Shown here: piece after piece, positions 1 through 64,000 of the stretch
Position numbering within the stretch: the stretch's first letter is position 1
How the letters are laid out: each line of letters begins with the position of its first letter
IMG/VR virus record: IMGVR_UViG_3300031840_000582
Span: 2,858-66,857 of that record
Source of the DNA: a virus
DNA: 64,000 nucleotides
Direction: 5' to 3' (one strand)
Notes under the pieces: model-generated
Databases searched by the model: none
The model's input: only the letters and a program-made list of their open reading frames with translations
Told to the model about the DNA's origin: nothing
Position numbers and translations under genes: made by a program

Positions 1-2
1 CA

Positions 3-3000
3 ATCTCCAATGTTAATATTAAAACTACAACTGGTGCTACAGTTGCAGGCGGTCTTGAACTTAACAATTTACATCAAGACATAATTGAAACAGGCGAAGC
101 TTCTATGCAAGGCCCGTTCACCGAGAAGTATGTTGGCGGATTACCACATAGGCACGTTGACATAAATACAAAGAAAGGCGGCAACTTTGATGACCCAACT
201 ACCCGCGTCGAGGGATTTGTGGTTATTCCAAGCGCCAATACTATCCAAGTCCGTGCTCCATCCGCTGCGTCAGATGACCGGGGCAGTTCCAGTCCAGAGG
301 TCAGAGGCGACTTCTACAGAAATACAAAAGTTAAAAGACCTGTTAACGTTGCCAATATTCGTCAGTTAACAGGATCGTCCCAGCTAAATCATATTGGTAA
401 CTTCACATCATTCAGAGAAATTGTTCAAATTTCTGATCGAGATGCCAACAATAGATCATTTGTTAAGCATGAAGGTAAAGGTCCATTCCTTGAGAATAGC
501 AGGGCTAAGAGGAAAAGACGTGGTAATGTGAACCTTCTCACTAATAATTTATTTCATCGTCTTGGAGAGTTCAAGGACGTTGCGAAACCAAACTTCTATA
601 TCTCTGGCTCATCACATAGAGAGAACGACATTATAAGTTTGGGAGGCAATCAGTTTGCTGAATCCAACACAACAGATTATATCTTTGTCGAAAGATTCTC
701 CGCACCCGGTGGCCCTGAAACAGCGGGTGATTCCATGGGTGGTGCAGCCCTTGACTTTGGCTCCGCACAGTATTCACCATACAACAATCTAAACTATCGT
801 AACCTGACTGTAAGGCTTCCCCTCCGCCGGCTTTTAACAGAACACGCAAATCAGTTTGGCTTCTCCTCTGAGCCTGACGCTTTAAAAGCAACTGCAACCA
901 TTACTGTTACGGTTGCCAATGTAGACAACATTGGGCAAGGCGACACGATTGAGCTAACGGCCACAAATGGAAAAACGATCACCTGTACTTTACAGGGAGT
1001 AGGAGGTACGACAACTTCTACAGCAACGGATGGAAATGTGCAAGCCGCGACATTCGCATCAGGTACAGATAACACACTTCAAGCAACTTCGCAAGCAGTT
1101 GCAATTGCCACAGCAATAAACAGCAACAACTTCTTTACTGCAACCAATAACGCCAATGTTGTTACAGTAACTCAAGCTGTTGGCGGCGGAGTTGGCAATA
1201 CCGCAATTACTATAACGGAGCTTGGTGCAACCGGATTGACAAAGACAGATTTCCAAGGCGGCGCCGGCCGGGCATCGACCGTTAACTCTTTCGACTATAG
1301 GGGTATACCAGCCTTCCACGACGTTAATAGAAACTCTAGACTACGGTTTGAGTTCTCTAGTTCTAGACAAACAGCCGAGACTGTAATTAGAAAGAAAACA
1401 CATGATAACTTCTTTGTTCAAAGAGAGATCCCACAGTCTGAGACACAATATGCTTGGATCACCGCATCTCTTACGCACATTCCCGGTCATCAAACAACAG
1501 TTCTTGGGCATCCACACCCAGACGGTACAGTGTCTAGTTCTGTTGCATTCGATTATGGTCTCGCTCAAGGTGCAAATACAGCAATTGCTAGCACAACAAA
1601 AACTGTCGGACCCGGCTTCATCCCCGCACTAAACTTTGTTAGTGCGAGTGATGTAGTAAGTAAAATAGGCGGTGGCGTCCGCCGCTGGCTTGGACCCGGT
1701 GGCAATGTAAGCCATAACACAAATGGTGGAGCCGATAAACGCGCCGTAAATTCAACTTTTCCTAATGGATTTCTCCCAACTGACTTTGTTGGAATGAATG
1801 GAAACGTGCGTCAAGTTATTAATACTGGGTCACTAATCCTATCCGGCGCCGCACATGCTTTCCACAATGACTTGCCACAGATTGGCACCGCTCCATTTTA
1901 TCGAGCATCTCATCTATATATCAATTCCATAGAGGGTTCCGATACTGGCGAGTTCACACAAATTACTAGTGAGCCTCGAAAGGGTGACACAACAGTTCTA
2001 AATGCCCTCAACCTTAACCGCAACGGCCCTTACGGATATCCTTCCTTCAAACAAATTAGAACAGGCGAGACTCGTATTGGTAGATATCTGCGACGAAACA
2101 ATATTATTTCGTTTAACGAAACACCGGGTAGACACTTAGTGTCTGAAGACGCTGGTCGTGGCCGCGAAGAAAAAATTGAAAGATTTGGAACACTAAAGCA
2201 ATTCCGTGAGCCAGTAGCTGTTAGCCGCCACAAGCCAGCCAAATTTATGGTTGGAATGAAAGAGACTTACGAGGATTCAGGCAGGACTGTAACCAAAACC
2301 AGACCGGTAATGATTGAGGCAACCTATGGAAACGACTTAGGCTTCTTCTCTGACAGAGAACTGGACGATGCAAAGGGCTTTGTTAAGCCCAAGCCTGTTG
2401 GTTACAGAACAGTTGGTGACTTTTACCTCAGGGGAGGACTGGAAAGTCCAGCTACCCCAGTTGAAAGCTTTATCGACTTTAGATACGCTGACACAGTTTA
2501 TCCAAAAGAAAAGAACACATACATGCTCAAGTCTCGTTCTAGAAATGCATTCGCAAATAATTTCTGGAGAAATAATCCTCTTGATAGACTAGAACTTGGC
2601 CAATCAAAAGTAAGATTCAACGGAACAACTCCCGATGACTTGGATGCCGCTTCAGGTGAAGCGTTTACTCCAAAGCAAACAAAACTTAGTTCGTGGAGCT
2701 TGGACGGTCCACCAATCGGACAGTTTACCACAGCGTCAGTAAGTGTGTTCAACGTACTAACTGGTAGTGAGGTTGGCATCTTGCAACATAGAAGTGCAAT
2801 TTTGCACTACGGCAACAAGCACACTATGACTGCATCTGTAATTTACGCTCGTCCGCACTTGTTAGAAGCTACTGCATCTGTTAGATCCCCAGTTGGCCCA
2901 TCAGCTCCTTCTAGTTCTGCCTCGATGATTCTAGCTGGTAAGCCACTTGGTCGTATGAAGATCTTTGGCGGTATTACAGCTTGGGAAGCTGGTGAGAATG

Positions 3001-5720
3001 CTGGTGTTGTGAATGATGATGGTGTATTTGTGAAGAGACCTACGACACCTTTCTATGATTCATACGATGATTTCGCTGAAGATCTTCGAGTTGTAGCCAA
3101 AGACTACTCCATCGTCCCAGAGTTTAGAATTAGCGAACATATGGACTTTTATATTAAAGAGAAACAAGGTAATTTCTTAGCGGATAATCCAAAGCTGCTG
3201 TCCATCTTTGGTTCTCCCACAGGTTCAACAGTTCCACAGAACAGCTCAGAAAACGATTTCTTTACAGTTTATTCAAATACAGACTTTATGAAGCACTTTG
3301 CAGAGGTGAAAGAGGAGCATAAAGAAATTGCCAAGCCTTCAGAAATTACCTTAACATGCAAAGCAGCCATGAAGTTCTTGCCGTATAACGGATTTTATCC
3401 TGCTGAGCGGACAGTTGATATCGCGACACAATTCTCAAAATCATATGGCGATCAAGTATCATTCACGGGTGATGACTCGGTGTTCAGCAGTGCTAGAATA
3501 AGACCATTGGTCGCGCCGCTTTTCGCCCCCGGTATTATGTATAATTCAATTAAGTCTGGCATTGCAGTAGACTATCCAGTATACACATCGTCTTTCAAGC
3601 GGCACAATCCAAAAGATGCCGGTGATTCAAACGTAGCTACAAATTATATTATGATGTCTACTGCATCCAGCCCGAGGCTTGACGCTGGGGGCAAACTTGC
3701 GGGATGGGACTTTAGAGTTCCTTTTGAGACCATTATTGAGCCAAAAAGATTTATTACAAATCTATCATTTGTTGATATGGAAGTTCATCCATCTTCGGCA
3801 ATGGATATGACAGCTTCATGGGATGGCCAAGGCGATGAACTTTATGAGCGAATGTCTAACAACTTCTTTGCCGCAGTCCCTGAGTTCTTCTTACCAGCAG
3901 GTGAATTTTCCACACTCAAGTCAAAGCCATCAAAACAATTCAAGTCTTTAGACACTGGTTCAGTTTATGGCCTAAGAATCAAACTAAGAAAGTCTTATAA
4001 TAGGGGTCGCCAGCCCGGTCGCCTAAACCAATACATTGTTCCTAATGATACTTTCCTTGATTTTAATTCTACCACTGAAGGCAAGCCGTCCTTGAGAGAA
4101 ACTTTTACGATGTACAGTCGCCCTAGCGCCTTCGGACCTCCGATGTCTGGTCGCGACCAATTAGGGGCCACTGGATCGGCTGCATTGGAGCAGAACACTT
4201 TCTCAAGACAATTGTTACCCGATTCTCTGCTCGGTATGAACCCCAGCTTCACGCCTCCATATTATGATGGAGAGGCATGGTGTGATGTTTTGTTCCGGCC
4301 TAGTTCAAGCTTTGCAACGCTTGGAGATATTCTCGCTGGATCTAGAAAACTATATTGGCGATTTGATAAGCTTGGCTTGGGTACTCAACCCGGCGCTAAT
4401 ACGCAGCCATACGGGCAAATTAATATTAATAGGTTTGCCATGCAGCTTAGCTCATCATTCAATCTATTCCAAAGAGTTCAAGAACCAAACGTTACTTTTG
4501 ATGCAGACGGCAACCCTATCACGATAGGCGAGTCTAGCGACGACAAATCAGTTTGGGTAATCCAGCCAAAATTTGAAACGCCAATGTTTAACTTTAACGA
4601 TCAATTTGGTGTGAATCCAATCGTTGCAGGTACAAACTTTACAGTGCCAACAAACAACTCAGAGTCAGTCACGAGAGGTATATGGCACCAGTTCGGTGTG
4701 TTCCCTACTGACCCACAGCAGGGCATTTTCTTAGATATTGAGGATATCCCACAAAACTTCCTCATTAACAGAGTTAAGAATTACGGTTCTTCATCATTCT
4801 TTAACAATAACAACGGCCACCGTATTGACGAGAATGCTGCTAACATTGATGATACTAACATCAAGGGTTTCTATGGTGGCTCTGGTACAAATCGAGTACC
4901 TTTCAAATCACTTTTAGATGTTGTGCAATTTGACAAGAAAACTATGCGACTAGGTGAGACAGCACAAAAACTCACAGCTAGTGAAGCAGTCGTCGCTGTG
5001 CCATTTATTGAAGAGGGCGGACAGCGCAAATTCTTTAACGTTGATAAGACACTAGTTGATAAAGTTATAGCAAACCCAAGAACAGAAGAAGTAGGTGAAT
5101 CTATTAAGCACATGGTTAACAGCCTAGATAAATATGTCGTGCCTCCAACTATGGACTTCGTGGCGTTTAGGGATCGTGTTGACCCAATTGCGATGTATTT
5201 CTTTGAGTTCGAATTTGAGTTTGATAAGAACGACTTGTCTCATATGTGGCAAAACCTCATGCCACCTTCTGGCAAGATTGTCAAGAAATCAGAAACTAAG
5301 GTTGGACACAAGCTAGTGTTAAACGAACTACTTGGGAATGTAGCTGGTGAAACTGGAGAGTCAATTGACGACAGATTACAGTGGATGGTATTCAAGGTCA
5401 AGCAGCGCGCAAACACCAATTACTTCTCAAAGGTTGCAGGTGCAAATACAGACGCTGACCCCCGCTTCAGGAAAGAGTTCAAAGCAGGCCGAGCCAGCGA
5501 AGAAACAACAGTGCAGGATAGATTTAGCTTTAACTGGCCATTTGACTTCTTCTCAATGGTTGAGTTAATTAAGCTAGAGTCTGAGATTAAGTTCTCTGCA
5601 CCCGATAAAGATATTGACGAGCGACTAGTTATTAAGTCGGATAAAGACACAGTAGACAGTGGGGTGAAGGCCGCACCAGAAAGTGCTACAACAACAAGTC
5701 TTTTGCCGTCAAAGGAATGA
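3..5720 (+). CDS. Very large virion structural protein (baseplate/tail-associated), 5'-truncated by the window
   Basis: The frame is open from position 3, so the true start lies upstream. >1870 aa, S/T/G-rich. It heads an operon of baseplate-type genes and contains an inserted beta-rich domain (885-1262) similar to one in the tail sheath. Confidence 0.6.
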   Translation: MSNVNIKTTTGATVAGGLELNNLHQDIIETGEASMQGPFTEKYVGGLPHRHVDINTKKGGNFDDPTTRVEGFVVIPSANTIQVRAPSAASDDRGSSSPEVRGDFYRNTKVKRPVNVANIRQLTGSSQLNHIGNFTSFREIVQISDRDANNRSFVKHEGKGPFLENSRAKRKRRGNVNLLTNNLFHRLGEFKDVAKPNFYISGSSHRENDIISLGGNQFAESNTTDYIFVERFSAPGGPETAGDSMGGAALDFGSAQYSPYNNLNYRNLTVRLPLRRLLTEHANQFGFSSEPDALKATATITVTVANVDNIGQGDTIELTATNGKTITCTLQGVGGTTTSTATDGNVQAATFASGTDNTLQATSQAVAIATAINSNNFFTATNNANVVTVTQAVGGGVGNTAITITELGATGLTKTDFQGGAGRASTVNSFDYRGIPAFHDVNRNSRLRFEFSSSRQTAETVIRKKTHDNFFVQREIPQSETQYAWITASLTHIPGHQTTVLGHPHPDGTVSSSVAFDYGLAQGANTAIASTTKTVGPGFIPALNFVSASDVVSKIGGGVRRWLGPGGNVSHNTNGGADKRAVNSTFPNGFLPTDFVGMNGNVRQVINTGSLILSGAAHAFHNDLPQIGTAPFYRASHLYINSIEGSDTGEFTQITSEPRKGDTTVLNALNLNRNGPYGYPSFKQIRTGETRIGRYLRRNNIISFNETPGRHLVSEDAGRGREEKIERFGTLKQFREPVAVSRHKPAKFMVGMKETYEDSGRTVTKTRPVMIEATYGNDLGFFSDRELDDAKGFVKPKPVGYRTVGDFYLRGGLESPATPVESFIDFRYADTVYPKEKNTYMLKSRSRNAFANNFWRNNPLDRLELGQSKVRFNGTTPDDLDAASGEAFTPKQTKLSSWSLDGPPIGQFTTASVSVFNVLTGSEVGILQHRSAILHYGNKHTMTASVIYARPHLLEATASVRSPVGPSAPSSSASMILAGKPLGRMKIFGGITAWEAGENAGVVNDDGVFVKRPTTPFYDSYDDFAEDLRVVAKDYSIVPEFRISEHMDFYIKEKQGNFLADNPKLLSIFGSPTGSTVPQNSSENDFFTVYSNTDFMKHFAEVKEEHKEIAKPSEITLTCKAAMKFLPYNGFYPAERTVDIATQFSKSYGDQVSFTGDDSVFSSARIRPLVAPLFAPGIMYNSIKSGIAVDYPVYTSSFKRHNPKDAGDSNVATNYIMMSTASSPRLDAGGKLAGWDFRVPFETIIEPKRFITNLSFVDMEVHPSSAMDMTASWDGQGDELYERMSNNFFAAVPEFFLPAGEFSTLKSKPSKQFKSLDTGSVYGLRIKLRKSYNRGRQPGRLNQYIVPNDTFLDFNSTTEGKPSLRETFTMYSRPSAFGPPMSGRDQLGATGSAALEQNTFSRQLLPDSLLGMNPSFTPPYYDGEAWCDVLFRPSSSFATLGDILAGSRKLYWRFDKLGLGTQPGANTQPYGQININRFAMQLSSSFNLFQRVQEPNVTFDADGNPITIGESSDDKSVWVIQPKFETPMFNFNDQFGVNPIVAGTNFTVPTNNSESVTRGIWHQFGVFPTDPQQGIFLDIEDIPQNFLINRVKNYGSSSFFNNNNGHRIDENAANIDDTNIKGFYGGSGTNRVPFKSLLDVVQFDKKTMRLGETAQKLTASEAVVAVPFIEEGGQRKFFNVDKTLVDKVIANPRTEEVGESIKHMVNSLDKYVVPPTMDFVAFRDRVDPIAMYFFEFEFEFDKNDLSHMWQNLMPPSGKIVKKSETKVGHKLVLNELLGNVAGETGESIDDRLQWMVFKVKQRANTNYFSKVAGANTDADPRFRKEFKAGRASEETTVQDRFSFNWPFDFFSMVELIKLESEIKFSAPDKDIDERLVIKSDKDTVDSGVKAAPESATTTSLLPSKE

Positions 5721-5723
5721 TAG

Positions 5724-6794
5724 ATGCTTTTTGCTAACAAAAAAGAAGAAGTAATAGACATAGAATTGACGCCACACGGTAGATATCTTTTATCACTTGG
5801 GCGTCTCAAGCCTGTGTATTATTCATTCCATGATAATAATATTCTTTATGATGGTCGATATGCAGAGATCGTGGAGTATTCAAAAGATATTGAAGACAGG
5901 ATCCAACACGAGACGCCACAACCCAAGACATTGAACACGAGAGCTAGCAGAGAAAAGAACACAAAGAGAATTTTTGAAACAAATCTCGCGTTGGCTAGTA
6001 GCGTTGACAGAGCAACAGAGCTTGCATCTGTCGCCCAAATGAATGAGCAGAAGGCTTTCTTGGCAACGCATCCAATTGGAACATGCTCACCAACCACAGA
6101 TCAGGCACCCAAATGGTCAATTAAAGTATTGAACGGGGAGATTAGTGGATCGATCCCTTACCTGACCTCTAGCTACCAGACTTTAGAAATTCCACAAATT
6201 GATATTGATGTGGTCTACAAGACTGCTATTTTGGATGTGAATGATCCGGGCTTAGTGTTACCAATCAAGCCAGACCCCGCACTTTCTAGCAACGTGTACA
6301 GTGATGGAACTTATGTGGCGATTGATCCAGACCACTTGTTGCTAGAAATCTTAGAGGAAAACACTGAATACAATAAAACAAACTTTGAGGTTGAAGTGTT
6401 CGAGGTAGAGAACGAAGACTATGTATCAGCTAAGGCTGGCCTCTCAGGCACGGAAGTTAGACAACAAGAATTAAAACCATTATTCTTCAAGAAGCCTGTT
6501 GAAAATATTGTCAACAACATTCTAGTAGATGATGCCGAATTGCCAAAGCCGCCAGCGATTGGTGACAATCCACGCATGGTAAATTATTATTTTAATGTTT
6601 TTGTAGACGAGGAGATTGATCCTGCTGACATTTGTGAGGCCAAAGAAGAACTTGACAAGAAAAACCTCTTTGTCGATCTCGACGTTGTGTGCGCTCCTAA
6701 TGCAGCTACTCCAACAAGATACGATGTCTACACCGGACCAGATCCGCTTGCACCTTGTCCAGTACCTCAAGAAGGTACGGACTGTAACGATTAG
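5724..6794 (+). CDS. Putative baseplate wedge/structural protein
   Basis: N-terminus IDIELTPHGRYLLSLG...FHDNNILYD parallels DAVLTDTGRMRLAKG...FGDDEIDY of the gene at 14018. ACTAGTTA motif at 5624. Confidence 0.5.
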   Translation: MLFANKKEEVIDIELTPHGRYLLSLGRLKPVYYSFHDNNILYDGRYAEIVEYSKDIEDRIQHETPQPKTLNTRASREKNTKRIFETNLALASSVDRATELASVAQMNEQKAFLATHPIGTCSPTTDQAPKWSIKVLNGEISGSIPYLTSSYQTLEIPQIDIDVVYKTAILDVNDPGLVLPIKPDPALSSNVYSDGTYVAIDPDHLLLEILEENTEYNKTNFEVEVFEVENEDYVSAKAGLSGTEVRQQELKPLFFKKPVENIVNNILVDDAELPKPPAIGDNPRMVNYYFNVFVDEEIDPADICEAKEELDKKNLFVDLDVVCAPNAATPTRYDVYTGPDPLAPCPVPQEGTDCND

Positions 6795-6806
6795 GAGTCA
6801 GTTTAA

Positions 6807-9800
6807 ATGGGTATTTTTGTAAATTCTGTTAACGTTGATGACGCGACTCTTACTATCGGCCTTAGTGCGGAAGAACTTTATCGACCAATCAACCCAGACT
6901 GCCCTCCACCCGCTGACAGTAGCTCAGGCCCCGGTGGTGGCCTTAACATAATTCCAAGTGATCCTGTAACTGAACCTCCTTCTGGTTACACTCCCGAAGC
7001 CGGTGATAGTGGCTGGTATTATGATGAATGTATGGATTGCTGTTACCCAGTGACAGATAAAATCCTTAATTATATGGAGTTTAAGGTTGCGACATTTCTT
7101 TCGCCGGGTTATACTCAAAACATTACTTGTGAGGAAGTAGACGTAGACGCTATAGTCACCTCCGCTGAAGCCGCTGGTGACGCTGTTGTTGTGGCTATTG
7201 ACCCAAGACTTCATGCTGCTGGGACGCTATCTAATGCGTTGGTCAAGGAGAAGAGCGACGGTTCTCGCGCTTATGAATTAAATTATAATGCCACCATTGA
7301 ATTGCCTGACGGGGCAGACACTGATCACATTGAAGTGGTGTCATATGTAAATATTGATTTTGAACGAATGAAGAACGATTACGGCTTTGAGGCAGGCAAT
7401 AATTTGCAAGCAGAGACTATAAAATTGATGGCACTTAAGGCGAATTTAGATAAGGTTCGAGAGCGTGGCAAAGTAAACGAGACAATCCCATACTTTGTGA
7501 ATCCTGCAACAGGCAAGACATGGACCGGGCCAGTTCATTATCACCCGCCGACAAGAGGCTATATGGGCGGCGCAAAGCACACGATGTTACCACAGCCCCT
7601 GTTGGTCCAGAGAACAATGCCGAACTTAAAAGTTGTGGATAATTCCACTACAAAAAAAGAACTATTAGGTTTGGATTTAGGCCGCGCATTAACAAATGAC
7701 CCATACGATGAAATTGATAGACTAAACAGCACCGGGACTAAACAGCAAGTTGCCAAGACGTTTGTATCAGATCCTGTGTTGTCAAAAACTAACGACGGAA
7801 AAGTTAGCTTTGTCTTTTACATGGATCCTGAATCTGTGGTCAGAGCTAACAGTAAATTTCCCGGTATTAGGGAGCAGGGCATTTATCGAAGAACCCCAAT
7901 TGAAAGCATTCAAATTTTTCGTGAGCGTGCTATCGAAGGTGCCGATCTCACAGAACTAGGCGTCAAAAAAGTTGGCAAGGACACCAGAGGCAAGCAATCA
8001 CAAGAGAGGGAGCTAGTGGTTTATTCGTCAGACCAAAAGTCATACGGCGAAGACATGCAAACTATGAACGGTGCAGTGAAAGATGTGTACTCAAGAGGAC
8101 TACAAACTAATAGATATTCCGTTGATGAAGACTTTGATGGCATCAAGGAAGTGGAAGTAGGGATTATTTCTGAGACACCGGTTCGAAACATCACTAGTAG
8201 AGGATACCGTGCATTTACAGTAGAAGACATGCAAATCTCTAATAGAACTTCAGGTAAATTTAGATATTCCACTGAGATTGAATTTAAAGATCCAACTGTA
8301 GCTTACATTAATCGAAAGTTAGCCGTGATTTGCGAAGCCAAAGATAAGTTAGAGGAACTAGTTTCGTTCATTGACAACGTAAAAGCTTACGATATGTTGA
8401 ACAAAAAATACACTAGAGATTATAAGAAAAGGTACAAGAGGGCACATACTAGAACCGCTAAGATGGTGACTAGAGAGGTCATGAAGCTGCTAAAAGCAAT
8501 TACCGGACAAAGCTTTAGTGCGGCACAAAATTATATGATATCTAACCTAAGTGTTCAGAACGGCAGTCCTCAAGGTATTGAAAATATAATTGAAGTGATA
8601 GGCTCAATAGAAGACAAGCTAAAGCTAGCTCTTGGCAACAGTATTGACAATGCAAATACAAATAATGCTGGCGCTGAAAAAGATCCTACTATCTCCAAAA
8701 AGTCAAATGCAGATTTGGGGATGGTTCGCGTAGAAAAAGAGTTTGATGCAATTGTCGATCAAACAAATGAGCGCCCATTGAAACTAGACTACACAACCGC
8801 AAGGGCCAATAGCTTCCCCAGCATGACTGACAAGTCTTACGAAGAGAGAATCAATTTAGAACGTAGAAAGTTCTACTCAGACTCGAATACTCGTCGTAGG
8901 AATAACGCTAAAAGTAGGTCTAATTTACCTAAAAGAAAGCTTCAAGCTCTTAGTAGAAGTCGTAACAGATCAGATTACAGCTACCTTACACCAGCATTTG
9001 TTAGATGTGGCACAACAACCATGGATCTGGTTGGTGACAATACACAGATAGACAATCTAGAACAGTATAAGAGTATTAATTTTAGGTCCGCAAGAGGTAA
9101 TAAGCCACTGTCTGTTGAAGCACCACCTGAAAATACTAGCATGCTAGAATTATCTGAAGACATATTGACAGAGTTGGGAATCTCTGTAACGCTACGCCCA
9201 ACAGAATCAAGTAAAGACAAGCAGTACAATAGTGATAGCACTAAGGTATTTGGATCAAAAAGCTTTGCTGACAAAAACACTGAACCGGATAGGATTGCAA
9301 AGAAGCCAAAGAGAGATAGATTTGTGATGTCGGCCACCGAAACCATTGCCACAGCGGTATTAAACAAGGCTCAAGATACCGACATATTAAATCCAGATGC
9401 GCCAATTAATCAAGACCAAGAAATTCCAGACATAACGGATGCGACAGAGAGTCGAAAGCTTGCAATTTCAAAATTTGATGTCCTAAGAGAGGATAACATC
9501 TTAAATGATCTTGATGCATCTAAGATTGAACAAATGCCAATTGGCTTACGAGCATTGTTTGATTCAAGAGACGATGCAAGATTTAATTGGGTCGATCATG
9601 ATCTTGACCTTGTAAAGGATCCAAGAGTGCAAGATATATTTACTTACAATCAAGGTAGCACTGTAAAAGTTGAATATTTAGCCGACTTTGAATCAACCTT
9701 TGGCGGCAAATCACTTAAGAAGCCGCGATACTCTCCACTAACAAAAGAAGTGATAGATAGTGTCCCTGAGGGAGAATCCCTTCTCGTCAGATTGCGACCA

Positions 9801-10157
9801 ATTAGTCTAAATGAATTTGGCGTTCCAGACGATTCGGTGCCCAGCTTAGGTGCTGATATATTGACAGAAAACTTTTTTATCACCTCGACTACGCCTTCAA
9901 CAACAGGAGTAGTTGCAGTTGACCCGGTTACAAGAATGGAGGAGAGTCCAGAGATTACTGATGTCGAAACGCAAGTAAATGCAGTATACGACATGATCCC
10001 TGACGAGCCTTCGACTGTATCATATGTTTGTGTCGCAGGCGTTTCTGGCCGCATCCAGTCTGCAAATCTAGGCGCAACACTTTTTGCTGGCGATTCACGC
10101 CCCGGCCCTTTAATGCGGCCAGTTAGTTCAACGAGCACAGGAGGCGGCGGTTACTAA
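6807..10157 (+). CDS. Large hypothetical virion protein
   Basis: 1116-aa ORF with SD AGGAG at ~6793, inside the structural operon. Its stop overlaps the next ATG (TAATG). Confidence 0.5.
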   Translation: MGIFVNSVNVDDATLTIGLSAEELYRPINPDCPPPADSSSGPGGGLNIIPSDPVTEPPSGYTPEAGDSGWYYDECMDCCYPVTDKILNYMEFKVATFLSPGYTQNITCEEVDVDAIVTSAEAAGDAVVVAIDPRLHAAGTLSNALVKEKSDGSRAYELNYNATIELPDGADTDHIEVVSYVNIDFERMKNDYGFEAGNNLQAETIKLMALKANLDKVRERGKVNETIPYFVNPATGKTWTGPVHYHPPTRGYMGGAKHTMLPQPLLVQRTMPNLKVVDNSTTKKELLGLDLGRALTNDPYDEIDRLNSTGTKQQVAKTFVSDPVLSKTNDGKVSFVFYMDPESVVRANSKFPGIREQGIYRRTPIESIQIFRERAIEGADLTELGVKKVGKDTRGKQSQERELVVYSSDQKSYGEDMQTMNGAVKDVYSRGLQTNRYSVDEDFDGIKEVEVGIISETPVRNITSRGYRAFTVEDMQISNRTSGKFRYSTEIEFKDPTVAYINRKLAVICEAKDKLEELVSFIDNVKAYDMLNKKYTRDYKKRYKRAHTRTAKMVTREVMKLLKAITGQSFSAAQNYMISNLSVQNGSPQGIENIIEVIGSIEDKLKLALGNSIDNANTNNAGAEKDPTISKKSNADLGMVRVEKEFDAIVDQTNERPLKLDYTTARANSFPSMTDKSYEERINLERRKFYSDSNTRRRNNAKSRSNLPKRKLQALSRSRNRSDYSYLTPAFVRCGTTTMDLVGDNTQIDNLEQYKSINFRSARGNKPLSVEAPPENTSMLELSEDILTELGISVTLRPTESSKDKQYNSDSTKVFGSKSFADKNTEPDRIAKKPKRDRFVMSATETIATAVLNKAQDTDILNPDAPINQDQEIPDITDATESRKLAISKFDVLREDNILNDLDASKIEQMPIGLRALFDSRDDARFNWVDHDLDLVKDPRVQDIFTYNQGSTVKVEYLADFESTFGGKSLKKPRYSPLTKEVIDSVPEGESLLVRLRPISLNEFGVPDDSVPSLGADILTENFFITSTTPSTTGVVAVDPVTRMEESPEITDVETQVNAVYDMIPDEPSTVSYVCVAGVSGRIQSANLGATLFAGDSRPGPLMRPVSSTSTGGGGY

Positions 10158-13100
10158 TGAGTTTAACTAAAAAATACGTTTACGTCCATCACTGTAGTTT
10201 AGCTGAAGACACGCCTGATAATTTTAGAAAAGTTATGGGTCGGGCTTGGGTGCCAAGCTCTAGACTTGGGTTACAGTACGGATTTAATGTAGATCCTCCC
10301 GTTATGGATATGACATTTGGGCCTTACTTAGAGTGGGAGCACGATTATTTCTTCTCGACCCAAGTACCAGCAACAACTCAGCTAGTCTCAATTAAACCAA
10401 ATCCGTACTACTTCCCGCCGATCCCTGATGCCGAAGAGCCTTGTTGCGGTTGGTATGCATACCTCGGAAGGTTCTTTGCAGATCATTTTAGTAGTGGTAA
10501 TCCGCTACAGATCCTAAGAGGAGTTCTAAAAGACAGAGTTGCTGGCTATAGAGCGTCCCTGTCTGATCTCGGCTACTCTGGGCCAATCGACCAGAAGTAT
10601 TTCCCAGATGACTCGTGCGGAAGAAGGCTAAATTATGGGCCAATCCAGTCCGACGACCCTGAAGACACGCCACCACCTGAGGTTAATATTCCGGGTGCGA
10701 TGGCCTTGGTCTCAAATTCAATGGCCGTTCCTGTTAACCCAAACCAAGCCGGTCCAGAACCAGAACAAGCCGAAACAAATAGGGCAAAAGTCAGGTTGTT
10801 CAGAGACCTTTGGTTTCAAATGTTCGCGCCTTTTTCAGAGCTTGAAGATGGGTATCTTGAAGGTAAGCCTAAGGCAATGGTTGGCGATGTTAAATTTAGC
10901 TATAACTTTTTCCTAGAGGCCTACGAGCGTCAGCTCAGAGGAAATACTTTACCAGAAATTAGAATACCAAACTTATACTTGTCCGTGTATAAGGACGGAT
11001 CAGTACCATATGTGCTATATCTAAGTGAAAATGTAGGCTGTAGATTCAAAGAATTTGCTAAGTTAGTTCTGCAAAAGGGATACACAGAGTACCTAATTCC
11101 TGTTAAGCAGCAACCGTTTTTACAAGATAAGAATGTGTATTCTAAATCATTCCCGATGGATGCCACAGTTTCTTTCAGCACTGACAGGAATACTTTTGTT
11201 GCAGATGCTCTTGAGGACTCGAAACTAGAGTGTAACATGCTCCGTAGAGTGTCGGAAGGCGAGGTCAGGCTAGACGTTGCAACCACACCGCCAACTGCTT
11301 TTACTCCAACCTCTGAAGGCAACCTCAAGCCACCCCCTGAAGAGACAATGGAGTTTGCCTATGCAAAGCGTTACTACGATACTTTGTCGAACGCATATAC
11401 TCCAAAAGCAAGCGTGCCAAATCAAGTAAGCAATTATAAAGCATCTTACGGCCCGTTTGGTAGAGACTTGAGGACGTTCGATTTTTATCAATGGATGATG
11501 AGTCTACCAGATATCCCTGCTTCTTCAGTGTCGTTCCCCGGCGATCATGTTTTTCTTGGTAACCAAAACGATTCCACCGACATGGCCTTAAGGTCCGGCC
11601 TATACCAAAGAGACTTGTCATACTTGGCGAATTACTTTATTATGTCAGGTAAGGTTAACCAGATAGCCGAAACCCATCTCAGAACTTATCAGCAAATGAT
11701 GAGAGGTGACACACCACACTCCGAAACTATTCTTTATAAATTATCTAAGTATTCGACAGCCGAACTACAACAGCAGTTAGAGACAGTTCTATCTTCTAGT
11801 CCAATGTTGCGCGATCAGATCTTGCTTGGTAACGATGGGACCGCTGCCTTGGCTGGTGAAGACTTTGAAAAACTTGAAGCTATATTCGACGAAATTGAAC
11901 AGATCGGCATTACTCCAATTCAAAATGTGTGGATTCCCAACTCTAACTCAATTGACATTTTTGAATATGTTGATACACAAGTAAAGTATAATAAAGAGTA
12001 CACATACGTTGTAACTGCATACCAGTTGTCTGTTGGGACCGAGTATTTTTACTCTCAGTATTTTGGCCAAAGACCAGAAGATCCACAGCCACAGCCATGT
12101 GAAAACGCTACAATTGGTAATCAAGCCATTGCAGGAGTCTACAATCTACAAGAGTCACCTCTGGATGTAACAGGGGTTCCACCAACAGGAACTGCTGTAC
12201 CGCTATTAAGAATTGTTTACGATGCCTCGCTATCCGAAGGAGAAAAGTACAATCTTATAAACCAATTACTGTCAGAGAACAGCCAGTGGAAAAGCTTAAC
12301 TGGTGGTGGAACGGTTGATACCTGCGAAGGTACTGGCATGGCAATCCTCAGAAGGCAGATCTCCGATGGAGGCACCGACCAGTCAGGGCAAAGTTTTGGT
12401 CCCGAATTTGAATACCTTGTGCTTTGTTACTGTTTTGATTTCTTCAACCCCAATCCAGATCAGTGGTCTGTTGTAACAATAATTGAAAACAAGCAAGTAA
12501 GATCATCCGGCGATCAAACAGCCGGGACTGGTAAAAACGAACCAGCTTGTACAATTTATGGTCAGCTTAGAGTTGCCCTACGAGCTGAATTAAATTTAGT
12601 TGACGCATCATCGATAACTGACGAGATCTTAGAAGTGTTCGGCGTCACAGACCCTGCGGACCTCCCAACCTACCAGAGAACAACCACGGTCAGAGGGCGA
12701 CTAAGAGCAGAGCAGTGTCCAGACGGTTGGATAGAGGGCAAAGTACAGAGACAAGTTACAACAGCAGAAGCCACATCATATGCAGCAGGATTTGAGGTAA
12801 CTGCACTTGGGGCCACTGAACTTAAAGCAGTCTGCGAATGTCCCGAGCCTGAACCTTGCAGGGAAACCTTCTTGGTTACAACATTCCCAAGTTTAAAAGT
12901 TCATGAAATTCCGTACATGTTGTGGTCCGGCAAGGTCACAGACTCTCATCCCGTAGGCCCCGATGTAGAAATTAATCCTTACAGAGCTGTTAATAACGAG
13001 ATGTTATTCCAGATAGGTGCAGGTCTTGGCGATTACTACGACCGCCCAATTGCCATTTTTGAAAGAGAGAAGGCAATGTTCGAAGAGCTGTTAAGATCTC

Positions 13101-13951
13101 AGCGGTCAACTGATGGTAATGTCTTGTTTAGTTCAGACGATCCAGTTAGAGGGTTTGAGTCACTTATGTTAACTGACAAGCCCACAAGATATACTGACTT
13201 CTCAACCGGCGTAAGAAAACTTATATCAACAGAGGTTGCAGAAAAACCAAATCAATATGCAGATGCAGTATCTATGGTCGAAACTCTTGTTCCGAATCAA
13301 AAATATTATTATATCTTCAGATCTATTGATGTTCATGGGCACGTTTCAAACCCAACACCAATTTACGAAGTGGAACTAGTTGACACAGACGGTGCCATTT
13401 ATCCATTAATTAATATTTATGAACCAGATCCAAGCTTGCCTGTCGATCTAAGCAAGCAAGGCCAGAGACTATTGCAGATTAGGCCTGAGTACCTACAATC
13501 AGTATTAGATGTAGAATCATCTGGCTTGTCCGATGCGACAACAGCCGGTACACCTACAGGCGGACCCGCTGGAGATCTCAAGCTAGGAACAAGAAGTGAG
13601 AGACTGTGGGATAAGAACTTTAAGATGCGCGTCACATCGTGTGAAACTAGAAGGATGCTAGAAATCAATCTCAAATTTAAGACTGAGCATATTGCACTGG
13701 ACGCCTGCCCCCCAGAGTACGAAAAGACTACGATTAGTGCTAACGATGGCCTCAGTATTCCTGATGGAGTAATGGATTTGATTCCGGGTAGCGAAAGTAA
13801 GCCTTCAAACGGTTCAGCTCCGAGATCTGGAGGCGGCTCCACTTCTGGTGGTACAACCGTGACAGCAGATGTTAGCAACACTATATCACTAATAAACGGC
13901 TCAGGTGGAGGCACGACTGGCGGTGGATCAACTGGCGGTTCTTCATATTAA
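10157..13951 (+). CDS. Large hypothetical virion protein, possibly with Fn3/Ig-like modules
   Basis: 1264 aa. Motifs YVDTQVKYNKEYTYVVTAY and LVPNQKYYYIFRSIDVHGHVSNP resemble fibronectin-III strands. Gly/Ser-rich C-terminal tail. Confidence 0.5.
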   Translation: MSLTKKYVYVHHCSLAEDTPDNFRKVMGRAWVPSSRLGLQYGFNVDPPVMDMTFGPYLEWEHDYFFSTQVPATTQLVSIKPNPYYFPPIPDAEEPCCGWYAYLGRFFADHFSSGNPLQILRGVLKDRVAGYRASLSDLGYSGPIDQKYFPDDSCGRRLNYGPIQSDDPEDTPPPEVNIPGAMALVSNSMAVPVNPNQAGPEPEQAETNRAKVRLFRDLWFQMFAPFSELEDGYLEGKPKAMVGDVKFSYNFFLEAYERQLRGNTLPEIRIPNLYLSVYKDGSVPYVLYLSENVGCRFKEFAKLVLQKGYTEYLIPVKQQPFLQDKNVYSKSFPMDATVSFSTDRNTFVADALEDSKLECNMLRRVSEGEVRLDVATTPPTAFTPTSEGNLKPPPEETMEFAYAKRYYDTLSNAYTPKASVPNQVSNYKASYGPFGRDLRTFDFYQWMMSLPDIPASSVSFPGDHVFLGNQNDSTDMALRSGLYQRDLSYLANYFIMSGKVNQIAETHLRTYQQMMRGDTPHSETILYKLSKYSTAELQQQLETVLSSSPMLRDQILLGNDGTAALAGEDFEKLEAIFDEIEQIGITPIQNVWIPNSNSIDIFEYVDTQVKYNKEYTYVVTAYQLSVGTEYFYSQYFGQRPEDPQPQPCENATIGNQAIAGVYNLQESPLDVTGVPPTGTAVPLLRIVYDASLSEGEKYNLINQLLSENSQWKSLTGGGTVDTCEGTGMAILRRQISDGGTDQSGQSFGPEFEYLVLCYCFDFFNPNPDQWSVVTIIENKQVRSSGDQTAGTGKNEPACTIYGQLRVALRAELNLVDASSITDEILEVFGVTDPADLPTYQRTTTVRGRLRAEQCPDGWIEGKVQRQVTTAEATSYAAGFEVTALGATELKAVCECPEPEPCRETFLVTTFPSLKVHEIPYMLWSGKVTDSHPVGPDVEINPYRAVNNEMLFQIGAGLGDYYDRPIAIFEREKAMFEELLRSQRSTDGNVLFSSDDPVRGFESLMLTDKPTRYTDFSTGVRKLISTEVAEKPNQYADAVSMVETLVPNQKYYYIFRSIDVHGHVSNPTPIYEVELVDTDGAIYPLINIYEPDPSLPVDLSKQGQRLLQIRPEYLQSVLDVESSGLSDATTAGTPTGGPAGDLKLGTRSERLWDKNFKMRVTSCETRRMLEINLKFKTEHIALDACPPEYEKTTISANDGLSIPDGVMDLIPGSESKPSNGSAPRSGGGSTSGGTTVTADVSNTISLINGSGGGTTGGGSTGGSSY

Positions 13952-13972
13952 CAAATAAATTATTTTAACTTG

Positions 13973-14000
13973 ACTATTTACAAAGGAAAAGAACTATTTA
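13973..14000 (+). promoter_or_regulatory. Tandem putative late-promoter motifs ACTATTTA
   Basis: ACTATTTA at 13973 and 13993 in the intergenic gap before 14018. The same motif precedes many structural genes. Confidence 0.65.
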
Positions 14001-14017
14001 TATCATAGGAGTACAAC

Positions 14018-14917
14018 ATGGCCTTTTTAGATAATAGTGGCGACATCATTTTAGATGCCGTCTTAACAGATACCGGTAGAATGAGACTAGCGAAAGGGGA
14101 CGGTAGTTTCCGCGTTGTTTCGTTTGCATTCGGAGACGACGAGATTGATTATTCGAATTACACTGCTGTTACAGCGAGTGGTTACGAAGACTTATCCATC
14201 TTACAAACCCCTGTCCTAGAAGCTTTTACCAACAACGCTTCTTCAATGAAATCAAAGTTGATTACGATTCCCGATCCCGGTCTCCTGTATCTTCCAGTTG
14301 TTAAATTGAACGAGGTATTCTCGAACGACACTAAGCGATTTAACGCCGACAACATTTTCTGTGTCGCTGTTGATGAAGCAACAGCGGTGGATGATTCTAA
14401 CCTTAATAACGTGGTTGGGATCTTTAATGGTTCAAACCTTAGAGACGCAAAGCGATTTAGGTTGGATCAGGGCATCGATAACTCAGCGATTGCAGCAACT
14501 AGAACCTTGGCAGGTTCTTTATTAGAGACACAATATATCATTGAGATTGATAATCGTTTCGGAACAATTTACTCTGCTGATGGTGCGAACGCCGCAGCCG
14601 TTTCTTACATTGACGATGACAATATGGCTAGCTACTACCTAACTCTTGATAGTAATCCAAACTTTGTCGGCATGAACACAGAAACATCAGTAACAACAGC
14701 CACACAAACAATTGCAGGTTCCAGAGGAACCATTCTAGAATTCAAGATTAAGGCCTCCTTGGATCTAGAGTCAAGCAACCACTTGTTCACTAAACTCGGA
14801 TCAACTAAGACAATTGAGACCGTAAACTGTCGAACCATCGACACATTTGTTCGAGTCACCGGCCAACGCACAGGATACAGAGTTGATATTCCTGTTAGAT
14901 TCATTAAGAAGGTATAA
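14018..14917 (+). CDS. Putative baseplate wedge protein
   Basis: MAFLDNSGDIILDAVLTDTGRMRLAKG...FAFGDDEIDY: LTxxGRxxLA motif of tail-collar/baseplate-type proteins. SD AGGAG. Confidence 0.6.
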   Translation: MAFLDNSGDIILDAVLTDTGRMRLAKGDGSFRVVSFAFGDDEIDYSNYTAVTASGYEDLSILQTPVLEAFTNNASSMKSKLITIPDPGLLYLPVVKLNEVFSNDTKRFNADNIFCVAVDEATAVDDSNLNNVVGIFNGSNLRDAKRFRLDQGIDNSAIAATRTLAGSLLETQYIIEIDNRFGTIYSADGANAAAVSYIDDDNMASYYLTLDSNPNFVGMNTETSVTTATQTIAGSRGTILEFKIKASLDLESSNHLFTKLGSTKTIETVNCRTIDTFVRVTGQRTGYRVDIPVRFIKKV

Positions 14918-14931
14918 TAGGAAGGTAACAA

Positions 14932-16020
14932 ATGGCATCTACATATAAAACTTTTAGCAATAACGATCTAGTCACGACAAGAACTCTTCTACACGAAGTT
15001 ATTCCAATTACCGGTTCTATCGTGTCTGGAACTTATGTCGAAGGAACAACCAACGAGACAAACATTAAGAACTACTCGCACGGCATGTTCCAGTCAGTTT
15101 ACGACTATCCGTATCTTAGCTCCTCCGCTAACCATATCCTTGATATCACTGTCGGGTATTCTGCGGACTCAGCTCTTTCAAATTCTGCACCGCTCACACA
15201 GCAGATGCAAGAAAAGAAAATTAATATCTATTCTCAGATGGCACAGATGCTTGTTGGTTTCGACCACACTGGTGCGATTCGTCCATTTGACAGAGACGGC
15301 GATCTAACCGGTGGCAACAAGATCAAAGAAGCATTCTTCCTTTCTTTCGCTCGACTTCTTACCAAAGACGAGATCCAAAAGAACACATTCAGAATGTCCT
15401 TCGCAACCGGTGCCCAGACAGCCAACGCTGACATTAGATTCCTTAACTCAATGACAGTGGGTGACTTTGGAGCGGACACCGCATTCAAGGTCAATTCACC
15501 AGCAGGCGAGTACGGTATCCTATATACAAGTTCTGCCACTCCTAATCAGGATTCAGGCGTTGGCTTGTTGTATTACCAAGCAGGTATCGCAGTTCTTACT
15601 GCATCAGTGTTCACTGCATCTGCTGACGGTGGTCTAGGGTTCCAATTTGGTTCTACTGCAACCTCTGCTGACATCACTAACGTTAATACAGTTCTTTCTG
15701 GCACTGCGATCACGGCATCTACTGATGGTTTCCGAGCCCGACTAATTAACGTTGAATTCAATAACACAACAGAGCTTAACAGTACAATCTACTTCTGCCG
15801 AGCTAATCACAGAGACTTCAACTACAGTTCTAATCCAACTTACCTTGCTGACAGCAAGATTCGAGTCAAGGAAGTCTCTAGAGACCAGCCTGTTGCATAC
15901 ATTACAACTGTTGGGCTATACTCTGCCGATAAGGAATTGTTAGCAGTTGCTAAGTTGTCGGAGCCACTCAAGAAGACTCCAGCAAACGAACTTACGCTGC
16001 GTGTTAGGCTAGACTACTAA
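14932..16020 (+). CDS. Putative baseplate wedge protein
   Basis: C-terminal FNYSSNPTY...YITTVGLYSADKELLAVAKLSEPLKK...VRLDY, typical of baseplate/tail-collar-like C-termini. Paralogous to the next gene. Confidence 0.6.
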   Translation: MASTYKTFSNNDLVTTRTLLHEVIPITGSIVSGTYVEGTTNETNIKNYSHGMFQSVYDYPYLSSSANHILDITVGYSADSALSNSAPLTQQMQEKKINIYSQMAQMLVGFDHTGAIRPFDRDGDLTGGNKIKEAFFLSFARLLTKDEIQKNTFRMSFATGAQTANADIRFLNSMTVGDFGADTAFKVNSPAGEYGILYTSSATPNQDSGVGLLYYQAGIAVLTASVFTASADGGLGFQFGSTATSADITNVNTVLSGTAITASTDGFRARLINVEFNNTTELNSTIYFCRANHRDFNYSSNPTYLADSKIRVKEVSRDQPVAYITTVGLYSADKELLAVAKLSEPLKKTPANELTLRVRLDY

Positions 16021-16031
16021 GGGGGCAGAAT

Positions 16032-17246
16032 ATGCCCACATGTTTACACAGGTTTGGCCCAGACGACATCTTCCACAATAGAATAAAGACTCATCCACAA
16101 TATGAGTTCTTTATCTATGATTCGGTAGTGTACCTAAACAGGAAGTCTCTCCAGTCTGGTTCTTTTACTCCAAGTGTGCCTAACGTAGATCCGGGTTTCG
16201 TAAACTTATACGAATTAAACGTTGACCGTCTTGCAGGATCTACAGGGTTAATTCATCCGATGATCACCAAGGGTGGTGGCGTCGAGGTATTGACTCGCGG
16301 AGAAGGCGGAACAATTTCCGATTCAGATTTCTTTACGCAGTTTGGGTATGGGGCCAAGATTACCGGATCATATCCGTTAACAGCTTCGATCAAGCGAGAT
16401 TTCTTCTCTGCTAGTTCAACTAGAAAGCATGTTGATGCACTTAAGAATACACTAAACTTTTACAATCCTCTGAGTAAGCACTACCAGTTTTCTTCCTCGT
16501 TGGGCAACAAAGCAACACAAGCACTTAATTTAATTTCAATCCCATCTATTTTTTATGGGTCTTCTATTGAGAAAGGCAGCGTTGACCTTAGATTCTATGT
16601 TACCGGTACGATGGTTGGTCAGCTCCGAGATATCAACAGAAACGGTGAACTTATTCAAGTTGCCCCGTATGGTAGCCCTAACTCAGGTTCCGTTGCTGGC
16701 GTGGCGCTTTACAACGAAGGCTTCTTGTGCTTAACTGGTGCGTGGGGCCTTAACGATACAGAATTAAAATATACTGGCGGAACATCTGTGGACGAAGCTA
16801 GGTGGCTATACTTTGGTGTCGGCGCTAACGACGGCATAACAGGGTCTTCTGGCGAGTCTGCTTCTACACAGACTAGAGCCTCTGCTAGCTTCATGATGGC
16901 GTTCTCTGGCACTCACTATGTCCCGAATGTGACGATGATGGCTCATGCTCCTCGTGGACAACTAAACTGGTCAAACAACCCAACTTACATTGATCAAGAA
17001 AGCAGTGCGTCATTTGCCAACCCACTGACAGGCACCTATCAGTATATTGAACGAGATAGAGTAATTGCAAATACTGTGAGCGCATCTTTTGCAGAGCCGA
17101 CAGCCAGCTTCAAAAAGACAACTTATATCAGTAAAGTTGCAATTTACGATGAGTATAAAAATGTAATCGGTATCGCCACAGTCGCAACGCCGGTAAAGAA
17201 AACTGAAGATCGCGATCTAACCTTTAAACTTCGTGTGGATCTTTAA
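16032..17246 (+). CDS. Putative baseplate wedge protein (paralog of 14932-16020)
   Basis: C-terminal LNWSNNPTY...YISKVAIYDEYKNVIGIATVATPVKK...LRVDL aligns with the C-terminus of the previous gene. Confidence 0.6.
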   Translation: MPTCLHRFGPDDIFHNRIKTHPQYEFFIYDSVVYLNRKSLQSGSFTPSVPNVDPGFVNLYELNVDRLAGSTGLIHPMITKGGGVEVLTRGEGGTISDSDFFTQFGYGAKITGSYPLTASIKRDFFSASSTRKHVDALKNTLNFYNPLSKHYQFSSSLGNKATQALNLISIPSIFYGSSIEKGSVDLRFYVTGTMVGQLRDINRNGELIQVAPYGSPNSGSVAGVALYNEGFLCLTGAWGLNDTELKYTGGTSVDEARWLYFGVGANDGITGSSGESASTQTRASASFMMAFSGTHYVPNVTMMAHAPRGQLNWSNNPTYIDQESSASFANPLTGTYQYIERDRVIANTVSASFAEPTASFKKTTYISKVAIYDEYKNVIGIATVATPVKKTEDRDLTFKLRVDL

Positions 17247-17297
17247 AAGAAAACTCACTTTCTTCACCTTTTGGTGCTTTAGCATACTATTTATAGT

Positions 17298-18044
17298 ATG
17301 GGAAAAGGAACTATATACGAACATAGGTGCTTGTTCTGCGAGGAAAGTTTTACATCAAAAAGACCCCATAGCAAATTTTGTTCTAATAATTGTTCCAAGA
17401 AAAACAGTTATAGAAAAAGACCAAAGTTTTACGAGGGTTCCTGTGCTTACTGTGGCGAAGAGTTTAAAGCAAGAAAACCTAACCCCAAGTTCTGTTCAAT
17501 AAAATGTAAAAACCATTTTCACAAGAACGCCGACACAGAAAAACAGTGCCCAGTTTGTAAAAAGACTTTTGTGGTTTCTTTTTGCGAGAGGAATAAGACC
17601 GAGCATTGTTCCTATTCTTGCGCTGGTATTGCGCGCTGGAAGAAAATGGAAGAGTTGGGAAGAAAAGAAGAAGTATCGGCAAAGATAAGTGAAAGTCATT
17701 TAGAAGGACATAGAACAGGAAGAATTTTTAGGTTTGGGGAAAACGCTCCTCGCTGGAAAGGTGGAATTACCAAATTAAATCAATCGGTTCGCTCACTAAA
17801 AAAGTATGACGAATGGAGAAAAGCGGTATTTACAAGAGATGACTTTACTTGTGTTCATTGCGGAGATAAGGGGTATCTTAATGCCGATCACATAAGGCCG
17901 CTTAGTCTCCTACTTAAAGAGAACGATATAGAAAGCACAGAGCAGGCCAATAACTGCGACGAGTTGTGGGACATAGAGAACGGAAGAACCTTATGTATTC
18001 CGTGCCATAGAGAAACAGAGACATTCGGAGGGAGGGCAAGATGA
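17298..18044 (+). CDS. Free-standing HNH homing endonuclease with N-terminal Zn-ribbon repeats
   Basis: Three CxxC...F...CSxxC repeats, then GENAPRWKGG and WRKAVFTRDDFTCVHCG...ADHIRP...NGRTLCIPCH (HNH). Confidence 0.85.
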   Translation: MGKGTIYEHRCLFCEESFTSKRPHSKFCSNNCSKKNSYRKRPKFYEGSCAYCGEEFKARKPNPKFCSIKCKNHFHKNADTEKQCPVCKKTFVVSFCERNKTEHCSYSCAGIARWKKMEELGRKEEVSAKISESHLEGHRTGRIFRFGENAPRWKGGITKLNQSVRSLKKYDEWRKAVFTRDDFTCVHCGDKGYLNADHIRPLSLLLKENDIESTEQANNCDELWDIENGRTLCIPCHRETETFGGRAR

Positions 18045-18574
18045 TGGTCTGCGGACTTGACATCAGTACGAGCATAACAGGGTATACTCTTATAGATCAA
18101 GATGGCAATGTGGTGTTGAATGGTGCTTGGGATACAAGAAAATATAAAGACTTCTTTGAAAAGGTGATACATGTTAAAGCAGGTTTGGAGCAAATCTACA
18201 GTCAATACGGCAAACAAATTACAGCGATTTATATCGAACAGTCGCTACAATCGTTCCGTTCAGGTTTCTCATCTGCGAAGACTCTCTCAACTTTGTCTCG
18301 TTTTAACGGCATCGTGTCTTGGCTTGTTTTTGATCAATATAAAATTAAGCCAGAATACATCGCGGCTACGTCTGCCAGAAAACTTTGTGGCATCAAAATA
18401 CCGAGGGGCGAAAAGGCAAAACAAGTTGTCTTAAAATTTTTACTTGACAACGAGCCTAGTTTCGTGATAGATTATACTCGTAACGGCAACCCTAAGCCTG
18501 AGTCCTATGATAAAGCAGACTCAATAGTGATTGCCAAAGCGGGGGTTATATGCGAGAGGAAAAGCTTAAAATAA
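18041..18574 (+). CDS. RuvC-like Holliday junction resolvase
   Basis: GLDISTSITG (catalytic Asp), IYIE (Glu) and DKADS (acidic pair) give the RNase H-fold RuvC signature. Confidence 0.8.
   Translation: MMVCGLDISTSITGYTLIDQDGNVVLNGAWDTRKYKDFFEKVIHVKAGLEQIYSQYGKQITAIYIEQSLQSFRSGFSSAKTLSTLSRFNGIVSWLVFDQYKIKPEYIAATSARKLCGIKIPRGEKAKQVVLKFLLDNEPSFVIDYTRNGNPKPESYDKADSIVIAKAGVICERKSLK
18444..18473 (+). promoter_or_regulatory. Putative sigma70-type promoter for primase, inside the resolvase gene
   Basis: TTGACA (18444), 18-nt spacer, TAGATT with an upstream TG (extended -10). Confidence 0.45.
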
Positions 18575-19479
18575 TTAAGAATGTTCTTGGCCGAAGCTAC
18601 AACGCTGGCCACGAGCATCTGTTTCATTGTCCGTTCTGCAAACATCACAAGATGAAGTTGTCTGTGAATGTGGACAAGTCTGCGTTCAAGTGTTGGATCT
18701 GTGATAAGTCAGGTCGTGATCTAGGATACATTGTTCGTAAATTTGGAACACGCCAAGATCGTGACGAATGGTTGAAGTACGAAGACCGAGTGGAGATCAC
18801 CGACTTTGACTTCCTGTTTGCAGAGCCTGAGACGCCCTCTGAGCAGCGCGTCGATCTACCCAAGGACTTGGTTACCCTAACGGGTAGCAAGCCCTCTATG
18901 ACCTCACAGATCGCTTTAAATTACTTGTCTAAGCGTGGCATCACTAAACATGACATCCTCAAGTGGAAGATTGGCTACTGTCCCGATGGAGAATATGGTG
19001 GTCGTATTGTGATTCCATCATTTAACGAAAATGGCTACGCAAATTATTTTGTTGCTCGCTCTTATGGTGACGCTTGGCCAAGATATAAGAACCCGCCTGC
19101 AAGTCGCGATATTATTTTCAATGAATTGTATGTAAATTGGGATGAAGACATAATTATAGTAGAGGGGGTATTTGACGCAATAAAGGCTGGTAATGCTATT
19201 CCTCTTCTTGGATCAACGCTTCGCGAATCTTCTGCTCTTTTTCAGGCCATTGTTAAAAATGGTAACACTGTTTATTTGGCTTTGGACGAAGATGCATCCA
19301 AAAAGACACGCTCTATCGCTCGACTGTTGCTTAAGTACGGAGTAAAAGTTTATGAAATTGATACAAGTGGCGTTGAAGATGTTGGAAGTATGTCTAAAAA
19401 CGAGTTCCAAAGTCGTAAAAACGATGCGGCGATTGTGGAAAAAGATAACTATTTATTGCAAAGGCTTTTTGCGATCTAA
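18550..19479 (+). CDS. DNA primase (DnaG/T4 gp61-like)
   Basis: Zn finger CPFC...CWIC, GRIVIPS...YFVAR...YKNP, and Toprim IVEGVFD...LALDED. Confidence 0.88.
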   Translation: MREEKLKIIKNVLGRSYNAGHEHLFHCPFCKHHKMKLSVNVDKSAFKCWICDKSGRDLGYIVRKFGTRQDRDEWLKYEDRVEITDFDFLFAEPETPSEQRVDLPKDLVTLTGSKPSMTSQIALNYLSKRGITKHDILKWKIGYCPDGEYGGRIVIPSFNENGYANYFVARSYGDAWPRYKNPPASRDIIFNELYVNWDEDIIIVEGVFDAIKAGNAIPLLGSTLRESSALFQAIVKNGNTVYLALDEDASKKTRSIARLLLKYGVKVYEIDTSGVEDVGSMSKNEFQSRKNDAAIVEKDNYLLQRLFAI

Positions 19480-19491
19480 GAGGAACAAGCT

Positions 19492-20769
19492 ATGAGAATT
19501 ATACTAGAGAACTGGAATGAGTTTATTAATGAAGCCAACAAGGAATCAGAAGCCCAGCGCGCCGTCAACAATTTAAAACTAGAGCCTAAGCAAGCTGAAG
19601 CAGCTCTTGCCATGTTGCAGGGCGAAAAGTCTCAACTTGAAGAAGGGGTGATGGATTCAATTAATAGTCTAGTTAAAAGATATGGCAAGCGAGCGATTAT
19701 GGCCGCTCTTGCAGCGTCACTTTCTGCTGGTGCTGTCCTTCCTAAAGATGCCTACGCTTCTGGTGGCGAGTATAATGTTGATACTGATGCGGATGCTGCT
19801 GCTCAAGTAATGGACACTGGGTCAGAGCAGGCCGTGGACGCAGCCGCTGCTCTTGGTTTTGTTAGCACATATGTAGACCTCAAAATCGAAAAAGGAGCAG
19901 ACCGAGTGGATACGAACCTTAAGTTTGCCCCTATCATGGATGCTTTGGCAAAAGCAAAAGGCGGCGATATGTCTGCTTATAAATCTCTTAGTAGCAAAAA
20001 CAAGTCAATGTATGATTTCTTTATGGGTAAAGTAAAAGACATGAAAACAAAAGATGCAAAAGCCTATGATGGATATTCAGCTTTGGGAGCTGGAACAAAA
20101 GTATCACAGAAGGGATTACAGGAGAACACTGCAATGAGACTTACAAAGAAACAGTTAAAACAAATTATTAAAGAAGAGCTTCAAAAAGCTATGAATGAAG
20201 TATCAGAAAAAGAAGTTGTGAAGATGGCCCAGAAGATGGCTCCTAATGCTCCTAGTACGCCTGTTAAGGAAAAAGGACAGGAGGCAATTTCATTGCTCTT
20301 ACAAGATCCAAAGATCCGAAATATTGTTGGTGGCATAGTCGCAGACATAGCAAATAGCGGAGACTCAGAAAATGTCATGTCTGAGGACAAGGAAGGTGGT
20401 AGTGCAGCAGCAAGCCTTCTCTCTCTAGGGACGTTTGGCGCGCCTATGTTATATATGGCCATGGGCTCTCCCGGCTATACTGCTCTTCTAAACTATCTGG
20501 GTGGCGATGCCTTGGCAGCAAACCTTTCTGTTCAGCTTGGCATACCCCTCGCAGCGCTAGCTACTGCGTTAATCGCTGGCATGGGCGCTGCGGCATACAA
20601 AGATATTATGGATCCTAATGTTGACACAATTGTGGGACCATACAACGCAGAAGATTTCTCTGATTTGAAGATACCATACAAGCCTGATGGATCTGCCCCA
20701 ACGCAAGGTATTGGTCGTAACATTTTTGGCGACCCACAGGTACAGCCTCTAAGAACAAGGAAAAAATAA
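19492..20769 (+). CDS. Putative internal head (cargo) protein, apparent fusion of two units
   Basis: Starts MRIILENWNEFINE. Internal in-frame ATG at 20134 with its own SD begins MRLTKKQLKQIIKEEL. Hydrophobic Gly/Ala segments. ACTATTTA at 19448. Confidence 0.5.
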   Translation: MRIILENWNEFINEANKESEAQRAVNNLKLEPKQAEAALAMLQGEKSQLEEGVMDSINSLVKRYGKRAIMAALAASLSAGAVLPKDAYASGGEYNVDTDADAAAQVMDTGSEQAVDAAAALGFVSTYVDLKIEKGADRVDTNLKFAPIMDALAKAKGGDMSAYKSLSSKNKSMYDFFMGKVKDMKTKDAKAYDGYSALGAGTKVSQKGLQENTAMRLTKKQLKQIIKEELQKAMNEVSEKEVVKMAQKMAPNAPSTPVKEKGQEAISLLLQDPKIRNIVGGIVADIANSGDSENVMSEDKEGGSAAASLLSLGTFGAPMLYMAMGSPGYTALLNYLGGDALAANLSVQLGIPLAALATALIAGMGAAAYKDIMDPNVDTIVGPYNAEDFSDLKIPYKPDGSAPTQGIGRNIFGDPQVQPLRTRKK

Positions 20770-20770
20770 A

Positions 20771-21472
20771 ATGAGACTTACCAAATCACATCTAAAGCAA
20801 ATTATTAAAGAAGAATCTCAAGCTGTTTTGGCAGAGAGGTGGGAACTACAACGTCAGCGTTCCATCATGCTTGCTGAGTCAAAACGGATTGATAATTTGC
20901 ACGAGATTAGCCTTTCAGATGTAGCCAGTTTTGCTAAGAATGAGCTTCCTCATCTCGCACTAGATGTGGCCGGTCTAATTCCGGGCTTTGGAGAAGGGGC
21001 CGATTTGGCCAATGCTGGCCTATACATTAGCAAGGGCGAATACTTTATGGCAGCTTTGTCTCTTCTATCAATGATCCCAGCGGTGGGAGATGTTGTAGGA
21101 AAGGGCGGAAAGTTCTTGACAAAGTTTGGCGATGACGCTGGAAAGGCGTCAAAGTATTTGGGTGGGTTACTTAAAAAGTACATGCCACAAATTCAAAAGC
21201 TATTGAAGACACTTAAGGACAACCCAGTTGTCGGGCCTCATGTTGACGACATCCTGCGTGCAGTCACAAAATATATTGACGACGCTGCTGAGGTCGGAGC
21301 GAAGGCAGGCAAAGAAACACTTCAAAGACTCCAGCAGGCGATTCAGACCAGACCAGTTAAGCCGATTGAAGGTGGTACTTTGAAGAAATTAGCTGTTCGC
21401 ACAAAGGCAAGAAAAGATCGCGAGAAAGCGGCCTCGGCACTTCAAGGCAGAGAACAGGAGGCAGCAGAGTGA
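20771..21472 (+). CDS. IIKEE-leader protein with a pre-toxin TG-like domain
   Basis: MRLTKSHLKQIIKEE leader. HLALDVAGLIPGFGEGADLANAGLYISKGEYFMAALSLLSMIPAVGD resembles the PT-TG pattern of polymorphic toxins. Confidence 0.6.
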   Translation: MRLTKSHLKQIIKEESQAVLAERWELQRQRSIMLAESKRIDNLHEISLSDVASFAKNELPHLALDVAGLIPGFGEGADLANAGLYISKGEYFMAALSLLSMIPAVGDVVGKGGKFLTKFGDDAGKASKYLGGLLKKYMPQIQKLLKTLKDNPVVGPHVDDILRAVTKYIDDAAEVGAKAGKETLQRLQQAIQTRPVKPIEGGTLKKLAVRTKARKDREKAASALQGREQEAAE

Positions 21473-21744
21473 TTCTTAATGAACAAACACTCAAGCGAAT
21501 CATAAAAGAAGAGCTAGTAACTGTTCAGTTACGGCTGTTACAAGAGAACCCTGCATTGCTAACCAAGTTTGTACCTATGATTCAAAAGCTTGCACCGCAA
21601 ATTCAAGATCTTGGCCCTGCGATTGAACAGTATGGTCCCGTGATGACCCAGCTAATTAGCATGGTTAAGGATCTAGATGATGAGAAGTTACAGCAAGTCA
21701 TGAGCCTTGTGGCAAGTGTAGGCCAATTAGGCAAAGACGACTGA
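21469..21744 (+). CDS. Small IIKEE-leader protein
   Basis: MILNEQTLKRIIKEEL...LLQE. GTG start with SD AGGAGG. Confidence 0.55.
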   Translation: MILNEQTLKRIIKEELVTVQLRLLQENPALLTKFVPMIQKLAPQIQDLGPAIEQYGPVMTQLISMVKDLDDEKLQQVMSLVASVGQLGKDD

Positions 21745-21782
21745 TATACAATATAGTTCAGAATACTAAAGGAATAATAAAG

Positions 21783-22127
21783 ATGCAAATTACCAAAGAA
21801 AGGCTCAAACAAATTATTAGAGAAGAAATGGAAGTCACGCTCACCAATGAAGAGGCTGGTGAACTATTTGGCGAAGAAGTACAGCAACAGCTTGACGAAG
21901 TAGATATGTCTTCCATGGTAGACCCACAGCTCATGGAAATCGTCGCAGGCCTTTTCAAGATGGGCGTGAACATTGGTTTACCCTTAGTAATCGCCGCACT
22001 TTCTCGTATGGGATACGAGGGTATCGCATCAGCTTTGTCACAAGAGCCAATGGCACGCAAGGACAAAAATTTCCTTATGAATTACATCCAGCAAGAACTC
22101 GAAGGATATAAAGAATTCGATAAATAA
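21783..22127 (+). CDS. Small IIKEE-leader protein
   Basis: MQITKERLKQIIREEME...LDE followed by a hydrophobic segment. Confidence 0.55.
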   Translation: MQITKERLKQIIREEMEVTLTNEEAGELFGEEVQQQLDEVDMSSMVDPQLMEIVAGLFKMGVNIGLPLVIAALSRMGYEGIASALSQEPMARKDKNFLMNYIQQELEGYKEFDK

Positions 22128-22130
22128 TCC

Positions 22131-22159
22131 TTGACAGCAGAGCTGCTGCGTGTTATAAT
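22131..22159 (+). promoter_or_regulatory. Consensus sigma70 promoter
   Basis: TTGACA-17 nt-TATAAT with extended TGn, directly before the Mre11-Rad50 gene. Confidence 0.85.
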
Positions 22160-22174
22160 ATATTATAAATTCAA

Positions 22175-25100
22175 GTGGGGGTAAACTTGAAGTTTGCACA
22201 TATCGCGGATACACACATCCGCAATTATAAGTATCATAAAGAATATCGAGCTATCTTCGATCAAATTTATGACCGATTGAAAAAAGAGAAAGTTGACTAC
22301 ATTGTACATTGTGGCGACTTAGCACATACAAAAACACAACTTTCTCCTGAATATTTTGATTTGGCTGCATCGTTCCTGAGTAATCTTGCGGACATTGCGC
22401 CTACCTATATCATTCTTGGAAACCATGATGGCAACCTTAAGAACGAGCACAGGCAGGATGCAATTACGCCTATTGCAAAGGCACTAAACCATCCAAATCT
22501 ACATCTCTTGCGAGACGCAGGCGAGACTGTGCTAAGCGATGACTTAGCATTTAATGTTCTATCTGTGTTCGATGAGGAGAATTGGGTCAAGCCATCCAGC
22601 GACGAACGTATCAATATCGCGCTGTATCACGGTTCTGTATCAGGCGTTAAGACTGACACAGGCTGGGTGATGACACATGGCGACCACCCAATCGAAGTCT
22701 TTGAGGGACATGATTATGTGTTCCTTGGAGATATTCACAAAACGAACCAGATCCTTGATGATGAGGGTCGGGTAAGGTATCCGGGCTCCACTGTTCAACA
22801 GAACTTTGGTGAGACAGATGACAAAGGATTCTTGCTGTGGAACATCCAAAGCAAAGATGACTTTACTTGTGACCACATCGTAATTCCGAATCCCAAGCCT
22901 TTTATAACAATAAATCTAACCCCCACCGGGCGCATGCCCAAAGGCTTATCTGTTAAAAAGGGATCGCGTTTACGACTTGTGTCTAACAATAATTTGTCTC
23001 TTGAAGCGATGCGGAAGGCAGTAGATGTCGCAAAACAACGCTTCAAGCCCGATACCATATCGTTTCTTAACCGCGCCGCTGGGGAGCGTGGCAACGTTGA
23101 AGAAATCACCGATAGTATTCATCAGGATGATATGCGTAACCCGCAGATTCAAGAGGAATTAATTCGTGAGTATCTGGTAGACTACCAAGTTACCGAAAGC
23201 TTGATGAAGAAGGTACTAGACCTAAACTCACTATACATCAAGAAAGCCGAAGAAAGCGAAGAAATTTCTAGAAACATTAAGTGGCGTATTGGTGAGCTAC
23301 AATGGGATAATTTGTTTAACTACGGAGACAGCAATCGAATTGACTTTGCTCGTCTGAACGGAACTGTTGGTATCTTTGGAAAGAATTATTCTGGCAAGTC
23401 CAGTATTATTGATAGCTTATTGTATACAATTTTTAATACAACTTCCAAGAACGAGCGTAAGAACGTAAATATTATCAACCAGAACAAAGAAGATGGTTCA
23501 GGCGAAGTGGTCATCAACATTGGTGATGAACAATATTACATCCGACGAAGCTCGTCTAAATACACAAAGCGACTCAAGGGGGTCGAGACTCTTGAAGCAA
23601 AAACCGATCTTGACTTTTTCAAGATTGATGCGAACGGAGAAAAGGTAAGTTTAAATGGACTCACAAGAAACGACACAGACAGAAACATCAGAAAGGTATT
23701 CGGATCCATTGATGACTTTCTACTCACTAGTTTGTCTAGCCAGTTGGATAGTCTTTCCTTTATTAGGGAAGGCAGCACAAAACGGAAGGAAATCTTGGCA
23801 AAGTTTCTCGACTTGGAGATCTTCGAAAAGAAATTCAAACTAGCAAAAGACGATGCTGCTGATATGAAGGGTGCTCTTCGACGCTTGGAAGGCAGGGAGT
23901 ATGACGCCGAGATCGAAGCAGCAGAGCAAGAGCATGCTCAATGTGAAGAGAACCTAGAAGAACAGCAGTCTGTTTGCGAGACTCTCAGAAACGAAATATC
24001 CAAATTAGTTTCTGGCATTGAAGAAGTAGATCGTATGATCGATTCTATCCCAGCGGAAATGATTGATATCGTAAACGTTAAGGCTGAACTAGTGCGTAAG
24101 CGTTCCTTGTTAGAGAGAACACAGAATAGTCTAAAAAATAACAAGACAAATTTACAAGAGAAAGAAGCACTCGTTGAGAAAATTGAAGAGTTTCTAGACA
24201 ACTATGATATTGAAGACTTAATTAAGAAGCAAAGCGATTCAAGCAATCTCTGGAATCGGATCAATGATTTGCGAGCGGAGCTTGAACGAATTGATAAAAA
24301 GGCCTCGTCCCTAAACGACCCTGAGTTTCTAAGAGGTTGTAAGTGTCTTCGTGAAGCAGAGGACGCACTGGCTAAGAAGCCAGAGGTTCAAGAGAAGATC
24401 GATATATTTACCACTGAGCACCGTGCGATGGACCCGGAGGGTGTAGACAAGAAGGTGGAGCAATATAACTCTTTGGTTGCTAAGAAAGACCAAACTCAGA
24501 GAGATATTACCAACACACAATTGCTAATCGCTCAGAATGAAAATTCTATGAGTAGCCTAATCTCTGATATCGAAGCTTTGGAGGAAAAAGAATCTTCTTA
24601 CGAAGATAACAAAGAAGCGATTGAAAACTTAGAAGCTCTGCTGGCACAGAAGCAAGAGAGTGAGTCTGCTCTACAAGACCGTGAAACAAAGCTACAAGCT
24701 TGTGAAAAAGAGATTGTTACCCATCATCGTCTTGTTGGTTCGTTAGAGCAGAAGGTGCTAAATATCAAAGAACAAAAGCAAGAGTACATTGATCTTCGTG
24801 AGCAGTTTGCGGCATATGATCTATACATGCGCTGTATGCACCCTAATGGTATTGCTTATGATGTCATTAAAAAGAAGCTGCCGGTTATCAATCAAGAGAT
24901 TGCGAAGGTTCTCGCCAACCTCACTACCTTTGAGGTTCTTTTTGAAGAAGAGGGAAATAAGCTAGATATCTTTATCAAGCACCCAAGCCATGACCCTCGA
25001 CCGCTATCAATGGCATCTGGGGCAGAGAAAACAATGGCTGCAATGGCGATTCGTTTGGCTTTCCTAGCCGTATCTAATTTACCAACCAGCGATATCATGG

Positions 25101-25285
25101 TTCTGGACGAGCCGGGTACTGCTTTAGATGAAGAACATTTGCAGTCCTTTACGCAGCTTCTTGACATGATTAAGGCACATTTCAAGACCATTTTGCTAAT
25201 CTCGCACCTTGACTCTTTGAAAGATGTTGTAGATTCAACACTTGACATTTCTAAGAAACAAGGTTATGCTTATATAAATCAGTAA
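22175..25285 (+). CDS. Fused Mre11/SbcD nuclease and Rad50/SbcC ATPase (T4 gp47-gp46-like)
   Basis: Phosphoesterase motifs DTH, GDL, GNHD, GDIH. Walker A GKNYSGKSS, long coiled coil, signature ASGAE, Walker B VLDEP, H-loop ISH. Confidence 0.9.
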   Translation: MGVNLKFAHIADTHIRNYKYHKEYRAIFDQIYDRLKKEKVDYIVHCGDLAHTKTQLSPEYFDLAASFLSNLADIAPTYIILGNHDGNLKNEHRQDAITPIAKALNHPNLHLLRDAGETVLSDDLAFNVLSVFDEENWVKPSSDERINIALYHGSVSGVKTDTGWVMTHGDHPIEVFEGHDYVFLGDIHKTNQILDDEGRVRYPGSTVQQNFGETDDKGFLLWNIQSKDDFTCDHIVIPNPKPFITINLTPTGRMPKGLSVKKGSRLRLVSNNNLSLEAMRKAVDVAKQRFKPDTISFLNRAAGERGNVEEITDSIHQDDMRNPQIQEELIREYLVDYQVTESLMKKVLDLNSLYIKKAEESEEISRNIKWRIGELQWDNLFNYGDSNRIDFARLNGTVGIFGKNYSGKSSIIDSLLYTIFNTTSKNERKNVNIINQNKEDGSGEVVINIGDEQYYIRRSSSKYTKRLKGVETLEAKTDLDFFKIDANGEKVSLNGLTRNDTDRNIRKVFGSIDDFLLTSLSSQLDSLSFIREGSTKRKEILAKFLDLEIFEKKFKLAKDDAADMKGALRRLEGREYDAEIEAAEQEHAQCEENLEEQQSVCETLRNEISKLVSGIEEVDRMIDSIPAEMIDIVNVKAELVRKRSLLERTQNSLKNNKTNLQEKEALVEKIEEFLDNYDIEDLIKKQSDSSNLWNRINDLRAELERIDKKASSLNDPEFLRGCKCLREAEDALAKKPEVQEKIDIFTTEHRAMDPEGVDKKVEQYNSLVAKKDQTQRDITNTQLLIAQNENSMSSLISDIEALEEKESSYEDNKEAIENLEALLAQKQESESALQDRETKLQACEKEIVTHHRLVGSLEQKVLNIKEQKQEYIDLREQFAAYDLYMRCMHPNGIAYDVIKKKLPVINQEIAKVLANLTTFEVLFEEEGNKLDIFIKHPSHDPRPLSMASGAEKTMAAMAIRLAFLAVSNLPTSDIMVLDEPGTALDEEHLQSFTQLLDMIKAHFKTILLISHLDSLKDVVDSTLDISKKQGYAYINQ

Positions 25286-25292
25286 CTATTTA
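25242..25292 (+). promoter_or_regulatory. Sigma70-type promoter followed by the late motif
   Basis: TTGACA (25242)-17-TATGCT (25265), then ACTATTTA at 25285. Confidence 0.55.
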
Positions 25293-25308
25293 TCCTATAG
25301 GAGTCGTA

Positions 25309-25497
25309 ATGACGTCGGAACAATTAAATCAAGCACTACAAGTGCTCGTAAATGCTATCACCATTGCACAAAAGCGAGGCACATACACATTACAGGAATC
25401 AGCAGCAATTTACGCCGCTATCCAGTCATTCAATGAGATGCAGCCAAGCACAACTGATAATGGTACGGTAGAAACAAACGAAGTGGAGGAAACATGA
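25309..25497 (+). CDS. Small hypothetical protein
   Basis: 62 aa with SD AGGAG. Confidence 0.55.
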   Translation: MTSEQLNQALQVLVNAITIAQKRGTYTLQESAAIYAAIQSFNEMQPSTTDNGTVETNEVEET

Positions 25498-25685
25498 ACA
25501 TGATTAAAGGAGCAGTTGATAAAACTCTAGAAAAAGTTGTATCACGAAAGCTACTTGTCTGGGCAACTGCAACTGGCCTCGCTGCCAGCGGCTTCTTGAC
25601 CAGCGGAGATTGGGTTACAATCTCAGCCCTTTATCTTGGTGGCCAAGCGGTCATCGATGCTGTTGTTAAGTTAAAAAGCGCATGA
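25494..25685 (+). CDS. Putative holin
   Basis: 63 aa, SRK motif followed by two hydrophobic helices, overlapping the spanin-like gene that follows. Confidence 0.5.
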   Translation: MNMIKGAVDKTLEKVVSRKLLVWATATGLAASGFLTSGDWVTISALYLGGQAVIDAVVKLKSA

Positions 25686-26062
25686 TGAAGGGAACTTTTA
25701 GATTTCTAATCGCCCACTGGAAGGAGGTCGCTCTAGCTTTGCTGCTATTTGCGGTCTCCTTCCTATGGTGGCGTGATCACAAGGGCTTGATCGATGCGTA
25801 TGATGCGTCTGTCGAGAGCTATGAAGTAAGAATTAAGGAACTAAAGCAGAGTCACGAACGCGAGACTGAGCGCAAGGCAGAGGCTCTGGAACAATATAAA
25901 GCCAAGATGGCGGAACTTGAAACAGAGTATTTCGAGTATAAGCAAGCTATCGAAGAGGCAAAGAAAGAGCGCGTGAGGGACTTTGTGACCTTACGACAAG
26001 AAGATCCTAATAAATTGATTGTAGAGATTGAGGCGAAGTTTGGTTTTGAGCACGTTGATTAA
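25682..26062 (+). CDS. Putative inner-membrane spanin-like protein
   Basis: N-terminal TM helix followed by a coiled coil (i-spanin/Rz architecture). Confidence 0.45.
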   Translation: MMKGTFRFLIAHWKEVALALLLFAVSFLWWRDHKGLIDAYDASVESYEVRIKELKQSHERETERKAEALEQYKAKMAELETEYFEYKQAIEEAKKERVRDFVTLRQEDPNKLIVEIEAKFGFEHVD

Positions 26063-26477
26063 AGTATTATTTTTATTTTTCTTGATGATCCCCACGGCTC
26101 ATGGTGGCGAGGGTAAATTTACTCTTGTTCCTAAGGGCGGGGTTGTTCGGTTTGAAGCCACCTGTTTCGACACTGAAGCAACAGCCAAATTGTTAGCTTG
26201 GAAAGAATTTCTATCAGAAGAATACAAAGCTAAATGCGAAATGGAAAAGCAAAAGATTGTTCTAGATTCAGAACTTGTTATACAGAACATGCAAATTACG
26301 TTGGACGAAACACAGGTCCGATATCAGGTAGAGATTGACACTAGAGATCAAGAGATCGAAAAGCTCAGAGAGATAATTAAGAAAAGCAAAAAAATTAATA
26401 TCCCACTAGCTGTAGCGGGAAGTGTTGTTGCAGGTGTCGCCATTGGTTTTGGTGCATATCATATAGCGAGTAGGTGA
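26028..26477 (+). CDS. Secreted coiled-coil protein with a C-terminal TM segment (spanin-like partner); start uncertain
   Basis: Signal-peptide-like N-terminus (LFLFFLMIPTAHG), coiled coil, and hydrophobic C-terminus PLAVAGSVVAGVAIGFGAY. Overlaps the previous gene. Confidence 0.4.
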   Translation: MRRSLVLSTLIKVLFLFFLMIPTAHGGEGKFTLVPKGGVVRFEATCFDTEATAKLLAWKEFLSEEYKAKCEMEKQKIVLDSELVIQNMQITLDETQVRYQVEIDTRDQEIEKLREIIKKSKKINIPLAVAGSVVAGVAIGFGAYHIASR

Positions 26478-26478
26478 A

Positions 26479-26877
26479 ATGAAGAAACACAAAGATCCAA
26501 ATTATATAGCTAAGCTAGAGAAGGCTATCGCAGAAAAGTATGGCCAAGAAGCAATTGCAAACCCAAGAGGCAACTGGAACGACGAAAAAGAGAAAATTTA
26601 TCAAGAACAGATTGAGAAGATAAGGCAAAAAGAAGTATTATTAGATGAATTGGATCAGAAAACAGAAGTTAATGGTGTTTTGATCCCTAAAAAACTACTT
26701 AATAGAGAAAGCCAAAGCAGAACTTGCCCTGTGTGCCATACATATTCTTTTGACTCAAAAGATGATGTGTACATGAAAAAATTTGAATGTTGTCGTAATT
26801 GCTATATTCAATGGGTTGAGGGACGCGAAGAACGCTGGAAAACAGGATGGAGACCAAATAATGGCAACAACACTTGA
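26479..26877 (+). CDS. Hypothetical Zn-binding protein
   Basis: CPVC...CCRNC motif. Confidence 0.55.
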   Translation: MKKHKDPNYIAKLEKAIAEKYGQEAIANPRGNWNDEKEKIYQEQIEKIRQKEVLLDELDQKTEVNGVLIPKKLLNRESQSRTCPVCHTYSFDSKDDVYMKKFECCRNCYIQWVEGREERWKTGWRPNNGNNT

Positions 26878-27391
26878 AATTATCAGAGGCATTTCACAAG
26901 CCGCTGCAAACGCATATGATGGCGCACACGACGAAAAGGGAGAGCCAATCTCCATCGGTCTAAAGCGCGAAGAGGGTGACCCAATAATTGACTCAAGAGT
27001 TATGGATGGGTTCGGTGTCCGTCTACACGGCGACATCCTCAAGATTTCATACCAATCTGAAATTAAACTTCGTGACGTACACGACAAGAGCTTCGAATCT
27101 GACATTGAGCAGACAATTCAAGACATCGCAAATTTTCTCAAGAAAGAGTTTAAAAAGATCACTGGTAACGCACTAACATTAACCCCTCAGGGGGAAGTAA
27201 CAGTGCTGGTTCAAAATACATCGAAGGTCAGAGTCTTTATCCTTGCGAACATGGACTATAAGATTGGAAACCTTGGTGATGTTGACACTGTAGGTGGCGA
27301 GTCTAAAGATAGTGTTGATGCAAAGTTCAAGAGTTTCTTAGATCAGGGAGGGTTGGGCACCAGACCGGATAACGATAAGCGTAAGGAATAA
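26861..27391 (+). CDS. Hypothetical protein upstream of terminase
   Basis: ATG at 26861 with SD GGAG. Stop overlaps the terminase ATG. Confidence 0.55.
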   Translation: MATTLEIIRGISQAAANAYDGAHDEKGEPISIGLKREEGDPIIDSRVMDGFGVRLHGDILKISYQSEIKLRDVHDKSFESDIEQTIQDIANFLKKEFKKITGNALTLTPQGEVTVLVQNTSKVRVFILANMDYKIGNLGDVDTVGGESKDSVDAKFKSFLDQGGLGTRPDNDKRKE

Positions 27392-28974
27392 TGTCTTATC
27401 AATTATCAAAGAAAGAAGCAATCAGAGAGATTGTTAAGTGTGGCAAAGACCCATCCTACTTTATTAACAACTACACTAGAATCTCTCACCCACTTGAAGG
27501 ATTAATTTCCTTCAAGACCTATCCTTATCAGGACGAACTGCTTAAGGATTTCAACGATTACCGCTTCAATATTATTTTAAAAGCTAGACAGCTAGGCATC
27601 TCGACTATTTCAGCAGCCTACATTGTCTGGCTAATGTTGTTTCACAGAGACAAGAACGTCTTGGTTATCGCAACTAAATTTGCGACTGCTGCTAACTTGG
27701 TCAAGAAGGTCAAGAATATCATGCAGAACCTTCCGCCTTGGATTCGTATTGCCGAGATTAAAATTGATAACCGCACGTCTTTTGTATTGACAAACGGTTC
27801 CGAGGTTAAGGCGGCTTCTACGTCTGGCGATGCTGGTCGTTCAGAAGCCTTGTCTCTTCTTGTTATTGACGAGGCCGCGCACGTTGAAGGCCTTGAGGAG
27901 CTGTGGACAGGCTTGTATCCTACACTTTCCACAGGTGGTCGTTGTATTGCATTGTCCACCCCAAATGGCGTTGGCAACTGGTTCCACAAGACATATGTCG
28001 AGGCAGAACAAAACGTTAACGACTTCCATCCTGTAAATCTTCCATGGGATGTCCACCCTGATCGAGATCAAGAGTGGTTTGAGAAAGAGACAAGAAATAT
28101 GTCTCGCCGCCAAATTGCACAAGAGCTGGAGTGCAACTTTAACTCCTCGGGTGAAACCGTAATCCACCCAGAGGATCTAGAGAGGCTGGTCTTCAGCGTG
28201 TCCGAGCCAATGTATCGAACAGGCTTCGACCGTAACTTATGGCTGTGGGAACAGTACAGTCCCGAATACACTTACTTACTAGTTGCTGATGTTGCCAGAG
28301 GAGATGGTGCTGATTTTTCTGTGTTCCACATAATTAAATTAGAGACCATGGAGGTAATTGGTGAATATCGCGGCAAACCCAACCTTGAGGAATTTGCTAC
28401 AATACTTGATACCACAGGTAGAGAGTTTGGTAGTTGTCTTATGGTGGTTGAAAATAATAGCTTAGGGATATCAATCCTAGAGAAGCTACAGAGTAAAGAA
28501 TACCCTAATCTATATTTCTCGGTGAAGGGAACGCACGAGTACATTGATCAGGTGCAAGCTTCGTCTATGACAAACTCAATCGCTGGTTTTACCACCTCTT
28601 CCAAGACCAGACCACTTATCGTGGCAAAAATGGAAGAATTCATACGAAATAAACTAATTACAATATATTCTTCACGACTTGTTGATGAATTCAAGACTTT
28701 TATCTGGAACAATAATAAAGCTGAGGCTATGAGAAGTTATCATGATGACTTAGTTATGGCATTAGCAATTGGATGTTGGGTAAGAGACACAGCACTTCAA
28801 ACAAATCAAAGAGAAGTAGAGTACAAAAAAGCTATGGTGGGGTCAATGATGTTAAAGAGCAAAAATTTTAGAACATTAAACCCCGGCGATAAAGACATTC
28901 AACAAGGCTTAACTAAAGAACAGAGAACAGCACAAAATCAGTACAGAGACTTTGTTTGGTTACTAAAAGGATAG
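27391..28974 (+). CDS. Terminase large subunit (T4 gp17-like)
   Basis: YPYQ adenine motif, KARQLGIST Walker A, LVIDEAA Walker B, STPNG motif III, nuclease ADVARG.G.D.S and HDDLVMA. Confidence 0.95.
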   Translation: MSYQLSKKEAIREIVKCGKDPSYFINNYTRISHPLEGLISFKTYPYQDELLKDFNDYRFNIILKARQLGISTISAAYIVWLMLFHRDKNVLVIATKFATAANLVKKVKNIMQNLPPWIRIAEIKIDNRTSFVLTNGSEVKAASTSGDAGRSEALSLLVIDEAAHVEGLEELWTGLYPTLSTGGRCIALSTPNGVGNWFHKTYVEAEQNVNDFHPVNLPWDVHPDRDQEWFEKETRNMSRRQIAQELECNFNSSGETVIHPEDLERLVFSVSEPMYRTGFDRNLWLWEQYSPEYTYLLVADVARGDGADFSVFHIIKLETMEVIGEYRGKPNLEEFATILDTTGREFGSCLMVVENNSLGISILEKLQSKEYPNLYFSVKGTHEYIDQVQASSMTNSIAGFTTSSKTRPLIVAKMEEFIRNKLITIYSSRLVDEFKTFIWNNNKAEAMRSYHDDLVMALAIGCWVRDTALQTNQREVEYKKAMVGSMMLKSKNFRTLNPGDKDIQQGLTKEQRTAQNQYRDFVWLLKG

Positions 28975-28978
28975 ATAG

Positions 28979-30949
28979 ATGGCTAGAAACTCAAGAAATA
29001 CTAGAAACCCAAGATCGGAGCTTTTTAAATCTTTAACTAAGCTACTTTCTGGACCAATCGTTAATCGTAGAAGCCAAACAGGCCGTCGCCTCCGTCGCCA
29101 TCAGCTTGACAGGTTTGCCACCCGGTTTGTTTCAGCGAGTGGGCAAGAGTTCAAAAAGAGTAACTATAATTCACTTGGCAACATGCAGCCGTCCTTGGTA
29201 TCAGGCCATAACCGTACAGAGCGGTATGTGGACTTTGATCAGATGGAGTACACACCAGAAATTGCGTCAGCACTAGACATCTATGCTGACGAAATGACTA
29301 CACATTCAGCCTTGCAACCGATGCTCGGCATTAAGTGTTCTAACGAAGAAATTAAAGCTCTACTACACAGTTTATACCACGATGTGCTCAATATCGAGTT
29401 CAACTTGTTTGGGTGGTGCCGCTCCATGTGTAAATACGGAGATTTTTTCCTATATTTAGATGTCGATGACAACGCTGGAATTAGAAGTAGCATCGGGCTA
29501 CCAATTCAAGAAGTTGAAAGGTTGGAGGGCGAAGATCCAACCAACGCTGATTATGTGCAATTTCAATGGAACACTGCTGGCCTAACACTTGAAAACTGGC
29601 AAATGGCACACTTTAGAATCTTGGGCAACGATAAGCATGCCCCATACGGCACATCTGTCTTAGAGTCCTCACGTCGAATCTGGAGGCAGCTAAGTCTTCT
29701 AGAGGACGCAATGATGGCTTACCGTATTGTACGGTCACCAGAGCGTCGTGTGTATTATGTTGACGTCGGCGCGATCCCTCCAAACGAAGTCGAGCAATAC
29801 ATGCAGAAAGTCATGACTCAAATGAAACGCAATTCTATTGTTGACGAAGGCACTGGGCGTGTTGATCTTCGATATAATCCACTTTCTGTTGAAGAAGATA
29901 TCTATATTCCACAAAGAGGCGGCACAAGCTCCAGAGTCGAGACACTACCCGGTGGACAGTTCACTGGTGACATTGACGACGTTAAGTATTTACGAGATAA
30001 ATTATTTGCAGCCCTTAAGATCCCAGCTTCTTATCTATCAAGAGGCGAGGGCTCGGACGAAGATAAGACAACACTTGCTCAAAAAGATATTCGATTCGCC
30101 AGAACAATTCAAAGATTACAGCGTTCTGTTGTATCAGAGCTGGAGAAGATTGGAATCGTCCATCTGTACACATTAGGGTTTCGTGGCGATGATTTAATTA
30201 ACTTTAAGTTGCATCTCAATAACCCATCTAAGATCGCAGAGCTGCAAGAACTTGAGCACTGGGATAAGAAGTTCGCCGTCGCAGGCGCTGCTACAGAAGG
30301 CTTCTTCTCACGCCGCTGGATTTCCGAACATCTATTCAGTATGTCTGATGAAGAATTCTTACGAAACCAGAGAGAGCTATTCTATGATCGTAAGTTTGAT
30401 GCACAGCTAGCAGCGGTTGCAGAGGCTGTAGCAGAAGAGTCCGCTGGTCTTGCAGGGCTTGGTGGTGACGCAGGTGGCGACCTTGGCGGGGATCTAGGGG
30501 GCGATCTTGGAGGAGACCTCGGAGGAGACGAGCCAGCAGCCCCTGAAGCCCCGGCTGACGAACCAGAGGATGTTCTACTAGCAACTCCACCACCGGGCCG
30601 TCGTGAGGATAAGCCAACGCAAAAAAGCTTAGAGCCCCAAGCCAAGGGCAAAGAATACCGTCCGGTCAAAGATAATCGTGATCGCAGACAAGCTGGGGCG
30701 GTGAAACGTCACCGTGCCTCGCAGGCAAACACAAATGTTGGCGATACTAGAAAGATTTTCCCCGGATTTACCGGCACTGGTGGGCTAGGAGAACTATCTA
30801 AAGGGATGTTTGAGGGCGAGGAATCTAGTTATGAGGAAAGGGATTTACTCGAAGAGAAAAAGATTCACAATCTCAATTACGAGGTCACCAGATTAATTGA
30901 AAACTTAGAAAATTCGGAGCTAAAGAAAAATGAAATTCAGACACAATAA
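28979..30949 (+). CDS. Portal protein (T4 gp20-like)
   Basis: LLEDAMMAYRIVRSPERRVYYVDVG, TLPGG, DDVKY...ALKIP, DIRFARTIQRLQ. Confidence 0.95.
   Translation: MARNSRNTRNPRSELFKSLTKLLSGPIVNRRSQTGRRLRRHQLDRFATRFVSASGQEFKKSNYNSLGNMQPSLVSGHNRTERYVDFDQMEYTPEIASALDIYADEMTTHSALQPMLGIKCSNEEIKALLHSLYHDVLNIEFNLFGWCRSMCKYGDFFLYLDVDDNAGIRSSIGLPIQEVERLEGEDPTNADYVQFQWNTAGLTLENWQMAHFRILGNDKHAPYGTSVLESSRRIWRQLSLLEDAMMAYRIVRSPERRVYYVDVGAIPPNEVEQYMQKVMTQMKRNSIVDEGTGRVDLRYNPLSVEEDIYIPQRGGTSSRVETLPGGQFTGDIDDVKYLRDKLFAALKIPASYLSRGEGSDEDKTTLAQKDIRFARTIQRLQRSVVSELEKIGIVHLYTLGFRGDDLINFKLHLNNPSKIAELQELEHWDKKFAVAGAATEGFFSRRWISEHLFSMSDEEFLRNQRELFYDRKFDAQLAAVAEAVAEESAGLAGLGGDAGGDLGGDLGGDLGGDLGGDEPAAPEAPADEPEDVLLATPPPGRREDKPTQKSLEPQAKGKEYRPVKDNRDRRQAGAVKRHRASQANTNVGDTRKIFPGFTGTGGLGELSKGMFEGEESSYEERDLLEEKKIHNLNYEVTRLIENLENSELKKNEIQTQ
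30461..30529 (+). repeat. GGD(L) tetrapeptide repeat x6 in the portal C-terminal tail
   Basis: Translates GGDA GGDL GGDL GGDL GGDL GGD(E), with synonymous codon variation. Confidence 0.8.
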
Positions 30950-31754
30950 AAAAAGAAATACCGCTTTTTTGTATGAAACATTAATTAAAGAACTAACAAA
31001 AGCAGTTGTAGACAAAGACATTGAAAGAAAGAACTTTATTGTTAAAACAATGAAGAAGTATTTTAATTCTAGAACTCCTCTTGGCCAAGAGCTTAGAATC
31101 TACAGAGATCTCAATGAGACAAGCGGTGTAGACTTGTATACAGCCGAAAGATTATTGATGGAGTCAAAGAAAGATTTCCACAATATGGATCGTAAAGAGA
31201 TTTTTAATTTACAAACCGAGCTTATCACAGAAATCAACAAGGCAATTGGAAAAGAAACATTTAACAACTTTGTGCCAAACTACAAGAGCCTAGCAACAAT
31301 CTACCAGATTTTCTTAAATCAAAGCTCCACTAAGGAGCTAATTTTGCTAGAGCGTAGAGTATTGTCCAATATGGTGGCCAAGACAAAAGATGCTGTGGTT
31401 AAGGATATGCCGCATGTTAACAATCTTACACTCAAGACGTTCATCACCAATTATAACAATAAATACTCAGAGTCTATCACTGAAGGCCAGCAGCAATTAC
31501 TAAACAAGTATATTCTATCATTTACAGACAACGGTCTTGAACTAAAGGCGTACCTTAATGAAGAGGTATCACGATTGAAAGGTGAGCTTGAATCTATTCT
31601 AGAGCAGAAAGATGTCTCCACTGATGTAGACCTACAAAACAAGTTCAAAGAACTGCACGCTCTTTTAGAGTCGTTCGGCAAAACAAAGGTGGACAACCAG
31701 ATGGTTACCAAAGTGCTGAAGATTCAAAAACTTATAAAGGAAGCTAAAGAATAA
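30930..31754 (+). CDS. Hypothetical head-assembly protein
   Basis: Helical 274-aa ORF between portal and protease. Confidence 0.5.
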   Translation: MKFRHNKKRNTAFLYETLIKELTKAVVDKDIERKNFIVKTMKKYFNSRTPLGQELRIYRDLNETSGVDLYTAERLLMESKKDFHNMDRKEIFNLQTELITEINKAIGKETFNNFVPNYKSLATIYQIFLNQSSTKELILLERRVLSNMVAKTKDAVVKDMPHVNNLTLKTFITNYNNKYSESITEGQQQLLNKYILSFTDNGLELKAYLNEEVSRLKGELESILEQKDVSTDVDLQNKFKELHALLESFGKTKVDNQMVTKVLKIQKLIKEAKE

Positions 31755-32311
31755 TGCCAGTATCAATTAAAATCGGTGATGAGCAAGAAGTGGAGCCTGT
31801 TGTAGCTCCCGAAGACAAGCCTGCGGTAAGTGTCAACCTAAATATTAGAAAGACCATGGACGGGGATTTGATGATCTTTGATCATGCTGATATTGATATC
31901 ATTATTATGAAGAAGAAGCAGAAGATTGTTGCGTTTCCTAAAGATATAATGTCAGAGGTTGTATACGGAGCGCAGGATAGGCTCTTTAAGTTTTTAATGA
32001 AGCGCGGCATGATTCAGATTGACTCTGTAGTAGGCGGCTCAATTTATGGCTCACTTCAAGCTGAACTGCTTCCGTCCTCTGAGTTTAACAATGTTAGATT
32101 AGCAATTGTTAACATTGAGAATTGGATTGACTCCGAACGCCCCTACTTTGAATTTGTCGAAGATTTCGAAGAGTTACAGGCAGACAGGCTTACAGATCCA
32201 TCAGATGAGGACTCAACAGAGTTGGGCGAAGTGCCACATGAAGAAACAAAGGGCACTCTACGACCGGGCTATAATTACGGCCCTTATTATCAATCATATA
32301 CATATGAATAG
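31754..32311 (+). CDS. Hypothetical protein
   Basis: 185-aa ORF, translationally coupled (TAATG). Confidence 0.55.
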   Translation: MPVSIKIGDEQEVEPVVAPEDKPAVSVNLNIRKTMDGDLMIFDHADIDIIIMKKKQKIVAFPKDIMSEVVYGAQDRLFKFLMKRGMIQIDSVVGGSIYGSLQAELLPSSEFNNVRLAIVNIENWIDSERPYFEFVEDFEELQADRLTDPSDEDSTELGEVPHEETKGTLRPGYNYGPYYQSYTYE

Positions 32312-32319
32312 AGGTTAGT

Positions 32320-32628
32320 ATGGAATTACTATGGTTTATGCTCGCTTGCTACGGCTTGACTTATCTTGTCGTGTATGCAAGCATTTTTAATAGAATACGC
32401 CCAAGCAAAGAGTGGCTTGGTGGTTTTGGTAAGTTATTTAATTGTACACTTTGCTTTGGCTTTCATGCTGGATGGTTTTTATTTGCCATAAACGAGTGGA
32501 CGGAACTATTTACTTTTGACTACACCTTAGCAAATTTCCTTATTTGTGGGTGTGTAGGTTCTGGGACATCATATTTTTTATCTATGATTGTAAATGACGA
32601 AGGCCTTCGGGTATCAAAGGAACATTAA
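32320..32628 (+). CDS. Membrane protein with CxxC (DUF1360-like)
   Basis: About three TM segments with LFNCTLCFGFHAGW. Confidence 0.5.
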   Translation: MELLWFMLACYGLTYLVVYASIFNRIRPSKEWLGGFGKLFNCTLCFGFHAGWFLFAINEWTELFTFDYTLANFLICGCVGSGTSYFLSMIVNDEGLRVSKEH

Positions 32629-32630
32629 TA

Positions 32631-33509
32631 ATGAAAATCTCTGAAAGCGAATTAAAACAAATTATTGTCGAATCTATTGAGCAAGAAGGCCTAGATGAGT
32701 CTGTTATGGACGCAATCCGAGGCACCTTCGGTGGTGTTAAGAGGGCAGTATCGGGAACTGGCAAAAGATTTAAAAGTGGCAAGTATGATACCGTAAAAGC
32801 TAGCACGGTCAAAAGATCTCTAGCTGCCCTTGAAAAACTAAAGGCCAGTGCAGCCGATTTTGAAGAGAGTGAAGAATTTAAAGCTGCGCTTGATTCTGCA
32901 ATCCAAAACCTACAAAGCATTAATGTTTCCGAGCCAACCGAGCCAGCCGCAGCGCCAACAGGCTCGGGAGACTCCGCAACAGCAAGACGATCAGCAGCTA
33001 ATGCCGCTGCCCGTGCCGCCCGTGACGCTGCTAGGTCAGGGGCTGCACCTGCAACCCCCGATGCCGGACCTGATGATGTTGACGTTGGAACACCAGAGGC
33101 CCCAGCCAGTGAGAAACCAAAAATCAGCGTTTTCAAAGGCAAGGGTGGCCAAGGTGTGCAATCCCAGATGTCACGAGCCGGTATTAGAGGAAAGGATATG
33201 GGTCGCATTCTAAAGGGCCTTAAATCAGACTTGTCAGCCGCTGGCTTTGATGTGTTGGAGGAAGCCGCTCGTAGAGAGATCTCACTAGAGAAGACTTTGC
33301 AAGCAATTGAGCAGATCGCAGATCCTGAACAAAAGAAGGCGGCAAAAACAATTATTATTAAACTTCTAAAGAAGAATAAAGTCAAGGTTGCTGATGCTCG
33401 ACTTAAGAGAGAAGAAGTTAACGAATCTGTAGAGAACAACCCAAAGGGCGTAATCAGCGAGCAATTGGTAGCGAGATTCGCTCAGATTGCAGGATTAACA
33501 AAGGAGTAA
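32631..33509 (+). CDS. Putative internal head protein
   Basis: MKISESELKQIIVES leader and several [LIV]-x-E sites. C-terminal RFAQIAGL matches the scaffold C-terminus RFQRLAGI. Confidence 0.55.
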   Translation: MKISESELKQIIVESIEQEGLDESVMDAIRGTFGGVKRAVSGTGKRFKSGKYDTVKASTVKRSLAALEKLKASAADFEESEEFKAALDSAIQNLQSINVSEPTEPAAAPTGSGDSATARRSAANAAARAARDAARSGAAPATPDAGPDDVDVGTPEAPASEKPKISVFKGKGGQGVQSQMSRAGIRGKDMGRILKGLKSDLSAAGFDVLEEAARREISLEKTLQAIEQIADPEQKKAAKTIIIKLLKKNKVKVADARLKREEVNESVENNPKGVISEQLVARFAQIAGLTKE

Positions 33510-33512
33510 ACA

Positions 33513-33563
33513 ATGCGACGTAGAAATATCCCAGAAGTTCGACGCTGTTGTAGCGGTTCCTAA
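33513..33563 (+). CDS. 16-aa peptide MRRRNIPEVRRCCSGS
   Basis: SD AAGGAG 6 nt before the ATG. The ORF fills most of the intergenic gap and is followed by a GC hairpin. Confidence 0.45.
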   Translation: MRRRNIPEVRRCCSGS

Positions 33564-33566
33564 CTC

Positions 33567-33595
33567 ACGCGGGTAGCGCCCGCGTTAATTTATTT
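33567..33595 (+). terminator. Hairpin, putative terminator or attenuator
   Basis: ACGCGGG-TAGCG-CCCGCGT followed by TAATTTATTT. Confidence 0.5.
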
Positions 33596-33605
33596 GGAGA
33601 TTAAT

Positions 33606-34220
33606 ATGGCAAAACAACTTTTAAGAGAATACTATGCCCTATGTGATGGGGGAGTCTGCCAAGACTTACTGACAGAACAAGAAAAGAAAGACATGTCCGA
33701 GGGCAAAAAGTTCTACATGACAGGCTGTATGCAGAAGTATAATACTCCAAACGGCAATGGTAGAGTCTACTCTAAAAATATTCTCCAGCGTGAAGTTGAG
33801 AACTATTGGAAGCTTGTTAGAGAGCGTAGGGCTCTTGGCGAGCTAGATCATCCTGATGATTCGGTTATCAACCTTAAAAATGCATCTCACCTCGTTATTG
33901 ATATGTGGTGGGATGGCGAAGCTCTAATGGGCAAGGTCGAGATCCTTAACACCCCATCTGGCAAGATTTTGCAACAATTAGCAGAGTCAGGCGTCACGCT
34001 TGGTATTTCATCAAGAGGCCTCGGCTCTGTTCGACAGGAACGAGGCAAAACAATTGTAGAAGACGACTTTCAGCTAATCTGTTTTGACTTTGTTTCGGAA
34101 CCCTCCACCCCCGGTGCTTTCATGCACGTTAAAAAAGGCATGATGGAACACAAGGAGCCAAATATCTTTACAAAGTCAGATAGACTATACAGATCACTAA
34201 ACGACATTTTGAGAGACTAG
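33606..34220 (+). CDS. Prohead maturation protease (T4 gp21-like)
   Basis: NGNGRVY, GELDHP (His), GISSRGLGS (Ser), DFVSEPS (Asp). Confidence 0.95.
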   Translation: MAKQLLREYYALCDGGVCQDLLTEQEKKDMSEGKKFYMTGCMQKYNTPNGNGRVYSKNILQREVENYWKLVRERRALGELDHPDDSVINLKNASHLVIDMWWDGEALMGKVEILNTPSGKILQQLAESGVTLGISSRGLGSVRQERGKTIVEDDFQLICFDFVSEPSTPGAFMHVKKGMMEHKEPNIFTKSDRLYRSLNDILRD

Positions 34221-34226
34221 AGAAAC

Positions 34227-34658
34227 ATGAAACGTTCAGAATTAAAGAAAATGATTATGCCTATTGTAAAGGAGTGTGTTCAAGAGACATTACTTCGTGA
34301 GGGGCTACTATCTAATATTGTATCAGAAGTAGCACAGGGCATGGGTAACCAATTTATTGTTGAGAACAAAGAAGAGTTGGTTCCACAATTATCAAATGAG
34401 AACAGCGTCCAAGCCGACCTAATGGCCGAAAGAAAAACAAAAGAACTAAATGCTTACAAACAAAAATTACTAGACCAGATTGGCAGTGATGCCTATAACG
34501 GTATTGACTTGTTTGAGGGCACAAAACCAGCAGCCCCACAGCAGTCCGTAACACAAGCAGCGAGTCCACTAGGCAACAAAGATCCCAATGATGCCGGTGT
34601 TGATATTTCAGGAATTATGGCTTTAGGTGGAAAAAATTGGAAAGCTTTGATGGGCTAA
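34227..34658 (+). CDS. Hypothetical head protein with a leader-like N-terminus
   Basis: MKRSELKKMIMPIVKECVQETLLRE resembles the IIKEE leader. Confidence 0.5.
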   Translation: MKRSELKKMIMPIVKECVQETLLREGLLSNIVSEVAQGMGNQFIVENKEELVPQLSNENSVQADLMAERKTKELNAYKQKLLDQIGSDAYNGIDLFEGTKPAAPQQSVTQAASPLGNKDPNDAGVDISGIMALGGKNWKALMG

Positions 34659-34685
34659 ACTATTTACAGGAAAGAGGAGTGAATT

Positions 34686-35228
34686 ATGGGAGATAAAACA
34701 GGATATATTGTTGATCACGGTCAGGGCACCGCAACTGGTTATCAGCACAGGTGGAACACGCCCGGAATCCGCAGCGTCGGATCATATCAGGTTGCAGGGC
34801 ATCCGTTTATCACAGGCTCAACAAACTTGGACAATAACAAGGTTCAAATGGTAGAGTTTCCGTTTGTATCTAAGTCGTTTACCGTAATTAACAATAACGT
34901 GAATAGCGGGGAAGATCTAAGAGTTCATTTCCAAAGTGGATCTAGTTTAGCGGGTAGCCCAATTACAAAACCCGGTGATTTTGATCAATCTGGTGGCACA
35001 ACAATAGCAGCCGCTGATGATGTAATTGCAGGCTTACATTTTATCACCGTGCCCGCAGGATTTGCTAGCGTAACTTTTGATGTTAAATGCAAGAGATTCT
35101 ATATTTCAAACGGCTCTGGTGTTGATGATCTCTCATATCAAGTTATGGCTGACCTAACGAATATTTCTACGGATCGGATGTACCACTTGACAGGATCAGG
35201 AATTACAGACCATCAAGACATAAGTTAA
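34686..35228 (+). CDS. Hypothetical virion protein
   Basis: ACTATTTA at 34659, SD GAGGAG, beta-rich with TGS/SGS motifs. Confidence 0.5.
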   Translation: MGDKTGYIVDHGQGTATGYQHRWNTPGIRSVGSYQVAGHPFITGSTNLDNNKVQMVEFPFVSKSFTVINNNVNSGEDLRVHFQSGSSLAGSPITKPGDFDQSGGTTIAAADDVIAGLHFITVPAGFASVTFDVKCKRFYISNGSGVDDLSYQVMADLTNISTDRMYHLTGSGITDHQDIS

Positions 35229-35246
35229 TACAGAGGTAATTAATTA

Positions 35247-35825
35247 ATGGGAAACTTTAGGCCATCAAGAACTATATTAGCAGGAGAGGAAACATCTCGC
35301 TTTACAACCGCTACCGCAGCAGGTGCCGGTTTTGACGGTGCTGCAAAAGTTGAAACTAAAATTCAAAAGATTAATGGCCAGATTATAACAACAATTCTTG
35401 TTGATCTTGAAGGCTTGGTGGTTTCTGGTACAGTTAAGGATATTATCGGTGAGGACGGAGCCGCAGCCGCTTTTATCACTAAAACCGAACTTGCTAACAC
35501 TGGGAAGATATACAAGGTCGAAATGGCTTGTGTCGAAGCACCTGCTGGAACAAACACTACTGCCGACATTGATTTGGTGGTGAGCACGGTCTCGCTGGCT
35601 GAAGACGCCACATACGATAGCTCAGGATCTTCGGTTGTCCTTATCGCGGCAGGAGGCGACTATACCGGTGGTATGTATAAAGTTAGTGCAGTTGACACAA
35701 ATATTAATGCTGCTTCATCTGTTGGTGGCCGCTTCCTGTATTTAGCTAACGGATCCGGCGCAAATTCTGGCGGGACTTACACGGCAGGCAAATTCATCAT
35801 CACGCTATTTGGTGCCAATTTCTAA
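35247..35825 (+). CDS. Hypothetical virion protein
   Basis: 192 aa, A/G/T-rich beta-type composition, within a late operon. Confidence 0.5.
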   Translation: MGNFRPSRTILAGEETSRFTTATAAGAGFDGAAKVETKIQKINGQIITTILVDLEGLVVSGTVKDIIGEDGAAAAFITKTELANTGKIYKVEMACVEAPAGTNTTADIDLVVSTVSLAEDATYDSSGSSVVLIAAGGDYTGGMYKVSAVDTNINAASSVGGRFLYLANGSGANSGGTYTAGKFIITLFGANF

Positions 35826-35877
35826 AGTTAACTCATCTTCTGACTAATTACTACAGTAATCGTTAGTAGGGTTTTGT

Positions 35878-37989
35878 ATGTCCAATCGTAAATTAGTAGG
35901 AACCGAATTTAGAAACGAGTTTCTTAGATCACTTAACGTTCTCGCCCCCCGTATTGCAGCGGCGATTGAAAAGTATGGTGAAGATACCGTTGATGTTATT
36001 AACTTTGCCTCGTCAGGCACGGCCACGCTTAACAATGTAAGCATTACTGGCCTGACGGATATAGTTTCTGATGCTACAACCGAAGATGTGTTGGATATTA
36101 CAGCAGACTCTCTTACGACAGCTAATGTTATCGACATTTCAGCAGATGCCTTAACGACAGGAACTATCCTAAACCTTGTTTCTGATTCATCAGACAATAG
36201 TTCCCGCACTCTTTTGAAAGTTTTAAACGACAATTCAAGTGCAACAGGAACGAGCGCCGCATCGTTTGAGACACATGCAGTTCAAACTTGCGTATCAATC
36301 CACAACGACAATACAGAAACTGATTTTGGACCTATTCTCACTGTAAATAGAAAGTCCTCCACGGTTGCTGATGATATGGGAGTTGGGATAATAAACTTTC
36401 AAGGTCTTACAGATGGTAGCACCTCAACTGGATTCGCTAGGATATCAGCAGAGGCAAGTGATGTATCAGATGCAACACCCAGAGGAAAATTAATTCTTCG
36501 GGCTCAATTAAATATTGATGGCTCTGAACCTAACGCTGTTGAAGAACTTATGTCCTTGGGCGGGGGAACCGGGTCAAACGCACCAGAAGTTGTTATTAAT
36601 GATCTAAGCTATGATGTTGACTTCCGCGTTGAATCAAATGGCGAGACTCACATGCTGTTTGTTGACGGAGGAAACAACCGGGTCAGCATTGGAGACTCCA
36701 CAGACACCCCAGCGGCAACACTAGAAATTTCAAATGCAAGTAATGGCGGCGTTCCGCTTGTCCTACTGGACTCAAACGACACAGACAAAATATGCCTTGA
36801 CATCGATGCAGCCAACATCGACGCAGATGTAATTGATATCGCAGCCGACGCAGTAACTACAGCTTTTGTCATGGATGTTACCGCAGATGGACTTACAACC
36901 GGTGGTATCCTAAACCTTGTTTCGGATTCTTCAGATACAAGCGATAGAACACTTGTCAAAGTTACTAATGATAATACAGGTGCAACTGGCACCACAATTA
37001 TGCATCTTAAGAGCGATGCCGTAACTGATGATAATCCAATTTTGCTTATCGAATCCTCTGCTGCCGACACTGGTCCCGTTCTTGAACTAAGAAATACAAA
37101 CGCTGGTGTCAATCGTGAAGCAATCTTAAAATTTACAAGAAGCGATACATCAGCGGAAGCAGACGACATGGATCTTGGGCGTTTGCAATTTCAAGGTGCT
37201 GACAGTGGCAACAATGATACTATATATGTAGCTATTTTGGCAGAGGCCTCTGATGTCACTGACGGCGATGAGGGAGGCCTATTAAAATTTAGACTGTTCT
37301 CAGGCGGAACAGGAGGCACAGCCTCCTCCAATACGCTATTCTCAATCGGCGGTGAAGACGTTGCAAATTCAACACCTTGTGAAGTTATCGTCAACGAAGA
37401 CGGCATCGACTGCAACTTCCGTGTTGAATCAGATAACAATACCCATATGCTCTTCGTTGATGCGGCTGACGACACCGTAACGGTCGGAGGAGACGTTGCT
37501 CTTCACAAAGATGGTTTCGCTGTTATAAACAATTATCAGGCAACAACTTTTGAAAATACTTTAGCAGACGGGCGATTTGGTAGCGCCGAGATATTAAGAT
37601 ACTCTCCGGGCGCGGATGACACTCTTACAGCAGGGCAATTGTTTTTCTTGCACACAGACGGCACTTGGGACAGCACGGATGCTGATGCAGTTGCCACTGG
37701 CGCAACACAAATGCTTGGTATTGGCCTTGGTGGTTCGTCTCAGACAGTTGGCTGTTTAATTAAAGGATTCATACGAATCCCATCTACAGAAATACTAAAC
37801 CTTCCCGGCTCTGGTGCCTGCGACGGCCTGCCTCTTTATGTTTCAACAACAGCAGGCCACCTAGACTTTACAGCCCCATCTGGAAATGGTGACTTTGTTC
37901 GCACCGTTGGTTACGCAATTGATGATGATGGTGGCGACGTTCTTATTTACTTCAATCCAGATGCAACACATGTGGAGATTACAGCGTAA
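35878..37989 (+). CDS. Fibre/spike-like virion protein with an internal tandem duplication
   Basis: Two copies of ADxLTTGxILNLVSDSS...ADDM...FRVESxxxTHMLFVD. ACTAATTA at 35843. Confidence 0.65.
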   Translation: MSNRKLVGTEFRNEFLRSLNVLAPRIAAAIEKYGEDTVDVINFASSGTATLNNVSITGLTDIVSDATTEDVLDITADSLTTANVIDISADALTTGTILNLVSDSSDNSSRTLLKVLNDNSSATGTSAASFETHAVQTCVSIHNDNTETDFGPILTVNRKSSTVADDMGVGIINFQGLTDGSTSTGFARISAEASDVSDATPRGKLILRAQLNIDGSEPNAVEELMSLGGGTGSNAPEVVINDLSYDVDFRVESNGETHMLFVDGGNNRVSIGDSTDTPAATLEISNASNGGVPLVLLDSNDTDKICLDIDAANIDADVIDIAADAVTTAFVMDVTADGLTTGGILNLVSDSSDTSDRTLVKVTNDNTGATGTTIMHLKSDAVTDDNPILLIESSAADTGPVLELRNTNAGVNREAILKFTRSDTSAEADDMDLGRLQFQGADSGNNDTIYVAILAEASDVTDGDEGGLLKFRLFSGGTGGTASSNTLFSIGGEDVANSTPCEVIVNEDGIDCNFRVESDNNTHMLFVDAADDTVTVGGDVALHKDGFAVINNYQATTFENTLADGRFGSAEILRYSPGADDTLTAGQLFFLHTDGTWDSTDADAVATGATQMLGIGLGGSSQTVGCLIKGFIRIPSTEILNLPGSGACDGLPLYVSTTAGHLDFTAPSGNGDFVRTVGYAIDDDGGDVLIYFNPDATHVEITA

Positions 37990-38579
37990 TGCTAAAAACA
38001 AGAATTGAAGATCAAAATTTAATTTTTACTGATGACGCCATTATAGTGGAAAATGATAAGCTTCAAAATCTCCATGCTGGTATTGAAGTTATGATGGATT
38101 GGGAAAGTGGCTTGATGAGGAGGCACGCTGAATTAGTATGCGAGAATGGAGGAGATATACTAGAAATAGGGTTTGGCATGGGCATCTCGGCTAACTTTAT
38201 TCAAGAACTAAATCCTGATTCTCACACAATCGTAGAAAGTCATCCACAAATTATAGAAAAGCTAAAAGAATGGGCTACTGATAAGCCAAGTGTTACTGTG
38301 GTCGAAGGTAGGTGGTTTGATGTGATAGACCAGCTTGGCGTATATGATGGCGTTTTCTACGATACATTTGGTGACGATGATTATTCAAAGTTTGGCACAG
38401 AGTCAGTTAAATTTACAAAGCCCGGTAGTATTATCACAGCGTGGAATGCTGTAAGCCAGCCAAATCAAAATTTATATGGGTTCGCTGGTAACGTGACATA
38501 CGAAGAAATAGATGTAACTCCCCCAGACAATGGATATTTTTTTGGTAACAAATATTATTTATTTAAGGTTGTAGTGTAA
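37989..38579 (+). CDS. Class I SAM-dependent methyltransferase, RMT2/GAMT-like
   Basis: VMMDWE...HA...GGDILEIGFGMG...HTIVESHP...EGRW...YDGVFYDTF follows the RMT2/guanidinoacetate methyltransferase motif order. Confidence 0.8.
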   Translation: MLKTRIEDQNLIFTDDAIIVENDKLQNLHAGIEVMMDWESGLMRRHAELVCENGGDILEIGFGMGISANFIQELNPDSHTIVESHPQIIEKLKEWATDKPSVTVVEGRWFDVIDQLGVYDGVFYDTFGDDDYSKFGTESVKFTKPGSIITAWNAVSQPNQNLYGFAGNVTYEEIDVTPPDNGYFFGNKYYLFKVVV

Positions 38580-39319
38580 TGCCAACAACAAACATAACTG
38601 CTGCTGCGACTGGTGGTTTTGTAAGATCAAACGTAACCTCTACTGGTAATGACGCCACTGACTTCGCCACTGCAAGAAACAAGAACACGGGAGATGTTAT
38701 CGATCTCACCGATACCGCTGACTTAATAGGCGGGATTAAAACGACCGGTCGAGGCGCAGCTTCGTTCTCTGTCGGGCGCTTGTTTCACGCCTTTGACACT
38801 AGTGGTATTACAAGTGGCGTAACTAGTGTTACGCTTCAGATTGAAAGGGTATCAACAACATCTGATTGCGATCTAATAGTGGTCAAAGCTAGCAAACCAG
38901 ATACTAGTACGGACTTGGTTCTTGCAGATTTCGATGCTATTCCCGGTTTTACAGATGATGCATCTATGAGTGGAAATGTTACGGAATACTCATCTGAAAT
39001 AGTGGCGGGTACTATCGGAACTACCAGAACGGATGTGACGCTTAATTCAACAGCTATAAGTGACGTGCAATCTCTCGATACTTTTGCTATTGCTATAATT
39101 GAGCACACTCATGACTATTCCAACGTAACACCAACGGATGCATCAAGTTTTGTGTTTCTTGAGGGTGTTACAGGAGTACCGGCATCTGAGCAGCCTAGAC
39201 TTGTTGTCGTAACATCAGGCGGCTACACACACAATGTTATGGGCGTAGCTGCTGCAAACATTGCAAAGGTTGATGGAGTCGCCACAGCCAACATTGGCAA
39301 AATCAATGGTGTTGATTAA
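38579..39319 (+). CDS. Hypothetical virion protein
   Basis: T/S/D-rich, with C-terminal repeats GVAAANIAKVDGVATANIGKINGV. Confidence 0.5.
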   Translation: MPTTNITAAATGGFVRSNVTSTGNDATDFATARNKNTGDVIDLTDTADLIGGIKTTGRGAASFSVGRLFHAFDTSGITSGVTSVTLQIERVSTTSDCDLIVVKASKPDTSTDLVLADFDAIPGFTDDASMSGNVTEYSSEIVAGTIGTTRTDVTLNSTAISDVQSLDTFAIAIIEHTHDYSNVTPTDASSFVFLEGVTGVPASEQPRLVVVTSGGYTHNVMGVAAANIAKVDGVATANIGKINGVD

Positions 39320-39366
39320 TTTATAGGATACTACTTATTAATACACATGTCACAAATGGAGCAATT

Positions 39367-39660
39367 GTGAGCAACAGAAACTATAGAAACCACAGAGGTC
39401 GGGACCATAATCGTAGAGAAAGATATACCCCACCTCATGTAGGCAAGAGGCACAGCAATTTAACAGTCGTGCCGAGACAAAATGAGCCAATCGAAAGAGC
39501 GATTCGCAGATTTATTAAAAAATGTAAGAAGATGAAGATCATCGAAACATACAGAGAAAAGACTGATTATTATGAAAAGCCATCAGTTGTGCGAAGAAAA
39601 AAAGCAATTCGCCGCCAGAGAGCAATTGATAAGGCAAACAAAGCTAACGCAAACAGATAG
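39367..39660 (+). CDS. rpsU: Phage-encoded ribosomal protein bS21 homolog with an Arg-rich N-terminal extension
   Basis: VVPRQNEPIERAIRRFIKKCKK...YYEKPSVVRRKK is the bS21 signature. ACTACTTA at 39330. Confidence 0.85.
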   Translation: MSNRNYRNHRGRDHNRRERYTPPHVGKRHSNLTVVPRQNEPIERAIRRFIKKCKKMKIIETYREKTDYYEKPSVVRRKKAIRRQRAIDKANKANANR

Positions 39661-39747
39661 TCAATTTTAAATTAACAGGATTTTGTCTTTTCTACATACT
39701 ATTTAGATGTAGGCAAACGATAATATTTTCTTGCAAGGGAATCCAAT

Positions 39748-40800
39748 ATGTCAACAATGTTAGAACAAGCTTTAGTAGATGCAACTGCTCTTAGAGAAGC
39801 AGCACTTAAAAACGCAGAGACTGCAATTCTTGAGAGATACGCAGATGACGTGAGAACCACCATGGACTCGCTCTTGGCTGAACAAGAGGATATGGGCGAC
39901 ATGGGAATGGAAATTGCCGACGAAGATCCAGAAGGCGACATTCCAGATGCAGCCACTAGTGATCTTAAGGTGTGTCCAGACGATGATGAAGTAAAGACTT
40001 TTACTTTTTCTCTAAACGACCTCCGCGACACCCTTGATAAGCTAAGTGATGATGAGGCTGGAGAGCCAGAAGATTCAGAAGAGCTTGCTATGGACATGGG
40101 CGCTGAGCCTGAAGAAGAAGAGTTGGAATTGCAAGAAGATCTAGAGTTAGACGAAGAGATGCTATTTGAGTATCCTGAAGGACAAGTTGACGAGCAAGAA
40201 GAAATTACAGAAGACGAGACTGCACTCCCAGAAGGTATCGACCTAGATAAATTGGTTGAGGAAGTTATCGTTGATCTTGCTGGAGATGAACTAACTGGCT
40301 GGGCAGGACGCCCACGATCAGATGTTGACCACGCCAAAGAAATTAGATTAGCACGGGCTGCTTCCACCGAGGCCAAAGAGCAAAATGAAAAGCTCAAGGC
40401 AGCACTCGAAGAACTCGCAGAGTCAAGCAAGGCTGTAGCTAATGAAAACCAACTTCTCAAGCAAACACTTGAGACTATGAAAGAGAAACTTGAAGAAGTC
40501 AATCTTTCAAATGCAAAACTACTTTACATGAATCGGACATTGAATAGTCCCTCCCTGAATGAGCGGCAAAAAACTAAAATTGTCGAATCTATTCAGAATT
40601 CTGATTCAGTTGAAGAAGCGAAGGTAATTTTTGAAACCCTTCAAAGCGCAGTGGGCTCTTCCAAGAAGAAGCCAGAATCACTACGCGAAGCTATCAAGAG
40701 ACCTTCTATTTCCGTGCCTAGTAGAAGAAACAAATCTTCACAACGTGATACGATTGTGAAAGAACGCTTCCAACGCTTGGCTGGAATTTCTAGAAACTGA
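39748..40800 (+). CDS. Prohead scaffold/core protein (T4 gp22-like)
   Basis: Acidic and coiled-coil, immediately before the major capsid gene, many L-x-E sites, C-terminal RFQRLAGI. ACTATTTA at 39698. Confidence 0.75.
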   Translation: MSTMLEQALVDATALREAALKNAETAILERYADDVRTTMDSLLAEQEDMGDMGMEIADEDPEGDIPDAATSDLKVCPDDDEVKTFTFSLNDLRDTLDKLSDDEAGEPEDSEELAMDMGAEPEEEELELQEDLELDEEMLFEYPEGQVDEQEEITEDETALPEGIDLDKLVEEVIVDLAGDELTGWAGRPRSDVDHAKEIRLARAASTEAKEQNEKLKAALEELAESSKAVANENQLLKQTLETMKEKLEEVNLSNAKLLYMNRTLNSPSLNERQKTKIVESIQNSDSVEEAKVIFETLQSAVGSSKKKPESLREAIKRPSISVPSRRNKSSQRDTIVKERFQRLAGISRN

Positions 40801-40842
40801 TAGATTATATCTAAAATTATACTAAAAAAGGAGGTGATAAAA

Positions 40843-42729
40843 ATGTCAGTATTAGATAAATTAACTGAAGGGATCGTTTCTCGCGATCTCCGACAAGAGG
40901 CAGATGCTCTTCTCTCCAAGTGGGAAAAGACTGGTCTTCTTGAAGGCCTCGACGCCGATAATGAGCGTCAAGGCATGGCACGCTTGCTTGAAAACCAAGC
41001 GGCACAGCTTCTCAAAGAAGCATCCTCAATGGCAGGAGGAAACGTCGAGGGCTTTGCTTCCGTCGCATTCCCACTTGTCCGTCGAGTTTTCGGTGGCCTC
41101 TTGGCTAACGATGTTGTCTCAGTGCAACCAATGAGCCTTCCATCAGGTCTCATTTTCTTCCTTGACTTCACACATAGTACAGAGGGTGTTGGTTCAGGTG
41201 TCCGTGGACAGGGCGCTACCGGCGAGTCAGTGTACGGTGGTGGCAAGGTTGGCTTCCAGATCACTGGTGGTGTTGATCTTGGGTACGAAGGTACTCGTGC
41301 AATTGGCGCAGCCGCTGATGGTAACCCCGGCCTAGACGTTGGGTTCTACAACCTTTCAACTGGATTCTCTGCACCTACTGGTTCAACCGTGCTTGGTGGT
41401 ATCACTGAGATCAAGGCACACGCTATTGGAGCTACTGCTGCTTCCGCGTCTGCTGTTATTGATCTTGCTAGCCCAACCGACGCTCAGAAGAAGGCACTTC
41501 GTTTCGACCCAGACGTTCTAGGTCTTGGCGATGGACACGAGGCAATTTTTGCTCGCGTCAAGCTTTCCGACATTGAGGAAAGTGGACAGCTTCTTAACAA
41601 GCGTATGCTTACAGCAATCTCTTGCTCTGTTGCAGGAACCAGCCTTGATGACCTAATTATGGTTCGTCGTCTTACCACTCTTGGTCAAGATAACGGTTCA
41701 ACGGACTTCAACGCTGCATTGCACCCAACCGAGGCCGGATATGACGGAAGCGAGAACACTGTGTTCTTCGTCTTCGTTGGTACTGATGCCAATGTTATCT
41801 CAACAAACCACCAAGTAGCTGCTGCTCAGGCTGCACCTACAATCCACTTCCCACTTGCGGATAACTTCGGTGGTGCAAGAACCAATGACGGTAACGACTC
41901 TGTTGGTACTGTGATTGCTCAGACTGATTGGGGTCTCGAAAACGAGACAGCGATCCCTGAGATCGACATCAAGGTGGACAGCATTGCTGTTACCGCAGTC
42001 ACTCGTAAGCTCAAGGCTAAGTGGACCCCAGAATTGGGTCAAGACCTCAATGCTTACCACAACCTCGATGCCGAGGTTGAGTTGACCTCAATCCTCTCCG
42101 AGCAAATTGCTCTTGAGATTGATCGTGAGATCCTACAGGATCTTATCAATGGTGCAACTGCTGGTACGCTCTACTGGTCACGTTCACCGGGTCTATTCGT
42201 CAACCGTGAGACTGGTGCTGAAATTGGTGCGTCTTCTGCCGCTCCTGATTTCACAGGTACTGTTTCCGAGTGGTACGAGACCCTCATCGAGACCATCAAT
42301 GATGTGTCTGCTAGAATCCACCGTAAGACTCTACGGGGTGGTGCTAACTTCGTGATTTGTTCACCAGAAGTTGCTTCTATCCTTGAGTTCACCAGCGGAT
42401 TCCGTGCAAGCGTCACTGTTGACTCTGATGCAGGCTCAATCGGTGCTGTTAGAACCGGCTCAATCTCTAAGAAGTTCGACGTGTACGTCGATCCTTACTT
42501 CCCACGGAACGTGATTCTCGTTGGTCGTAAGGGTGGTAGCTTCCTTGAGAGTGGCTTCGTCTACGCTCCATATGTGCCACTACAGGTCACACCTACTATC
42601 TTCGGTGTCGAGGACTTCGTGCCCCGCAAGGGTGTCATGACTCGCTACGCCAAGAAGATGGTCCGTGGTGATATGTACGGTCTAGTTATCTGTCGCGGTC
42701 TTATCGGTGAGGCTGGTGCAACCAGCTAA
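40843..42729 (+). CDS. Major capsid protein (T4 gp23-like)
   Basis: KWEKTGLLEG, PLVRRVF, VSVQPMSLPSGLIFFL, TRKLKAKWTPELGQDL, EIDREIL, YAPYVPL, GVMTRYA. SD AAGGAGGTG. Confidence 0.97.
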   Translation: MSVLDKLTEGIVSRDLRQEADALLSKWEKTGLLEGLDADNERQGMARLLENQAAQLLKEASSMAGGNVEGFASVAFPLVRRVFGGLLANDVVSVQPMSLPSGLIFFLDFTHSTEGVGSGVRGQGATGESVYGGGKVGFQITGGVDLGYEGTRAIGAAADGNPGLDVGFYNLSTGFSAPTGSTVLGGITEIKAHAIGATAASASAVIDLASPTDAQKKALRFDPDVLGLGDGHEAIFARVKLSDIEESGQLLNKRMLTAISCSVAGTSLDDLIMVRRLTTLGQDNGSTDFNAALHPTEAGYDGSENTVFFVFVGTDANVISTNHQVAAAQAAPTIHFPLADNFGGARTNDGNDSVGTVIAQTDWGLENETAIPEIDIKVDSIAVTAVTRKLKAKWTPELGQDLNAYHNLDAEVELTSILSEQIALEIDREILQDLINGATAGTLYWSRSPGLFVNRETGAEIGASSAAPDFTGTVSEWYETLIETINDVSARIHRKTLRGGANFVICSPEVASILEFTSGFRASVTVDSDAGSIGAVRTGSISKKFDVYVDPYFPRNVILVGRKGGSFLESGFVYAPYVPLQVTPTIFGVEDFVPRKGVMTRYAKKMVRGDMYGLVICRGLIGEAGATS

Positions 42730-42753
42730 TCGATAGCGATTGACTAACAATCT

Positions 42754-42785
42754 AACCCGCTCTCTTCGGAGGGCGGGTTTTTTTA
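42754..42785 (+). terminator. Rho-independent terminator after the major capsid gene
   Basis: AACCCGCTCTC-TTCG-GAGGGCGGGTT followed by a T-run. Confidence 0.9.
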
Positions 42786-42911
42786 TTGCTTAAGATGAAC
42801 TATTAAACTATTTATATATGAACCAATTAAGGTTTATCCTAAGTTATTGCATGCTTGAAGGCATGGCCGCAATTTAGCGGTGACACGATTATAAAAGGAG
42901 GGTTTTTAACT

Positions 42912-43433
42912 ATGGGAACGAAAAGAGTAGGCCTCGCAAGAGTTGAGGCATTAGTAGAGAATTTGAAGAGAGAGCTAAGCTTGGGTCAAGCCACGCTCGT
43001 TGGACACAAGAAAAACGTCAAGACTATGAGTGATGGTCTTGTTCTAACAGAGGACGACAGTGGGTCATACTGTCTTTTTGCTGCCGCTGCGGCAACTGCT
43101 GTGACCTTGCCTGCACCGGCTGTGGGTTTAGAGTTCACCTTTGTCACTACGGTCACAGCGACTGCTGACCACGTTATCAGGACCGCTACCCTAAACACCG
43201 ATGGGTTTTTGGGCGGCGTGCTCACAAACTCCACTACTGCTGGGCAAGCTGACTGCTTTAGCGCAGACGCTGATGGCAGTAACGACTTCATTACACTTAA
43301 CGGTAGCACCACTGGTGGTCTAGCCGGAAGTAGAATTCACGTTGTTTGTATCGATGGCGAGAATTGGGCTGTGGACGGCCAATTGGTTGCCACTGGCACT
43401 GCTGCTACATGCTTCGGTGACGCACAGATCTAA
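42912..43433 (+). CDS. Putative capsid decoration/head-associated protein
   Basis: Follows the major capsid gene with its own late motif (42807) and SD AAGGAGG. Contains VTLPAPAVGLEFTF. Confidence 0.55.
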   Translation: MGTKRVGLARVEALVENLKRELSLGQATLVGHKKNVKTMSDGLVLTEDDSGSYCLFAAAAATAVTLPAPAVGLEFTFVTTVTATADHVIRTATLNTDGFLGGVLTNSTTAGQADCFSADADGSNDFITLNGSTTGGLAGSRIHVVCIDGENWAVDGQLVATGTAATCFGDAQI

Positions 43434-43457
43434 TATTTAATATTAGATATGTTATTC

Positions 43458-43491
43458 AAACCCCCTTCCTTCATTGGTTGGGGGTTTTGTT
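43458..43491 (+). terminator. Putative terminator
   Basis: AAACCCCC...GGGGGTTT followed by TGTT. Confidence 0.6.
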
Positions 43492-43530
43492 GTATGCGGA
43501 ACTAATTACTGTAAACAGGAGACCTAGCCT

Positions 43531-44856
43531 ATGTCCTTTCCTCAATTGACACCAAGCAGTAATACGAGTGCTGTTGTATTGCCACCTACTGGCAGTACCG
43601 GCGATGTTACAGCCGCACTTCCATTCGGAGTATACAAAGACGATGATTTTAAGCAGGGTGCAGCCGCTCAAGTTGCTTACACATATAAGAAGCTTGGTGG
43701 AGATGTATTGGACATCGAGATCAAAGCAGACAATGTTTACGCAGCCTATGAAGAGGCTTGCCTAGAGTATTCCTATCAGATCAACATCCATCAGGCTAAG
43801 AACGTATTGTCCGACCTTCTAGGTATGGCAACGGGCACATTTGATCATCTTGGAGAACACTCCACTTCAGAGTTAGACGCGACAAGCGGATCGCTGGTCA
43901 ACATGAAGTATCCAAGATATAAATTTACATACGCTCAGCGAGTGGGTGATGGTATCGCAGAAGAGGCAGGGTTTGGTGGAAACCTAATAGAATACTCAGC
44001 ATCTTTTAATCTTATCAGAGGACAACAAGATTACGACTTACAAACGATTATATCTGGTAACTCAATTGATATCAATGCAGAGACAACCAAGGCAGTACCA
44101 TACGGAACTGGTAGTATAGAGAAGTCGCCACAGACTTTGACCTCAAATCAACAAGACAGAATGAATCGTAAATTTAAGATTCGTAGAGTATATTATAAGA
44201 CCCCAGCTTCAGTGTGGAGATTCTATGGATACTACGGTGGCCTGAATGTTGTTGGAAACTTAAACTATTATGGTCAGTTTGCTGATGACACAACATTTGA
44301 GATCATTCCGTCTTGGCATAACAAATTGCAAGCGATGGCTTACGAGGACCATTTATATACTAGGCTATCTCACTATTCATACGAGATTGATAACAATAGG
44401 CTAAGGATATTCCCAATTCCGTCAGCAGAAATTCCAAAAACTATGTGGGTTACGTTTACTATGCATCGTGATGCTTGGGAAGAGGACTCCGATAGAAAGA
44501 CAGGAGTGAGCGGTATCAACAATATGAACACGTTGCCGTTCCCAAATGTGCCCTACAAGAATATCAACTCTATTGGTAAGCAGTGGATTCGTCGTTATGC
44601 ACTAGCGTTAACAAAAGAAATACTTGGTCAAGTCCGAGGTAAATTTGCTACCCTGCCAATCCCCGGAGAGTCAGTCACCCTAAACGCTTCAGATCTGCTC
44701 TCACAGGCCCGAGAAGAGCAGACATCTCTCAAGGAGGAGCTAAAGACGGTTCTAGATCAGATGACCTACAAAGCCCTAGCAGAGCAAGATGCTGCTATGG
44801 TTGCATCTGTTGATGCTGTCTACCAAGAAATCCCACTAGCTATTTTCCAAGGATAA
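43531..44856 (+). CDS. Neck/head-tail adaptor protein (T4 gp13-like)
   Basis: KLGGDVLDIEI...WIRRYALALTKEILGQVRGKF...IPGESVTLN. Position after the capsid genes. ACTAATTA at 43501. Confidence 0.8.
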   Translation: MSFPQLTPSSNTSAVVLPPTGSTGDVTAALPFGVYKDDDFKQGAAAQVAYTYKKLGGDVLDIEIKADNVYAAYEEACLEYSYQINIHQAKNVLSDLLGMATGTFDHLGEHSTSELDATSGSLVNMKYPRYKFTYAQRVGDGIAEEAGFGGNLIEYSASFNLIRGQQDYDLQTIISGNSIDINAETTKAVPYGTGSIEKSPQTLTSNQQDRMNRKFKIRRVYYKTPASVWRFYGYYGGLNVVGNLNYYGQFADDTTFEIIPSWHNKLQAMAYEDHLYTRLSHYSYEIDNNRLRIFPIPSAEIPKTMWVTFTMHRDAWEEDSDRKTGVSGINNMNTLPFPNVPYKNINSIGKQWIRRYALALTKEILGQVRGKFATLPIPGESVTLNASDLLSQAREEQTSLKEELKTVLDQMTYKALAEQDAAMVASVDAVYQEIPLAIFQG

Positions 44857-44861
44857 TCTGA

Positions 44862-45359
44862 ATGTCAGAGAACGAAAAGAAATGGAAACAACCTAATCAG
44901 CCTCCTCCCCCTTTATTTGTTGGGCAGAAGGAAAGGGATCTTGTAAAGCAAGTTAATGACGAACTTATTGAGCGCGTCATTGGCCAGCAAGTTGTTTACT
45001 ACTCAATAGACTTGGAAAGAACAAATTTTCATCCACTATACGGCGAGGCAATTAACAAAACATTCCTGCCCCCAGTTAGAGTTTTTGCTCTTGTAGAGTA
45101 TGAGGGAATACAGACACAGTTTGATACAAACATTGGTCTTGATAAAGAAGCCTCAATTACAGTTCATTTTCACAAGCGTAGATTGACGGAAGATCAAGAT
45201 TTGTTTGTGCGAGAAGGTGACTTCGTGCTGTACGGCGATATATACTATGAGATCACAATTTTATCAGAGCCTCGTCAGATCTTTGGGCAAGTAGATCATA
45301 AGATTGAAATATCTGCTAAATGCGTGAGAGCAAGGGAGGGTTTGTTCGATGGCACCTAA
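44862..45359 (+). CDS. Head closure protein (T4 gp14-like)
   Basis: ELIERVIGQQVVYY...LYGE...EGDFV...YYEI, and gene order. Confidence 0.7.
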   Translation: MSENEKKWKQPNQPPPPLFVGQKERDLVKQVNDELIERVIGQQVVYYSIDLERTNFHPLYGEAINKTFLPPVRVFALVEYEGIQTQFDTNIGLDKEASITVHFHKRRLTEDQDLFVREGDFVLYGDIYYEITILSEPRQIFGQVDHKIEISAKCVRAREGLFDGT

Positions 45360-46275
45360 AGATTATAACAGAGACTACACAGAGGTGAAAGACGCCGATG
45401 GTAATCTAAAAGAAATTATTTTTATGCCATCAACGATTGAAACCATTGACACCGCTTTCTATAACTGGGTCAATGAAACCATCAATCCGTCAGCTATAAC
45501 CAATAAGGGATTTAAGAAAGTTCCTGTTATCTGGATCTCTGCCGAGCGAGCTTTTCAAATTAAAGCAGATAAAGACTTGCGCGATAAGAACGGTGTTGTT
45601 AAATTACCTCTTATGATTATTAACCGAACGGACGTATCAAAAGACTCTTCATTCAAAGGTGTCGCATGGTCGCACATTCCAAACTTCAATGATGGTCTCC
45701 GTGGACCCCGTGGTGGCGCTATTTCAGTTGCAAGAAGAATCAATCAAGAAAAGACTGCAAACTTTGTGAACGCCGACTCTAAGAGAAAGTTTGGAACACT
45801 TGGCTCCGCTACATCCGGCCACGGCCAAGAAAACTTTCCTTTTAGCAATCCCGGTAAAGTTGTGTACGAAACAGCAACGATGCCAATCCCAGTATATGTG
45901 TCTGTTAACTACGAGCTAACAATAAGAACAAACTACCAGCAACAATTAAACCAGATCACAACCCCATTCATGACCACTACAGGTCAAATTAATAATTTCT
46001 TTATCAGTCATGAGGGGCATAGATTCGAAGGATTTATTCAAAATAATTTTATTCAATCGATGGACGTGACTGGTGAACAGGAAAGCTCTTACGAAACAAA
46101 GATTGATTTTAGAATCTTAGGTTATTTGCTTGGCGGTGGGATAAATGACGAGCGACCAAAGATCGCATTCAGAGAAAATGCGGTTCAAATTAGAATGCCC
46201 AGAGAGCGCGTGATCGTAGGCGATAAACCAGAGCGGTTGACTAAGCGAGGCATCAAATCTTTTTATAAAGAGTAA
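45349..46275 (+). CDS. Tail terminator/sheath stabiliser (T4 gp15-like)
   Basis: KVPVIW...LPLMII.R...PVYVSVNYELTI, located between neck and sheath. Confidence 0.65.
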   Translation: MAPKDYNRDYTEVKDADGNLKEIIFMPSTIETIDTAFYNWVNETINPSAITNKGFKKVPVIWISAERAFQIKADKDLRDKNGVVKLPLMIINRTDVSKDSSFKGVAWSHIPNFNDGLRGPRGGAISVARRINQEKTANFVNADSKRKFGTLGSATSGHGQENFPFSNPGKVVYETATMPIPVYVSVNYELTIRTNYQQQLNQITTPFMTTTGQINNFFISHEGHRFEGFIQNNFIQSMDVTGEQESSYETKIDFRILGYLLGGGINDERPKIAFRENAVQIRMPRERVIVGDKPERLTKRGIKSFYKE

Positions 46276-46374
46276 TTTGGACTTTAGCCTTTACAAATAC
46301 TATTTATAATGTGAAAGGCTAAATAACGTAAGAGCTTTATATCATCTAGATTAAGGACAATAGGAGAGCCATAA

Positions 46375-49300
46375 ATGTCATCAGAATTAGCAAGAAAGTT
46401 TAGATTTGTATCACCGGGTATCTTCCTCCGAGAGGTAGATAACTCCCAGTTACCTAGATTGCCGGATGCAGTCGGCCCAACAATTATTGGCCGATACGCT
46501 TATGGTCCCGCGATGCGACCTTTCAAGGTCAACTCACTAGCTGAGTTCGTAGAGACTTACGGAAATCCAATTCCGGGTGCTTCCTCTGGAGACGTCTGGC
46601 GCGAAGGCAACAAGACTGGACCAACATACGCTGCATACGCTGCATTTGCTTGGTTGAATTCTGGCGTTGCACCTGCTAACATTGTCCGCTTACTTGGAGA
46701 CGAGCACGATCAAAATGATGGCACCGTGCTTGCACAAGCTGGTTGGACCACAACTAACCCATCTTCCACCTCAACAGTTCGTGATCCATCCGCTACTGTT
46801 TCATCAAATGGTGGTGCTTACGGTCTCTGGCTCATCCCATCAGGTTCTGGCTTGGACGATGCCAGCGGAACATCATTGGGCACTGGCTCCCTCGCAGCAA
46901 TTTGGTACATGCGAGACGGAGCAATCGCTCTCAAGGGCAAGCAAGTCACTCATAAGCTACAAGCAGATCTAACTGCTGTCACAGGTAACGCTGTTATGCT
47001 CCACTCGGAAGACAGCAACTACACTTTCCAAGCGAGCATTATTGACTCTTCTTATAACAACCTATACACTACTAAGTTTAACTTCGACAGAAACTCAGAA
47101 AACTACATTCGCAAAGTTTTCAACACTGACCCGATCTTGACGAACACAAGCGTTGTTGATACAACCACTGTCAACGAAGGTCGAGGCAATTACTTCCTTG
47201 GCGAGACTTTCGAGAGTAACCTTTTCAATATTCTCGGAGCATCTGGAAATGCATACGGAATGATTCTTCCAATTGCATCTGGTACAATTAACGACGACGC
47301 TCATGGATCAGGGTCTTTTGTCGCTGGTTACCATGACCACTTAGAAGGGTTTAAGAATCCTGAAACAGGTTGGTTCTTCTCACAGGATCTATCAACAGAC
47401 AATACACACTACGCAGCCGAGCGTATGACCAAGCTATTCAAGTTCCACGGTCTTGACTCTGGCGAGTGGCTACAAAACAATATTAAGATTTCAATTGCTG
47501 ACGTCCGCGCTCCTACAAGCTTGGCCAATCCTTACGGAACCTTCACTGTTCAAGTTCGTAGAGCATCTGACACGGATAAGGTGCCTGTAATCCTTGAGCA
47601 ATTCACCGAGTGTGATCTTAACCCAGCATCATCTAACTTTGTTGCTGCTAAGGTTGGTGATATGTTCATGGAGTTTGACTACAGCACCAACCGTCTCAGA
47701 GAGTATGGCCAGTATAGAAATCAATCTAAGTACATTAGAATTGAGATGAACCCTGCTGTAGAGAACGGCACTTCTGATCCAGAACTTCTACCATTCGGTG
47801 TCTTCGGCCCAATTCGCCCTGTCTCATGGCGTGTGCGCTCTAATGACGGTGATGATGGAGCCACTGGAACTCCATTGTTGAAGGTTATCAGCAATGATAG
47901 TACAATTGCAGGTGCTTCTGTTGGTTCTGGATCTGCTGGCCGCATCGCAGCGGATGGAAAAGCAACATGTGTGCTTACAGTCGCGGATGGCGATGCTGAT
48001 GTCACAGCAGTGGAAGAAGAATTCATTACACTTACATCTACGGATGGAACGACTCGTAGATACGTTATTATTGACGATAATGCAACCACTGTGACAACAG
48101 GCACCGTTATCGCAGCCGATACTGATGTCGGTGCCACCACCTCACCCGGTGCACTATCAGTTGGAGGTATCGCAGTAGCGATCAACACGACCGGTACTAA
48201 GGCAACACAGAATGCTTTCCTAGTTCAGTTGAAAGCTGCGATTGAGGGCGCAACAGGCCACAATGGAAAAATTACAGTATCTGCTGTCCCGACCGAGGCT
48301 AATGGCGCTCAATCAATTACGCTTACTCAAGCAACCGCTGGAGAAGCGGGCAACACAGACGTGGCCGAGAACATAGCCGCAGCAGGCGCAACTATGCTTA
48401 TCCCACAGCACACCGCCGGCGGTGCTACAACCACGGCATTCGTAGGCGGCGCTGATCTCGTTGGTACAATGACCACTGTTGAGGACGGTCTAATTGCAAG
48501 TCACTACTCTCCAAATCACGTTACAAGCATTGTTTTTGGTGAGGATGATGGCACAAGCACCGGTCTTGTTGGCGCGTATCGATACACTGCATCATACGAA
48601 TTCCCAAGAACTCTATTCCGAATCTCGGCTTCTGATGGTGCGATGGGCGATCCTAAGGACGCTTACTTCGGCCTCCAGACTGGCAAGACTCACACTGACT
48701 TGTCATTCGACCCCGGATATCCTGACTACGTTCGTCGCCTACCTGTTGGTTTCGCACAGATGGACACAATCACTGGAGCCGGTACTGATAGAGAATACTC
48801 TTGGACTTTCTCACTTGATGATGTTAGAACAGTTATCGATGGCGATATTGCAAGATCCGCGTTCTTCCAGTCTGGTTCTAGAAGAAACGGTGACTCTCTA
48901 ACAGCTATGAGTGGAACATACAAGCAGATTCTTGATGAGGGTCATGACCGATTCACTTCACCTCTATACGGTGGATTTGACGGATTTGACATCTATGAGT
49001 CGGAGCCACTTAGAAATACTGCAATTAGTGCAACTGATACACAATTCTCAAACTACGCATTCAATACAGTTAAGAGAGCAATCGACACGGTTGCAGATCC
49101 TGAGTTTGTTGAGACCAACCTTATGGTTGTTCCCGGCATCACCAATAAGAATCTTACTAAGCACCTTATTGATACTGCCGAGGCTCGCGCTGATGCTCTC
49201 GCAATTATTGACATCGAAGATGTGTACACGCCGTTCACCGAGAACACTCAATCCTACAAGAATCGTGTTGGAAGTGTGAGCAGTGCAGTTACATCACTAC

Positions 49301-49965
49301 GCAACAGAGACCTTGATACAAGCTACGCAGCAACCTACTACCCATGGGTTCAGGTCAGAGATCCTAACAACGCCAAGCTTGTTTGGGTTCCACCTTCTGT
49401 CGTCGCTCTTGGAACATTCGGTTCATCTGAAGCTAAGACCGAGCTTTGGTTTGCCCCAGCAGGCTTTACGCGAGGCGGTTTGACTGACGGTTCCGCTGGC
49501 CTACCAGTTGTTAACGTATCCGAGAGAGTTGTTCGTAAGGACCGTGACAAGCTTTACACTGCTAAGATCAACCCAATTGCAACGTTCCCGGCAGAAGGAA
49601 TCGTAATCTTCGGTCAGAAGACTCTTCAGATTACCCCATCCGCTCTTGATAGAATTAATGTTCGTCGCCTCTTGATCTTCGTGAAGAAGGAAGTCTCTAG
49701 ATTCGCCGCAACAGTTCTATTCGACCAGAACGTTCAGGCTACTTGGACACGCTTTGTGAATAAGATTGATCCATTCCTCGCGAGTGTTCAGACTAGACTC
49801 GGACTCACAAGCTACAAAATCGTGCTAGATGATACCACTACAACTGCTGACTTGGTTGACAGAAACATTCTTTACGCTAAGATCTTCTTGAAGCCAGCAA
49901 GAGCAATTGAGTACATCGCAATTGACTTTGTAATCACAAGAACCGGAGCGTCATTCGACGATTAA
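46375..49965 (+). CDS. Tail sheath protein (T4 gp18-like)
   Basis: FVSPGIFLREVD, YYPWV, WFAPAGFTRG, INPIATF, GQKTLQ, DRINVRRL, KPARAIEYI. ACTATTTA at 46299. Confidence 0.95.
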   Translation: MSSELARKFRFVSPGIFLREVDNSQLPRLPDAVGPTIIGRYAYGPAMRPFKVNSLAEFVETYGNPIPGASSGDVWREGNKTGPTYAAYAAFAWLNSGVAPANIVRLLGDEHDQNDGTVLAQAGWTTTNPSSTSTVRDPSATVSSNGGAYGLWLIPSGSGLDDASGTSLGTGSLAAIWYMRDGAIALKGKQVTHKLQADLTAVTGNAVMLHSEDSNYTFQASIIDSSYNNLYTTKFNFDRNSENYIRKVFNTDPILTNTSVVDTTTVNEGRGNYFLGETFESNLFNILGASGNAYGMILPIASGTINDDAHGSGSFVAGYHDHLEGFKNPETGWFFSQDLSTDNTHYAAERMTKLFKFHGLDSGEWLQNNIKISIADVRAPTSLANPYGTFTVQVRRASDTDKVPVILEQFTECDLNPASSNFVAAKVGDMFMEFDYSTNRLREYGQYRNQSKYIRIEMNPAVENGTSDPELLPFGVFGPIRPVSWRVRSNDGDDGATGTPLLKVISNDSTIAGASVGSGSAGRIAADGKATCVLTVADGDADVTAVEEEFITLTSTDGTTRRYVIIDDNATTVTTGTVIAADTDVGATTSPGALSVGGIAVAINTTGTKATQNAFLVQLKAAIEGATGHNGKITVSAVPTEANGAQSITLTQATAGEAGNTDVAENIAAAGATMLIPQHTAGGATTTAFVGGADLVGTMTTVEDGLIASHYSPNHVTSIVFGEDDGTSTGLVGAYRYTASYEFPRTLFRISASDGAMGDPKDAYFGLQTGKTHTDLSFDPGYPDYVRRLPVGFAQMDTITGAGTDREYSWTFSLDDVRTVIDGDIARSAFFQSGSRRNGDSLTAMSGTYKQILDEGHDRFTSPLYGGFDGFDIYESEPLRNTAISATDTQFSNYAFNTVKRAIDTVADPEFVETNLMVVPGITNKNLTKHLIDTAEARADALAIIDIEDVYTPFTENTQSYKNRVGSVSSAVTSLRNRDLDTSYAATYYPWVQVRDPNNAKLVWVPPSVVALGTFGSSEAKTELWFAPAGFTRGGLTDGSAGLPVVNVSERVVRKDRDKLYTAKINPIATFPAEGIVIFGQKTLQITPSALDRINVRRLLIFVKKEVSRFAATVLFDQNVQATWTRFVNKIDPFLASVQTRLGLTSYKIVLDDTTTTADLVDRNILYAKIFLKPARAIEYIAIDFVITRTGASFDD

Positions 49966-49972
49966 TGAAAAC

Positions 49973-49991
49973 GGGGTGGTTTTTCCACCCC
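49973..49991. terminator. GC hairpin between sheath and tube genes
   Basis: GGGGTGG-TTTTT-CCACCCC with no + strand U-tract. It may be a processing/stability stem or a minus-strand terminator. Confidence 0.45.
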
Positions 49992-50032
49992 ACCCACTAT
50001 ATATTATAGTAGAGTATAAGGAGTAATACTTA

Positions 50033-50599
50033 ATGCCATTCTGGACAGACAGCACGGGCCAAGACCCTAAAAGAAATTATAGATTCCTTGTGACCATTGG
50101 TAACATGCCAGATGGCGCAACTTGGTACGCCAAGAGTGCGACCAAGCCAGCTTTTCAGGTTACTGAGGCAGCTCATCAGTTCCTAAATCATAACTTTTAC
50201 TACCCCGGTCGCGTTGAGTGGCAACCAGTAGAGGTTGTGCTTGTTGACCCTGTGTCTCCTGATGCATTGGCTAACATCCTTTCAATTATTCAGGGCTCTG
50301 GTTACAAGCCGCCCGCCAACTTCACAGAGACCACCACTATCAGCAAAGCAAGTGCAGTTAATGCGTTGGGCGGTGTTGTTATTCAAGTAATTCAGGCTGA
50401 TGGCGCAATCCTTGAAAACTGGACCCTCAACGGAGCGTTTATTACTAATGTTTCTTACGACGGGCTCGCATATGATAACGATGAGATCTCCACAATTACT
50501 TTACAGTTCCGTTATGACTGGGCAGACTGCGTAACCGCTAACCCAGCCTCAGGCGTTGCTGGACCTAACAACGACTTCTTTAAGTTAAACCCAGCCTAG
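50033..50599 (+). CDS. Tail tube protein (T4 gp19-like)
   Basis: PKRNYRF...YYPGRVEW...ENWTLNGAF...LQFRYDW, directly after the sheath gene. Confidence 0.85.
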   Translation: MPFWTDSTGQDPKRNYRFLVTIGNMPDGATWYAKSATKPAFQVTEAAHQFLNHNFYYPGRVEWQPVEVVLVDPVSPDALANILSIIQGSGYKPPANFTETTTISKASAVNALGGVVIQVIQADGAILENWTLNGAFITNVSYDGLAYDNDEISTITLQFRYDWADCVTANPASGVAGPNNDFFKLNPA

Positions 50600-50622
50600 T
50601 TTAAAACAATTCGAGGTGAAAT

Positions 50623-51471
50623 TTGAGTAGAAATAATCAAGAGCGACTTGGCGCTCCGCAAAGTGCAGCCCCTGCACCGCCAATCGCTCCAACCGGCGAG
50701 TCTTTCTCGTTTGCGACTCCAACAGAATTTGTAGAGTTGCCTACAGCCGGTAAATACTATCCACAGGGGCATCCACTGCACGGTCAAGACAGTGTTGAGA
50801 TTCGCTATATGACCGCGAAGGATGAAGACATTTTGTCCTCTGCTACCTTGCTAAAGAAAGGTATTGCACTTGAGAGGCTAATTCAGAATGTTCTTGTCGA
50901 TAAGTCAATCGATGTTAATTCGTTGTATATCGGCGACAAGAATGCAATCCTTATCGCTGCTCGTATAACTGGCTATGGCGAGACATACGAGGCGAAAACA
51001 ACATGTCCAGCATGTAGTTCAACAATGAACTTCCAGTATGATCTATCACAGCTTGGGTTAAGACATGGAGATAAGTGGGGCGACTATGCAATTAGGCGAC
51101 ATACAGATGATAGGTTCATCATTGCCCTTCCAAACACAAAGGTTGATGTTGAGGTTCGTCTGCTAACAAGCAAAGACGAGGATTACCTTTCACAACTAAA
51201 AGAAAACAAGAAAAAGAAAAACCTCCCAGAGGCGAACCTAACAGATCAACTCCGCATGATTGTTTGTTCAGTCAACGGACACTCAGATCCAAAGTCACTG
51301 CAAGCTTTTATTGATGGTTTGCCAGCGAGGGATTCCAGATACTTAAGAATGGCGTATGAACTAATTGTGCCAAACGTAAACATGACACAGGACTTTAGCT
51401 GTGAATCATGCGGTCACACGCAGGAGGTAACAGTGCCCTTGTCGGCAGGGTTTTTTTGGCCTGACCGATAA
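50623..51471 (+). CDS. Baseplate hub/tail assembly chaperone (T4 gp26-like)
   Basis: VELPTAGKYY...MTAKDEDIL...GDKNAILIAARITGYG, two CxxC pairs, C-terminal FFWP. Confidence 0.75.
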   Translation: MSRNNQERLGAPQSAAPAPPIAPTGESFSFATPTEFVELPTAGKYYPQGHPLHGQDSVEIRYMTAKDEDILSSATLLKKGIALERLIQNVLVDKSIDVNSLYIGDKNAILIAARITGYGETYEAKTTCPACSSTMNFQYDLSQLGLRHGDKWGDYAIRRHTDDRFIIALPNTKVDVEVRLLTSKDEDYLSQLKENKKKKNLPEANLTDQLRMIVCSVNGHSDPKSLQAFIDGLPARDSRYLRMAYELIVPNVNMTQDFSCESCGHTQEVTVPLSAGFFWPDR

Positions 51472-51475
51472 GTAC

Positions 51476-51697
51476 ATGGCCAATGTTTATGAGGAATTTT
51501 TCCTTTTAAAGTACCATGGTGGCTGGAGCTTTTCCGAGGCTTATAACTTGCCAGTTGTTTTGCGTAGATGGTTTTTAGAGCGACTAGCAAAACAAATTAC
51601 AACAGAGAACGAGGCCAAGAAAAAAGCATCAGGAAAGAAGACATACGACGTTGGAACCGGGCCTGATCCGGGTAGACCAATGATACCAAAAAGATGA
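51476..51697 (+). CDS. Tail assembly chaperone second part (gp51/GT-like), possibly reached by +1 frameshift
   Basis: EEFFLLKYHGGWSFSEAYNLPVVLRRWFL. The frame is open back through the T7 run at 51451. Confidence 0.6.
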   Translation: MANVYEEFFLLKYHGGWSFSEAYNLPVVLRRWFLERLAKQITTENEAKKKASGKKTYDVGTGPDPGRPMIPKR

Positions 51698-51700
51698 ATA

Positions 51701-51738
51701 AAGGCTGATGTTGAAAGACTTCAGCCTTATTTGTTTTT
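51701..51738 (+). terminator. Putative terminator
   Basis: AAGGCTGA...TCAGCCTT followed by ATTTGTTTTT. Confidence 0.65.
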
Positions 51739-51774
51739 AGAAACTAATTAATATATAACGAGGGAGATCACTCT

Positions 51775-52119
51775 ATGCAGAATCTTAAAGAGGATAAACT
51801 AGAGGAAGTTGTAATTGACTTTCAAGAGATGCGATCACAAGAACTAAATGAAAGTTTTTACATGGCTCTTGGTGCATCCATTCGCCTCGCTATCGATTCT
51901 ATTTTCGGGTATGGATTCTTCCCAGCAAAGTTAAAAGTAAAAGGCACTGAGCGTGAAGCAAAAGCGTTTGTTAATGCACTTAAGTCTGAGGCTAAGTATG
52001 TAAAAGCTGCAAAAGACTATGGACTTACTAACCCAAGAACATTTAAGAGCAAAAATAAATTGACCAATGCTATCAAGGGCTTCGAAAGAGTAACTGGACT
52101 TAAGTGGCCGTTTAAGTAG
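51775..52119 (+). CDS. Hypothetical virion protein
   Basis: ACTAATTA at 51743. N-terminal LKE/LEE/LNE sites. Confidence 0.5.
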   Translation: MQNLKEDKLEEVVIDFQEMRSQELNESFYMALGASIRLAIDSIFGYGFFPAKLKVKGTEREAKAFVNALKSEAKYVKAAKDYGLTNPRTFKSKNKLTNAIKGFERVTGLKWPFK

Positions 52120-52129
52120 GAGATTCTAA

Positions 52130-54172
52130 ATGGCAATTACTCCAGAAGAAATCCAAAGGTTAACTGATGCTTATTTGCGACAAAAGCAAACTGTTGACCA
52201 ACTCCGTGACGCTCAAACTAGTCTTGCCTCTGGCACAGAAGCTTATAGAAACGCTACTCTTAGGCTTCAACAAGCAGAGGTTAACACAGCACAAGCTGAA
52301 TTAGAACTCGCGATCGCACGAAACGAAACTGCCGACACGATTCAGCAAATTACAAATGAACTAAATCAGTCTACGGTTGCATTCGAAGCTAACAAAGCCG
52401 CTATAGAGGCCGCAACAAAACAGGCTGAAATAGGCCAACAAACGTTTGGAAACCTAGCTGGCCAGATTGGATTGATGGACGAGAGTGCTAGGCAGTCAAA
52501 CCTAACACTCAATGTACTCTCAGCGAGTGGTCTCAAGGGCTTAATGAAGGGCGCTGCTGACGTATTGAATCCATTAAATATGTTGCAATCGATTTTTGCT
52601 TTGACAATTGAAAGCTCTCTTGAACTTGCAAAGGCACTTGATGAAACTACGTCTTCGCTAAACATGACCACTGGACTGGGTGACGAGTTTCACGATAGTA
52701 TTGTAGATCTGCAACCAGCACTCAATGATCTAGCGATCTTTGTGCCAGAAATTGGTGAGGCCTTCGGAGTTTTAGGAACTAGGCTTGGAACATTCACAAA
52801 CTTAAGCAAAGACGCGCAAATGAATATTGGGCGCACAACAGCAGTGCTAGGTAAGTTTGGCGTGTCAGCAGAGCAGACGGCAGAAAATATTGGTATTATG
52901 ACAGCTACCATGGGGGTCTCGGAAGAGCAAGCAGCTTTCCTTCAGGCTGGCCTAGTAAACATGGCTAATGAAAATCAAATTTCTAGCGTGCAAATGATGA
53001 ATGACTTTGCTGCAACTGCTGAATCTTTGGCTGCTTTTGGCGACCAGTCTGTTGAGGTCTTTGGTGATTTGGCTATGGCAGCTAAACAAAGTAACATGGA
53101 GGTTAGTGAATTATTAGGCATCGCTAGCCAGTTTGATACTTTTGATGGAGCTACTCAAGCTGTTGGTAGGCTCAACGCTCTATTGGGTGGCCCTTTCCTT
53201 AACAGTTTGGAAATGGTTATGGTAACAGACCCGACGGAAAGAATAAGTATGCTGTCTGATGCTTTGAATGCCACCGGTCGATCCTTCCAAGATATGTCCT
53301 ACTATGAGAGAAGGGCAATTGCAGATGCCGCTGGGCTATCAAGTGTTGCCGATTTAGGCAAGGTCATGAGTGGTAACTTTGAAGGCCTAGCAGGTAATAT
53401 AGGTAAAAGCGCCGAAGAGCTAGAAAAAATGGAAAACATGCAGGCTGACTTTATGAGTCTTACTGATGAAATAAAATCTTTATTGATGGAATTTGCTTTC
53501 CCGTTCTTGGAACCAGTTGTGCAGGGTCTTAAATCAGCCATAAAATTTGTTAAAGATCTATCTCCTGAATTCAAAAAGAGTCTTGCTATTGCGGGCGGTC
53601 TTTTAGTCATGGGTAAGATTTTCAGTGGGTTTATGTCTGATACTGCTGAGCAATCCGAAGCCATTGCGGCTGGCGGTGGTGGTGGTGGAATAAGTGGCTT
53701 CCTTGGAGATGTGGCGAAAGGCCTTTTGCTTGTTGTGGGAGTGATCTTACTAGTGAAGCCAGCCTTTACTCTATTGTCTAGTTTATTTGAGTCAATTGGT
53801 TCTGGGCTTTCTGGTCTTATGGAATTAGGACCGGCTTTAGATGCTATCAAGAGCGTTGGTGCAGCAGACTTTTTGGCCACTGCCGCTGGTATCAAAGCTA
53901 TCAGCACCGCAGTAAACGATATTGAAACCGATAAGGCTGTGGCTATTTCCACAGTCTTCGATTCGGCAGCAGCTACAACAGCTACTCAGACAATTAATTC
54001 AGCAGCAATGACTTCAGCGGGAGCTAGTGCAGCAGGAGCAACTGGCCAAACGATGGTCGCAGCCCCGATTGAAATAACTACCAAGCTTATGCTTAACGAA
54101 AGAGAGATGGCATCTGTTGTACGGAAGCATGAAACGCTTCTTAAGTTGGCTGATGATGCAACTAACGTGTAG
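52130..54172 (+). CDS. Tape measure protein
   Basis: 680 aa, Ala/Leu-rich helical with hydrophobic segments, located after the tube and chaperone genes. Confidence 0.75.
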   Translation: MAITPEEIQRLTDAYLRQKQTVDQLRDAQTSLASGTEAYRNATLRLQQAEVNTAQAELELAIARNETADTIQQITNELNQSTVAFEANKAAIEAATKQAEIGQQTFGNLAGQIGLMDESARQSNLTLNVLSASGLKGLMKGAADVLNPLNMLQSIFALTIESSLELAKALDETTSSLNMTTGLGDEFHDSIVDLQPALNDLAIFVPEIGEAFGVLGTRLGTFTNLSKDAQMNIGRTTAVLGKFGVSAEQTAENIGIMTATMGVSEEQAAFLQAGLVNMANENQISSVQMMNDFAATAESLAAFGDQSVEVFGDLAMAAKQSNMEVSELLGIASQFDTFDGATQAVGRLNALLGGPFLNSLEMVMVTDPTERISMLSDALNATGRSFQDMSYYERRAIADAAGLSSVADLGKVMSGNFEGLAGNIGKSAEELEKMENMQADFMSLTDEIKSLLMEFAFPFLEPVVQGLKSAIKFVKDLSPEFKKSLAIAGGLLVMGKIFSGFMSDTAEQSEAIAAGGGGGGISGFLGDVAKGLLLVVGVILLVKPAFTLLSSLFESIGSGLSGLMELGPALDAIKSVGAADFLATAAGIKAISTAVNDIETDKAVAISTVFDSAAATTATQTINSAAMTSAGASAAGATGQTMVAAPIEITTKLMLNEREMASVVRKHETLLKLADDATNV

Positions 54173-54222
54173 TATGGTCGATAAATTAAGTTTGGCTCTA
54201 CTTATAAGTGGAGGGTTATAGT

Positions 54223-55140
54223 ATGAGTAAGGGTAGAAAGAATCAGTCAAAAGATACTGGTGACGGTAGTCTTGAAGTACAGGAAAGCTCCCAAAGAGAA
54301 TCTACCAATGAAGGTAGAGAACGAGGTGGTCTGGCTGGTCTTTTTAACTTTGGTTCACAAAATAGTCCGTTCGAGGCAAACGATGCCAGCGACGCATACG
54401 CTCAGAGAGGCTATTACCTAAGGTTTACTCATATCCCATCAGGAAGGCAAACATCTTTCAAAGCTTTTATAACAAACTTTCAAGACTCATATGCATCTAA
54501 CTGGACTCCACAGACTGCTTACGGCAGAATGGATCAGATCTACACATTCCAAAATACAACGCGACAATTGTCGGTTAGTTTTTCAATTCCTGCCTTTGAC
54601 GAAGAAGATGCACGGTGTAACCTAACCAAATGTACAAACTTAGCTAGACAACTGTACCCATATTATAGTAATGGTGCAGGTAATAATGCTAGCACCATTG
54701 CAAAAGCACCGCTAATGAGGGTAAGATTCGCCAATTTAATTAGAGACGGACGTTTTTCGGGTGACTCACGGGGCCTTTTAGGTAAAATTAACGGGTTTAC
54801 ATTCACACCCAATATTGATCATGGATTTTACGACTTACAGAACTTTCTATATCCAAAAACAATGGAAGTTACCTTTACTTTTGATGTGTTGCACGAGCAT
54901 ATTATGGGCTGGACTGATAATGCACCCGGTCCTGATATTTCTAAGACTAGCACAGGCATATCGTGGTCTGAGGGCAAGGCAGGCTTCTTTCCCTACGCGA
55001 GATCTTACACGCAACAAACAACTTCTACAGACACCACATCAGATGCGGATGCCATTGACGCAGACGCAGACGACGTTGCAGCCGCTGCGGGTCTCACGTT
55101 CGAAGATCAAGAAGCAGCACTAGATGAAATTATTGATTAA
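54223..55140 (+). CDS. Baseplate tail-tube initiator (gp48/gp54-like)
   Basis: FKAFITNFQDSYASNW...YGRMDQIYTFQNTTRQLSVSF, a tube-fold pattern. TCTACTTA at 54197. Confidence 0.65.
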   Translation: MSKGRKNQSKDTGDGSLEVQESSQRESTNEGRERGGLAGLFNFGSQNSPFEANDASDAYAQRGYYLRFTHIPSGRQTSFKAFITNFQDSYASNWTPQTAYGRMDQIYTFQNTTRQLSVSFSIPAFDEEDARCNLTKCTNLARQLYPYYSNGAGNNASTIAKAPLMRVRFANLIRDGRFSGDSRGLLGKINGFTFTPNIDHGFYDLQNFLYPKTMEVTFTFDVLHEHIMGWTDNAPGPDISKTSTGISWSEGKAGFFPYARSYTQQTTSTDTTSDADAIDADADDVAAAAGLTFEDQEAALDEIID

Positions 55141-55161
55141 AGTACACACGAGGGTTTAAAA

Positions 55162-55503
55162 GTGCCATACAGATACACCGGAAGAACAATTATTAGAAAT
55201 GACTCTGAAACTTATGAAGAACTAGTTTCCCCTAGAGATGTGCCATATGTGGACCAGTACAAGACTCCAAGACTAAAGCACCCTTCTAAATTCGAAAGGT
55301 TAAATCTAACCAGAGATAGGCATACTTGGAAGCTTGGTGATCGGTATTGGAAGCTGGCTACAGAAAATTACGGTAGCCCAAAATACTGGTGGGTCATAGC
55401 TTGGTATAACCAAAAGCCAGTTGAAAATATGCTCAGTCCGGGTGACACAATTATTATTCCAAAACCCTTGCAACTTGTGCTGGAATATGTTAAGTATTAC
55501 TGA
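55162..55503 (+). CDS. Baseplate wedge LysM-like protein (T4 gp53 / P2 gpX-like)
   Basis: GDRYWKLATENYGSPKYWWVIAWYN...PGDTIIIP. Confidence 0.8.
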   Translation: MPYRYTGRTIIRNDSETYEELVSPRDVPYVDQYKTPRLKHPSKFERLNLTRDRHTWKLGDRYWKLATENYGSPKYWWVIAWYNQKPVENMLSPGDTIIIPKPLQLVLEYVKYY

Positions 55504-55514
55504 GGTTATAAACA

Positions 55515-58391
55515 ATGGCTAATGGCGACGAAAAGCCACCAGAAGAACAGAATTTCTTTGAGAACCTTCGCGATTCCGCTGCGAAAGTTATTGAAGTTGC
55601 AGGCGATGCCGCTGGCGCTGTCGCAGAGTCTGCCGGTGATATCTATGATGCGGCCTTGGCGGGTGGCGTCGCAGGCGCACTTCTGCAAGCAAGCATCGAG
55701 AAAGAAGAACTGTTTCAGAAAGCTGTAGAGGCTTTTGCCGAAGCAGGGGTGAAAAATCTAAGCAGTGAAGAAGAAGAAAAAACCCTACAGAATAGCATCA
55801 ACGCCAGAGGTAGCGATCAATGCTATCTTGCATATCATATGAAACCTCTGTCGGATTTACATGCTCAGACAATAATAGATTATAACGCTCTATCTGACTT
55901 TGCGGGCGATGAAGGTGACATTGTAAACCAAGCTGCTAATGATCTGCTAGCAACTGAGTTTTCTCGTTTCCCACAATTTAAATATAAAAACAGCCATCTT
56001 TTAGACACACCAAAGGGACAAATCGCTGAGGTGGTCCCCAAGTTATTCCTTAGGCCAGATACATTAGCTCTACTAGACGCAACAACCGCAGAGTTATCTA
56101 ATTTAGTGCCGATGGTAAAAATCTATAAAACAGTCTATGACGACGATAATACAACTTATGAAGTGCCTTTTAAGTTTTATAATCATACAGTTAACAAAGA
56201 CAATGCAAGAGAAGACTGGTATCAGTTTGATAGTTTCGAAAAAACACCAGCAGCAGGTGTTCAAGCCAGATCCGCAGTGGGAATCAAGTCTTTTGATTGG
56301 CAGTATATTTCAGGCAACCCAGACACAGTAAAGAAAGACATTACTGCTAAATTAGTATTATTTTTTCAAAGTATGGATGAGTTGATACGATTAAGAAATT
56401 ACAGCGTGAGGGATAGCAATGGGCAACAAAAGGATGTTCAATATTCGTATCTAGATCTCGTAGTGAATCCTGCTCGCCGTCAACCATCTTCAACGCCAGA
56501 ATCAATTAATCAGGACACAAGCCAATCCGAAGGTCGAGGCAAACCCGAAGGTGCGTTTAATCAATTTGATCCCTCGGAGTATGAAATTAAGGCATCAGTC
56601 GGCTGGGCATCTGGTAAGAACAATGTCAAAGAAATAAGTGAAGAGCTTAAAAATGCGATTGATAATACCAAGACAAATTTGTTTTTATCCTTGACAGACC
56701 ATGAATTTTCTTTCAATCAAGATGGCAGCTTTGAGTTGCAAATTTCATATCGTTCGCGCCTAGAGGGTATCTTAGAGAGCCCTAAATCAAACATTTTGTT
56801 TTGCGACAAAAAGCTAATGAACGAATCGGCAGCATTCAAGCTTTTAATTCAATATGAAGAAGAGATTGAAAAGCTAGGCGGCCAGAAATGTGCAGACAAT
56901 AAGAAACAATTAGAGGACACAAAGAGAAAGCTGGTCAATATACAAGATAGTTTGAGGCTCGAAACATATAAGTTTATAATTTTAAACATGTTGCGCCCAG
57001 AGAGATGGCTAGGATACCAGCCTGTTAGAGATTCTGCACCAGAGTCTGACATGCCGCAAAGGCTAATTTACTCAATGCTTGTTGACCCCATCGGTTTCGG
57101 TGAGTTTTCAGATGTTGGAGTCATGCCAGAAAACTTAAAGATACTTGATTATGAATCGGTGACAACGCGAGAGATGGTATTTAAAAAACCTGATTGGGTT
57201 CACCCGTCCAGTGAGGCTAATATCAGTGGCGATAAGTTGATATACCGACCAGCAAACCCAGACGAGATGATTATCAATTTCTTTTATTTGGGCGATCTGG
57301 TTGAAATGCTAATGACGACCGTGTTTGACACGGAAAAGTACGATTCGATACCAGACAGTATCAGGAAAAAGTATTCATTTAATAGAGCTGAGATAGAAAA
57401 ACTAAGGCTCTTAATGGGTCCAATGCAGTTTACAGATCCGCGTACTGGAAACATCGAGACGATAAACATTGCTGATATTCCAGTCGGTCTAAGAGCATTC
57501 ACGGACTTTTTTCATCGCAAGGTGATCAAACAGCAGCTTACAGTTTACAACTTTAAATCATTCTTAAAAGATCTGATGCACGATCTAGTAATTACTGCCT
57601 TGGGCAAAGAGTGTTTTGAGGATATCCAACAAACAAACGGACGACTAAGAAGCACATACTTAACAGCCCCAGCCCTTAGCGACGGTAGTGATCCTGTCGT
57701 AGCGAAAGGAGATAAATTTGCTGTCACCACTAGAGTGGATATGGATACGATTAATAACAGTAATCCTTTGTTTAATTATGGATCCGCAGACAAACAATTG
57801 TCAGACAAACAATTGTCAGAACACTATCATTATGTTGTACTGCACATGCAGTCAAAAGCTGGACTAGTCTATCCGGGCATTCCGGGTGGCCCACAACTAG
57901 AAAAGCGGGAGGGTGTGGAACAAACACCTAAGGAACAAGATTTAGACCGTGGTATAAAACATTTGATTATCGGTCGAGATCGTGGTTTGTTGTTAAACGT
58001 TAATTTTTCAAAGACAAATGAGCCATTCTTAAGACAAGCACGTTTGGAAAATTCTGGAAGATTCAATCCTATTCTGCAATTATCTGATGTGTATGAAGTC
58101 GATGTTGAAATGATGGGTAATACCTTTTTCTATCCCGGCACACAATTCTATCTAAATCCGTTCGGGCTTGGCTATACTGAATCGTTTGGCGTTCCACATA
58201 ACAGAGGATCTCTTTCTAATATCATGGGCCTTGGTGGGTATCACACAATTATTAATGTATCTAGTTATATTGAATCCGGTGTCTACAAGACATCCTTCAA
58301 AGCAAGGTTTGAAACTAACGGAGACGGGTTCAGTGACAATGACAGTGTTAAAGCAGATTCGGGTGGTGATTGCCCAGAAGACTCTAGTTAG
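55515..58391 (+). CDS. Baseplate hub protein (gp27/gpD-like)
   Basis: C-terminal VEMMGNTFFYPGTQFYL...LGGYHTIINVS...GVYKTSF, and gene order after the gp53-like gene. Confidence 0.6.
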   Translation: MANGDEKPPEEQNFFENLRDSAAKVIEVAGDAAGAVAESAGDIYDAALAGGVAGALLQASIEKEELFQKAVEAFAEAGVKNLSSEEEEKTLQNSINARGSDQCYLAYHMKPLSDLHAQTIIDYNALSDFAGDEGDIVNQAANDLLATEFSRFPQFKYKNSHLLDTPKGQIAEVVPKLFLRPDTLALLDATTAELSNLVPMVKIYKTVYDDDNTTYEVPFKFYNHTVNKDNAREDWYQFDSFEKTPAAGVQARSAVGIKSFDWQYISGNPDTVKKDITAKLVLFFQSMDELIRLRNYSVRDSNGQQKDVQYSYLDLVVNPARRQPSSTPESINQDTSQSEGRGKPEGAFNQFDPSEYEIKASVGWASGKNNVKEISEELKNAIDNTKTNLFLSLTDHEFSFNQDGSFELQISYRSRLEGILESPKSNILFCDKKLMNESAAFKLLIQYEEEIEKLGGQKCADNKKQLEDTKRKLVNIQDSLRLETYKFIILNMLRPERWLGYQPVRDSAPESDMPQRLIYSMLVDPIGFGEFSDVGVMPENLKILDYESVTTREMVFKKPDWVHPSSEANISGDKLIYRPANPDEMIINFFYLGDLVEMLMTTVFDTEKYDSIPDSIRKKYSFNRAEIEKLRLLMGPMQFTDPRTGNIETINIADIPVGLRAFTDFFHRKVIKQQLTVYNFKSFLKDLMHDLVITALGKECFEDIQQTNGRLRSTYLTAPALSDGSDPVVAKGDKFAVTTRVDMDTINNSNPLFNYGSADKQLSDKQLSEHYHYVVLHMQSKAGLVYPGIPGGPQLEKREGVEQTPKEQDLDRGIKHLIIGRDRGLLLNVNFSKTNEPFLRQARLENSGRFNPILQLSDVYEVDVEMMGNTFFYPGTQFYLNPFGLGYTESFGVPHNRGSLSNIMGLGGYHTIINVSSYIESGVYKTSFKARFETNGDGFSDNDSVKADSGGDCPEDSS
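57787..57820 (+). repeat. Perfect 15-bp tandem duplication
   Basis: CAGACAAACAATTGT x2 plus CAGA, encoding DKQLSDKQLS. Confidence 0.9.
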
Positions 58392-58405
58392 TAGGGGAGA
58401 CGACT

Positions 58406-59698
58406 ATGCCAGATAAAATAAAAGCAAAAAATACAATGTCGTCCCGTGAGTTGTACACTAACAGGACCGAATACAAATCTAGAGCCTTTTCACCCGAGCA
58501 GTATGAAGCCACTAGGGAAGGTTTCTTGCCCGCTGGGACTGTTGATTTTTGGTGGGCTGAGAGGGCATTTGTTGGCAGAATCAACACTAGTGATATCTCA
58601 GAACCAATCGAGCCATATGTTCCGTATATGAAGCCGTTGAGGACAAAGCAGAACTCTGTGTTGGTTTTAAATTTTGTTGCCGACGCATTTAAAGAGTTCC
58701 AAGCAGAGTATTTGTTGCAAATTAGATTCGGCAATTTGCAAGAAGACGACCCGTTTCTATCAGAAATCGAAGCAGTAAAAGGTTATATGTCGATTCGAGA
58801 TGCGTATAGAGAGTTACAAAAATCATTCTACAACTCTTTTGTTCGTTACTTGGCAGACAATAACATGACTGACGACATACTTGATATGAATGATTTTCTG
58901 AGGGAGATGTCTTACTATTTGCTGAATGTATACAAAGCGCCTTTCACTAGAAGTGCATTTATGTTAAGTCGTCATCTTGGCCCAATGGCAAGCGGTTTGT
59001 GCATCGATGTTCAGCCTCTGAGCTATAGCGAAGATGAGCCAAAAATTGAGTTTATTAACAGTCCAAATTTTCAACAATTTCGTAGAACTGCCAATCAATA
59101 TGGATTTATGGTGGACAAGAACGTCCCTTGGAGACTGGTTGCAAATATGAACTCGCCACAAATGATCGAGTATGCGAAACAATATCAAGATGTAGAAAGC
59201 GTTGATGATATCGTAAATAAATTTTTTGTTCAAACATCGACAAAAGAGATAGAAAATTTAAAGCTTTACCTTGTGAGCCTATACAACCAATTTGTGTCCG
59301 ATAACCCAATCGTCCAAAAAGAGACATTTCATCCAAACGTTACTAGTAGGGTATCATATGGACGTTCGCCAATTACTTTGCAAAAGCTTAACGAATGCTA
59401 TAGCGATTGCAGATGGTTGGAACTATTTATTAAGGTTCGAAACAAGGAAACCGGACTTAATTATTCGACCCCTGCGGAGACGGCCATTATAAGGGTGGCG
59501 AAAGATATACAAAAAACACTTGACACACGAGAAGCGATGCGTTATACTAGAGTAAAGTTCTCGGGGGTTGAGTTTTATAACGGTTCTCTATATCACGCGA
59601 GTGAGAAGATGCGGCAGGCAATGTCAGGCAAAGATAAGCTGACACCTGAAGAAGTTATAAAAAGAAAAGCCAAGAGTATCAAGAAAGTTTTTTACTAA
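58406..59698 (+). CDS. Hypothetical protein
   Basis: 430-aa ORF with SD GGGGAG. TCTAGTTA at 58383. Confidence 0.55.
   Translation: MPDKIKAKNTMSSRELYTNRTEYKSRAFSPEQYEATREGFLPAGTVDFWWAERAFVGRINTSDISEPIEPYVPYMKPLRTKQNSVLVLNFVADAFKEFQAEYLLQIRFGNLQEDDPFLSEIEAVKGYMSIRDAYRELQKSFYNSFVRYLADNNMTDDILDMNDFLREMSYYLLNVYKAPFTRSAFMLSRHLGPMASGLCIDVQPLSYSEDEPKIEFINSPNFQQFRRTANQYGFMVDKNVPWRLVANMNSPQMIEYAKQYQDVESVDDIVNKFFVQTSTKEIENLKLYLVSLYNQFVSDNPIVQKETFHPNVTSRVSYGRSPITLQKLNECYSDCRWLELFIKVRNKETGLNYSTPAETAIIRVAKDIQKTLDTREAMRYTRVKFSGVEFYNGSLYHASEKMRQAMSGKDKLTPEEVIKRKAKSIKKVFY
59520..59548 (+). promoter_or_regulatory. Sigma70 promoter inside the CDS, upstream of the polymerase
   Basis: TTGACA-17-TATACT. Confidence 0.7.
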
Positions 59699-59711
59699 AA
59701 CGGGGTTTAAA

Positions 59712-60899
59712 TTGTATTTTCAAACGCTCGACGATAAGGGCGAATGTGTAGGAGTATATAGTGATGGAAAGCTCTACTTTGGAGACCTACCGAAAGGTCT
59801 CACTAAAACGTGGAAGTATGCTGAGTATTTGGAAGAAAGCGATGTTGAGTACGCTCATCTTTACTGCGGAGGTAGGAGCCTTAATGACGTTTGTCCAGCT
59901 CACCTAATTGACGACTGGACAATTGTCGAGGATAAGTTGAAGGCGTTTTATCGTTCATTTGTGCTGTCAAAGGTAGATTTGAACGATAATTGTTTCTTTG
60001 ATCTTGTTCCAAGGCAATTCCTCATGCAATACTGCGATATTCGCAATAAAATCACCGAATATGTGTTCGAAACTTACGAAAAGCCAGAAAACTATGACCA
60101 TATGGTCGAGTTGACGAAGGTAATGTCTAAAATTAGGCGACAAAAGCTAAGTGTGGACGTGTCTAGCTTGTCACACAAGGCCCATGTGCCCAAGTATCGA
60201 CAAGCAATGAAGAAGTTTGCACAGATTGACCCATTTTGTCGCTATAATATCGACGGAACCAAGACTGGACGCCTTACAACACAGAAGGCATCCTTCCCTA
60301 TCATGACAATGGATAAGGACTTTCGCTCTATCGTGCGACCGACTAATGGGTGGTTTGTCGAGCTTGATTTCAACGCAGCCGAACTGCGGACGTTAATGGC
60401 TCTAGGAGGCGCTGAGACACCCCTAGAAGACATCCATGACTGGAACATGCATAACCTGTTCCCTAAAGGTACAACCCGCGACGAGGCTAAGCAGAGGTTC
60501 TTCTCGTGGCTCTACGATGATAACAAAACTAACCCATATCTATCCAAGTATTATGATCGAGATAAGGTTCGACAATTATATTGGAAAAACGGTTCTGTTA
60601 AGACCATGTTTGGCCGAGAGATTGAAGCTGATCGTAAGCACGCACTAAATTATATTATCCAAAGCACCACAGCAGACCTTGTTCTTCGACAGGTAATTAA
60701 AGTTCACAAAATGTTGCAGGGCATGCAGACTCACATTGCTTTTACAATCCACGATAATATTGTGCTTGACATGCCATACGAAGAGCGTTATAATATACCC
60801 ATGCTGGTTGAAGAGTTTTCCAACACTGCGTTGGGCAAGTTTTTGGTCAACGTGAAGGCTGGCAAAGACTTTGGAAGCTTGAGGACATTAAATCTATGA
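59712..60899 (+). CDS. Short family-A DNA polymerase (polymerase domain only)
   Basis: GTKTGRL, motif A LDFNAAELR, motif B RDEAKQRFFSWLY, NYIIQSTTAD, motif C IHD. No recognisable exonuclease domain. Confidence 0.85.
   Translation: MYFQTLDDKGECVGVYSDGKLYFGDLPKGLTKTWKYAEYLEESDVEYAHLYCGGRSLNDVCPAHLIDDWTIVEDKLKAFYRSFVLSKVDLNDNCFFDLVPRQFLMQYCDIRNKITEYVFETYEKPENYDHMVELTKVMSKIRRQKLSVDVSSLSHKAHVPKYRQAMKKFAQIDPFCRYNIDGTKTGRLTTQKASFPIMTMDKDFRSIVRPTNGWFVELDFNAAELRTLMALGGAETPLEDIHDWNMHNLFPKGTTRDEAKQRFFSWLYDDNKTNPYLSKYYDRDKVRQLYWKNGSVKTMFGREIEADRKHALNYIIQSTTADLVLRQVIKVHKMLQGMQTHIAFTIHDNIVLDMPYEERYNIPMLVEEFSNTALGKFLVNVKAGKDFGSLRTLNL
60766..60794 (+). promoter_or_regulatory. Consensus sigma70 promoter inside the polymerase gene
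   Basis: TTGACA-17-TATAAT, about 100 nt before the tubulin-like gene. Confidence 0.75.
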
Positions 60900-61726
60900 A
60901 CGTTATTGGACTAGGAAAGGCGGGTTGCGCCATTGCGGATGACTTTGCGCGATACCCGCAGTACACAATTTTTAAAATTGATGTTGACATGGTTGGCAAG
61001 AACTGTTATAATGTACAAGCACAACCGGGACCAGAAGAGTACGAGGCCAGTGCCCCGTCGTTTGAAGAGTTTTTCAAGGGAGTTAGTGGAGACACGATTC
61101 TTGTTATTGGTGGCTCTGGGGATATCTCTGGTCTGTCACTACGAATTATGGAGCAAATCCACCAAACATGTAAAATTACTATTTTGTACATTCGCCCCGA
61201 CGTGGAGTTGTTGAGCGAAGTAAAAAAGATGCACGAGCGTGTAACATACAATGTGCTCCAAGAGTACGCTCGTTCGGGACAAATCAAGGGCATCTGTTTG
61301 GTTAGCAACACTCAGTTAGAAAATATCCTTGACAATGTTCCAATTATGGGTTATCATAAGAAACTAAATGATTTTATCGTGTCCACTATGCACATGATAA
61401 ATGTTTACAAAAATTCAGACCCTGTTATGGGATCGTTGAGTGAGCCGGGTGAGACAAAGCGAATTTATACAATTGGTATCTACGATATCGAAAATAATCA
61501 GGAAAATTTGTTTTTTCCACTTGACAACGTGAGAGAAAAGGGTTATATTTATAGCATCAGTAAGGAGAGGCTTCAAACGGAAAGTGGTCTGCACAAACAG
61601 ATCACTTCTCAAATGAAAGAGAAATTATCAGACGAAAACATGAGTATCTCTTTCGGAGTTTTTGCTACTGACTATAACAGGGATTATGGGTACTTAACTG
61701 CCCACAGTCCTTTGATTCAAAGCTAG
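60896..61726 (+). CDS. Tubulin/FtsZ-family protein (PhuZ/TubZ-like, divergent)
   Basis: VIGLGKAGCAIA (T1 loop), degenerate signature GGSGDISG, LYIRP, LVSN. Confidence 0.7.
   Translation: MNVIGLGKAGCAIADDFARYPQYTIFKIDVDMVGKNCYNVQAQPGPEEYEASAPSFEEFFKGVSGDTILVIGGSGDISGLSLRIMEQIHQTCKITILYIRPDVELLSEVKKMHERVTYNVLQEYARSGQIKGICLVSNTQLENILDNVPIMGYHKKLNDFIVSTMHMINVYKNSDPVMGSLSEPGETKRIYTIGIYDIENNQENLFFPLDNVREKGYIYSISKERLQTESGLHKQITSQMKEKLSDENMSISFGVFATDYNRDYGYLTAHSPLIQS
61329..61549 (+). promoter_or_regulatory. Two sigma70 promoters inside the tubulin-like gene, upstream of SSB
   Basis: TTGACA (61329)-17-TATCAT and TTGACA (61521)-17-TATATT. Confidence 0.65.
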
Positions 61727-61775
61727 TAGGACAGGAAATTTGCTGTTCTAACTTTACTAATAGGAGAAAAAGAAA

Positions 61776-62528
61776 ATGGCTATTGATCTAAACAAGATGC
61801 GTGCAAAGCTTGATGCACTACAAAACCGAGGCGAGAAGAAGGATTCTTCTTTCTGGCGTCCACAAGAGGGTGAGCAAACAATTCGTATTGTTCCAACAGC
61901 GGATGGCGACCCCTTCAAGGAGTATTGGTTCCACTATAACTTGGGTAAGAACCCCGGTTTCCTTTCACCGAAGCGTAACTTCGGCGTTGAAGACCCACTG
62001 AACGACTTTGTTCGTCAGTTGTTCAAGGAAGGCACCGAGGACTCAATTAAGATGGCCAAGAATCTTATGGCCCGTCAGCGTTTCTTCGCCCCCGTGCTTG
62101 TTCGCGGAGAGGAAGAGAAGGGAGTCCGTATCTGGGGCTTCGGCAAGATGGCGTATCAGGAATTGTTGAACCTTGTTCTCAACCCCGAGTATGGAGACAT
62201 CACGGACGTTGAGGGTGGCACCGATCTTGTTCTCAAGTACGGTAAGCCACCGGGAGCGCAGTTCCCGCAGACTACCCTGACTCCACGACGCCGCACTTCA
62301 CCTCTGTGTGATGATGCCATCGGCGGACCAGAGAAGTGTGCCGAATTGCTTGCGAGTATTCCAGACTTTGACGGTCTGTTCCCACGCAAGTCTCCAGAGG
62401 AGATCCAGACCATGCTCGATGAGTGGCTGGCTGGTGAAGACTCCGCTGGTGATGATGTTGTCAAGTACGACAACAATAGCACAACAACTTCGGTTGATAG
62501 TGCTTTTAATGAACTAATGAACGCTTAA
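61776..62528 (+). CDS. Single-stranded DNA-binding protein (T4 gp32-like)
   Basis: FWRP...IRIVP...PFKEYWFHY...GVRIWGFGK...YGDITD...GTDL, acidic C-terminus. Confidence 0.8.
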   Translation: MAIDLNKMRAKLDALQNRGEKKDSSFWRPQEGEQTIRIVPTADGDPFKEYWFHYNLGKNPGFLSPKRNFGVEDPLNDFVRQLFKEGTEDSIKMAKNLMARQRFFAPVLVRGEEEKGVRIWGFGKMAYQELLNLVLNPEYGDITDVEGGTDLVLKYGKPPGAQFPQTTLTPRRRTSPLCDDAIGGPEKCAELLASIPDFDGLFPRKSPEEIQTMLDEWLAGEDSAGDDVVKYDNNSTTTSVDSAFNELMNA

Positions 62529-62537
62529 GGAGAAATA

Positions 62538-62801
62538 ATGTTCAATTTTGTAAATCGCGACCACCTCTTTGGTGCGGTGGCCGGTGCTTTCCTTATCCTT
62601 GGTGTCAGTATGATGACCGGCTGCTCCACAGACGAGCTTGTCGATACTGCTGAAACTACGGAAACTACGGAAACCACCACTGAAACCACAGAGGATACCA
62701 CTGAGACTGTGACAACCCCCGTCGAGACTGGCGATACGGGTTCTGACACTGGCACGGTTACCACAACCGAGACTGGTGACTCTGGCTCTACTGGTAGCTG
62801 A
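62538..62801 (+). CDS. Lipoprotein with a Thr/Glu/Asp/Gly low-complexity body
   Basis: Hydrophobic signal ending MTG-C (lipobox), then ETT/DTG repeats. Confidence 0.7.
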   Translation: MFNFVNRDHLFGAVAGAFLILGVSMMTGCSTDELVDTAETTETTETTTETTEDTTETVTTPVETGDTGSDTGTVTTTETGDSGSTGS

Positions 62802-62850
62802 TTCGTGACCCACGGGGAGGCACAGGGTTAACAGGTGCCTCTTAATTTAA
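62802..62850 (+). ncRNA. Repeated structured intergenic element, copy 1
   Basis: GACC...GGGAGGCAC-AGGGTTAACAG-GTGCCTC...AATTTAA. Confidence 0.45.
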
Positions 62851-62862
62851 AAGGATGTTATT

Positions 62863-63150
62863 ATGAGTGAAGAAAATAAGTCTAATTTGACAACTACAGT
62901 TGCAGTAGTATTGATTGCTATGTTTACAGTTGTCTGGGGTGGCTGGGTCACATCAATTGGTCCTAGTAGCACTAACAACACAGAGACCGTCGCAACTACT
63001 GCGACCCCAGCCGAGTTGGTTGAAGTCTCTGCGGAAATTAATAGTGACGGGATTGTTGAGGAGATTGTAGTAATCGCTGATCCAACAAACTTGCCCTCTG
63101 ATGAGGAGTTAGACATTACGGAAGTTACAACCGCAGAAATCGCGGAGTGA
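62863..63150 (+). CDS. Membrane-anchored acidic protein
   Basis: One N-terminal TM helix and a T/E-rich tail. Confidence 0.6.
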   Translation: MSEENKSNLTTTVAVVLIAMFTVVWGGWVTSIGPSSTNNTETVATTATPAELVEVSAEINSDGIVEEIVVIADPTNLPSDEELDITEVTTAEIAE

Positions 63151-63199
63151 TCCCCCGACCGCAGGGAGGCATGGGTTTAAAGATGCCTCAACAATTTAA
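63151..63199 (+). ncRNA. Repeated structured intergenic element, copy 2
   Basis: GACC...GGGAGGCAT-GGGTTTAAAG-ATGCCTC...AATTTAA, with a compensatory C-G to T-A change relative to copy 1. Confidence 0.45.
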
Positions 63200-63211
63200 T
63201 CGGAGGAAAAA

Positions 63212-63403
63212 ATGAATATTTTAGAGAAGAACAGCACCATTTCTAATTCTTTTCTTGTGGCAACGCTCTTTTCCATCGCAAGCTCCATTGTAATTTGGGG
63301 ATCTGGTGGCGAAGATGTTGAACAATCACAGCGACTTGCTCTTTTTGTTGGCCTTTGGGCACCAACATTCATGGGCTTTGCAAACTACTACAAGGAGGAA
63401 TAA
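63212..63403 (+). CDS. Small two-TM membrane protein
   Basis: Two hydrophobic helices, ALFVGLWAPTF motif, SD GGAGG. Confidence 0.6.
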   Translation: MNILEKNSTISNSFLVATLFSIASSIVIWGSGGEDVEQSQRLALFVGLWAPTFMGFANYYKEE

Positions 63404-63870
63404 TGAGTTTATATAAGAAGATTCGATCACTTGGGGTGGCAGATGACGCCATGGTCAACTTCAGTTACGAAGATGGCTGCGACGTTTTCCACTTTAACGA
63501 GACTCACATTGAGACTGCTATGAGCGAAACCAATTTTGCTTATACTCTTGCCGAGGCTATCACCGAAGGTGTCTTGTACCGTAATGGTAACGAGATTCTA
63601 GAGGAGATGCGGACTGAGGGCTTGCTAGATGATTACGAGCGAGGTGACGAGGCATTCACAGACTTTGTTGCAGAGGTTATTGAAGAGAACCACTGGAATT
63701 ATGGCTGGATTGACCACTCTACTGAGAAGTACGATCACAAGCGAGGATATACCAATCTTTCGGCAGAGTTTGACATTCCAGTTGAGCAGTTGCGCCGCGA
63801 GGTTCATCCTCTGTCTGGCTGGACAGTTTCAGTTCAAACGCCTAACGGCTATTTGACGGTGGAACGATAA
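63403..63870 (+). CDS. Acidic hypothetical protein
   Basis: ATG at 63403 overlaps the previous stop. SD AAGGAGG. Confidence 0.6.
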   Translation: MSLYKKIRSLGVADDAMVNFSYEDGCDVFHFNETHIETAMSETNFAYTLAEAITEGVLYRNGNEILEEMRTEGLLDDYERGDEAFTDFVAEVIEENHWNYGWIDHSTEKYDHKRGYTNLSAEFDIPVEQLRREVHPLSGWTVSVQTPNGYLTVER

Positions 63871-64000
63871 ATGGCAAGAGCTAAGAAGCAAAAGTCTAAC
63901 GAGTACTTAGAGTCATACATAGAGTTGACTCGGAATGTATACTTACACCCTGGATTTATGAATCCGGGTACGCTAACTGGTAGGCTTTCCGGGAGGAATC
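63871..64000 (+). CDS. 3'-truncated ORF with a PolA-like motif near its N-terminus
   Basis: MARAKKQKSNEYLESYIELTRNVYLHPGFMNPGTLTGRLSGRN resembles the PolA KxxxTY...HPxF...GTxTGRLS segment. Confidence 0.45.
   Translation, partial: MARAKKQKSNEYLESYIELTRNVYLHPGFMNPGTLTGRLSGRN

Follow-up and report, generated by a model that had tools for sequence, protein, structure and literature searches.

The internal proteins IPI, IPII and IPIII of phage T4 are otherwise unrelated to one another but share a short N-terminal propeptide that ends in I-x-E (PMC9026906, PMC3012670). As described in PMC9026906, the prohead protease gp21 cleaves after L/I-X-E, and within the targeting sequence residues 4 and 7 serve targeting whereas residues 8 and 10 serve processing; in the T4 record, the sequence reads MKTYQEFIAE|A in IPII and IPIII, and gp22 starts with MLKEQLIAE|A. 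According to the same source, replacing the leader Glu with Asp in T4 prevents processing while targeting persists, and the T4 core proteins gp22, gp67 and gp68 are acidic, undergo cleavage at multiple L/I-x-E sites and for the most part do not remain in the head (PMC9026906). For the giant phages phiKZ, 201phi2-1 and SPN3US, many head-protein propeptides are reported to be removed after x-x-E by a diverged gp21 homologue, with several redundant sites and with N-termini that are identical among paralogues (PMC9026906, PMC5694885). In these accounts, the propeptides are mostly longer than 100 residues and carry the motif S/A-x-E, and no single short leader common to hundreds of bodies is described. 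Encapsulin cargo-loading peptides also are short and direct varied cargo into an HK97-fold shell; they are usually C-terminal and not removed, and their sequences are presumably unrelated to those of phage leaders. Finally, polymorphic toxin systems, exemplified by Rhs tips, combine a constant trafficking part with interchangeable ends.

Here we analyze a viral locus of a marine T4-like phage in which, in our assessment, interchangeable cargo proteins probably carry a leader for prohead targeting and processing of the T4 type. The window, to which all positions refer, is a stretch of 64,000 nucleotides from a 66,857-nt contig. The original prediction held that otherwise unrelated proteins of this window carry a common N-terminal motif of about 16 residues, and this is confirmed, with four strict, start-anchored copies and a looser one at 32631. 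In a six-frame translation of the whole contig, the strict form LK.II[KR]EE is found four times and nowhere else, always on the plus strand and within 20134-22127 (core Leu at 20155, 20792, 21490 and 21804), with a start codon 7 residues before each core, ATG in every case but 21469, which has GTG. A relaxed pattern, applied to all six frames of the contig, adds the match at 32652, in the gene at 32631, and an unrelated minus-strand match at 49629. The profile A1, derived from 121 of these (type-1) leaders in related contigs, recovers five places in the contig, namely 21783 (43.6 bits), 20771 (41.0), 20134 (38.0), 32631 (21.7) and 21469 (13.5, core only), and no further site at E<=1. Three of the copies are also alike at the DNA level, as had been proposed, all containing AA(A/G)CAAATTATTA(A/G)AGAAGA.

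The main tagged cluster lies between the primase gene and the gene for an SbcCD-like nuclease, that is, among replication genes, a location that weighs against a head-loading role. The first gene of the cluster (19492..20769, plus strand) encodes a 425-aa protein with two modules: a leader of a second type, body 1, an L-Q-E-N-T-A junction, an internal type-1 leader and body 2, which holds a hydrophobic Gly/Ala-rich stretch. The type-2 leader, MRIILENWNEFINE (19492..19533, plus strand), which is followed by Ala and was overlooked in the original prediction, belongs to a family of MKLLFENWRKYLNE and MS.SSF..KLIFENWRKFVNE N-termini in related viruses; these leaders contain [LIV]-x-E, with E14 conserved at 90% or more, and the pattern W-x-x-F-I-x-E-A can be compared with Y-Q-E-F-I-A-E-A of T4 IPII and IPIII. 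The internal type-1 leader, MRLTKKQLKQIIKEEL (20134..20181, plus strand), had been taken for the beginning of a separate ORF; the leader itself is clear from the A1 match, but it begins at residue 215 of the 425-aa ORF. An AGGAG sequence is located 9 nt upstream, and judging from the sequence, the internal module at 20134 may also be a start site within the ORF.

The sole homologue found for the 425-aa ORF, P0034 (411 aa), is fused in the same way and is 100% identical across the first 242 residues but diverges past the internal leader, so leaders do mark mosaic joints. This divergence, along with the 20 nt common to three window copies, would fit N-termini that have no common function and resemble each other only because a conserved DNA cassette was recently duplicated or recombined. 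We consider this explanation highly improbable given that the residues of the leader are fixed while the codons vary, the upstream DNA is unconserved, and the tag persists among contigs whose primases are just 45-50% identical as well as in 12,983 clusters at 50% identity. Specifically, Leu8 is encoded by all six codons and Glu15 by GAA and GAG in 58 and 57 leaders, respectively, and nothing is kept in the DNA upstream of the leaders except for a Shine-Dalgarno-like purine run. By this codon analysis, selection acts on the leader as a peptide, and an RNA or DNA element is ruled out. A Sec-type signal peptide was also dropped from consideration, the leader being charged and amphipathic rather than hydrophobic.

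The remaining genes of the cluster, all on the plus strand, encode a 233-aa protein (20771..21472) with the leader MRLTKSHLKQIIKEES, a 91-aa protein (21469..21744) whose GTG start overlaps the preceding stop and whose leader, VILNEQTLKRIIKEEL, is diverged, and a 114-aa acidic protein (21783..22127) in which the leader MQITKERLKQIIREEM is followed by EVTLTNEEAGELFGE; the 233-aa and 114-aa proteins match both the strict motif and the A1 profile, and the 91-aa protein gives the core-only match. Searches of the tagged proteins of the window against Pfam and PHROGs yielded nothing above the cut-off other than YqfQ on the 91-aa protein (30.3 bits against a cut-off of 27), which we took to be compositional. 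No match to cultured phages was obtained by tblastn with the 233-aa, 425-aa and 114-aa proteins or with the 143-aa protein encoded downstream of the protease gene. Orthologues of the 114-aa protein close the tagged cluster in related viruses; a leader-region search with this protein against a set of 5.8 billion proteins returned 17 candidates, all of them orthologues, and is of no use as a census.

For the 233-aa protein, 23 homologues were detected in viral metagenomes, one of which, P0009, is preceded by an additional unit of leader and body, so that its internal leader lacks a Met. An AlphaFold2 model from an alignment of 18 rows is entirely helical, with a mean pLDDT of 54, a quality below that needed for a fold search. 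Residues 61-106 of this protein (20951..21088, plus strand; HLALDVAGLIPGFGEGADLANAGLY...LSLLSMIPAVG) form a module that recurs where the C-terminal toxin tips of Rhs proteins begin (phmmer E 3e-8 against the 5.8 billion proteins; E 3e-16 and 9e-17 in pairwise BLASTP). In proteins from Vibrio vulnificus and metagenomes, the module is located just past the DPxGL site and ahead of Ntox15, AHH or Endonuclease_NS_2, and the bacterial partners carry RHS or one of these three domains. No Pfam model matches the module of about 46 residues; the Atlas assignment to PT-TG (score 0.83) is a weak lead only, and neither the PT-TG model nor a toxin domain is found in any of the 18 phage homologues at E<=1. 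The similarity to polymorphic toxin systems extends from the general design to a module held in common, but the phage proteins have no recognizable toxin domain past the module, and the constant part in the phage is a 16-residue leader.

Searches beyond this genome bring out the scale of the family, an outcome that the original prediction had named as support for its idea: in addition to the five sites in the contig, there are 233 unique type-1-tagged ORFs in related viral contigs (median length 111 aa), and the leader profile matches 12,983 representatives of 50% identity clusters in a library of 1.84 billion proteins (E<=0.001). The consensus of the type-1 leader, MKITKsQLKQIIKEEL, comprises 16 residues. 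A degenerate DNA pattern applied to 80 viral loci gave 100 unique in-frame matches, with a start codon exactly 8 codons upstream in 70; eleven further matches, judged by eye, have a shorter MKKSEL form. The bodies attached to the leader are 46-366 aa long, mostly small and acidic, and 230 of them fall into 180 BLASTP clusters, of which 155 are singletons; this diversity, combined with the free synonymous codons, bears out the proposal of a modular, peptide-level tag on interchangeable bodies. Of 148 representatives selected from the clusters, the longest 100 were compared with Pfam, and 97 of these belong to no family; one of the tagged bodies is FliG_C-like. The leader also occurs in a named isolate, Flavobacterium phage immuto, where gp190 has the N-terminus MKKSQLRQIIKEAL. 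The description of the bodies as often Gly/Ala-rich and hydrophobic applies to three proteins of the window but not across the family, in which a strongly hydrophobic 19-residue segment is present in 7 of the 233.

In one of the related contigs, L183, four tagged copies are spaced about 365 nt apart. Such tandem small genes with an invariant leader and variable cores are reminiscent of bacteriocin- or RiPP-type peptides, for which the leader would be an export or maturation signal. This is a very unlikely account of the family given that the leader does not end in Gly-Gly or a similar sequence, the bodies are of the above length and mostly acidic, the cluster is not flanked by any recognized gene for processing, export or modification, and all 10 large contigs tested come from T4-type phages with an S77 protease.

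Many tagged proteins contain more than one leader. Among the 150 best of the 12,983 library matches, which were ranked by summed score, a procedure that favors multi-leader proteins, 139 contain 2-5 leaders. The internal leaders of these 150 (184 matches, some of them offset duplicates) lack an initial Met in 91 cases, and in 105 cases an [LIVMF]-x-E ends 0-6 residues before the leader, against a background of 21%. P0009 and L004 show this multi-leader arrangement as well.

The gp21-type prohead protease that the original prediction placed in the window is indeed encoded there (33594..34220, plus strand; Peptidase_S77, Pfam PF03420, 106 bits; PHROG 207). Directly upstream, within the head module, is the type-1-tagged gene for a 292-aa protein (32631..33509, plus strand; MKISESELKQIIVESI), and in related viruses tagged genes occupy this same spot. 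The protease gene is followed by the gene for the 143-aa protein (34227..34658, plus strand), and a gene of about 140 aa resembling it follows the protease in most relatives. The N-terminus of this protein, MKRSELKKMIMPIVKE, is leader-like and had been listed as a weaker instance of the motif; it is unmatched by A1 at E<=1, and we dropped it as a sixth member. Further downstream, a candidate scaffolding protein, acidic and helical, is encoded directly upstream of the capsid gene (39748..40800, plus strand), an assignment based on position and composition only. The major capsid protein, numbered from the Met at 40843, contains a candidate maturation site, L57-K58-E59 followed by Ala60 (41011..41019, plus strand). 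In an alignment of five capsid proteins, E-A is invariant at the column of L-T-E|A in T4 gp23, where the T4 protein is cut, and the window has L-K-E|A.

Tagged genes gather beside the primase and beside the S77 protease. Of the tagged ORFs in 80 protease loci, 48 are no more than 1.5 kb from the protease and 6 are elsewhere, and tagged and protease genes adjoin in 32 of the 80. The protease was found in all 10 large related contigs examined, including all five that were identified solely via the leader DNA pattern, although this co-occurrence may reflect nothing more than shared ancestry, since all tested contigs belong to one clade. Each of five near-complete relatives encodes one protease together with 3-10 leaders of type 1 and 1-6 of type 2, which are found in common clusters; counts by regular expression include a few visible false matches, for example at window position 35418 and in L286.

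In the 121-row leader alignment, M1 and E14 are invariant, and L8, I12 and E15 are conserved at 90% or more; at I12-K13-E14, Ile is present in 97% and Glu in 100% of the leaders. The spacing of the best conserved positions, L8, I11, I12 and E14, is that of Y4, F7, I8 and E10 in T4. This spacing, aromatic/aliphatic-x-x-hydrophobic-I-x-E, is all that the leaders have in common with MKTYQEFIAE: the type-1 profile A1 gave no match to T4 and the type-2 profile A4 gave none at E<=1, so that the tie to T4 consists of pattern and context rather than detectable homology. In 97% of the leaders, Glu follows the I-K-E at which a cut is presumed, whereas the T4 and capsid sites have Ala, and therefore the true cut may be elsewhere. 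A co-fold of the leader, from 121 aligned rows, and the protease, from 32, scored 0.02. Full-text literature searches for the leader strings gave nothing relevant, and a search for capsid targeting sequences combined with cyanophages returned the T4 review alone.

The 3-4 hydrophobic spacing is also typical of a coiled coil, and the leader is helical in the low-confidence model. The leader could accordingly be a docking or oligomerization helix that is not removed and acts outside the capsid, gathering diverse small proteins at a single hub of the infected cell (the replisome, the transcription machinery or a site on the membrane, for example), and the placement of the cluster between the primase and the SbcCD-like nuclease as well as the hydrophobic segments in three window bodies would fit such a role. 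We regard this as unlikely, albeit worth keeping in view, because it leaves unexplained the enrichment beside the prohead protease, the invariant Glu of I-x-E, the [LIVMF]-x-E just before internal leaders and the fact that internal leaders can lack Met in polyproteins for which cleavage seems necessary; moreover, strongly hydrophobic bodies are rare, at 7 of 233.

The original prediction gave the cluster a late motif of its own at 19448. The promoter-like motif ACTATTTA is present there (19448..19455, plus strand), within the 3' end of the primase gene and 44 nt before the first tagged ORF, and it is strand-specific and non-random: the window contains 11 copies on the plus strand and none on the minus strand, where 2.4 would be expected and no more than 6 arose in any of 100 shuffles. 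The motif is also found 50 nt upstream of the scaffold candidate at 39748, 126 nt upstream of 32631, and upstream of 34686, 42855 and 46375; the label "late" is unproven because the motif precedes not only the scaffold candidate and other structural genes but also an HNH endonuclease gene. In related viruses, CTATTTA occurs 267 times on the plus and 37 times on the minus strand, and it lies within 120 nt upstream of 18 of 42 tagged clusters, against a background of 2.6%. A perfect sigma-70 promoter, TTGACA-17-TATAAT with TG (22131..22159, plus strand; 12 of 12 matches), marks the end of the cluster, ahead of the SbcCD-like gene. We count it as support that the cluster, with ACTATTTA before it and the sigma-70 promoter directly after it, appears to be regulated separately. 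Contigs from oligo-dT RNA libraries of two studies contain exact pieces of the cluster (151-211 nt), but such contigs cannot show transcription, timing or ends.

On balance, the type-1 leader MKITKsQLKQIIKEEL and the type-2 leader MKLLFENWRKYLNE are, with reasonable probability, T4-like propeptides for prohead targeting and processing. The leader would fold into an amphipathic helix through which very diverse proteins bind the scaffolding core during head assembly, and the S77 protease would cut past Glu in [L/I/V]-x-E, taking the leader off at I-K-E or I-N-E. In multi-unit ORFs, such as 19492-20769, an extra cut is predicted shortly before each internal leader, at another [L/I/M/V]-x-E (L-Q-E|NTA in this ORF), and cuts at internal leaders would release separate bodies within the head. 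For the 425-aa and 233-aa proteins, the predicted cut sites are I-N-E14, the L-Q-E that precedes NTA-M215, and I-K-E228, with the following L/M-x-E as an alternative. The freed bodies may remain associated with the DNA and reach the host cell during infection, like the T4 internal proteins; alternatively, they may be core filler that is degraded like gp22, gp67 and gp68, and being mostly small and acidic, they fit either fate equally well. Targeting, cleavage, packaging and delivery of the tagged proteins are all steps that we infer. The packaged-cargo reading offered originally thus gains from the modular tag, the co-occurrence and adjacency of the S77 protease, the T4-like spacing that ends in I-x-E and the promoter-like motif of the cluster, and its T4 component remains a likeness of pattern and context.

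As in the published descriptions of the T4 internal proteins, the system combines a short N-terminal propeptide, hydrophobic and Glu spacing, a gp21-type S77 protease and genes outside the head gene block. The differences are that the leader is 14-16 residues long, with a different sequence, compared to 10 in T4, that near-complete genomes contain 4-16 tagged ORFs, some with several leaders, and that most bodies are acidic; the present system is also known from sequence alone. With gp22, gp67 and gp68, it shares gene position, the T4 genes being described as flanking the protease, as 32631 does here, but T4 has a small, conserved set of core proteins whereas the bodies here are hypervariable.

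In its boldest form, which we offer tentatively and deem rather less than probable, the hypothesis is that a globally abundant marine T4-like clade uses a two-word loading code to pack thousands of fast-evolving proteins, singly or as protease-cut polyproteins, that are injected along with the DNA as host-takeover and anti-defence effectors, some with a membrane-crossing module exchanged, in one direction or the other, with the Rhs toxins of contractile injection systems. If the leader is indeed a head-loading tag, the 12,983 clusters would be candidate virion-delivered proteins of uncultured marine phages, labelled by sequence alone and belonging to the same class as the T4 anti-restriction protein IPI, and the tag would turn this "viral dark matter" into a defined screening list for anti-defence or host-takeover activity. 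It would also provide a short tag to package foreign proteins in non-coli phages, and the polyproteins would represent a strategy not described for T4.

The sharing of an N-terminal motif by several proteins, as proposed in the original prediction, is borne out by six-frame translation of the whole contig. The strict pattern LK.II[KR]EE matches four times, always on the plus strand (20134-22127) and always beginning 7 residues downstream of a start codon. Relaxing the pattern brings in the gene at 32631, immediately upstream of the prohead protease gene, as well as one unrelated minus-strand match. With a profile of 121 leaders taken from other contigs, exactly the four strict copies and 32631 are recovered, and nothing else in the contig at E<=1. 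Of the six instances originally listed, the weaker one at 34227 is missed by this profile; it is a conserved gene of about 140 aa that comes after the protease in most relatives. The leader at 20134, taken to head a protein, is real and has AGGAG 9 nt upstream but lies inside a longer ORF, at residue 215 of 425 (19492-20769).

The viral source contig (66.9 kb, of which the window makes up 64 kb; completeness 37% by CheckV) belongs to a distant T4-type myophage, with nearly all window genes on the plus strand. The window encodes a T4-type portal (PF07230, 260 bits), a large terminase, an S77 prohead protease (33594-34220; PF03420, 106 bits) and a gp23-type capsid protein (PF07068, 243 bits). 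Among cultured phages, Flavobacterium phage immuto (about 48-49% identity) is closest by capsid and protease, together with Microcystis phage Mel-JY01; cyanophages come next. Within the head gene block lies a ribosomal protein S21 gene (39367-39660; PF01165, 51 bits), and Mel-JY01 has its rpsU in the corresponding position, following the protease. The same block encodes a 703-aa protein (35878-37989), assigned to no family, that consists of two similar halves, each with ...DA(L/V)TT...ILNLVSDSSD...TL(L/V)KV.NDN..ATGT.... The C-terminal part of the portal contains four to five GGDL repeats (30500-30560) and a long charged extension past the T4-portal domain, and a hydrophobic 102-aa protein (32320-32628; MELLWFMLACYGLT...) is encoded between portal and protease, as in many relatives.

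The cluster of tagged genes (19492-22127) lies between the primase gene (18550-19479) and a single 1036-aa ORF (22175-25285) in which an SbcD/Mre11-like phosphoesterase and an SbcC/Rad50-like ATPase are joined. The element ACTATTTA occurs in 11 copies on the plus strand and none on the minus strand, versus 2.4 expected, and is located 10-76 nt upstream of 14018, 17298 (an HNH endonuclease gene), 19492, 34686, the candidate scaffold gene at 39748, 42855 and 46375, and 126 nt upstream of 32631. Because this element precedes the cluster and a sigma-70 promoter (22131-22159; 12/12, with extended -10) directly follows it, ahead of the nuclease gene, the cluster looks like a unit of its own, apparently driven by this element as several structural genes are. 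Among relatives, CTATTTA is found 267 times on the plus strand versus 37 on the minus strand, and for 18 of 42 tagged clusters it lies no more than 120 nt ahead of the first gene, versus a 2.6% background. The region 19300-22300 is present nearly verbatim (0.91-0.94 of sampled words) in 15 marine or seawater metagenome runs, which come from 8 studies (2019-2025) and may include the source sample as one of the runs. In a further run, two contigs match it only over the 40-45 nt that encode the leader, the remaining sequence being different.

One to six type-1 genes are found just downstream of the primase in most of 80 contigs fetched via that gene, and a degenerate DNA pattern for KQIIKE(E/D) matches at least 135 stretches in IMG/VR. 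A start codon lies exactly 8 codons upstream in 70 of 100 unique in-frame matches from the 80 loci fetched for this pattern, and eleven more, by eye, have a shorter MKKSEL form. The 233 unique tagged ORFs (median length 111 aa), a regex collection that includes a few false hits, share the consensus M-K-I-T-K-s-Q-L-K-Q-I-I-K-E-E-L, followed by a weaker v-L-x-E. The proteins are otherwise unrelated, as had been claimed: with the first 24 residues cut away, 230 bodies form 180 BLASTP clusters, 155 of them singletons, and 97 of 100 cluster representatives have no Pfam family. The suggested profile scan, extended beyond the five places in the contig, returned 12,983 matches to a 30-column leader profile at E<=0.001 among 1.84 billion representative proteins; the leader sequence was not found in the searchable literature. 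Codon usage at leader positions varies (Leu8, all six codons; Ile12, ATC 58, ATT 52, ATA 6; Glu15, GAA 58, GAG 57), which shows that conservation acts on the peptide, and the sole conserved upstream feature is a Shine-Dalgarno-like purine run. We regard an export or RiPP-like leader as a very improbable explanation. In several unrelated contigs, the 18 nt directly before the leader ATG translate in frame to YEWIS(N/D) or similar, and others have LTGNTE(T/I)K in common just before it. Such upstream similarity (loci L207, L211, L212, L227, L234 and L002/L246) may reflect either conservation of an element in the DNA or RNA or an earlier upstream unit that ended there.

The 425-aa ORF itself starts with a different, type-2 leader, MRIILENWNEFINE followed by A. 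The fetched loci contain about 30 N-termini of this kind, reading MKLLFENWRKYLNE or, in a longer form, MS.SSF..KLIFENWRKFVNE; they either adjoin type-1 genes downstream of the primase or immediately follow the protease. In each of five near-complete relatives (172-204 kb) there are 3-10 type-1 and 1-6 type-2 leaders, in common clusters.

Several observations connect the leaders with head maturation. A tagged ORF starts within 1.5 kb of the protease in 32 of 80 contigs fetched via that gene; over these loci, 48 tagged ORFs lie within this distance and 6 elsewhere. All five large contigs reached solely via the leader DNA pattern encode an S77 protease, in one case about 1-2 kb from a tagged gene. 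That the leader instead acts as a helix for docking to a hub unrelated to the capsid appears rather unlikely. In the T4 record, IPII and IPIII begin with MKTYQEFIAE and scaffold gp22 with MLKEQLIAE, each followed by A, and IPI with MKTFKEF...ITE; the immuto protein in the scaffold position begins with MSNKDLLKQAIAEAK. An invariant E-A is present in the capsid proteins of the window phage (L-K-E59-A60), immuto, Mel-JY01, P-HM2 and T4 at the column of L-T-E-A, where T4 gp23 is cleaved after E. A review (PMC9026906) places gp21 cleavage after L/I-X-E, and reports that the first 10 residues of IPIII are enough for packaging and that residues 4 and 7 are important for targeting, and residues 8 and 10 for processing. 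The four best conserved non-Met positions of the type-1 leader, L8, I11, I12 and E14, have the same spacing as these T4 residues, and the type-2 leader has W8, F/Y11, [LIV]12 and E14 at the corresponding positions. The type-2 profile missed the T4 targeting sequence at E<=1, which argues against homology.

Many leaders are internal. Among the best 150 of the 12,983 matches, ordered by summed score and so favouring multiple copies, 139 contain 2-5 leaders each. Their 184 internal matches, some of them offset duplicates, include 93 with a Met start and 91 without, so that the latter are not all separate genes. In 105 of the 184, [LIVMF]-x-E ends 0-6 residues ahead of the leader, versus 21% at random positions, with the consensus hydrophobic-x-E-N-K. 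The 425-aa ORF fits this polyprotein pattern, with the junction ...G-L-Q-E-N-T-A-M-R-L-T-K-K-Q-L-K-Q-I-I-K-E-E, and Met-less internal leaders are also present in P0009, a homologue of the 233-aa window protein (20771-21472), and in the related contig L004. The sole homologue found of the 425-aa ORF, P0034 (411 aa), is fused as well; its identity is 100% over 242 residues and drops to roughly 65% just beyond the internal leader, showing that leaders mark mosaic joints. That they are mere recombination relics seems highly unlikely. In a 335-aa ORF of another contig (L003:5596-6600), the N-terminal 140 residues look Nudix-like by eye; an internal type-1 leader comes next, and then a body of 190 aa.

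The bodies are mostly acidic (141, with 52 basic and 40 neutral; n=233) and rarely hydrophobic (7 of 233, including three from the window). The 233-aa protein of the window has 23 homologues in viral metagenomes, and its residues 61-106 match the region where Rhs C-terminal toxin tips begin in Vibrio vulnificus and in a metagenome AHH-nuclease protein (pairwise E of 3e-16 and 9e-17); there the module directly follows the Rhs DPxGL site, ahead of varied toxin domains. The phage proteins with this module yielded no toxin domain and no Pfam PT-TG match; in the Atlas, PT-TG is no more than a weak lead. A 125-aa type-1-tagged protein of a related contig (L192:117-491) matches FliG_C (35 bits, cut-off 23.3) and, judging by this similarity, may be a flagellar-motor mimic.

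Taken together, the best-supported reading is that this is probably a T4-type leader for prohead targeting and processing, borne by exchangeable cargo. The bodies would then be injected effectors or, alternatively, degradable core filler, injection carrying about half the weight of this reading. The proposed system would go beyond the T4 scheme in having two leader types, a large number of genes per genome, and polyproteins in which protease-type sites flank the units.

What the first reader, a model, noticed from the sequence alone, without database searches (positions are those of the whole stretch)
20951..21111. Pre-toxin TG-like domain in a leader-tagged phage protein
Seen in sequence: HLALDVAGLIPGFGEGADLANAGLYISKGEYFMAALSLLSMIPAVGD follows the leader and an LHE site, and is followed by a basic helical C-terminus. 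Established: this pattern resembles the PT-TG domain that precedes toxin tips in bacterial polymorphic toxins, and MuF toxins show that phage heads can carry toxins. Inference: a membrane-inserting or translocated effector delivered from the head. No recognisable toxin tip is present, and an immunity role for the overlapping small ORF at 21469 is unproven.
Basis: partly seen in the sequence, partly recalled or inferred. Interest (0 to 1): 0.7.

Follow-up and report, generated by a model that had tools for sequence, protein, structure and literature searches.

The report
Leader-tagged phage protein with FIX-like domain
A T4-like marine phage puts a probable "load me into the head" leader on a small helical protein whose core domain is otherwise found just in front of the toxin tips of bacterial contact weapons; that domain is not PT-TG, and the phage protein carries no toxin.

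Summary
The motif is real and lies at the stated place, in ORF 20771-21472 (233 aa) of an uncultured T4-type myovirus.

PT-TG is not supported:
- The Pfam PT-TG model finds nothing.
- Profile-profile comparison with genuine PT-TG domains is at noise level (hhalign probability 0.4-0.5%).

The underlying intuition is right. The same roughly 60-115-residue domain sits between RHS cores (or PAAR-like domains) and nuclease or NADase tips in many bacterial polymorphic toxins. Its detectable relatives are DUF4112 (88.8%) and the central domain of Vibrio proteins built as Tox-PAAR-like, X, AHH (93.5%). That is the architecture of VP1415, where X is called FIX.

The phage protein has no toxin tip, and close homologues keep the same C-terminus. 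The overlapping 91-aa ORF carries the same leader and has no homologue in 40 related loci, so it is not an immunity gene.

The leader is a peptide-level tag:
- It occurs 4 times here and on 58 ORFs in 40 related viral loci.
- It is followed by [LI]xE sites.
- The phage encodes a gp21-type (S77) prohead protease.

Best reading (about 0.5): a capsid-targeted, protease-processed internal protein whose FIX-like domain acts at the host membrane or spike after ejection. Packaging, cleavage and membrane action are inferred, not shown.

The parts
20771..21472 (+). ORF of 233 aa: leader, then a long helix, then a FIX/DUF4112-like domain, then a basic tail.
   Evidence: AlphaFold2 model is all-helical, mean pLDDT 82.5.
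20771..20815 (+). Leader MRLTKSHLKQIIKEE (residues 1-15), a peptide tag shared with neighbouring genes.
   Evidence: The regex finds 4 copies in the window, all on the + strand. It is 16/25 identical to residues 215-239 of the upstream ORF. There are 58 leader ORFs in 40 viral loci. Conservation is at peptide level, because codons differ.
20816..20905 (+). Rest of the probable propeptide (residues 16-45), with [LI]xE sites at E22, E36 and E45 (LHE).
   Evidence: E36, R39 and the LHE region are conserved in 20 homologues. [LI]xE is enriched upstream of the domain across the family.
20951..21112 (+). Core of the domain (residues 61-114), with two 'hydrophobic helix + IPxxG(E/D)' motifs ending in GKGGK.
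   Evidence: hhalign to DUF4112 gave 88.8% and to the FIX-position domain 93.5%.
21113..21295 (+). Helical extension of the conserved domain (residues 115-175).
   Evidence: Alignments of family members end at query residues 170-189 in 83 of 179 proteins. pLDDT is 89-96 over residues 121-170.
21296..21469 (+). Basic helical tail (residues 176-233). No known domain.
   Evidence: It is conserved in close homologues.
19492..20769 (+). Upstream neighbour of 425 aa with two leaders: ENWNEFINE-type at its N-terminus, and MRLTKKQLKQIIKEE at residue 215 (nt 20134).
21469..21744 (+). Overlapping 91-aa ORF with the same leader (LKRIIKEE). It is a fellow tagged protein, not an immunity candidate.
   Evidence: It resembles residues 132-169 of the 233-aa protein (E 5e-4). 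Pfam YqfQ scores 30.3 bits. It has no homologue in 40 viral loci.
21783..22127 (+). 114-aa ORF with the same leader (LKQIIREE) and a hydrophobic Gly-rich stretch.
33594..34220 (+). Prohead protease of the T4 gp21 type (Peptidase_S77), the presumed processing enzyme.
   Evidence: phrog_207 E 1.3e-53. PF03420 E 2.1e-30.

Best explanation
The gene encodes a T4-internal-protein-like cargo.

Proposed mechanism:
1. Its N-terminal leader targets it to the prohead core.
2. The phage's gp21-type protease removes the leader at one or more [LI]xE sites. The last is LHE at residue 45.
3. This leaves a mature protein of about 188 residues that begins about 15 residues before a FIX/DUF4112-like helical domain.

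In bacteria the same domain forms the N-terminal part of the toxin fragments of RHS and PAAR-linked polymorphic toxins, nearly all of which act in the cytoplasm. In the phage, the ejected protein would use the domain to engage or cross the host cytoplasmic membrane. Its cargo is only a basic helical tail, not an enzyme.

Shown:
- the leader family;
- the [LI]xE sites and their enrichment;
- the S77 protease;
- the homology of the domain and its pre-toxin position in bacteria.

Inferred: packaging, cleavage, ejection and membrane action.
For: Leader:
- It occurs 4 times within 1.7 kb and nowhere else in the window.
- It is found at the start of 58 ORFs out of 2460 ORFs in 40 related viral loci, all on the coding strand and with unrelated downstream sequences.
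- 24 of 56 same-residue codon pairs in the window, and 46% in the viral loci, use different codons. Selection therefore acts on the peptide.

Protease:
- The window encodes Peptidase_S77, Portal_T4 and Gp23.
- 7 of the 10 largest related viral records encode S77, including both records that are at least 90% complete.
- T4 gp21 cuts after L/I-X-E, and a 10-residue capsid targeting sequence loads the T4 internal proteins (passages read in PMC9026906 and PMC3012670).

Sites:
- [LI]xE lies upstream of the domain in 103 of 145 family proteins, against 65.9 +/- 4.4 in shuffles (maximum 79 of 500 shuffles).
- That is 249 sites against 118 +/- 9 in shuffles, and against 26 sites in equal-length downstream control stretches.

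Domain:
- 2011 relatives were found.
- In bacteria it lies after RHS repeats and before PT-HINT, Ntox15, EndoU, LHH/HNH or NTP_transf_2.
- In Vibrio it lies in RHS tips behind ClpV-Hcp-VgrG or VgrG.
- Toxins fused to it among 149 members are nucleases, an NADase and the like.
- hhalign to the central domain of Vibrio Tox-PAAR-like...AHH proteins gave 93.5%, E 2.3e-7, score 40.9. The reversed control scored 11.0 and 40 column shuffles scored at most 18.4.
- hhalign to DUF4112 gave 88.8%, score 35.2, with controls at most 15.9.

Precedents from the literature:
- FIX is required for T6SS delivery of an effector (PMC6688995).
- An analogous Gly-zipper N-region of Tde1 permeabilises the inner membrane for toxin entry (PMC10240207).
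Against: - There are no virion proteomics and no cultured relative. tblastn of four domain variants against 50,697 phage records found nothing, and 4 related phage genomes lack the family.
- The gene lies between the primase and SbcCD genes, not in the head module. No T4-type late promoter was detected.
- The leader (15 residues or more, part of a predicted helix spanning residues 5-67) is longer than the T4 capsid targeting sequence.
- [LI]xE could partly reflect amphipathic-helix periodicity, and family members are not independent.
- Hydrophobicity is modest. Only residues 92-108 reach a Kyte-Doolittle value of 1.9. The model folds residues 74-175 as a confident soluble-looking helical bundle.
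- Published work assigns FIX to docking on VgrG, not to membrane crossing (PMC13324451, PMC13617354).
- The named FIX reference sequences and the CDD model could not be compared directly.
Confidence: 0.5

Rival explanations
1. Spike-docking passenger. The FIX-like domain does in the phage what FIX is proposed to do in T6SS. It docks the protein on the VgrG-like hub or spike (gp27/gp5 homologues) or in the tube lumen, so the protein is delivered from the tail tip rather than the head.
For: FIX-containing RhsF co-immunoprecipitates with VgrG3, and the FIX 'clade domain' of Tse15 is reported to bind a VgrG extension (passages read in PMC13324451 and PMC13617354). T6SS and T4 tails are homologous machines (established knowledge). 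The domain homology rests.
Against: In most bacterial relatives found here, the domain lies after the RHS core, in the fragment next to the toxin. It also occurs in Actinomycetes, Clostridium and SpvB/TcdB-type RHS proteins, which are not T6SS cargo. That argues for a role not tied to VgrG. The shared leader with [LI]xE sites fits head proteins. The profile did not match any PDB chain at a credible E-value.
Confidence: 0.15
2. Assembly-only core or scaffold component. The leader and long helix place it in the prohead core. The protease then degrades it and it has no role after ejection.
For: There are four [LI]xE sites within the first 45 residues, and a predicted helix spans residues 5-67. 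T4 core proteins are processed in this way (PMC9026906).
Against: No [LI]xE site lies downstream of residue 45, so a 188-residue product would survive. The domain is shared with delivered toxins. The gene is far from the head module.
Confidence: 0.12
3. Protein acting in the infected cell. Possible roles include a membrane-associated lysis-timing, superinfection-exclusion or replication-associated factor. The leader would then be an oligomerisation or localisation helix rather than a capsid tag.
For: The genes lie next to primase, RuvC and SbcCD. Several tagged neighbours have Gly-rich hydrophobic stretches. DUF4112 relatives are cellular proteins.
Against: This reading does not explain why many unrelated small proteins share one N-terminal peptide followed by [LI]xE sites in phages that carry the S77 protease.
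Confidence: 0.1
4. One reading: a PT-TG-bearing toxin or effector delivered from the head, with the overlapping 91-aa ORF as its immunity protein.
For: The domain occupies the pre-toxin position in bacterial homologues. Tails after the domain are highly variable across the superfamily: 119 tails of at least 60 aa fall into 68 clusters, 53 of them singletons. There is a weak PT-TG lead from the ESM Atlas.
Against: PT-TG tests were negative. No toxin family was found in this protein. None of 10 long leader-tagged variants carried a toxin family. The C-terminus is conserved in close homologues. The 91-aa ORF carries the same leader and has no homologue in 40 related loci.
Confidence: 0.05

Closest known systems
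[quoted passage not shown]
   Same: It is a helical domain of about 80 residues lying N-terminal to nuclease toxins and behind PAAR-like, VgrG or RHS parts. The profile of the phage-type domain aligns with the central domain of Vibrio Tox-PAAR-like...AHH proteins at 93.5%. The partner toxins found here (Ntox15, NUC-type endonuclease, AHH, RHS) are those in the CDD model's name.
   Different: Here it sits in a phage protein behind a capsid-type leader, with no toxin and no T6SS. Relatives also occur in Actinomycetes, Clostridium, Treponema and Planctomycetes, whereas FIX was described as almost exclusively Gram-negative and T6SS-linked. The named reference sequences and the CDD model were not available for a direct test.
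DUF4112 (Pfam PF13430)
   Same: It has the same double 'LD..G(L/I)(I/L)P..GD' motif. hhalign gave 88.8%, E 2.5e-6, over 56 columns spanning both motifs. 7 of 149 family members hit the Pfam model at E<=1e-3.
   Different: The window protein itself does not reach the model, and close homologues score about 12 bits against a cut-off of 23.3. DUF4112 proteins are small cellular proteins of unknown function.
PT-TG pre-toxin domain (Pfam PF14449)
   Same: It holds the same place in the architecture, just before polymorphic toxin tips. By eye the layout is similar: LxxDxAG, then a hydrophobic helix, then PxGK..GKG. Atlas feature search listed PT-TG clusters in 5 of 30 hits at score 0.90.
   Different: No HMM hit was found. 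hhalign gave 0.4-0.5%. The invariant DPxTGE of PT-TG is not present. PT-TG is also unrelated to DUF4112 and to the FIX-like set by the same test.
T4 internal proteins (IPI, IPII, IPIII, Alt) with the capsid targeting sequence
   Same: A short shared N-terminal peptide sits on otherwise unrelated small proteins and ends in L/I-X-E. The phage has a gp21-type protease, and the genes lie outside the head module (PMC9026906, PMC3012670).
   Different: The leader sequence is different and longer. Packaging and cleavage are not shown. The cargo domain is shared with bacterial toxins.
MuF polymorphic toxins of temperate phages (PMC5576092, search listing only; Zhang et al. 2012, PMC3482391, passages)
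   Same: Both involve a phage-head-associated protein family linked to polymorphic toxin modules.
   Different: There is no MuF domain and no toxin domain here. The phage is a lytic-type T4-like myovirus.
N-terminal glycine-zipper region of Agrobacterium Tde1 (PMC10240207)
   Same: It is a Gly-rich helical region placed before an Ntox15 nuclease and is needed to cross the target's inner membrane. The paper reports that it resembles the C-termini of phage tape measure proteins.
   Different: Homology was not tested, because the Tde1 sequence could not be fetched. The one Ntox15 protein retrieved from 301 genomes of the order searched lacks the domain.

Membership tests
PT-TG (PF14449) | Match to the Pfam PT-TG model (cut-off 23.5 bits). 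| tested here: not met
   No hit at E<=10 for the protein. None in 8 homologues. None at E<=1e-3 in 149 members. 0 matches in the phage record. 0 of 4 bacterial genomes that carry the domain gave a match.
PT-TG (PF14449) | Profile-level similarity to genuine PT-TG domains. | tested here: not met
   11 PT-TG domains were fetched from Bacillota. hhalign gave 0.43% and 0.49% with P 0.12. hmmsearch gave at most 7.7 bits. The PT-TG profile was narrow (Neff 2.2-2.6), so a very distant link is not excluded. There is a weak Atlas lead.
PT-TG (PF14449) | Conserved TG motif (DPxTGE in the examples fetched). | tested here: not met
   T42, G43 and P40 are invariant in A3. The phage family has no such motif; its invariant residues are G68, D78, N81, P103, G106 and D107.
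PT-TG (PF14449) | Lies directly N-terminal to a toxin module. | tested here: not met
   This holds for bacterial relatives, but the phage protein has no toxin module.
FIX domain | Homology to the FIX region of effectors with the VP1415 architecture (PAAR-like, FIX, AHH). | tested here: met
[quoted passage not shown] Together with the matching region of a sixth AHH ORF of 540 aa (L168, whose N-terminus was not tested for a PAAR-like domain), their central region matches the domain profile: hmmsearch E 4e-7 to 2e-5 and hhalign 93.5%, with controls scoring at most 18.4 against 40.9. The test is indirect, because the proteins are identified by architecture and not by name.
FIX domain | Hit to the CDD FIX models or to the PSSM of Jana et al. 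| not testable with these tools
   CDD is not on hand, and the supplements of PMC6688995 are closed.
FIX domain | Genetic linkage to T6SS (VgrG, PAAR or adaptor genes nearby; a genome with T6SS). | tested here: not met
   The gene is in a phage, between primase and SbcCD. Some bacterial relatives are T6SS-linked (L145 has ClpV-Hcp-VgrG; L147 has VgrG). Others are of SpvB/TcdB type or come from Gram-positive bacteria.
FIX domain | Required for delivery of the attached effector. | not testable with these tools
   This needs an experiment.
DUF4112 (PF13430) | Match to the Pfam model (cut-off 23.3 bits). | tested here: not met
   The window protein gives no hit. Close homologues score 11.7-12.5 bits. 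7 of 149 members hit at E<=1e-3.
DUF4112 (PF13430) | Profile-level similarity. | tested here: met
   hhalign gave 88.8%, E 2.5e-6, against 15.9 for the reversed control and at most 14.8 for 40 shuffles. A2 against A4 gave 68%. Only 3 DUF4112 sequences were used.
T4-type capsid-targeted internal proteins | One short N-terminal peptide shared by unrelated proteins of the phage. | tested here: met
T4-type capsid-targeted internal proteins | Leader ends in an L/I-X-E site, and the phage has a gp21-type protease. | tested here: met
   Sites at E14, E22, E36 and E45. The sites are enriched across the family. PF03420 is present. 7 of 10 related records have it.
T4-type capsid-targeted internal proteins | Present in virions in processed form and ejected with the DNA. 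| not testable with these tools
   No cultured relative was found.
Polymorphic toxin / immunity pair (including MuF toxins) | Toxin domain at the C-terminus, with a conserved immunity gene directly downstream. | tested here: not met
   There is no toxin or MuF family. The downstream ORF shares the leader and has no homologue in 40 related viral loci.

The most novel reading that the evidence does not exclude
The FIX/DUF4112-type 'pre-toxin' domain may be a general device for getting a polypeptide to or through the cytoplasmic membrane of a target cell, shared between phage ejection proteins and bacterial contact weapons. On this reading, T4-like marine phages load a whole family of such proteins into the head behind interchangeable protease-removable leaders (at least five leader types) and inject them. 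RHS, PAAR and Tc-type toxins use the same domain as the leading end of their released toxin fragment. The phage proteins would then offer a toxin-free system in which to find out what FIX does.
Probability: 0.25. Interest if true: 0.75.

Novelty: new variant of a known kind. Interest (0 to 1): 0.55.

Why it matters
FIX is used as a marker for T6SS effectors, but its mechanism is still open. Published work points to docking on VgrG.

This domain family reaches well beyond T6SS:
- It occurs in T4-type phages, behind capsid-type leaders and without any toxin.
- It occurs in Actinomycetes, Clostridium and Tc-type RHS proteins.

That argues for a delivery-side role. It also links phage internal or ejection proteins with polymorphic toxins at the level of a shared module.

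The work further documents a large, diverse leader-tag system in uncultured marine T4-like phages. For annotation, such proteins should not be called PT-TG proteins or toxins.

Tried and rejected
- PT-TG was rejected.
- An attempt to widen the PT-TG profile returned only near-identical Bacillus cereus-group proteins: the best 120 of 264 were at least 97% identical. It did not help.
- PT-TG was not found in 101 Actinomycetes genomes.
- Fold searches gave nothing usable. Foldseek against PDB and BFVD gave no match at E<=1e-3. VIA-align wide matched only the long N-terminal helix to coiled coils, Z about 6. This says nothing about residues 74-175.
- PDB sequence and profile searches gave nothing credible.
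- The link to Tde1 could not be tested. Only 1 of 301 genomes of the order searched had Ntox15, and that PAAR-like protein lacks the domain.
- Cultured phages: tblastn with four domain variants found no match. Megablast of 9 kb found no match. 4 related phage records lack the family.
- T4 late-promoter motif TATAAATA: 5 matches, all on the - strand, not enriched.
- Two alignment-based locus scans failed because alignment A1 was too diverse. They were repeated with A2.
- The first clustering of C-terminal tails was cut too early, inside the domain, and merged 161 proteins. It was redone after the full domain.
- The scan's earlier notes held nothing for this genome or sequence.
- My regex for an actinobacterial leader type failed to count that group, so no count is given for it.
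Full report
**Observation**

ORF 20771-21472 (+) encodes 233 residues. The quoted string is residues 61-107 (nt 20951-21091), and the GKGG that closes the motif ends at 21112. Upstream lie the leader MRLTKSHLKQIIKEE and four [LI]xE sites (E14, E22, E36, E45). Downstream lies a predicted helical region whose last 58 residues are basic (pI 10.4).

**What kind of genome**

- The window is part of a 66.9-kb IMG/VR virus record, estimated 37% complete.
- It encodes a large terminase subunit, a T4-type portal (PF07230), a gp21-type prohead protease (PF03420, 33594-34220) and a gp23-type capsid protein.
- The nearest deposited capsid proteins are those of Flavobacterium phage immuto, Microcystis phage Mel-JY01 and Rhodothermus phage RM378, at 40-49% identity.
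- Around the gene lie an HNH endonuclease, RuvC, primase and a fused SbcD-SbcC.

**Is it PT-TG?**

No test supports this.

- Pfam at E<=10 gave only a sub-threshold DAHL hit for the protein.
- There was no PT-TG hit in 8 homologues, or in any of 149 family members at E<=1e-3.
- PF14449 found nothing in the phage record, or in 4 of 4 bacterial genomes that carry the domain.
- I fetched genuine PT-TG domains from Bacillota. 1 of 81 and then 6 of 41 genomes had them, giving 12 places of which 11 were usable. None were found in 101 Actinomycetes genomes.
- hhalign of the phage family against these gave probability 0.43%.
- A wider profile of 178 domain segments gave 0.49%, P 0.12.
- hmmsearch in either direction stayed at or below 7.7 bits.

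By eye the two domains have a similar layout. An ESM Atlas feature search listed PT-TG clusters in 5 of 30 hits at score 0.90. By that tool's own figures, this level is reached by chance 4-10 times in 100. I treat it as a lead only.

**What it is related to**

A word-indexed search found 23 metagenomic homologues (226-407 aa). It also found ten weaker hits (E 3e-8 to 2e-5), most of them Vibrio vulnificus RHS tips. Their Pfam families were Ntox15 (5), AHH (1), Endonuclea_NS_2 (1), RHS (1) and none (2).

A full HMMER scan found 2011 relatives at E<=1e-3, matching query residues of about 55-175.

Among 149 of them, Pfam found these families once each: Endonuclea_NS_2, CdiA-CT RNase A, TNT, Ntox46, GH-E, WHH, Colicin-DNase, PAAR, VRR_NUC and others. 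DUF4112 was found 7 times.

In 46 bacterial loci the domain lies about 250-400 residues from the C-terminus of proteins of more than 2000 residues, or near the start of short ones. The taxa were many Actinomycetes, Treponema, Planctomycetes, Pseudomonas and Clostridium. In eight ORFs scanned, its position was:

- after RHS repeats and before PT-HINT (two Actinomycetes);
- before Ntox15 (Pseudomonas taiwanensis);
- before EndoU (Clostridium);
- before LHH/HNH;
- before NTP_transf_2;
- two ORFs had no family.

In Vibrio, 7 of 201 genomes carry it, always in RHS tips or orphan cassettes. One is behind ClpV-Hcp-VgrG, one is behind VgrG, and one is in an SpvB/FG-GAP/RHS protein.

**The family name**

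hhalign of the domain profile against three DUF4112 domains gave 88.8%, E 2.5e-6, score 35.2, over both motif halves. The reversed control scored 15.9 and 40 column shuffles scored at most 14.8. The tool's own run of A2 against A4 gave 68%.

Two papers led me to FIX:
- A review describes VP1415 as PAAR-like, then FIX, then AHH (PMC12724144, passage).

I then tested this architecture:
- I fetched AHH proteins from Vibrio. 25 of 201 genomes had them, and 28 ORFs were examined.
- Six gave near full-length matches to the domain profile, with per-sequence E 4e-7 to 2e-5.
- Five of the six are ORFs of 767-814 aa that also have an N-terminal Tox-PAAR-like domain (5 of 5 genomes).
- hhalign of the domain profile against this central region gave 93.5%, E 2.3e-7, score 40.9. 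The reversed control scored 11.0 and shuffles scored at most 18.4.
- The phage-only profile gave 31.7%, and PT-TG against the same region gave 0.6%.

I conclude that the domain belongs with FIX and DUF4112, not with PT-TG. The caveat is that named FIX reference sequences and CDD were not available.

**No toxin, no immunity**

- The protein has no toxin family.
- Twenty close phage homologues are conserved over the whole length. Some add a C-terminal extension that includes DUF5661.
- Of 10 long leader-tagged variants, none had a toxin family. One had DUF5661 and one had pentapeptide repeats.
- Across the whole superfamily, tails after the domain are very diverse. 119 of 179 proteins have tails of at least 60 aa. 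These fall into 68 BLAST clusters, 53 of them singletons.
- The 91-aa ORF that overlaps the stop codon starts with the same leader. It resembles residues 132-169 of the 233-aa protein (E 5e-4). It has no homologue in the 40 related viral loci. That is not how immunity genes behave.

**The leader**

- The motif occurs four times in the window, at 20155 (inside ORF 19492-20769), 20792, 21490 and 21804. All are on the + strand.
- In 40 related viral loci, 58 of 2460 ORFs start with it. All are on the coding strand, with up to seven in one 16.6-kb locus and with unrelated downstream sequences.
- Synonymous codon differences show that the peptide is what is conserved: 24 of 56 same-residue pairs in the window, and 46% in the viral loci.
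- Other leader types precede the domain in other phage proteins. These are short MKLxxLHE, RIDPRYFLxE, QLIWEAY and ENWxxF, and they again end in [LI]xE.
- [LI]xE is enriched upstream of the domain. It occurs in 103 of 145 proteins against 65.9 +/- 4.4 in shuffles, giving 249 sites against 118 +/- 9, and against 26 sites in downstream control stretches. Relatedness of the sequences inflates these figures.
- 7 of the 10 largest related viral records encode Peptidase_S77. The three without it are 20-53% complete, and both records that are at least 90% complete have it.
- T4 gp21 cuts after L/I-X-E, and T4's internal proteins share only a 10-residue capsid targeting sequence (PMC9026906 and PMC3012670, passages).
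- Earlier AI notes of this scan describe similar leader systems in other T4-like phages. These are leads, and two of the eight shown were marked 'part of it fell'.

**Structure**

The AlphaFold2 model (149-row alignment) is all-helical, with mean pLDDT 82.5 and pTM 0.56. It has a helix at residues 5-67 and a confident bundle over roughly residues 74-175. No fold or sequence match to solved structures was informative. Only residues 92-108 are clearly hydrophobic (Kyte-Doolittle 1.9).

**Mechanism**

I commit to the following, with confidence about 0.5: a capsid-targeted, protease-trimmed internal protein whose FIX-like domain works at the host envelope after ejection.

The membrane-side role is inferred from three things:
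- In bacteria the domain is the leading part of toxin fragments that must reach the cytoplasm.
- It occurs outside T6SS.
- The Tde1 precedent (PMC10240207).

Against this:
- Published work points to docking of FIX on VgrG.
- The gene sits among replication genes.
- No late promoter was seen.
- No deposited phage carries the family, so no virion proteome can be consulted.

**Novelty**

My literature searches for FIX together with bacteriophage returned 7 papers, none about phage-encoded FIX by title or abstract start (listings only). Jana et al. describe FIX as almost exclusively Gram-negative and T6SS-linked. I rate this as a new variant of known kinds: T4-type tagged cargo, and the FIX domain.

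Noticed in passing
window 19492-20769 (internal leader at 20134): This 425-aa ORF carries two leaders: an ENWNEFINE-type leader at its N-terminus and a full MRLTKKQLKQIIKEE leader at residue 215. It also has Gly-rich hydrophobic stretches in its second half. Metagenomic homologue P0009 likewise has two leaders, at residues 8 and 94. This may be a polyprotein-like fusion of two tagged cargos, or a missed internal start.
   Followed up: partly
window 22131-22159: A perfect sigma-70 consensus promoter (TTGACA, 17 nt, TATAAT, with TG; 12 of 12) lies directly after the tagged-gene cluster and before the SbcCD gene at 22175.
   Followed up: no
window 22175-25285: A single 1036-aa ORF fuses an SbcD/Mre11-like nuclease (phrog_100, residues 5-366) to an SbcC/Rad50-like ATPase (phrog_77, residues 304-1034).
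   Followed up: no
window 3-5720, 6807-10157, 10157-13951: Three very large ORFs (at least 1905, 1116 and 1264 aa) and four further ORFs up to 17246 have no PHROG family at E<=1e-3.
   Followed up: no
window 40834-42729: The major capsid protein is 631 aa. The Gp23 Pfam model's best-scoring stretch covers residues 336-612, and deposited relatives cover only about 60% of the protein. It therefore seems to have a large extra N-terminal or inserted region.
   Followed up: no
window 21469-21744: The 91-aa tagged ORF passes the Pfam YqfQ-like cut-off (30.3 against 27 bits, residues 26-70). It also repeats the 'MPQIQKL...GP' helix pattern of residues 132-169 of its neighbour.
   Followed up: partly
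L038 2165-3661: In a 156-kb viral record, one protein combines the leader, the FIX-like domain and pentapeptide repeats (PF00805, E 2.3e-8).
   Followed up: partly
P0037, P0044, P0127, P0180; L033 7941-8501 and 8646-9245; L018 2136-2822 and 7467-8000: Some proteins carry two copies of the domain. Some viral loci carry two genes encoding the domain, in tandem or a few kb apart.
   Followed up: no
L029 (527-kb viral record, CheckV 100%): A jumbo-phage-sized record also carries a gene encoding the domain (312 aa, domain at residues 190-271) and an S77 protease.
   Followed up: no
L141, L142, L147 (Vibrio): Cassettes of the domain plus a toxin recur as short orphan ORFs downstream of full RHS genes, each followed by small ORFs. 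This is the usual layout of displaced RHS tips with immunity genes.
   Followed up: partly

Follow-up and report, generated by a model that had tools for sequence, protein, structure and literature searches.

Among the genes of the window, which is the whole 64,000-nt stretch of uncultured marine phage DNA analysed here, lies one for a methyltransferase that clearly belongs to the GAMT/RMT2 family and whose actual conserved partner is a 246-aa protein of predicted carbohydrate-binding-module (CBM) fold, not seen in an earlier sequence-only reading of this DNA. The probable substrates of this enzyme are surface proteins of the phage itself; synthesis of creatine and modification of the bS21 homologue encoded nearby are considered less probable. 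Its family, its fold, the conservation of its catalytic residues and its gene linkage are established by the evidence laid out below. The locus is organized as follows:

35878..37989, + strand: 703-aa ORF from the ORF list, virion fibre-like protein
37987..37991, + strand: TAATG overlap of the fibre gene and the methyltransferase gene, read directly
37989..38579, + strand: 196-aa ORF, GAMT/RMT2-family methyltransferase
38577..38581, + strand: TAATG overlap of the methyltransferase gene and the CBM-like gene, read directly
38579..39319, + strand: 246-aa ORF, beta-sandwich protein of predicted CBM fold
39367..39660, + strand: 97-aa ORF, bS21 homologue, GTG start with GGAG upstream

The two overlaps bear out the earlier claim that the methyltransferase gene is coupled to both of its neighbours. 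The last A of the TAA stop codon of the 703-aa ORF (37987-37989) is the first A of the ATG at 37989-37991, and the last A of the TAA stop codon of the 196-aa ORF (38577-38579) is likewise the first A of the ATG at 38579-38581. In 77 related loci, the spacing between the methyltransferase gene and the CBM-like gene ranges from -19 to +12 nt, with the identical 1-nt overlap in 33 of the 77 pairs; such tight spacing indicates that the close packing observed in the window is not due to chance. The module of the window is set among T4-type head genes, and near-identical copies of the DNA of this phage occur in seawater metagenomes of about ten studies; no RNA data set is listed among them. A small Arg-rich ORF of 16 codons is also present at 33513 and looks conserved; no link between this ORF and the methyltransferase was seen.

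Assignment of the 196-aa protein relies on three comparisons that all rank GAMT as the best match, in agreement with the RMT2/GAMT-like identity initially proposed. In phmmer searches of the PDB, human and rat GAMT were recovered with E-values of 1.3e-16 to 1e-15 (human GAMT 3orh, 1.3e-16; 1xcj, 4e-16), the next PDB sequence being found at 0.012. The AF2 model of the protein (pLDDT 92) has GAMT as its top Foldseek match (E 2e-15, TMq 0.81, rmsd 2.7), ahead of spermidine synthase (E 1e-8, TMq 0.63). The outcome that the earlier reading had named as a refutation, best structural matches to spermidine-synthase-like or glycan methyltransferases, thus did not occur. The same ranking was obtained with VIA-align against 48,161 chains, where GAMT reached Z 23.2 (187 residues aligned, rmsd 2.1, 27% identity), the next chain Z 15.2 and spermidine synthase Z 14.7. 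The similarity to the GAMT structures (3orh, 1xcj, and 1khh) extends over almost the whole length of the fold, and a W-E pair, a Y-D-T catalytic stretch and the SAM motif line up. Nevertheless, the phage enzyme is 40 residues shorter than GAMT and the sequence similarity ends at residue 156.

Enzymes of the GAMT/RMT2 family methylate the internal nitrogen of a guanidino group. Residues E39 and D125 of the phage protein align with GAMT E45, which we take to be the guanidino-binding residue, and D134. In the mechanism of GAMT, Asp134 is described as accepting the proton (PMC12471008). Motif I of the phage protein reads I-L-E-I-G-F-G-M-G, and both this SAM-binding motif and the acidic residue following strand 2 (E83) are kept. 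All 35 aligned family members share W38, E39, L58, E59, G61, F62, G63, M64, E83, and D125, and the strict conservation of the SAM motif, E83 and the catalytic Asp points to selection for catalysis. Local searches with Pfam, PHROGs and NCBIfam returned sub-threshold matches to generic methyltransferases or none; the local copy of Pfam lacks PF27704, the family label borne by relatives of the window protein.

These relatives are numerous, as 1320 of them (counted as protein clusters) were found. PF27704 is precomputed on 120 of the 120 among those listed, including one that is 95% identical to the window methyltransferase, and several bear the JGI label 'protein arginine N-methyltransferase 2'. 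The best long relative is an algal protein combining ankyrin repeats with PF27704, to which the phage enzyme aligns at 43% identity over 168 aa (140 bits, compared with 64 bits for GAMT) and which displays what we take to be the layout of plant and algal RMT2. Another relative, from a bacterial MAG, is fused to TPR repeats. In two more, the fusion partners are adenylation domains, and in one a pyridine-nucleotide oxidoreductase, indicating that small-molecule or carrier-bound substrates occur in the GAMT/RMT2 family. The likeness to the yeast Rmt2 type resides in the labels and domain layout of relatives. In cellular genomes, the family is rare: a pattern scan covering 185,579 species, each represented by a single genome, yielded only 9 loci, which fits a virus-specific function of any kind. 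Among 50,697 GenBank phage records, the methyltransferase matches a single uncultured huge phage, in which neither partner gene adjoins it, and no cultured phage carrying the three-gene module was found.

The 703-aa protein encoded upstream ends in a phage-cement-like domain of ~145 residues (about 37546-37980). A profile built from related C-termini matches its residues 557-701 with an E-value of 3.7e-44. PF09956 (Phage_cement_2) matches 13 of 38 related C-termini (best E 5.2e-5) and PF22758 matches 1 of the 38; the C-terminus of the window protein itself gave no PF09956 match at E 0.1, and the domain has no PDB sequence match. In an Atlas feature search, the domain scored 0.96 to a cluster in which 26% of the members carry PF09956. 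The invariant columns of the domain alignment are W34, G67, G87, R112, and P131, and an invariant arginine of the fibre protein, R675 (codon 37900-37902), lies in a V-R-x-V-G-Y motif. Upstream homologues in two related loci (L002 and L006) match tail-fibre PHROGs. Among the GenBank phage records, the cement-like domain matches only Flavobacterium phage immuto, where it lies at the end of a protein annotated as 'tail fiber protein' and no methyltransferase gene adjoins it.

The 246-aa protein has no Pfam or PHROG sequence match and no match among the same 50,697 GenBank phage records. By the fold of its AF2 model (pLDDT 88.5), it is a CBM96-like beta-sandwich, for which sugar binding is a prediction. 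Its best structural matches are polysaccharide-binding modules for acidic sugars, namely 8wab and 7vbo (Foldseek E 3e-6 and 7e-5, respectively), recovered by VIA-align with Z 16.4 (166 residues aligned, rmsd 2.8) and Z 13.8, the next match having a Z of 9.2. Matches in BFVD comprise CBM96-domain proteins and tail proteins. A near-invariant G-R-G-G hairpin loop carries R58 (codon 38750-38752), and R67 is invariant. The C-terminus is a flexible tail made of two short repeats (39239-39316), a motif found nowhere else in the window.

Conservation of this gene order supports a tie between the methyltransferase and genes of the virion-fibre type, as the sequence-only reading had surmised. A relative of the methyltransferase is encoded by 504 IMG/VR stretches, of which 80 were kept for locus analysis and, together with one GenBank huge phage and the window, make up the 82 loci considered here. 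The CBM-like gene (220-250 aa) abuts the methyltransferase gene in 77 of them, immediately after it in 69 and immediately before it in 8; 4 loci lack it, and 1 offers no room for it. Translating the 700 nt ahead of each pair showed that the preceding gene has the cement-like domain at its end in 72 of the 82 loci (no room in 5, absent in 5). When loci are clustered at 90% identity, 43 of 46 clusters contain the pair and 38 of the 42 with sufficient room the cement domain, and the linkage is maintained through 22 clusters at 70% identity. The module was found on contigs of about 36 kb to 270 kb, in one case (L006) directly after the terminase and portal genes. Loci L028, L034, L070, and L094 carry the methyltransferase without both partners or without the CBM-like gene. 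A reciprocal search was seeded with the CBM-like protein, using a profile from a 12-sequence sub-alignment given that the full alignment is too variable for a collection scan. Of the 30 loci with upstream room that it recovered, 7 carry the cement and CBM module without the methyltransferase, indicating that the enzyme is dispensable for the module. These 7 methyltransferase-free modules conserve R58 and R67 in the CBM-like protein and R112 in the cement domain to the same degree as those with the enzyme, and no target signature follows its presence. A glycine four residues before the invariant Arg occurs in 33 of 38 sequences with the enzyme versus 3 of 7 without it, in a small sample of related sequences. 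None of the upstream proteins in the 82 loci has a C-terminal tail of a glycine run followed by Arg-Gly; the closest counterpart is the internal G-R-G-G loop of the CBM-like protein.

We consider it likely that the methyltransferase works with the fibre/CBM module, and three other roles have to be weighed against this view. The enzyme could target a component of translation, either the Arg-extended bS21 of the phage or a host ribosomal protein, as yeast Rmt2 does in making delta-N-methylarginine at R67 of Rpl12 (PMC10265986). The window does encode, one gene after the methyltransferase, a bS21 with an N-terminal extension, exactly as previously noted: PF01165 matches residues 33-86 (E 1e-13, 51.2 bits for a cut-off of 27) and TIGR00030 also matches (E 3.4e-12, 46 bits for a cut-off of 28.95), which leaves an Arg-rich extension of about 32 residues ahead of the S21 match, and the start of this extension, MSNRNYRN, is identical in the three relatives that have the bS21 gene. 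However, the link to the methyltransferase that had been drawn from this proximity finds no support in the survey of co-occurrence. A bS21 gene lies within 8 kb of the methyltransferase in only 4 of the 82 loci, all four being the closest relatives (at least 60% methyltransferase identity). It is found in 1 of 5 long methyltransferase-carrying virus records, about 14 kb from the methyltransferase, and two near-complete records of this kind (96% and 99% complete) have none. Moreover, the presence of bS21 among terminase, portal, protease and capsid genes has already been described as a general pattern (PMC9723584). bS21 is a neighbour within the phage clade of the window, outside the conserved module, and its modification, or that of a host ribosomal protein, by this enzyme appears highly improbable.

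An auxiliary metabolic gene (AMG) is a better-founded alternative, albeit one that we still regard as unlikely. In the infected cell, the enzyme would methylate a free small guanidino compound (guanidinoacetate, giving creatine, or else free arginine or another guanidino metabolite), and its position among structural genes would reflect late expression or the hitch-hiking of a mobile fibre cassette. The closest solved structure is that of GAMT, a small-molecule enzyme, and the relatives fused to adenylation domains are compatible with such chemistry. Furthermore, in a study with nine GAMT virus populations, viral GAMT (K00542) heads the list of AMGs enriched in viruses, at 85.4-fold relative to microbial homologues, and is proposed to serve creatine synthesis (Tian et al., 2024, PMC11360552). 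Yet 77 of 82 loci place the same CBM-like gene beside the methyltransferase, on one side or the other, and in 72 the same cement-like domain precedes them. Such linkage, which holds across 22 clusters at 70% identity, would hardly be expected of a metabolic passenger. The phmmer alignment to GAMT stops at residue 156, leaving the C-terminal part of GAMT unmatched by sequence, and ankyrin-fused relatives score above GAMT, with a TPR-fused relative besides. Unlike GAMT, the phage enzyme has nearer relatives fused to repeats and sits in a module of virion genes that has no amidinotransferase partner: no gene of the amidinotransferase family PF02274 was found in the record of the window or in the 5 long methyltransferase-carrying records, the two near-complete ones included. 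An amidinotransferase of this family is required to make guanidinoacetate, a substrate that the host could supply. Gene context argues against a role as a creatine AMG such as the 2024 paper assigned to viral GAMT (PMC11360552). Finally, the methyltransferase could serve the fibre complex as a structural component or adaptor, its fold being kept as a scaffold or ligand-binding part with methyl transfer irrelevant. Enzyme folds are often reused in the receptor-binding parts of phages, and frame overlaps with structural genes on both sides suggest that comparable amounts of the proteins are made. Nevertheless, 35 of 35 sequences keep the SAM motif, the acidic residue that follows strand 2 and the catalytic Asp unchanged, and 7 of 30 cement and CBM modules do without the methyltransferase and hence do not need it as a link, which makes this role very unlikely.

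The model that we favor is methylation of a neighbouring protein within a virion-surface module, for which we infer the substrate, the target residue and the effect. The module would consist of a fibre protein anchored by its phage-cement-like C-terminal domain, a methyltransferase of the GAMT/RMT2 family, predicted from its residues to be active and to depend on SAM, and a CBM-like protein related to binders of acidic polysaccharides. The three proteins would be co-produced late in infection from their coupled reading frames. Inside the infected cell, before or during assembly, the methyltransferase would modify an arginine in one or the other of the adjacent gene products. Candidate targets are R675, invariant in the cement-like domain, and, in the CBM-like protein, R58 at the exposed G-R-G-G hairpin. 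The ankyrin- and TPR-fused relatives and the linkage to two proteins with invariant arginines are indirect pointers to a putative RMT2-type methylation of the delta-nitrogen of peptidyl arginine. This modification could tune the cohesion of the fibre or adhesin, or its binding to sugars. Taken as a whole, from enzyme to methylated arginine in a virion fibre/adhesin module, the model stands in our judgement about an even chance of being correct. The phage enzyme would share with yeast Rmt2 a protein-arginine target, suggested here by gene context, but it has no repeat or targeting domain, and its presumed targets are virion proteins instead of a ribosomal protein.

Methylation of phage virion proteins was first reported in 2026, in two papers that both attribute it to host enzymes (PMC13288928, PMC13445384). 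Methylated Lys and Arg were described on structural proteins of Cellulophaga phages, for which, according to that paper, no phage-encoded methyltransferase with protein substrates is known (PMC13288928), and a mycobacteriophage tail protein requires methylation for adsorption (PMC13445384). The model proposed here likewise has a particle protein chemically modified before release, but by a methyltransferase that the phage itself encodes beside its presumed targets. Our literature search found no work joining arginine methyltransferase, tail fibre and phage, and in the titles and opening lines of abstracts retrieved for cement protein, methyltransferase, capsid, phage and arginine methylation, the module is not described. 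More tentatively than for the model itself, the enzyme may be the first virus-encoded protein arginine methyltransferase acting on its own particle, an RMT2-type enzyme depositing delta-N-methylarginine on a capsid- or tail-anchored fibre or on a polysaccharide-binding adhesin, thereby altering sticking to the host capsule or to marine gels; the module concerned would be frequent among marine phages.

Virion methylation would gain a defined and testable system in an enzyme that a phage encodes alongside its likely targets. The table of yeast methylation in PMC10265986 gives one substrate for delta-N-methylarginine, Rpl12 R67 modified by Rmt2, and a second, abundant natural context for this residue would be useful. 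The family is large, with its 1320 protein clusters and 504 IMG/VR stretches. Should the viral GAMT of the ocean survey (PMC11360552) be the same family, its metabolic inference would need revising, and if the model holds as well, the most virus-enriched 'metabolic' gene of the ocean would be an enzyme of virion maturation, not a creatine gene.

The window, 64 kb out of a 66.9-kb IMG/VR record whose completeness is estimated at 37%, contains a T4-type late gene block, and DNA near-identical to that of this phage was found in seawater metagenome runs from about ten studies, one of which may have supplied the record itself. The closest cultured relative of its capsid protein belongs to Flavobacterium phage immuto (~49% identity over 60% of the query). 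Seven ORFs, including the four considered here, separate the protease gene from a very acidic 350-aa ORF.

Late genes and the methyltransferase neighbourhood in the window
27391, large terminase of the T4-type late block
28979, portal of the T4-type late block
33594, prohead protease (PF03420, E 2e-30)
35878-37989, + strand, fibre-like protein, 703 aa
37989-38579, + strand, methyltransferase, 196 aa
38579-39319, + strand, carbohydrate-binding-module (CBM)-like protein, 246 aa
39367-39660, + strand, ribosomal protein bS21, 97 aa
40834, major capsid protein (PF07068, E 1e-71)
46375, tail sheath, followed by tail tube, baseplate hub and tape measure

The TAATG overlaps previously claimed on both sides of the methyltransferase gene are indeed read in the sequence. 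Several other features of the region deserve mention. The acidic ORF (39748-40800, + strand) has no family match and lies directly 5' of the major capsid gene, where a scaffold protein gene would be expected. A micro-ORF of 16 Arg- and Cys-rich codons (33513-33563, + strand) is preceded by AAGGAG 7 nt upstream and directly followed by a GC-rich hairpin and a T-run; five of the six substitutions that separate it from its counterpart in a related locus (L014) are synonymous, a pattern which suggests that it encodes a real small peptide. Further upstream, in a 1036-aa ORF (22175-25282, + strand), residues 5-366 match an SbcD-like nuclease PHROG and residues 304-1034 an SbcC-like ATPase PHROG; the product is apparently a Mre11/Rad50-type fusion. 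Three very large ORFs located upstream of the replication genes (105-5717, 6807-10154 and 10157-13948, + strand; 1871, 1116 and 1264 aa) have no PHROG match.

Searches of the methyltransferase against local Pfam, PHROGs and NCBIfam profiles returned only generic matches below threshold. Against all PDB sequences, four GAMT sequences came first (E 1.3e-16 to 1e-15), the next protein being at 0.012, and the alignment places W38-E39 of the query on the W-E pair of GAMT and Y-D125-T126 on Y-D134-T135. Glu45 of GAMT is presumably the residue that holds the guanidino group. Asp134 is described as the proton acceptor in the GAMT mechanism (PMC12471008). The GAMT/RMT2-type active site is intact. In a structure model built on 35 relatives (pLDDT 92), GAMT is far ahead of other folds according to two aligners: Foldseek ranks it first (E 2e-15, TMq 0.81), followed by spermidine synthase (E 1e-8, TMq 0.63), and VIA-align, run over 48,161 chains independently of Foldseek, gives it a Z of 23.2, with other class I methyltransferases at 15.2 or less. 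The RMT2/GAMT assignment proposed by the sequence-only reading thus stands, since neither spermidine synthase nor glycan methyltransferases provide the best structural match. The family is extensive, relatives at E <=1e-3 amounting to 1320 proteins, and PF27704 occurs in 120 of 120 among the matches listed. It is also well conserved: the 39 invariant columns of a 35-sequence alignment include the SAM motif, E83 and D125, a pattern suggesting that selection maintains catalysis.

The first 12 viral loci shared a single layout, with a large gene, the methyltransferase gene and a gene of 220-250 codons. A profile scan of IMG/VR then found 504 stretches encoding a relative, and the best-scoring 80 of these were compared together with one GenBank huge-phage locus and the window; more distant members of the 504 may differ, and the loci are metagenomic fragments, many of them related.

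Gene order around the enzyme in the 82 loci
Homologue of the 246-aa protein directly downstream: 69/82
Homologue of the 246-aa protein directly upstream: 8/82
Homologue of the 246-aa protein absent: 4/82 (L028, L034, L070, L094)
No room on the contig for this homologue: 1/82 (L038)
Conserved ~140-residue domain at the end of the gene ahead of the pair: 72/82
No room upstream for the gene with this domain: 5/82
Conserved ~140-residue domain absent ahead of the pair: 5/82

Spacing between the methyltransferase gene and its partner ranges from -19 to +12 nt, and 33 pairs have the same 1-nt overlap as the window. With many near-duplicate contigs in the set, counts were repeated on clusters of the enzyme at 90% identity, which gave 43/46 for the pair and 38/42 for the domain where there was room; at 70% identity, the values were 21/22 and 19/22. 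The three-gene module occurs on contigs differing widely in size and layout: it lies directly behind the terminase and portal genes in one locus (L006), and among T4-type head genes in the window. No cultured phage carrying the module was found among GenBank phages. The methyltransferase gene is co-inherited and frame-coupled with the fibre and CBM-fold genes. In one of the loci (L088:1-6103), an alternative frame remains free of stops for ~5.6 kb beside a 1576-aa repetitive fibre gene, probably as a by-product of a short-period repeat.

No family match was found for the 246-aa protein. Its model (pLDDT 88.5) best matches a chondroitin-sulfate-binding module (8wab, Z 16.4, 166 residues aligned), then an alginate-binding module (7vbo, Z 13.8), all further chains scoring 9.2 or less; Foldseek agrees, and the matches among viral models are tail and tail-fibre proteins and proteins with a CBM96 domain. 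Two residues of this family, R67 and D179, are invariant, six others (R33, R58, F69, F72, D73 and S75) nearly so, and R58 lies within a G-R-G-G loop joining two strands. Apart from this internal loop, no Arg-Gly motif comparable to a C-terminal Arg-Gly tail was found, the proteins upstream of the pair having no such tail. The C-terminal ~35 residues, modelled with low confidence, contain two copies of a short repeat (39239-39316, + strand). On the other side of the enzyme, one W, two G, one R and one P are invariant in the C-terminal domain of the 703-aa protein. The phage cement protein family PF09956 matches 13 of 38 members of this domain, the window copy not being one of them, and an Atlas feature search of the domain also points towards phage cement protein. 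Homologues of the upstream protein from two loci match tail-fibre PHROGs, and an annotated tail fibre protein of phage immuto ends in the same domain. On the basis of these matches, we call the 703-aa protein a putative virion fibre with a cement-like anchoring domain, whose location could be either head or tail.

The reciprocal search relied on a 12-sequence CBM-like profile, the full profile being too variable, and recovered 52 loci, 35 of which have a substantial CBM-like match. The methyltransferase gene adjoins the CBM-like gene in 23 of the 35; in seven, the CBM-like gene comes directly after the cement-domain gene and there is no methyltransferase closer than 3 kb; three loci start at a contig end and two have neither partner. 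Given the seven modules devoid of it, the methyltransferase is a frequent but dispensable addition to the fibre/adhesin pair, which fits the role of a modifier better than that of a building block. Comparison of modules with and without the enzyme singled out no target arginine, because the conserved arginines are the same in both. Sixteen further loci (including L141-L154) matched through the C-terminal repeat tail alone. The tail forms the end of the proteins concerned, which range from ~185 to ~820 residues, most being ~186 aa long and most encoded behind cement-domain genes; between the two genes, three loci (L142, L147 and L149) have a remote methyltransferase-like ORF (E 3e-10 to 4e-8). 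The repeat tail may be a docking element shared by a wider module family.

Viral genes labelled GAMT have been given a metabolic meaning. Tian et al. (2024) reported viral GAMT (K00542) to be 85.4-fold enriched over microbial homologues and suggested creatine synthesis (PMC11360552), and the GAMT label was used again in 2026 for gut P2-like viruses (PMC13100340); these genes may or may not belong to the family of the window enzyme. For this family, a role in creatine synthesis is made less probable by the fixed structural-gene neighbourhood, by a search of six records in which no gene of the amidinotransferase family was found, and by a closer similarity to repeat-fused proteins than to GAMT. 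Indeed, a green-alga protein combining ankyrin repeats and PF27704 scores 140 bits against the methyltransferase (43% identity over 168 residues), compared with 64 bits for GAMT. A search among longer proteins returned four fused relatives: this algal protein, two with an adenylation domain ahead of the methyltransferase and one with a pyridine-nucleotide oxidoreductase domain. A pattern scan of 185,579 prokaryote species, one genome each, yielded nine enzyme loci, all in MAGs and none with the phage partner genes; one is a TPR-repeat fusion. The closest cellular relatives carry protein-binding repeats as fusions, TPR in one alphaproteobacterial MAG and ankyrin in the green alga (L095:5245-6573 and protein P0191), and these repeats make us lean towards a protein substrate. 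The adenylation fusions indicate that the family also includes enzymes with small or carrier-bound substrates.

Phage bS21 had been proposed as one such protein substrate. The 97-aa product is bS21 with an extra N-terminal part, as anticipated, its S21 match beginning at residue 33. The extension (39367-39462, + strand) comprises 32 Arg-rich residues, the first eight being identical in all four phages with this gene arrangement. Co-occurrence across the 82 loci favours the fibre/cement-domain gene (72/82) and not bS21, which lies within 8 kb of the methyltransferase gene in only 4/82, namely the window and the three loci most closely related to it, all four with the N-terminal extension. Five long methyltransferase-carrying records include one with bS21, ~14 kb away, and none was found in the 96%- and 99%-complete records. 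Moreover, Chen et al. (2022, PMC9723584) had already described it as a general pattern, with late expression, that bS21 genes stand among those for terminase, portal, protease and capsid. The most plausible reading of the adjacency of bS21 and the methyltransferase is that each was inserted separately into one late operon.

The first reports of methylation on phage proteins date from 2026. Stai et al. (PMC13288928) state that there had been none earlier and present the phages they studied as not known to encode methyltransferases, and Fan et al. describe a mycobacteriophage tail protein methylated by a host enzyme (PMC13445384). We found no literature joining arginine methyltransferase, tail fiber and phage and, judging from titles and the beginnings of abstracts, no description of the three-gene module among the related papers listed. 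The enzyme family itself is not new, and its viral copies had earlier been recorded under a metabolic label. What appears to be new is the conserved association of the enzyme gene with genes for a fibre/cement protein and a CBM-fold protein, together with the interpretation drawn from it. Late in infection, the enzyme would draw on host SAM to place a methyl group on the internal guanidino nitrogen of an arginine in the fibre or the CBM-like protein, loop residue R58 of the latter and R675 of the cement domain being candidate targets. The methylated arginine would retain its charge with one hydrogen-bond donor fewer, which could alter how the protein binds sugar, how subunits dock or how sensitive the protein is to proteases.
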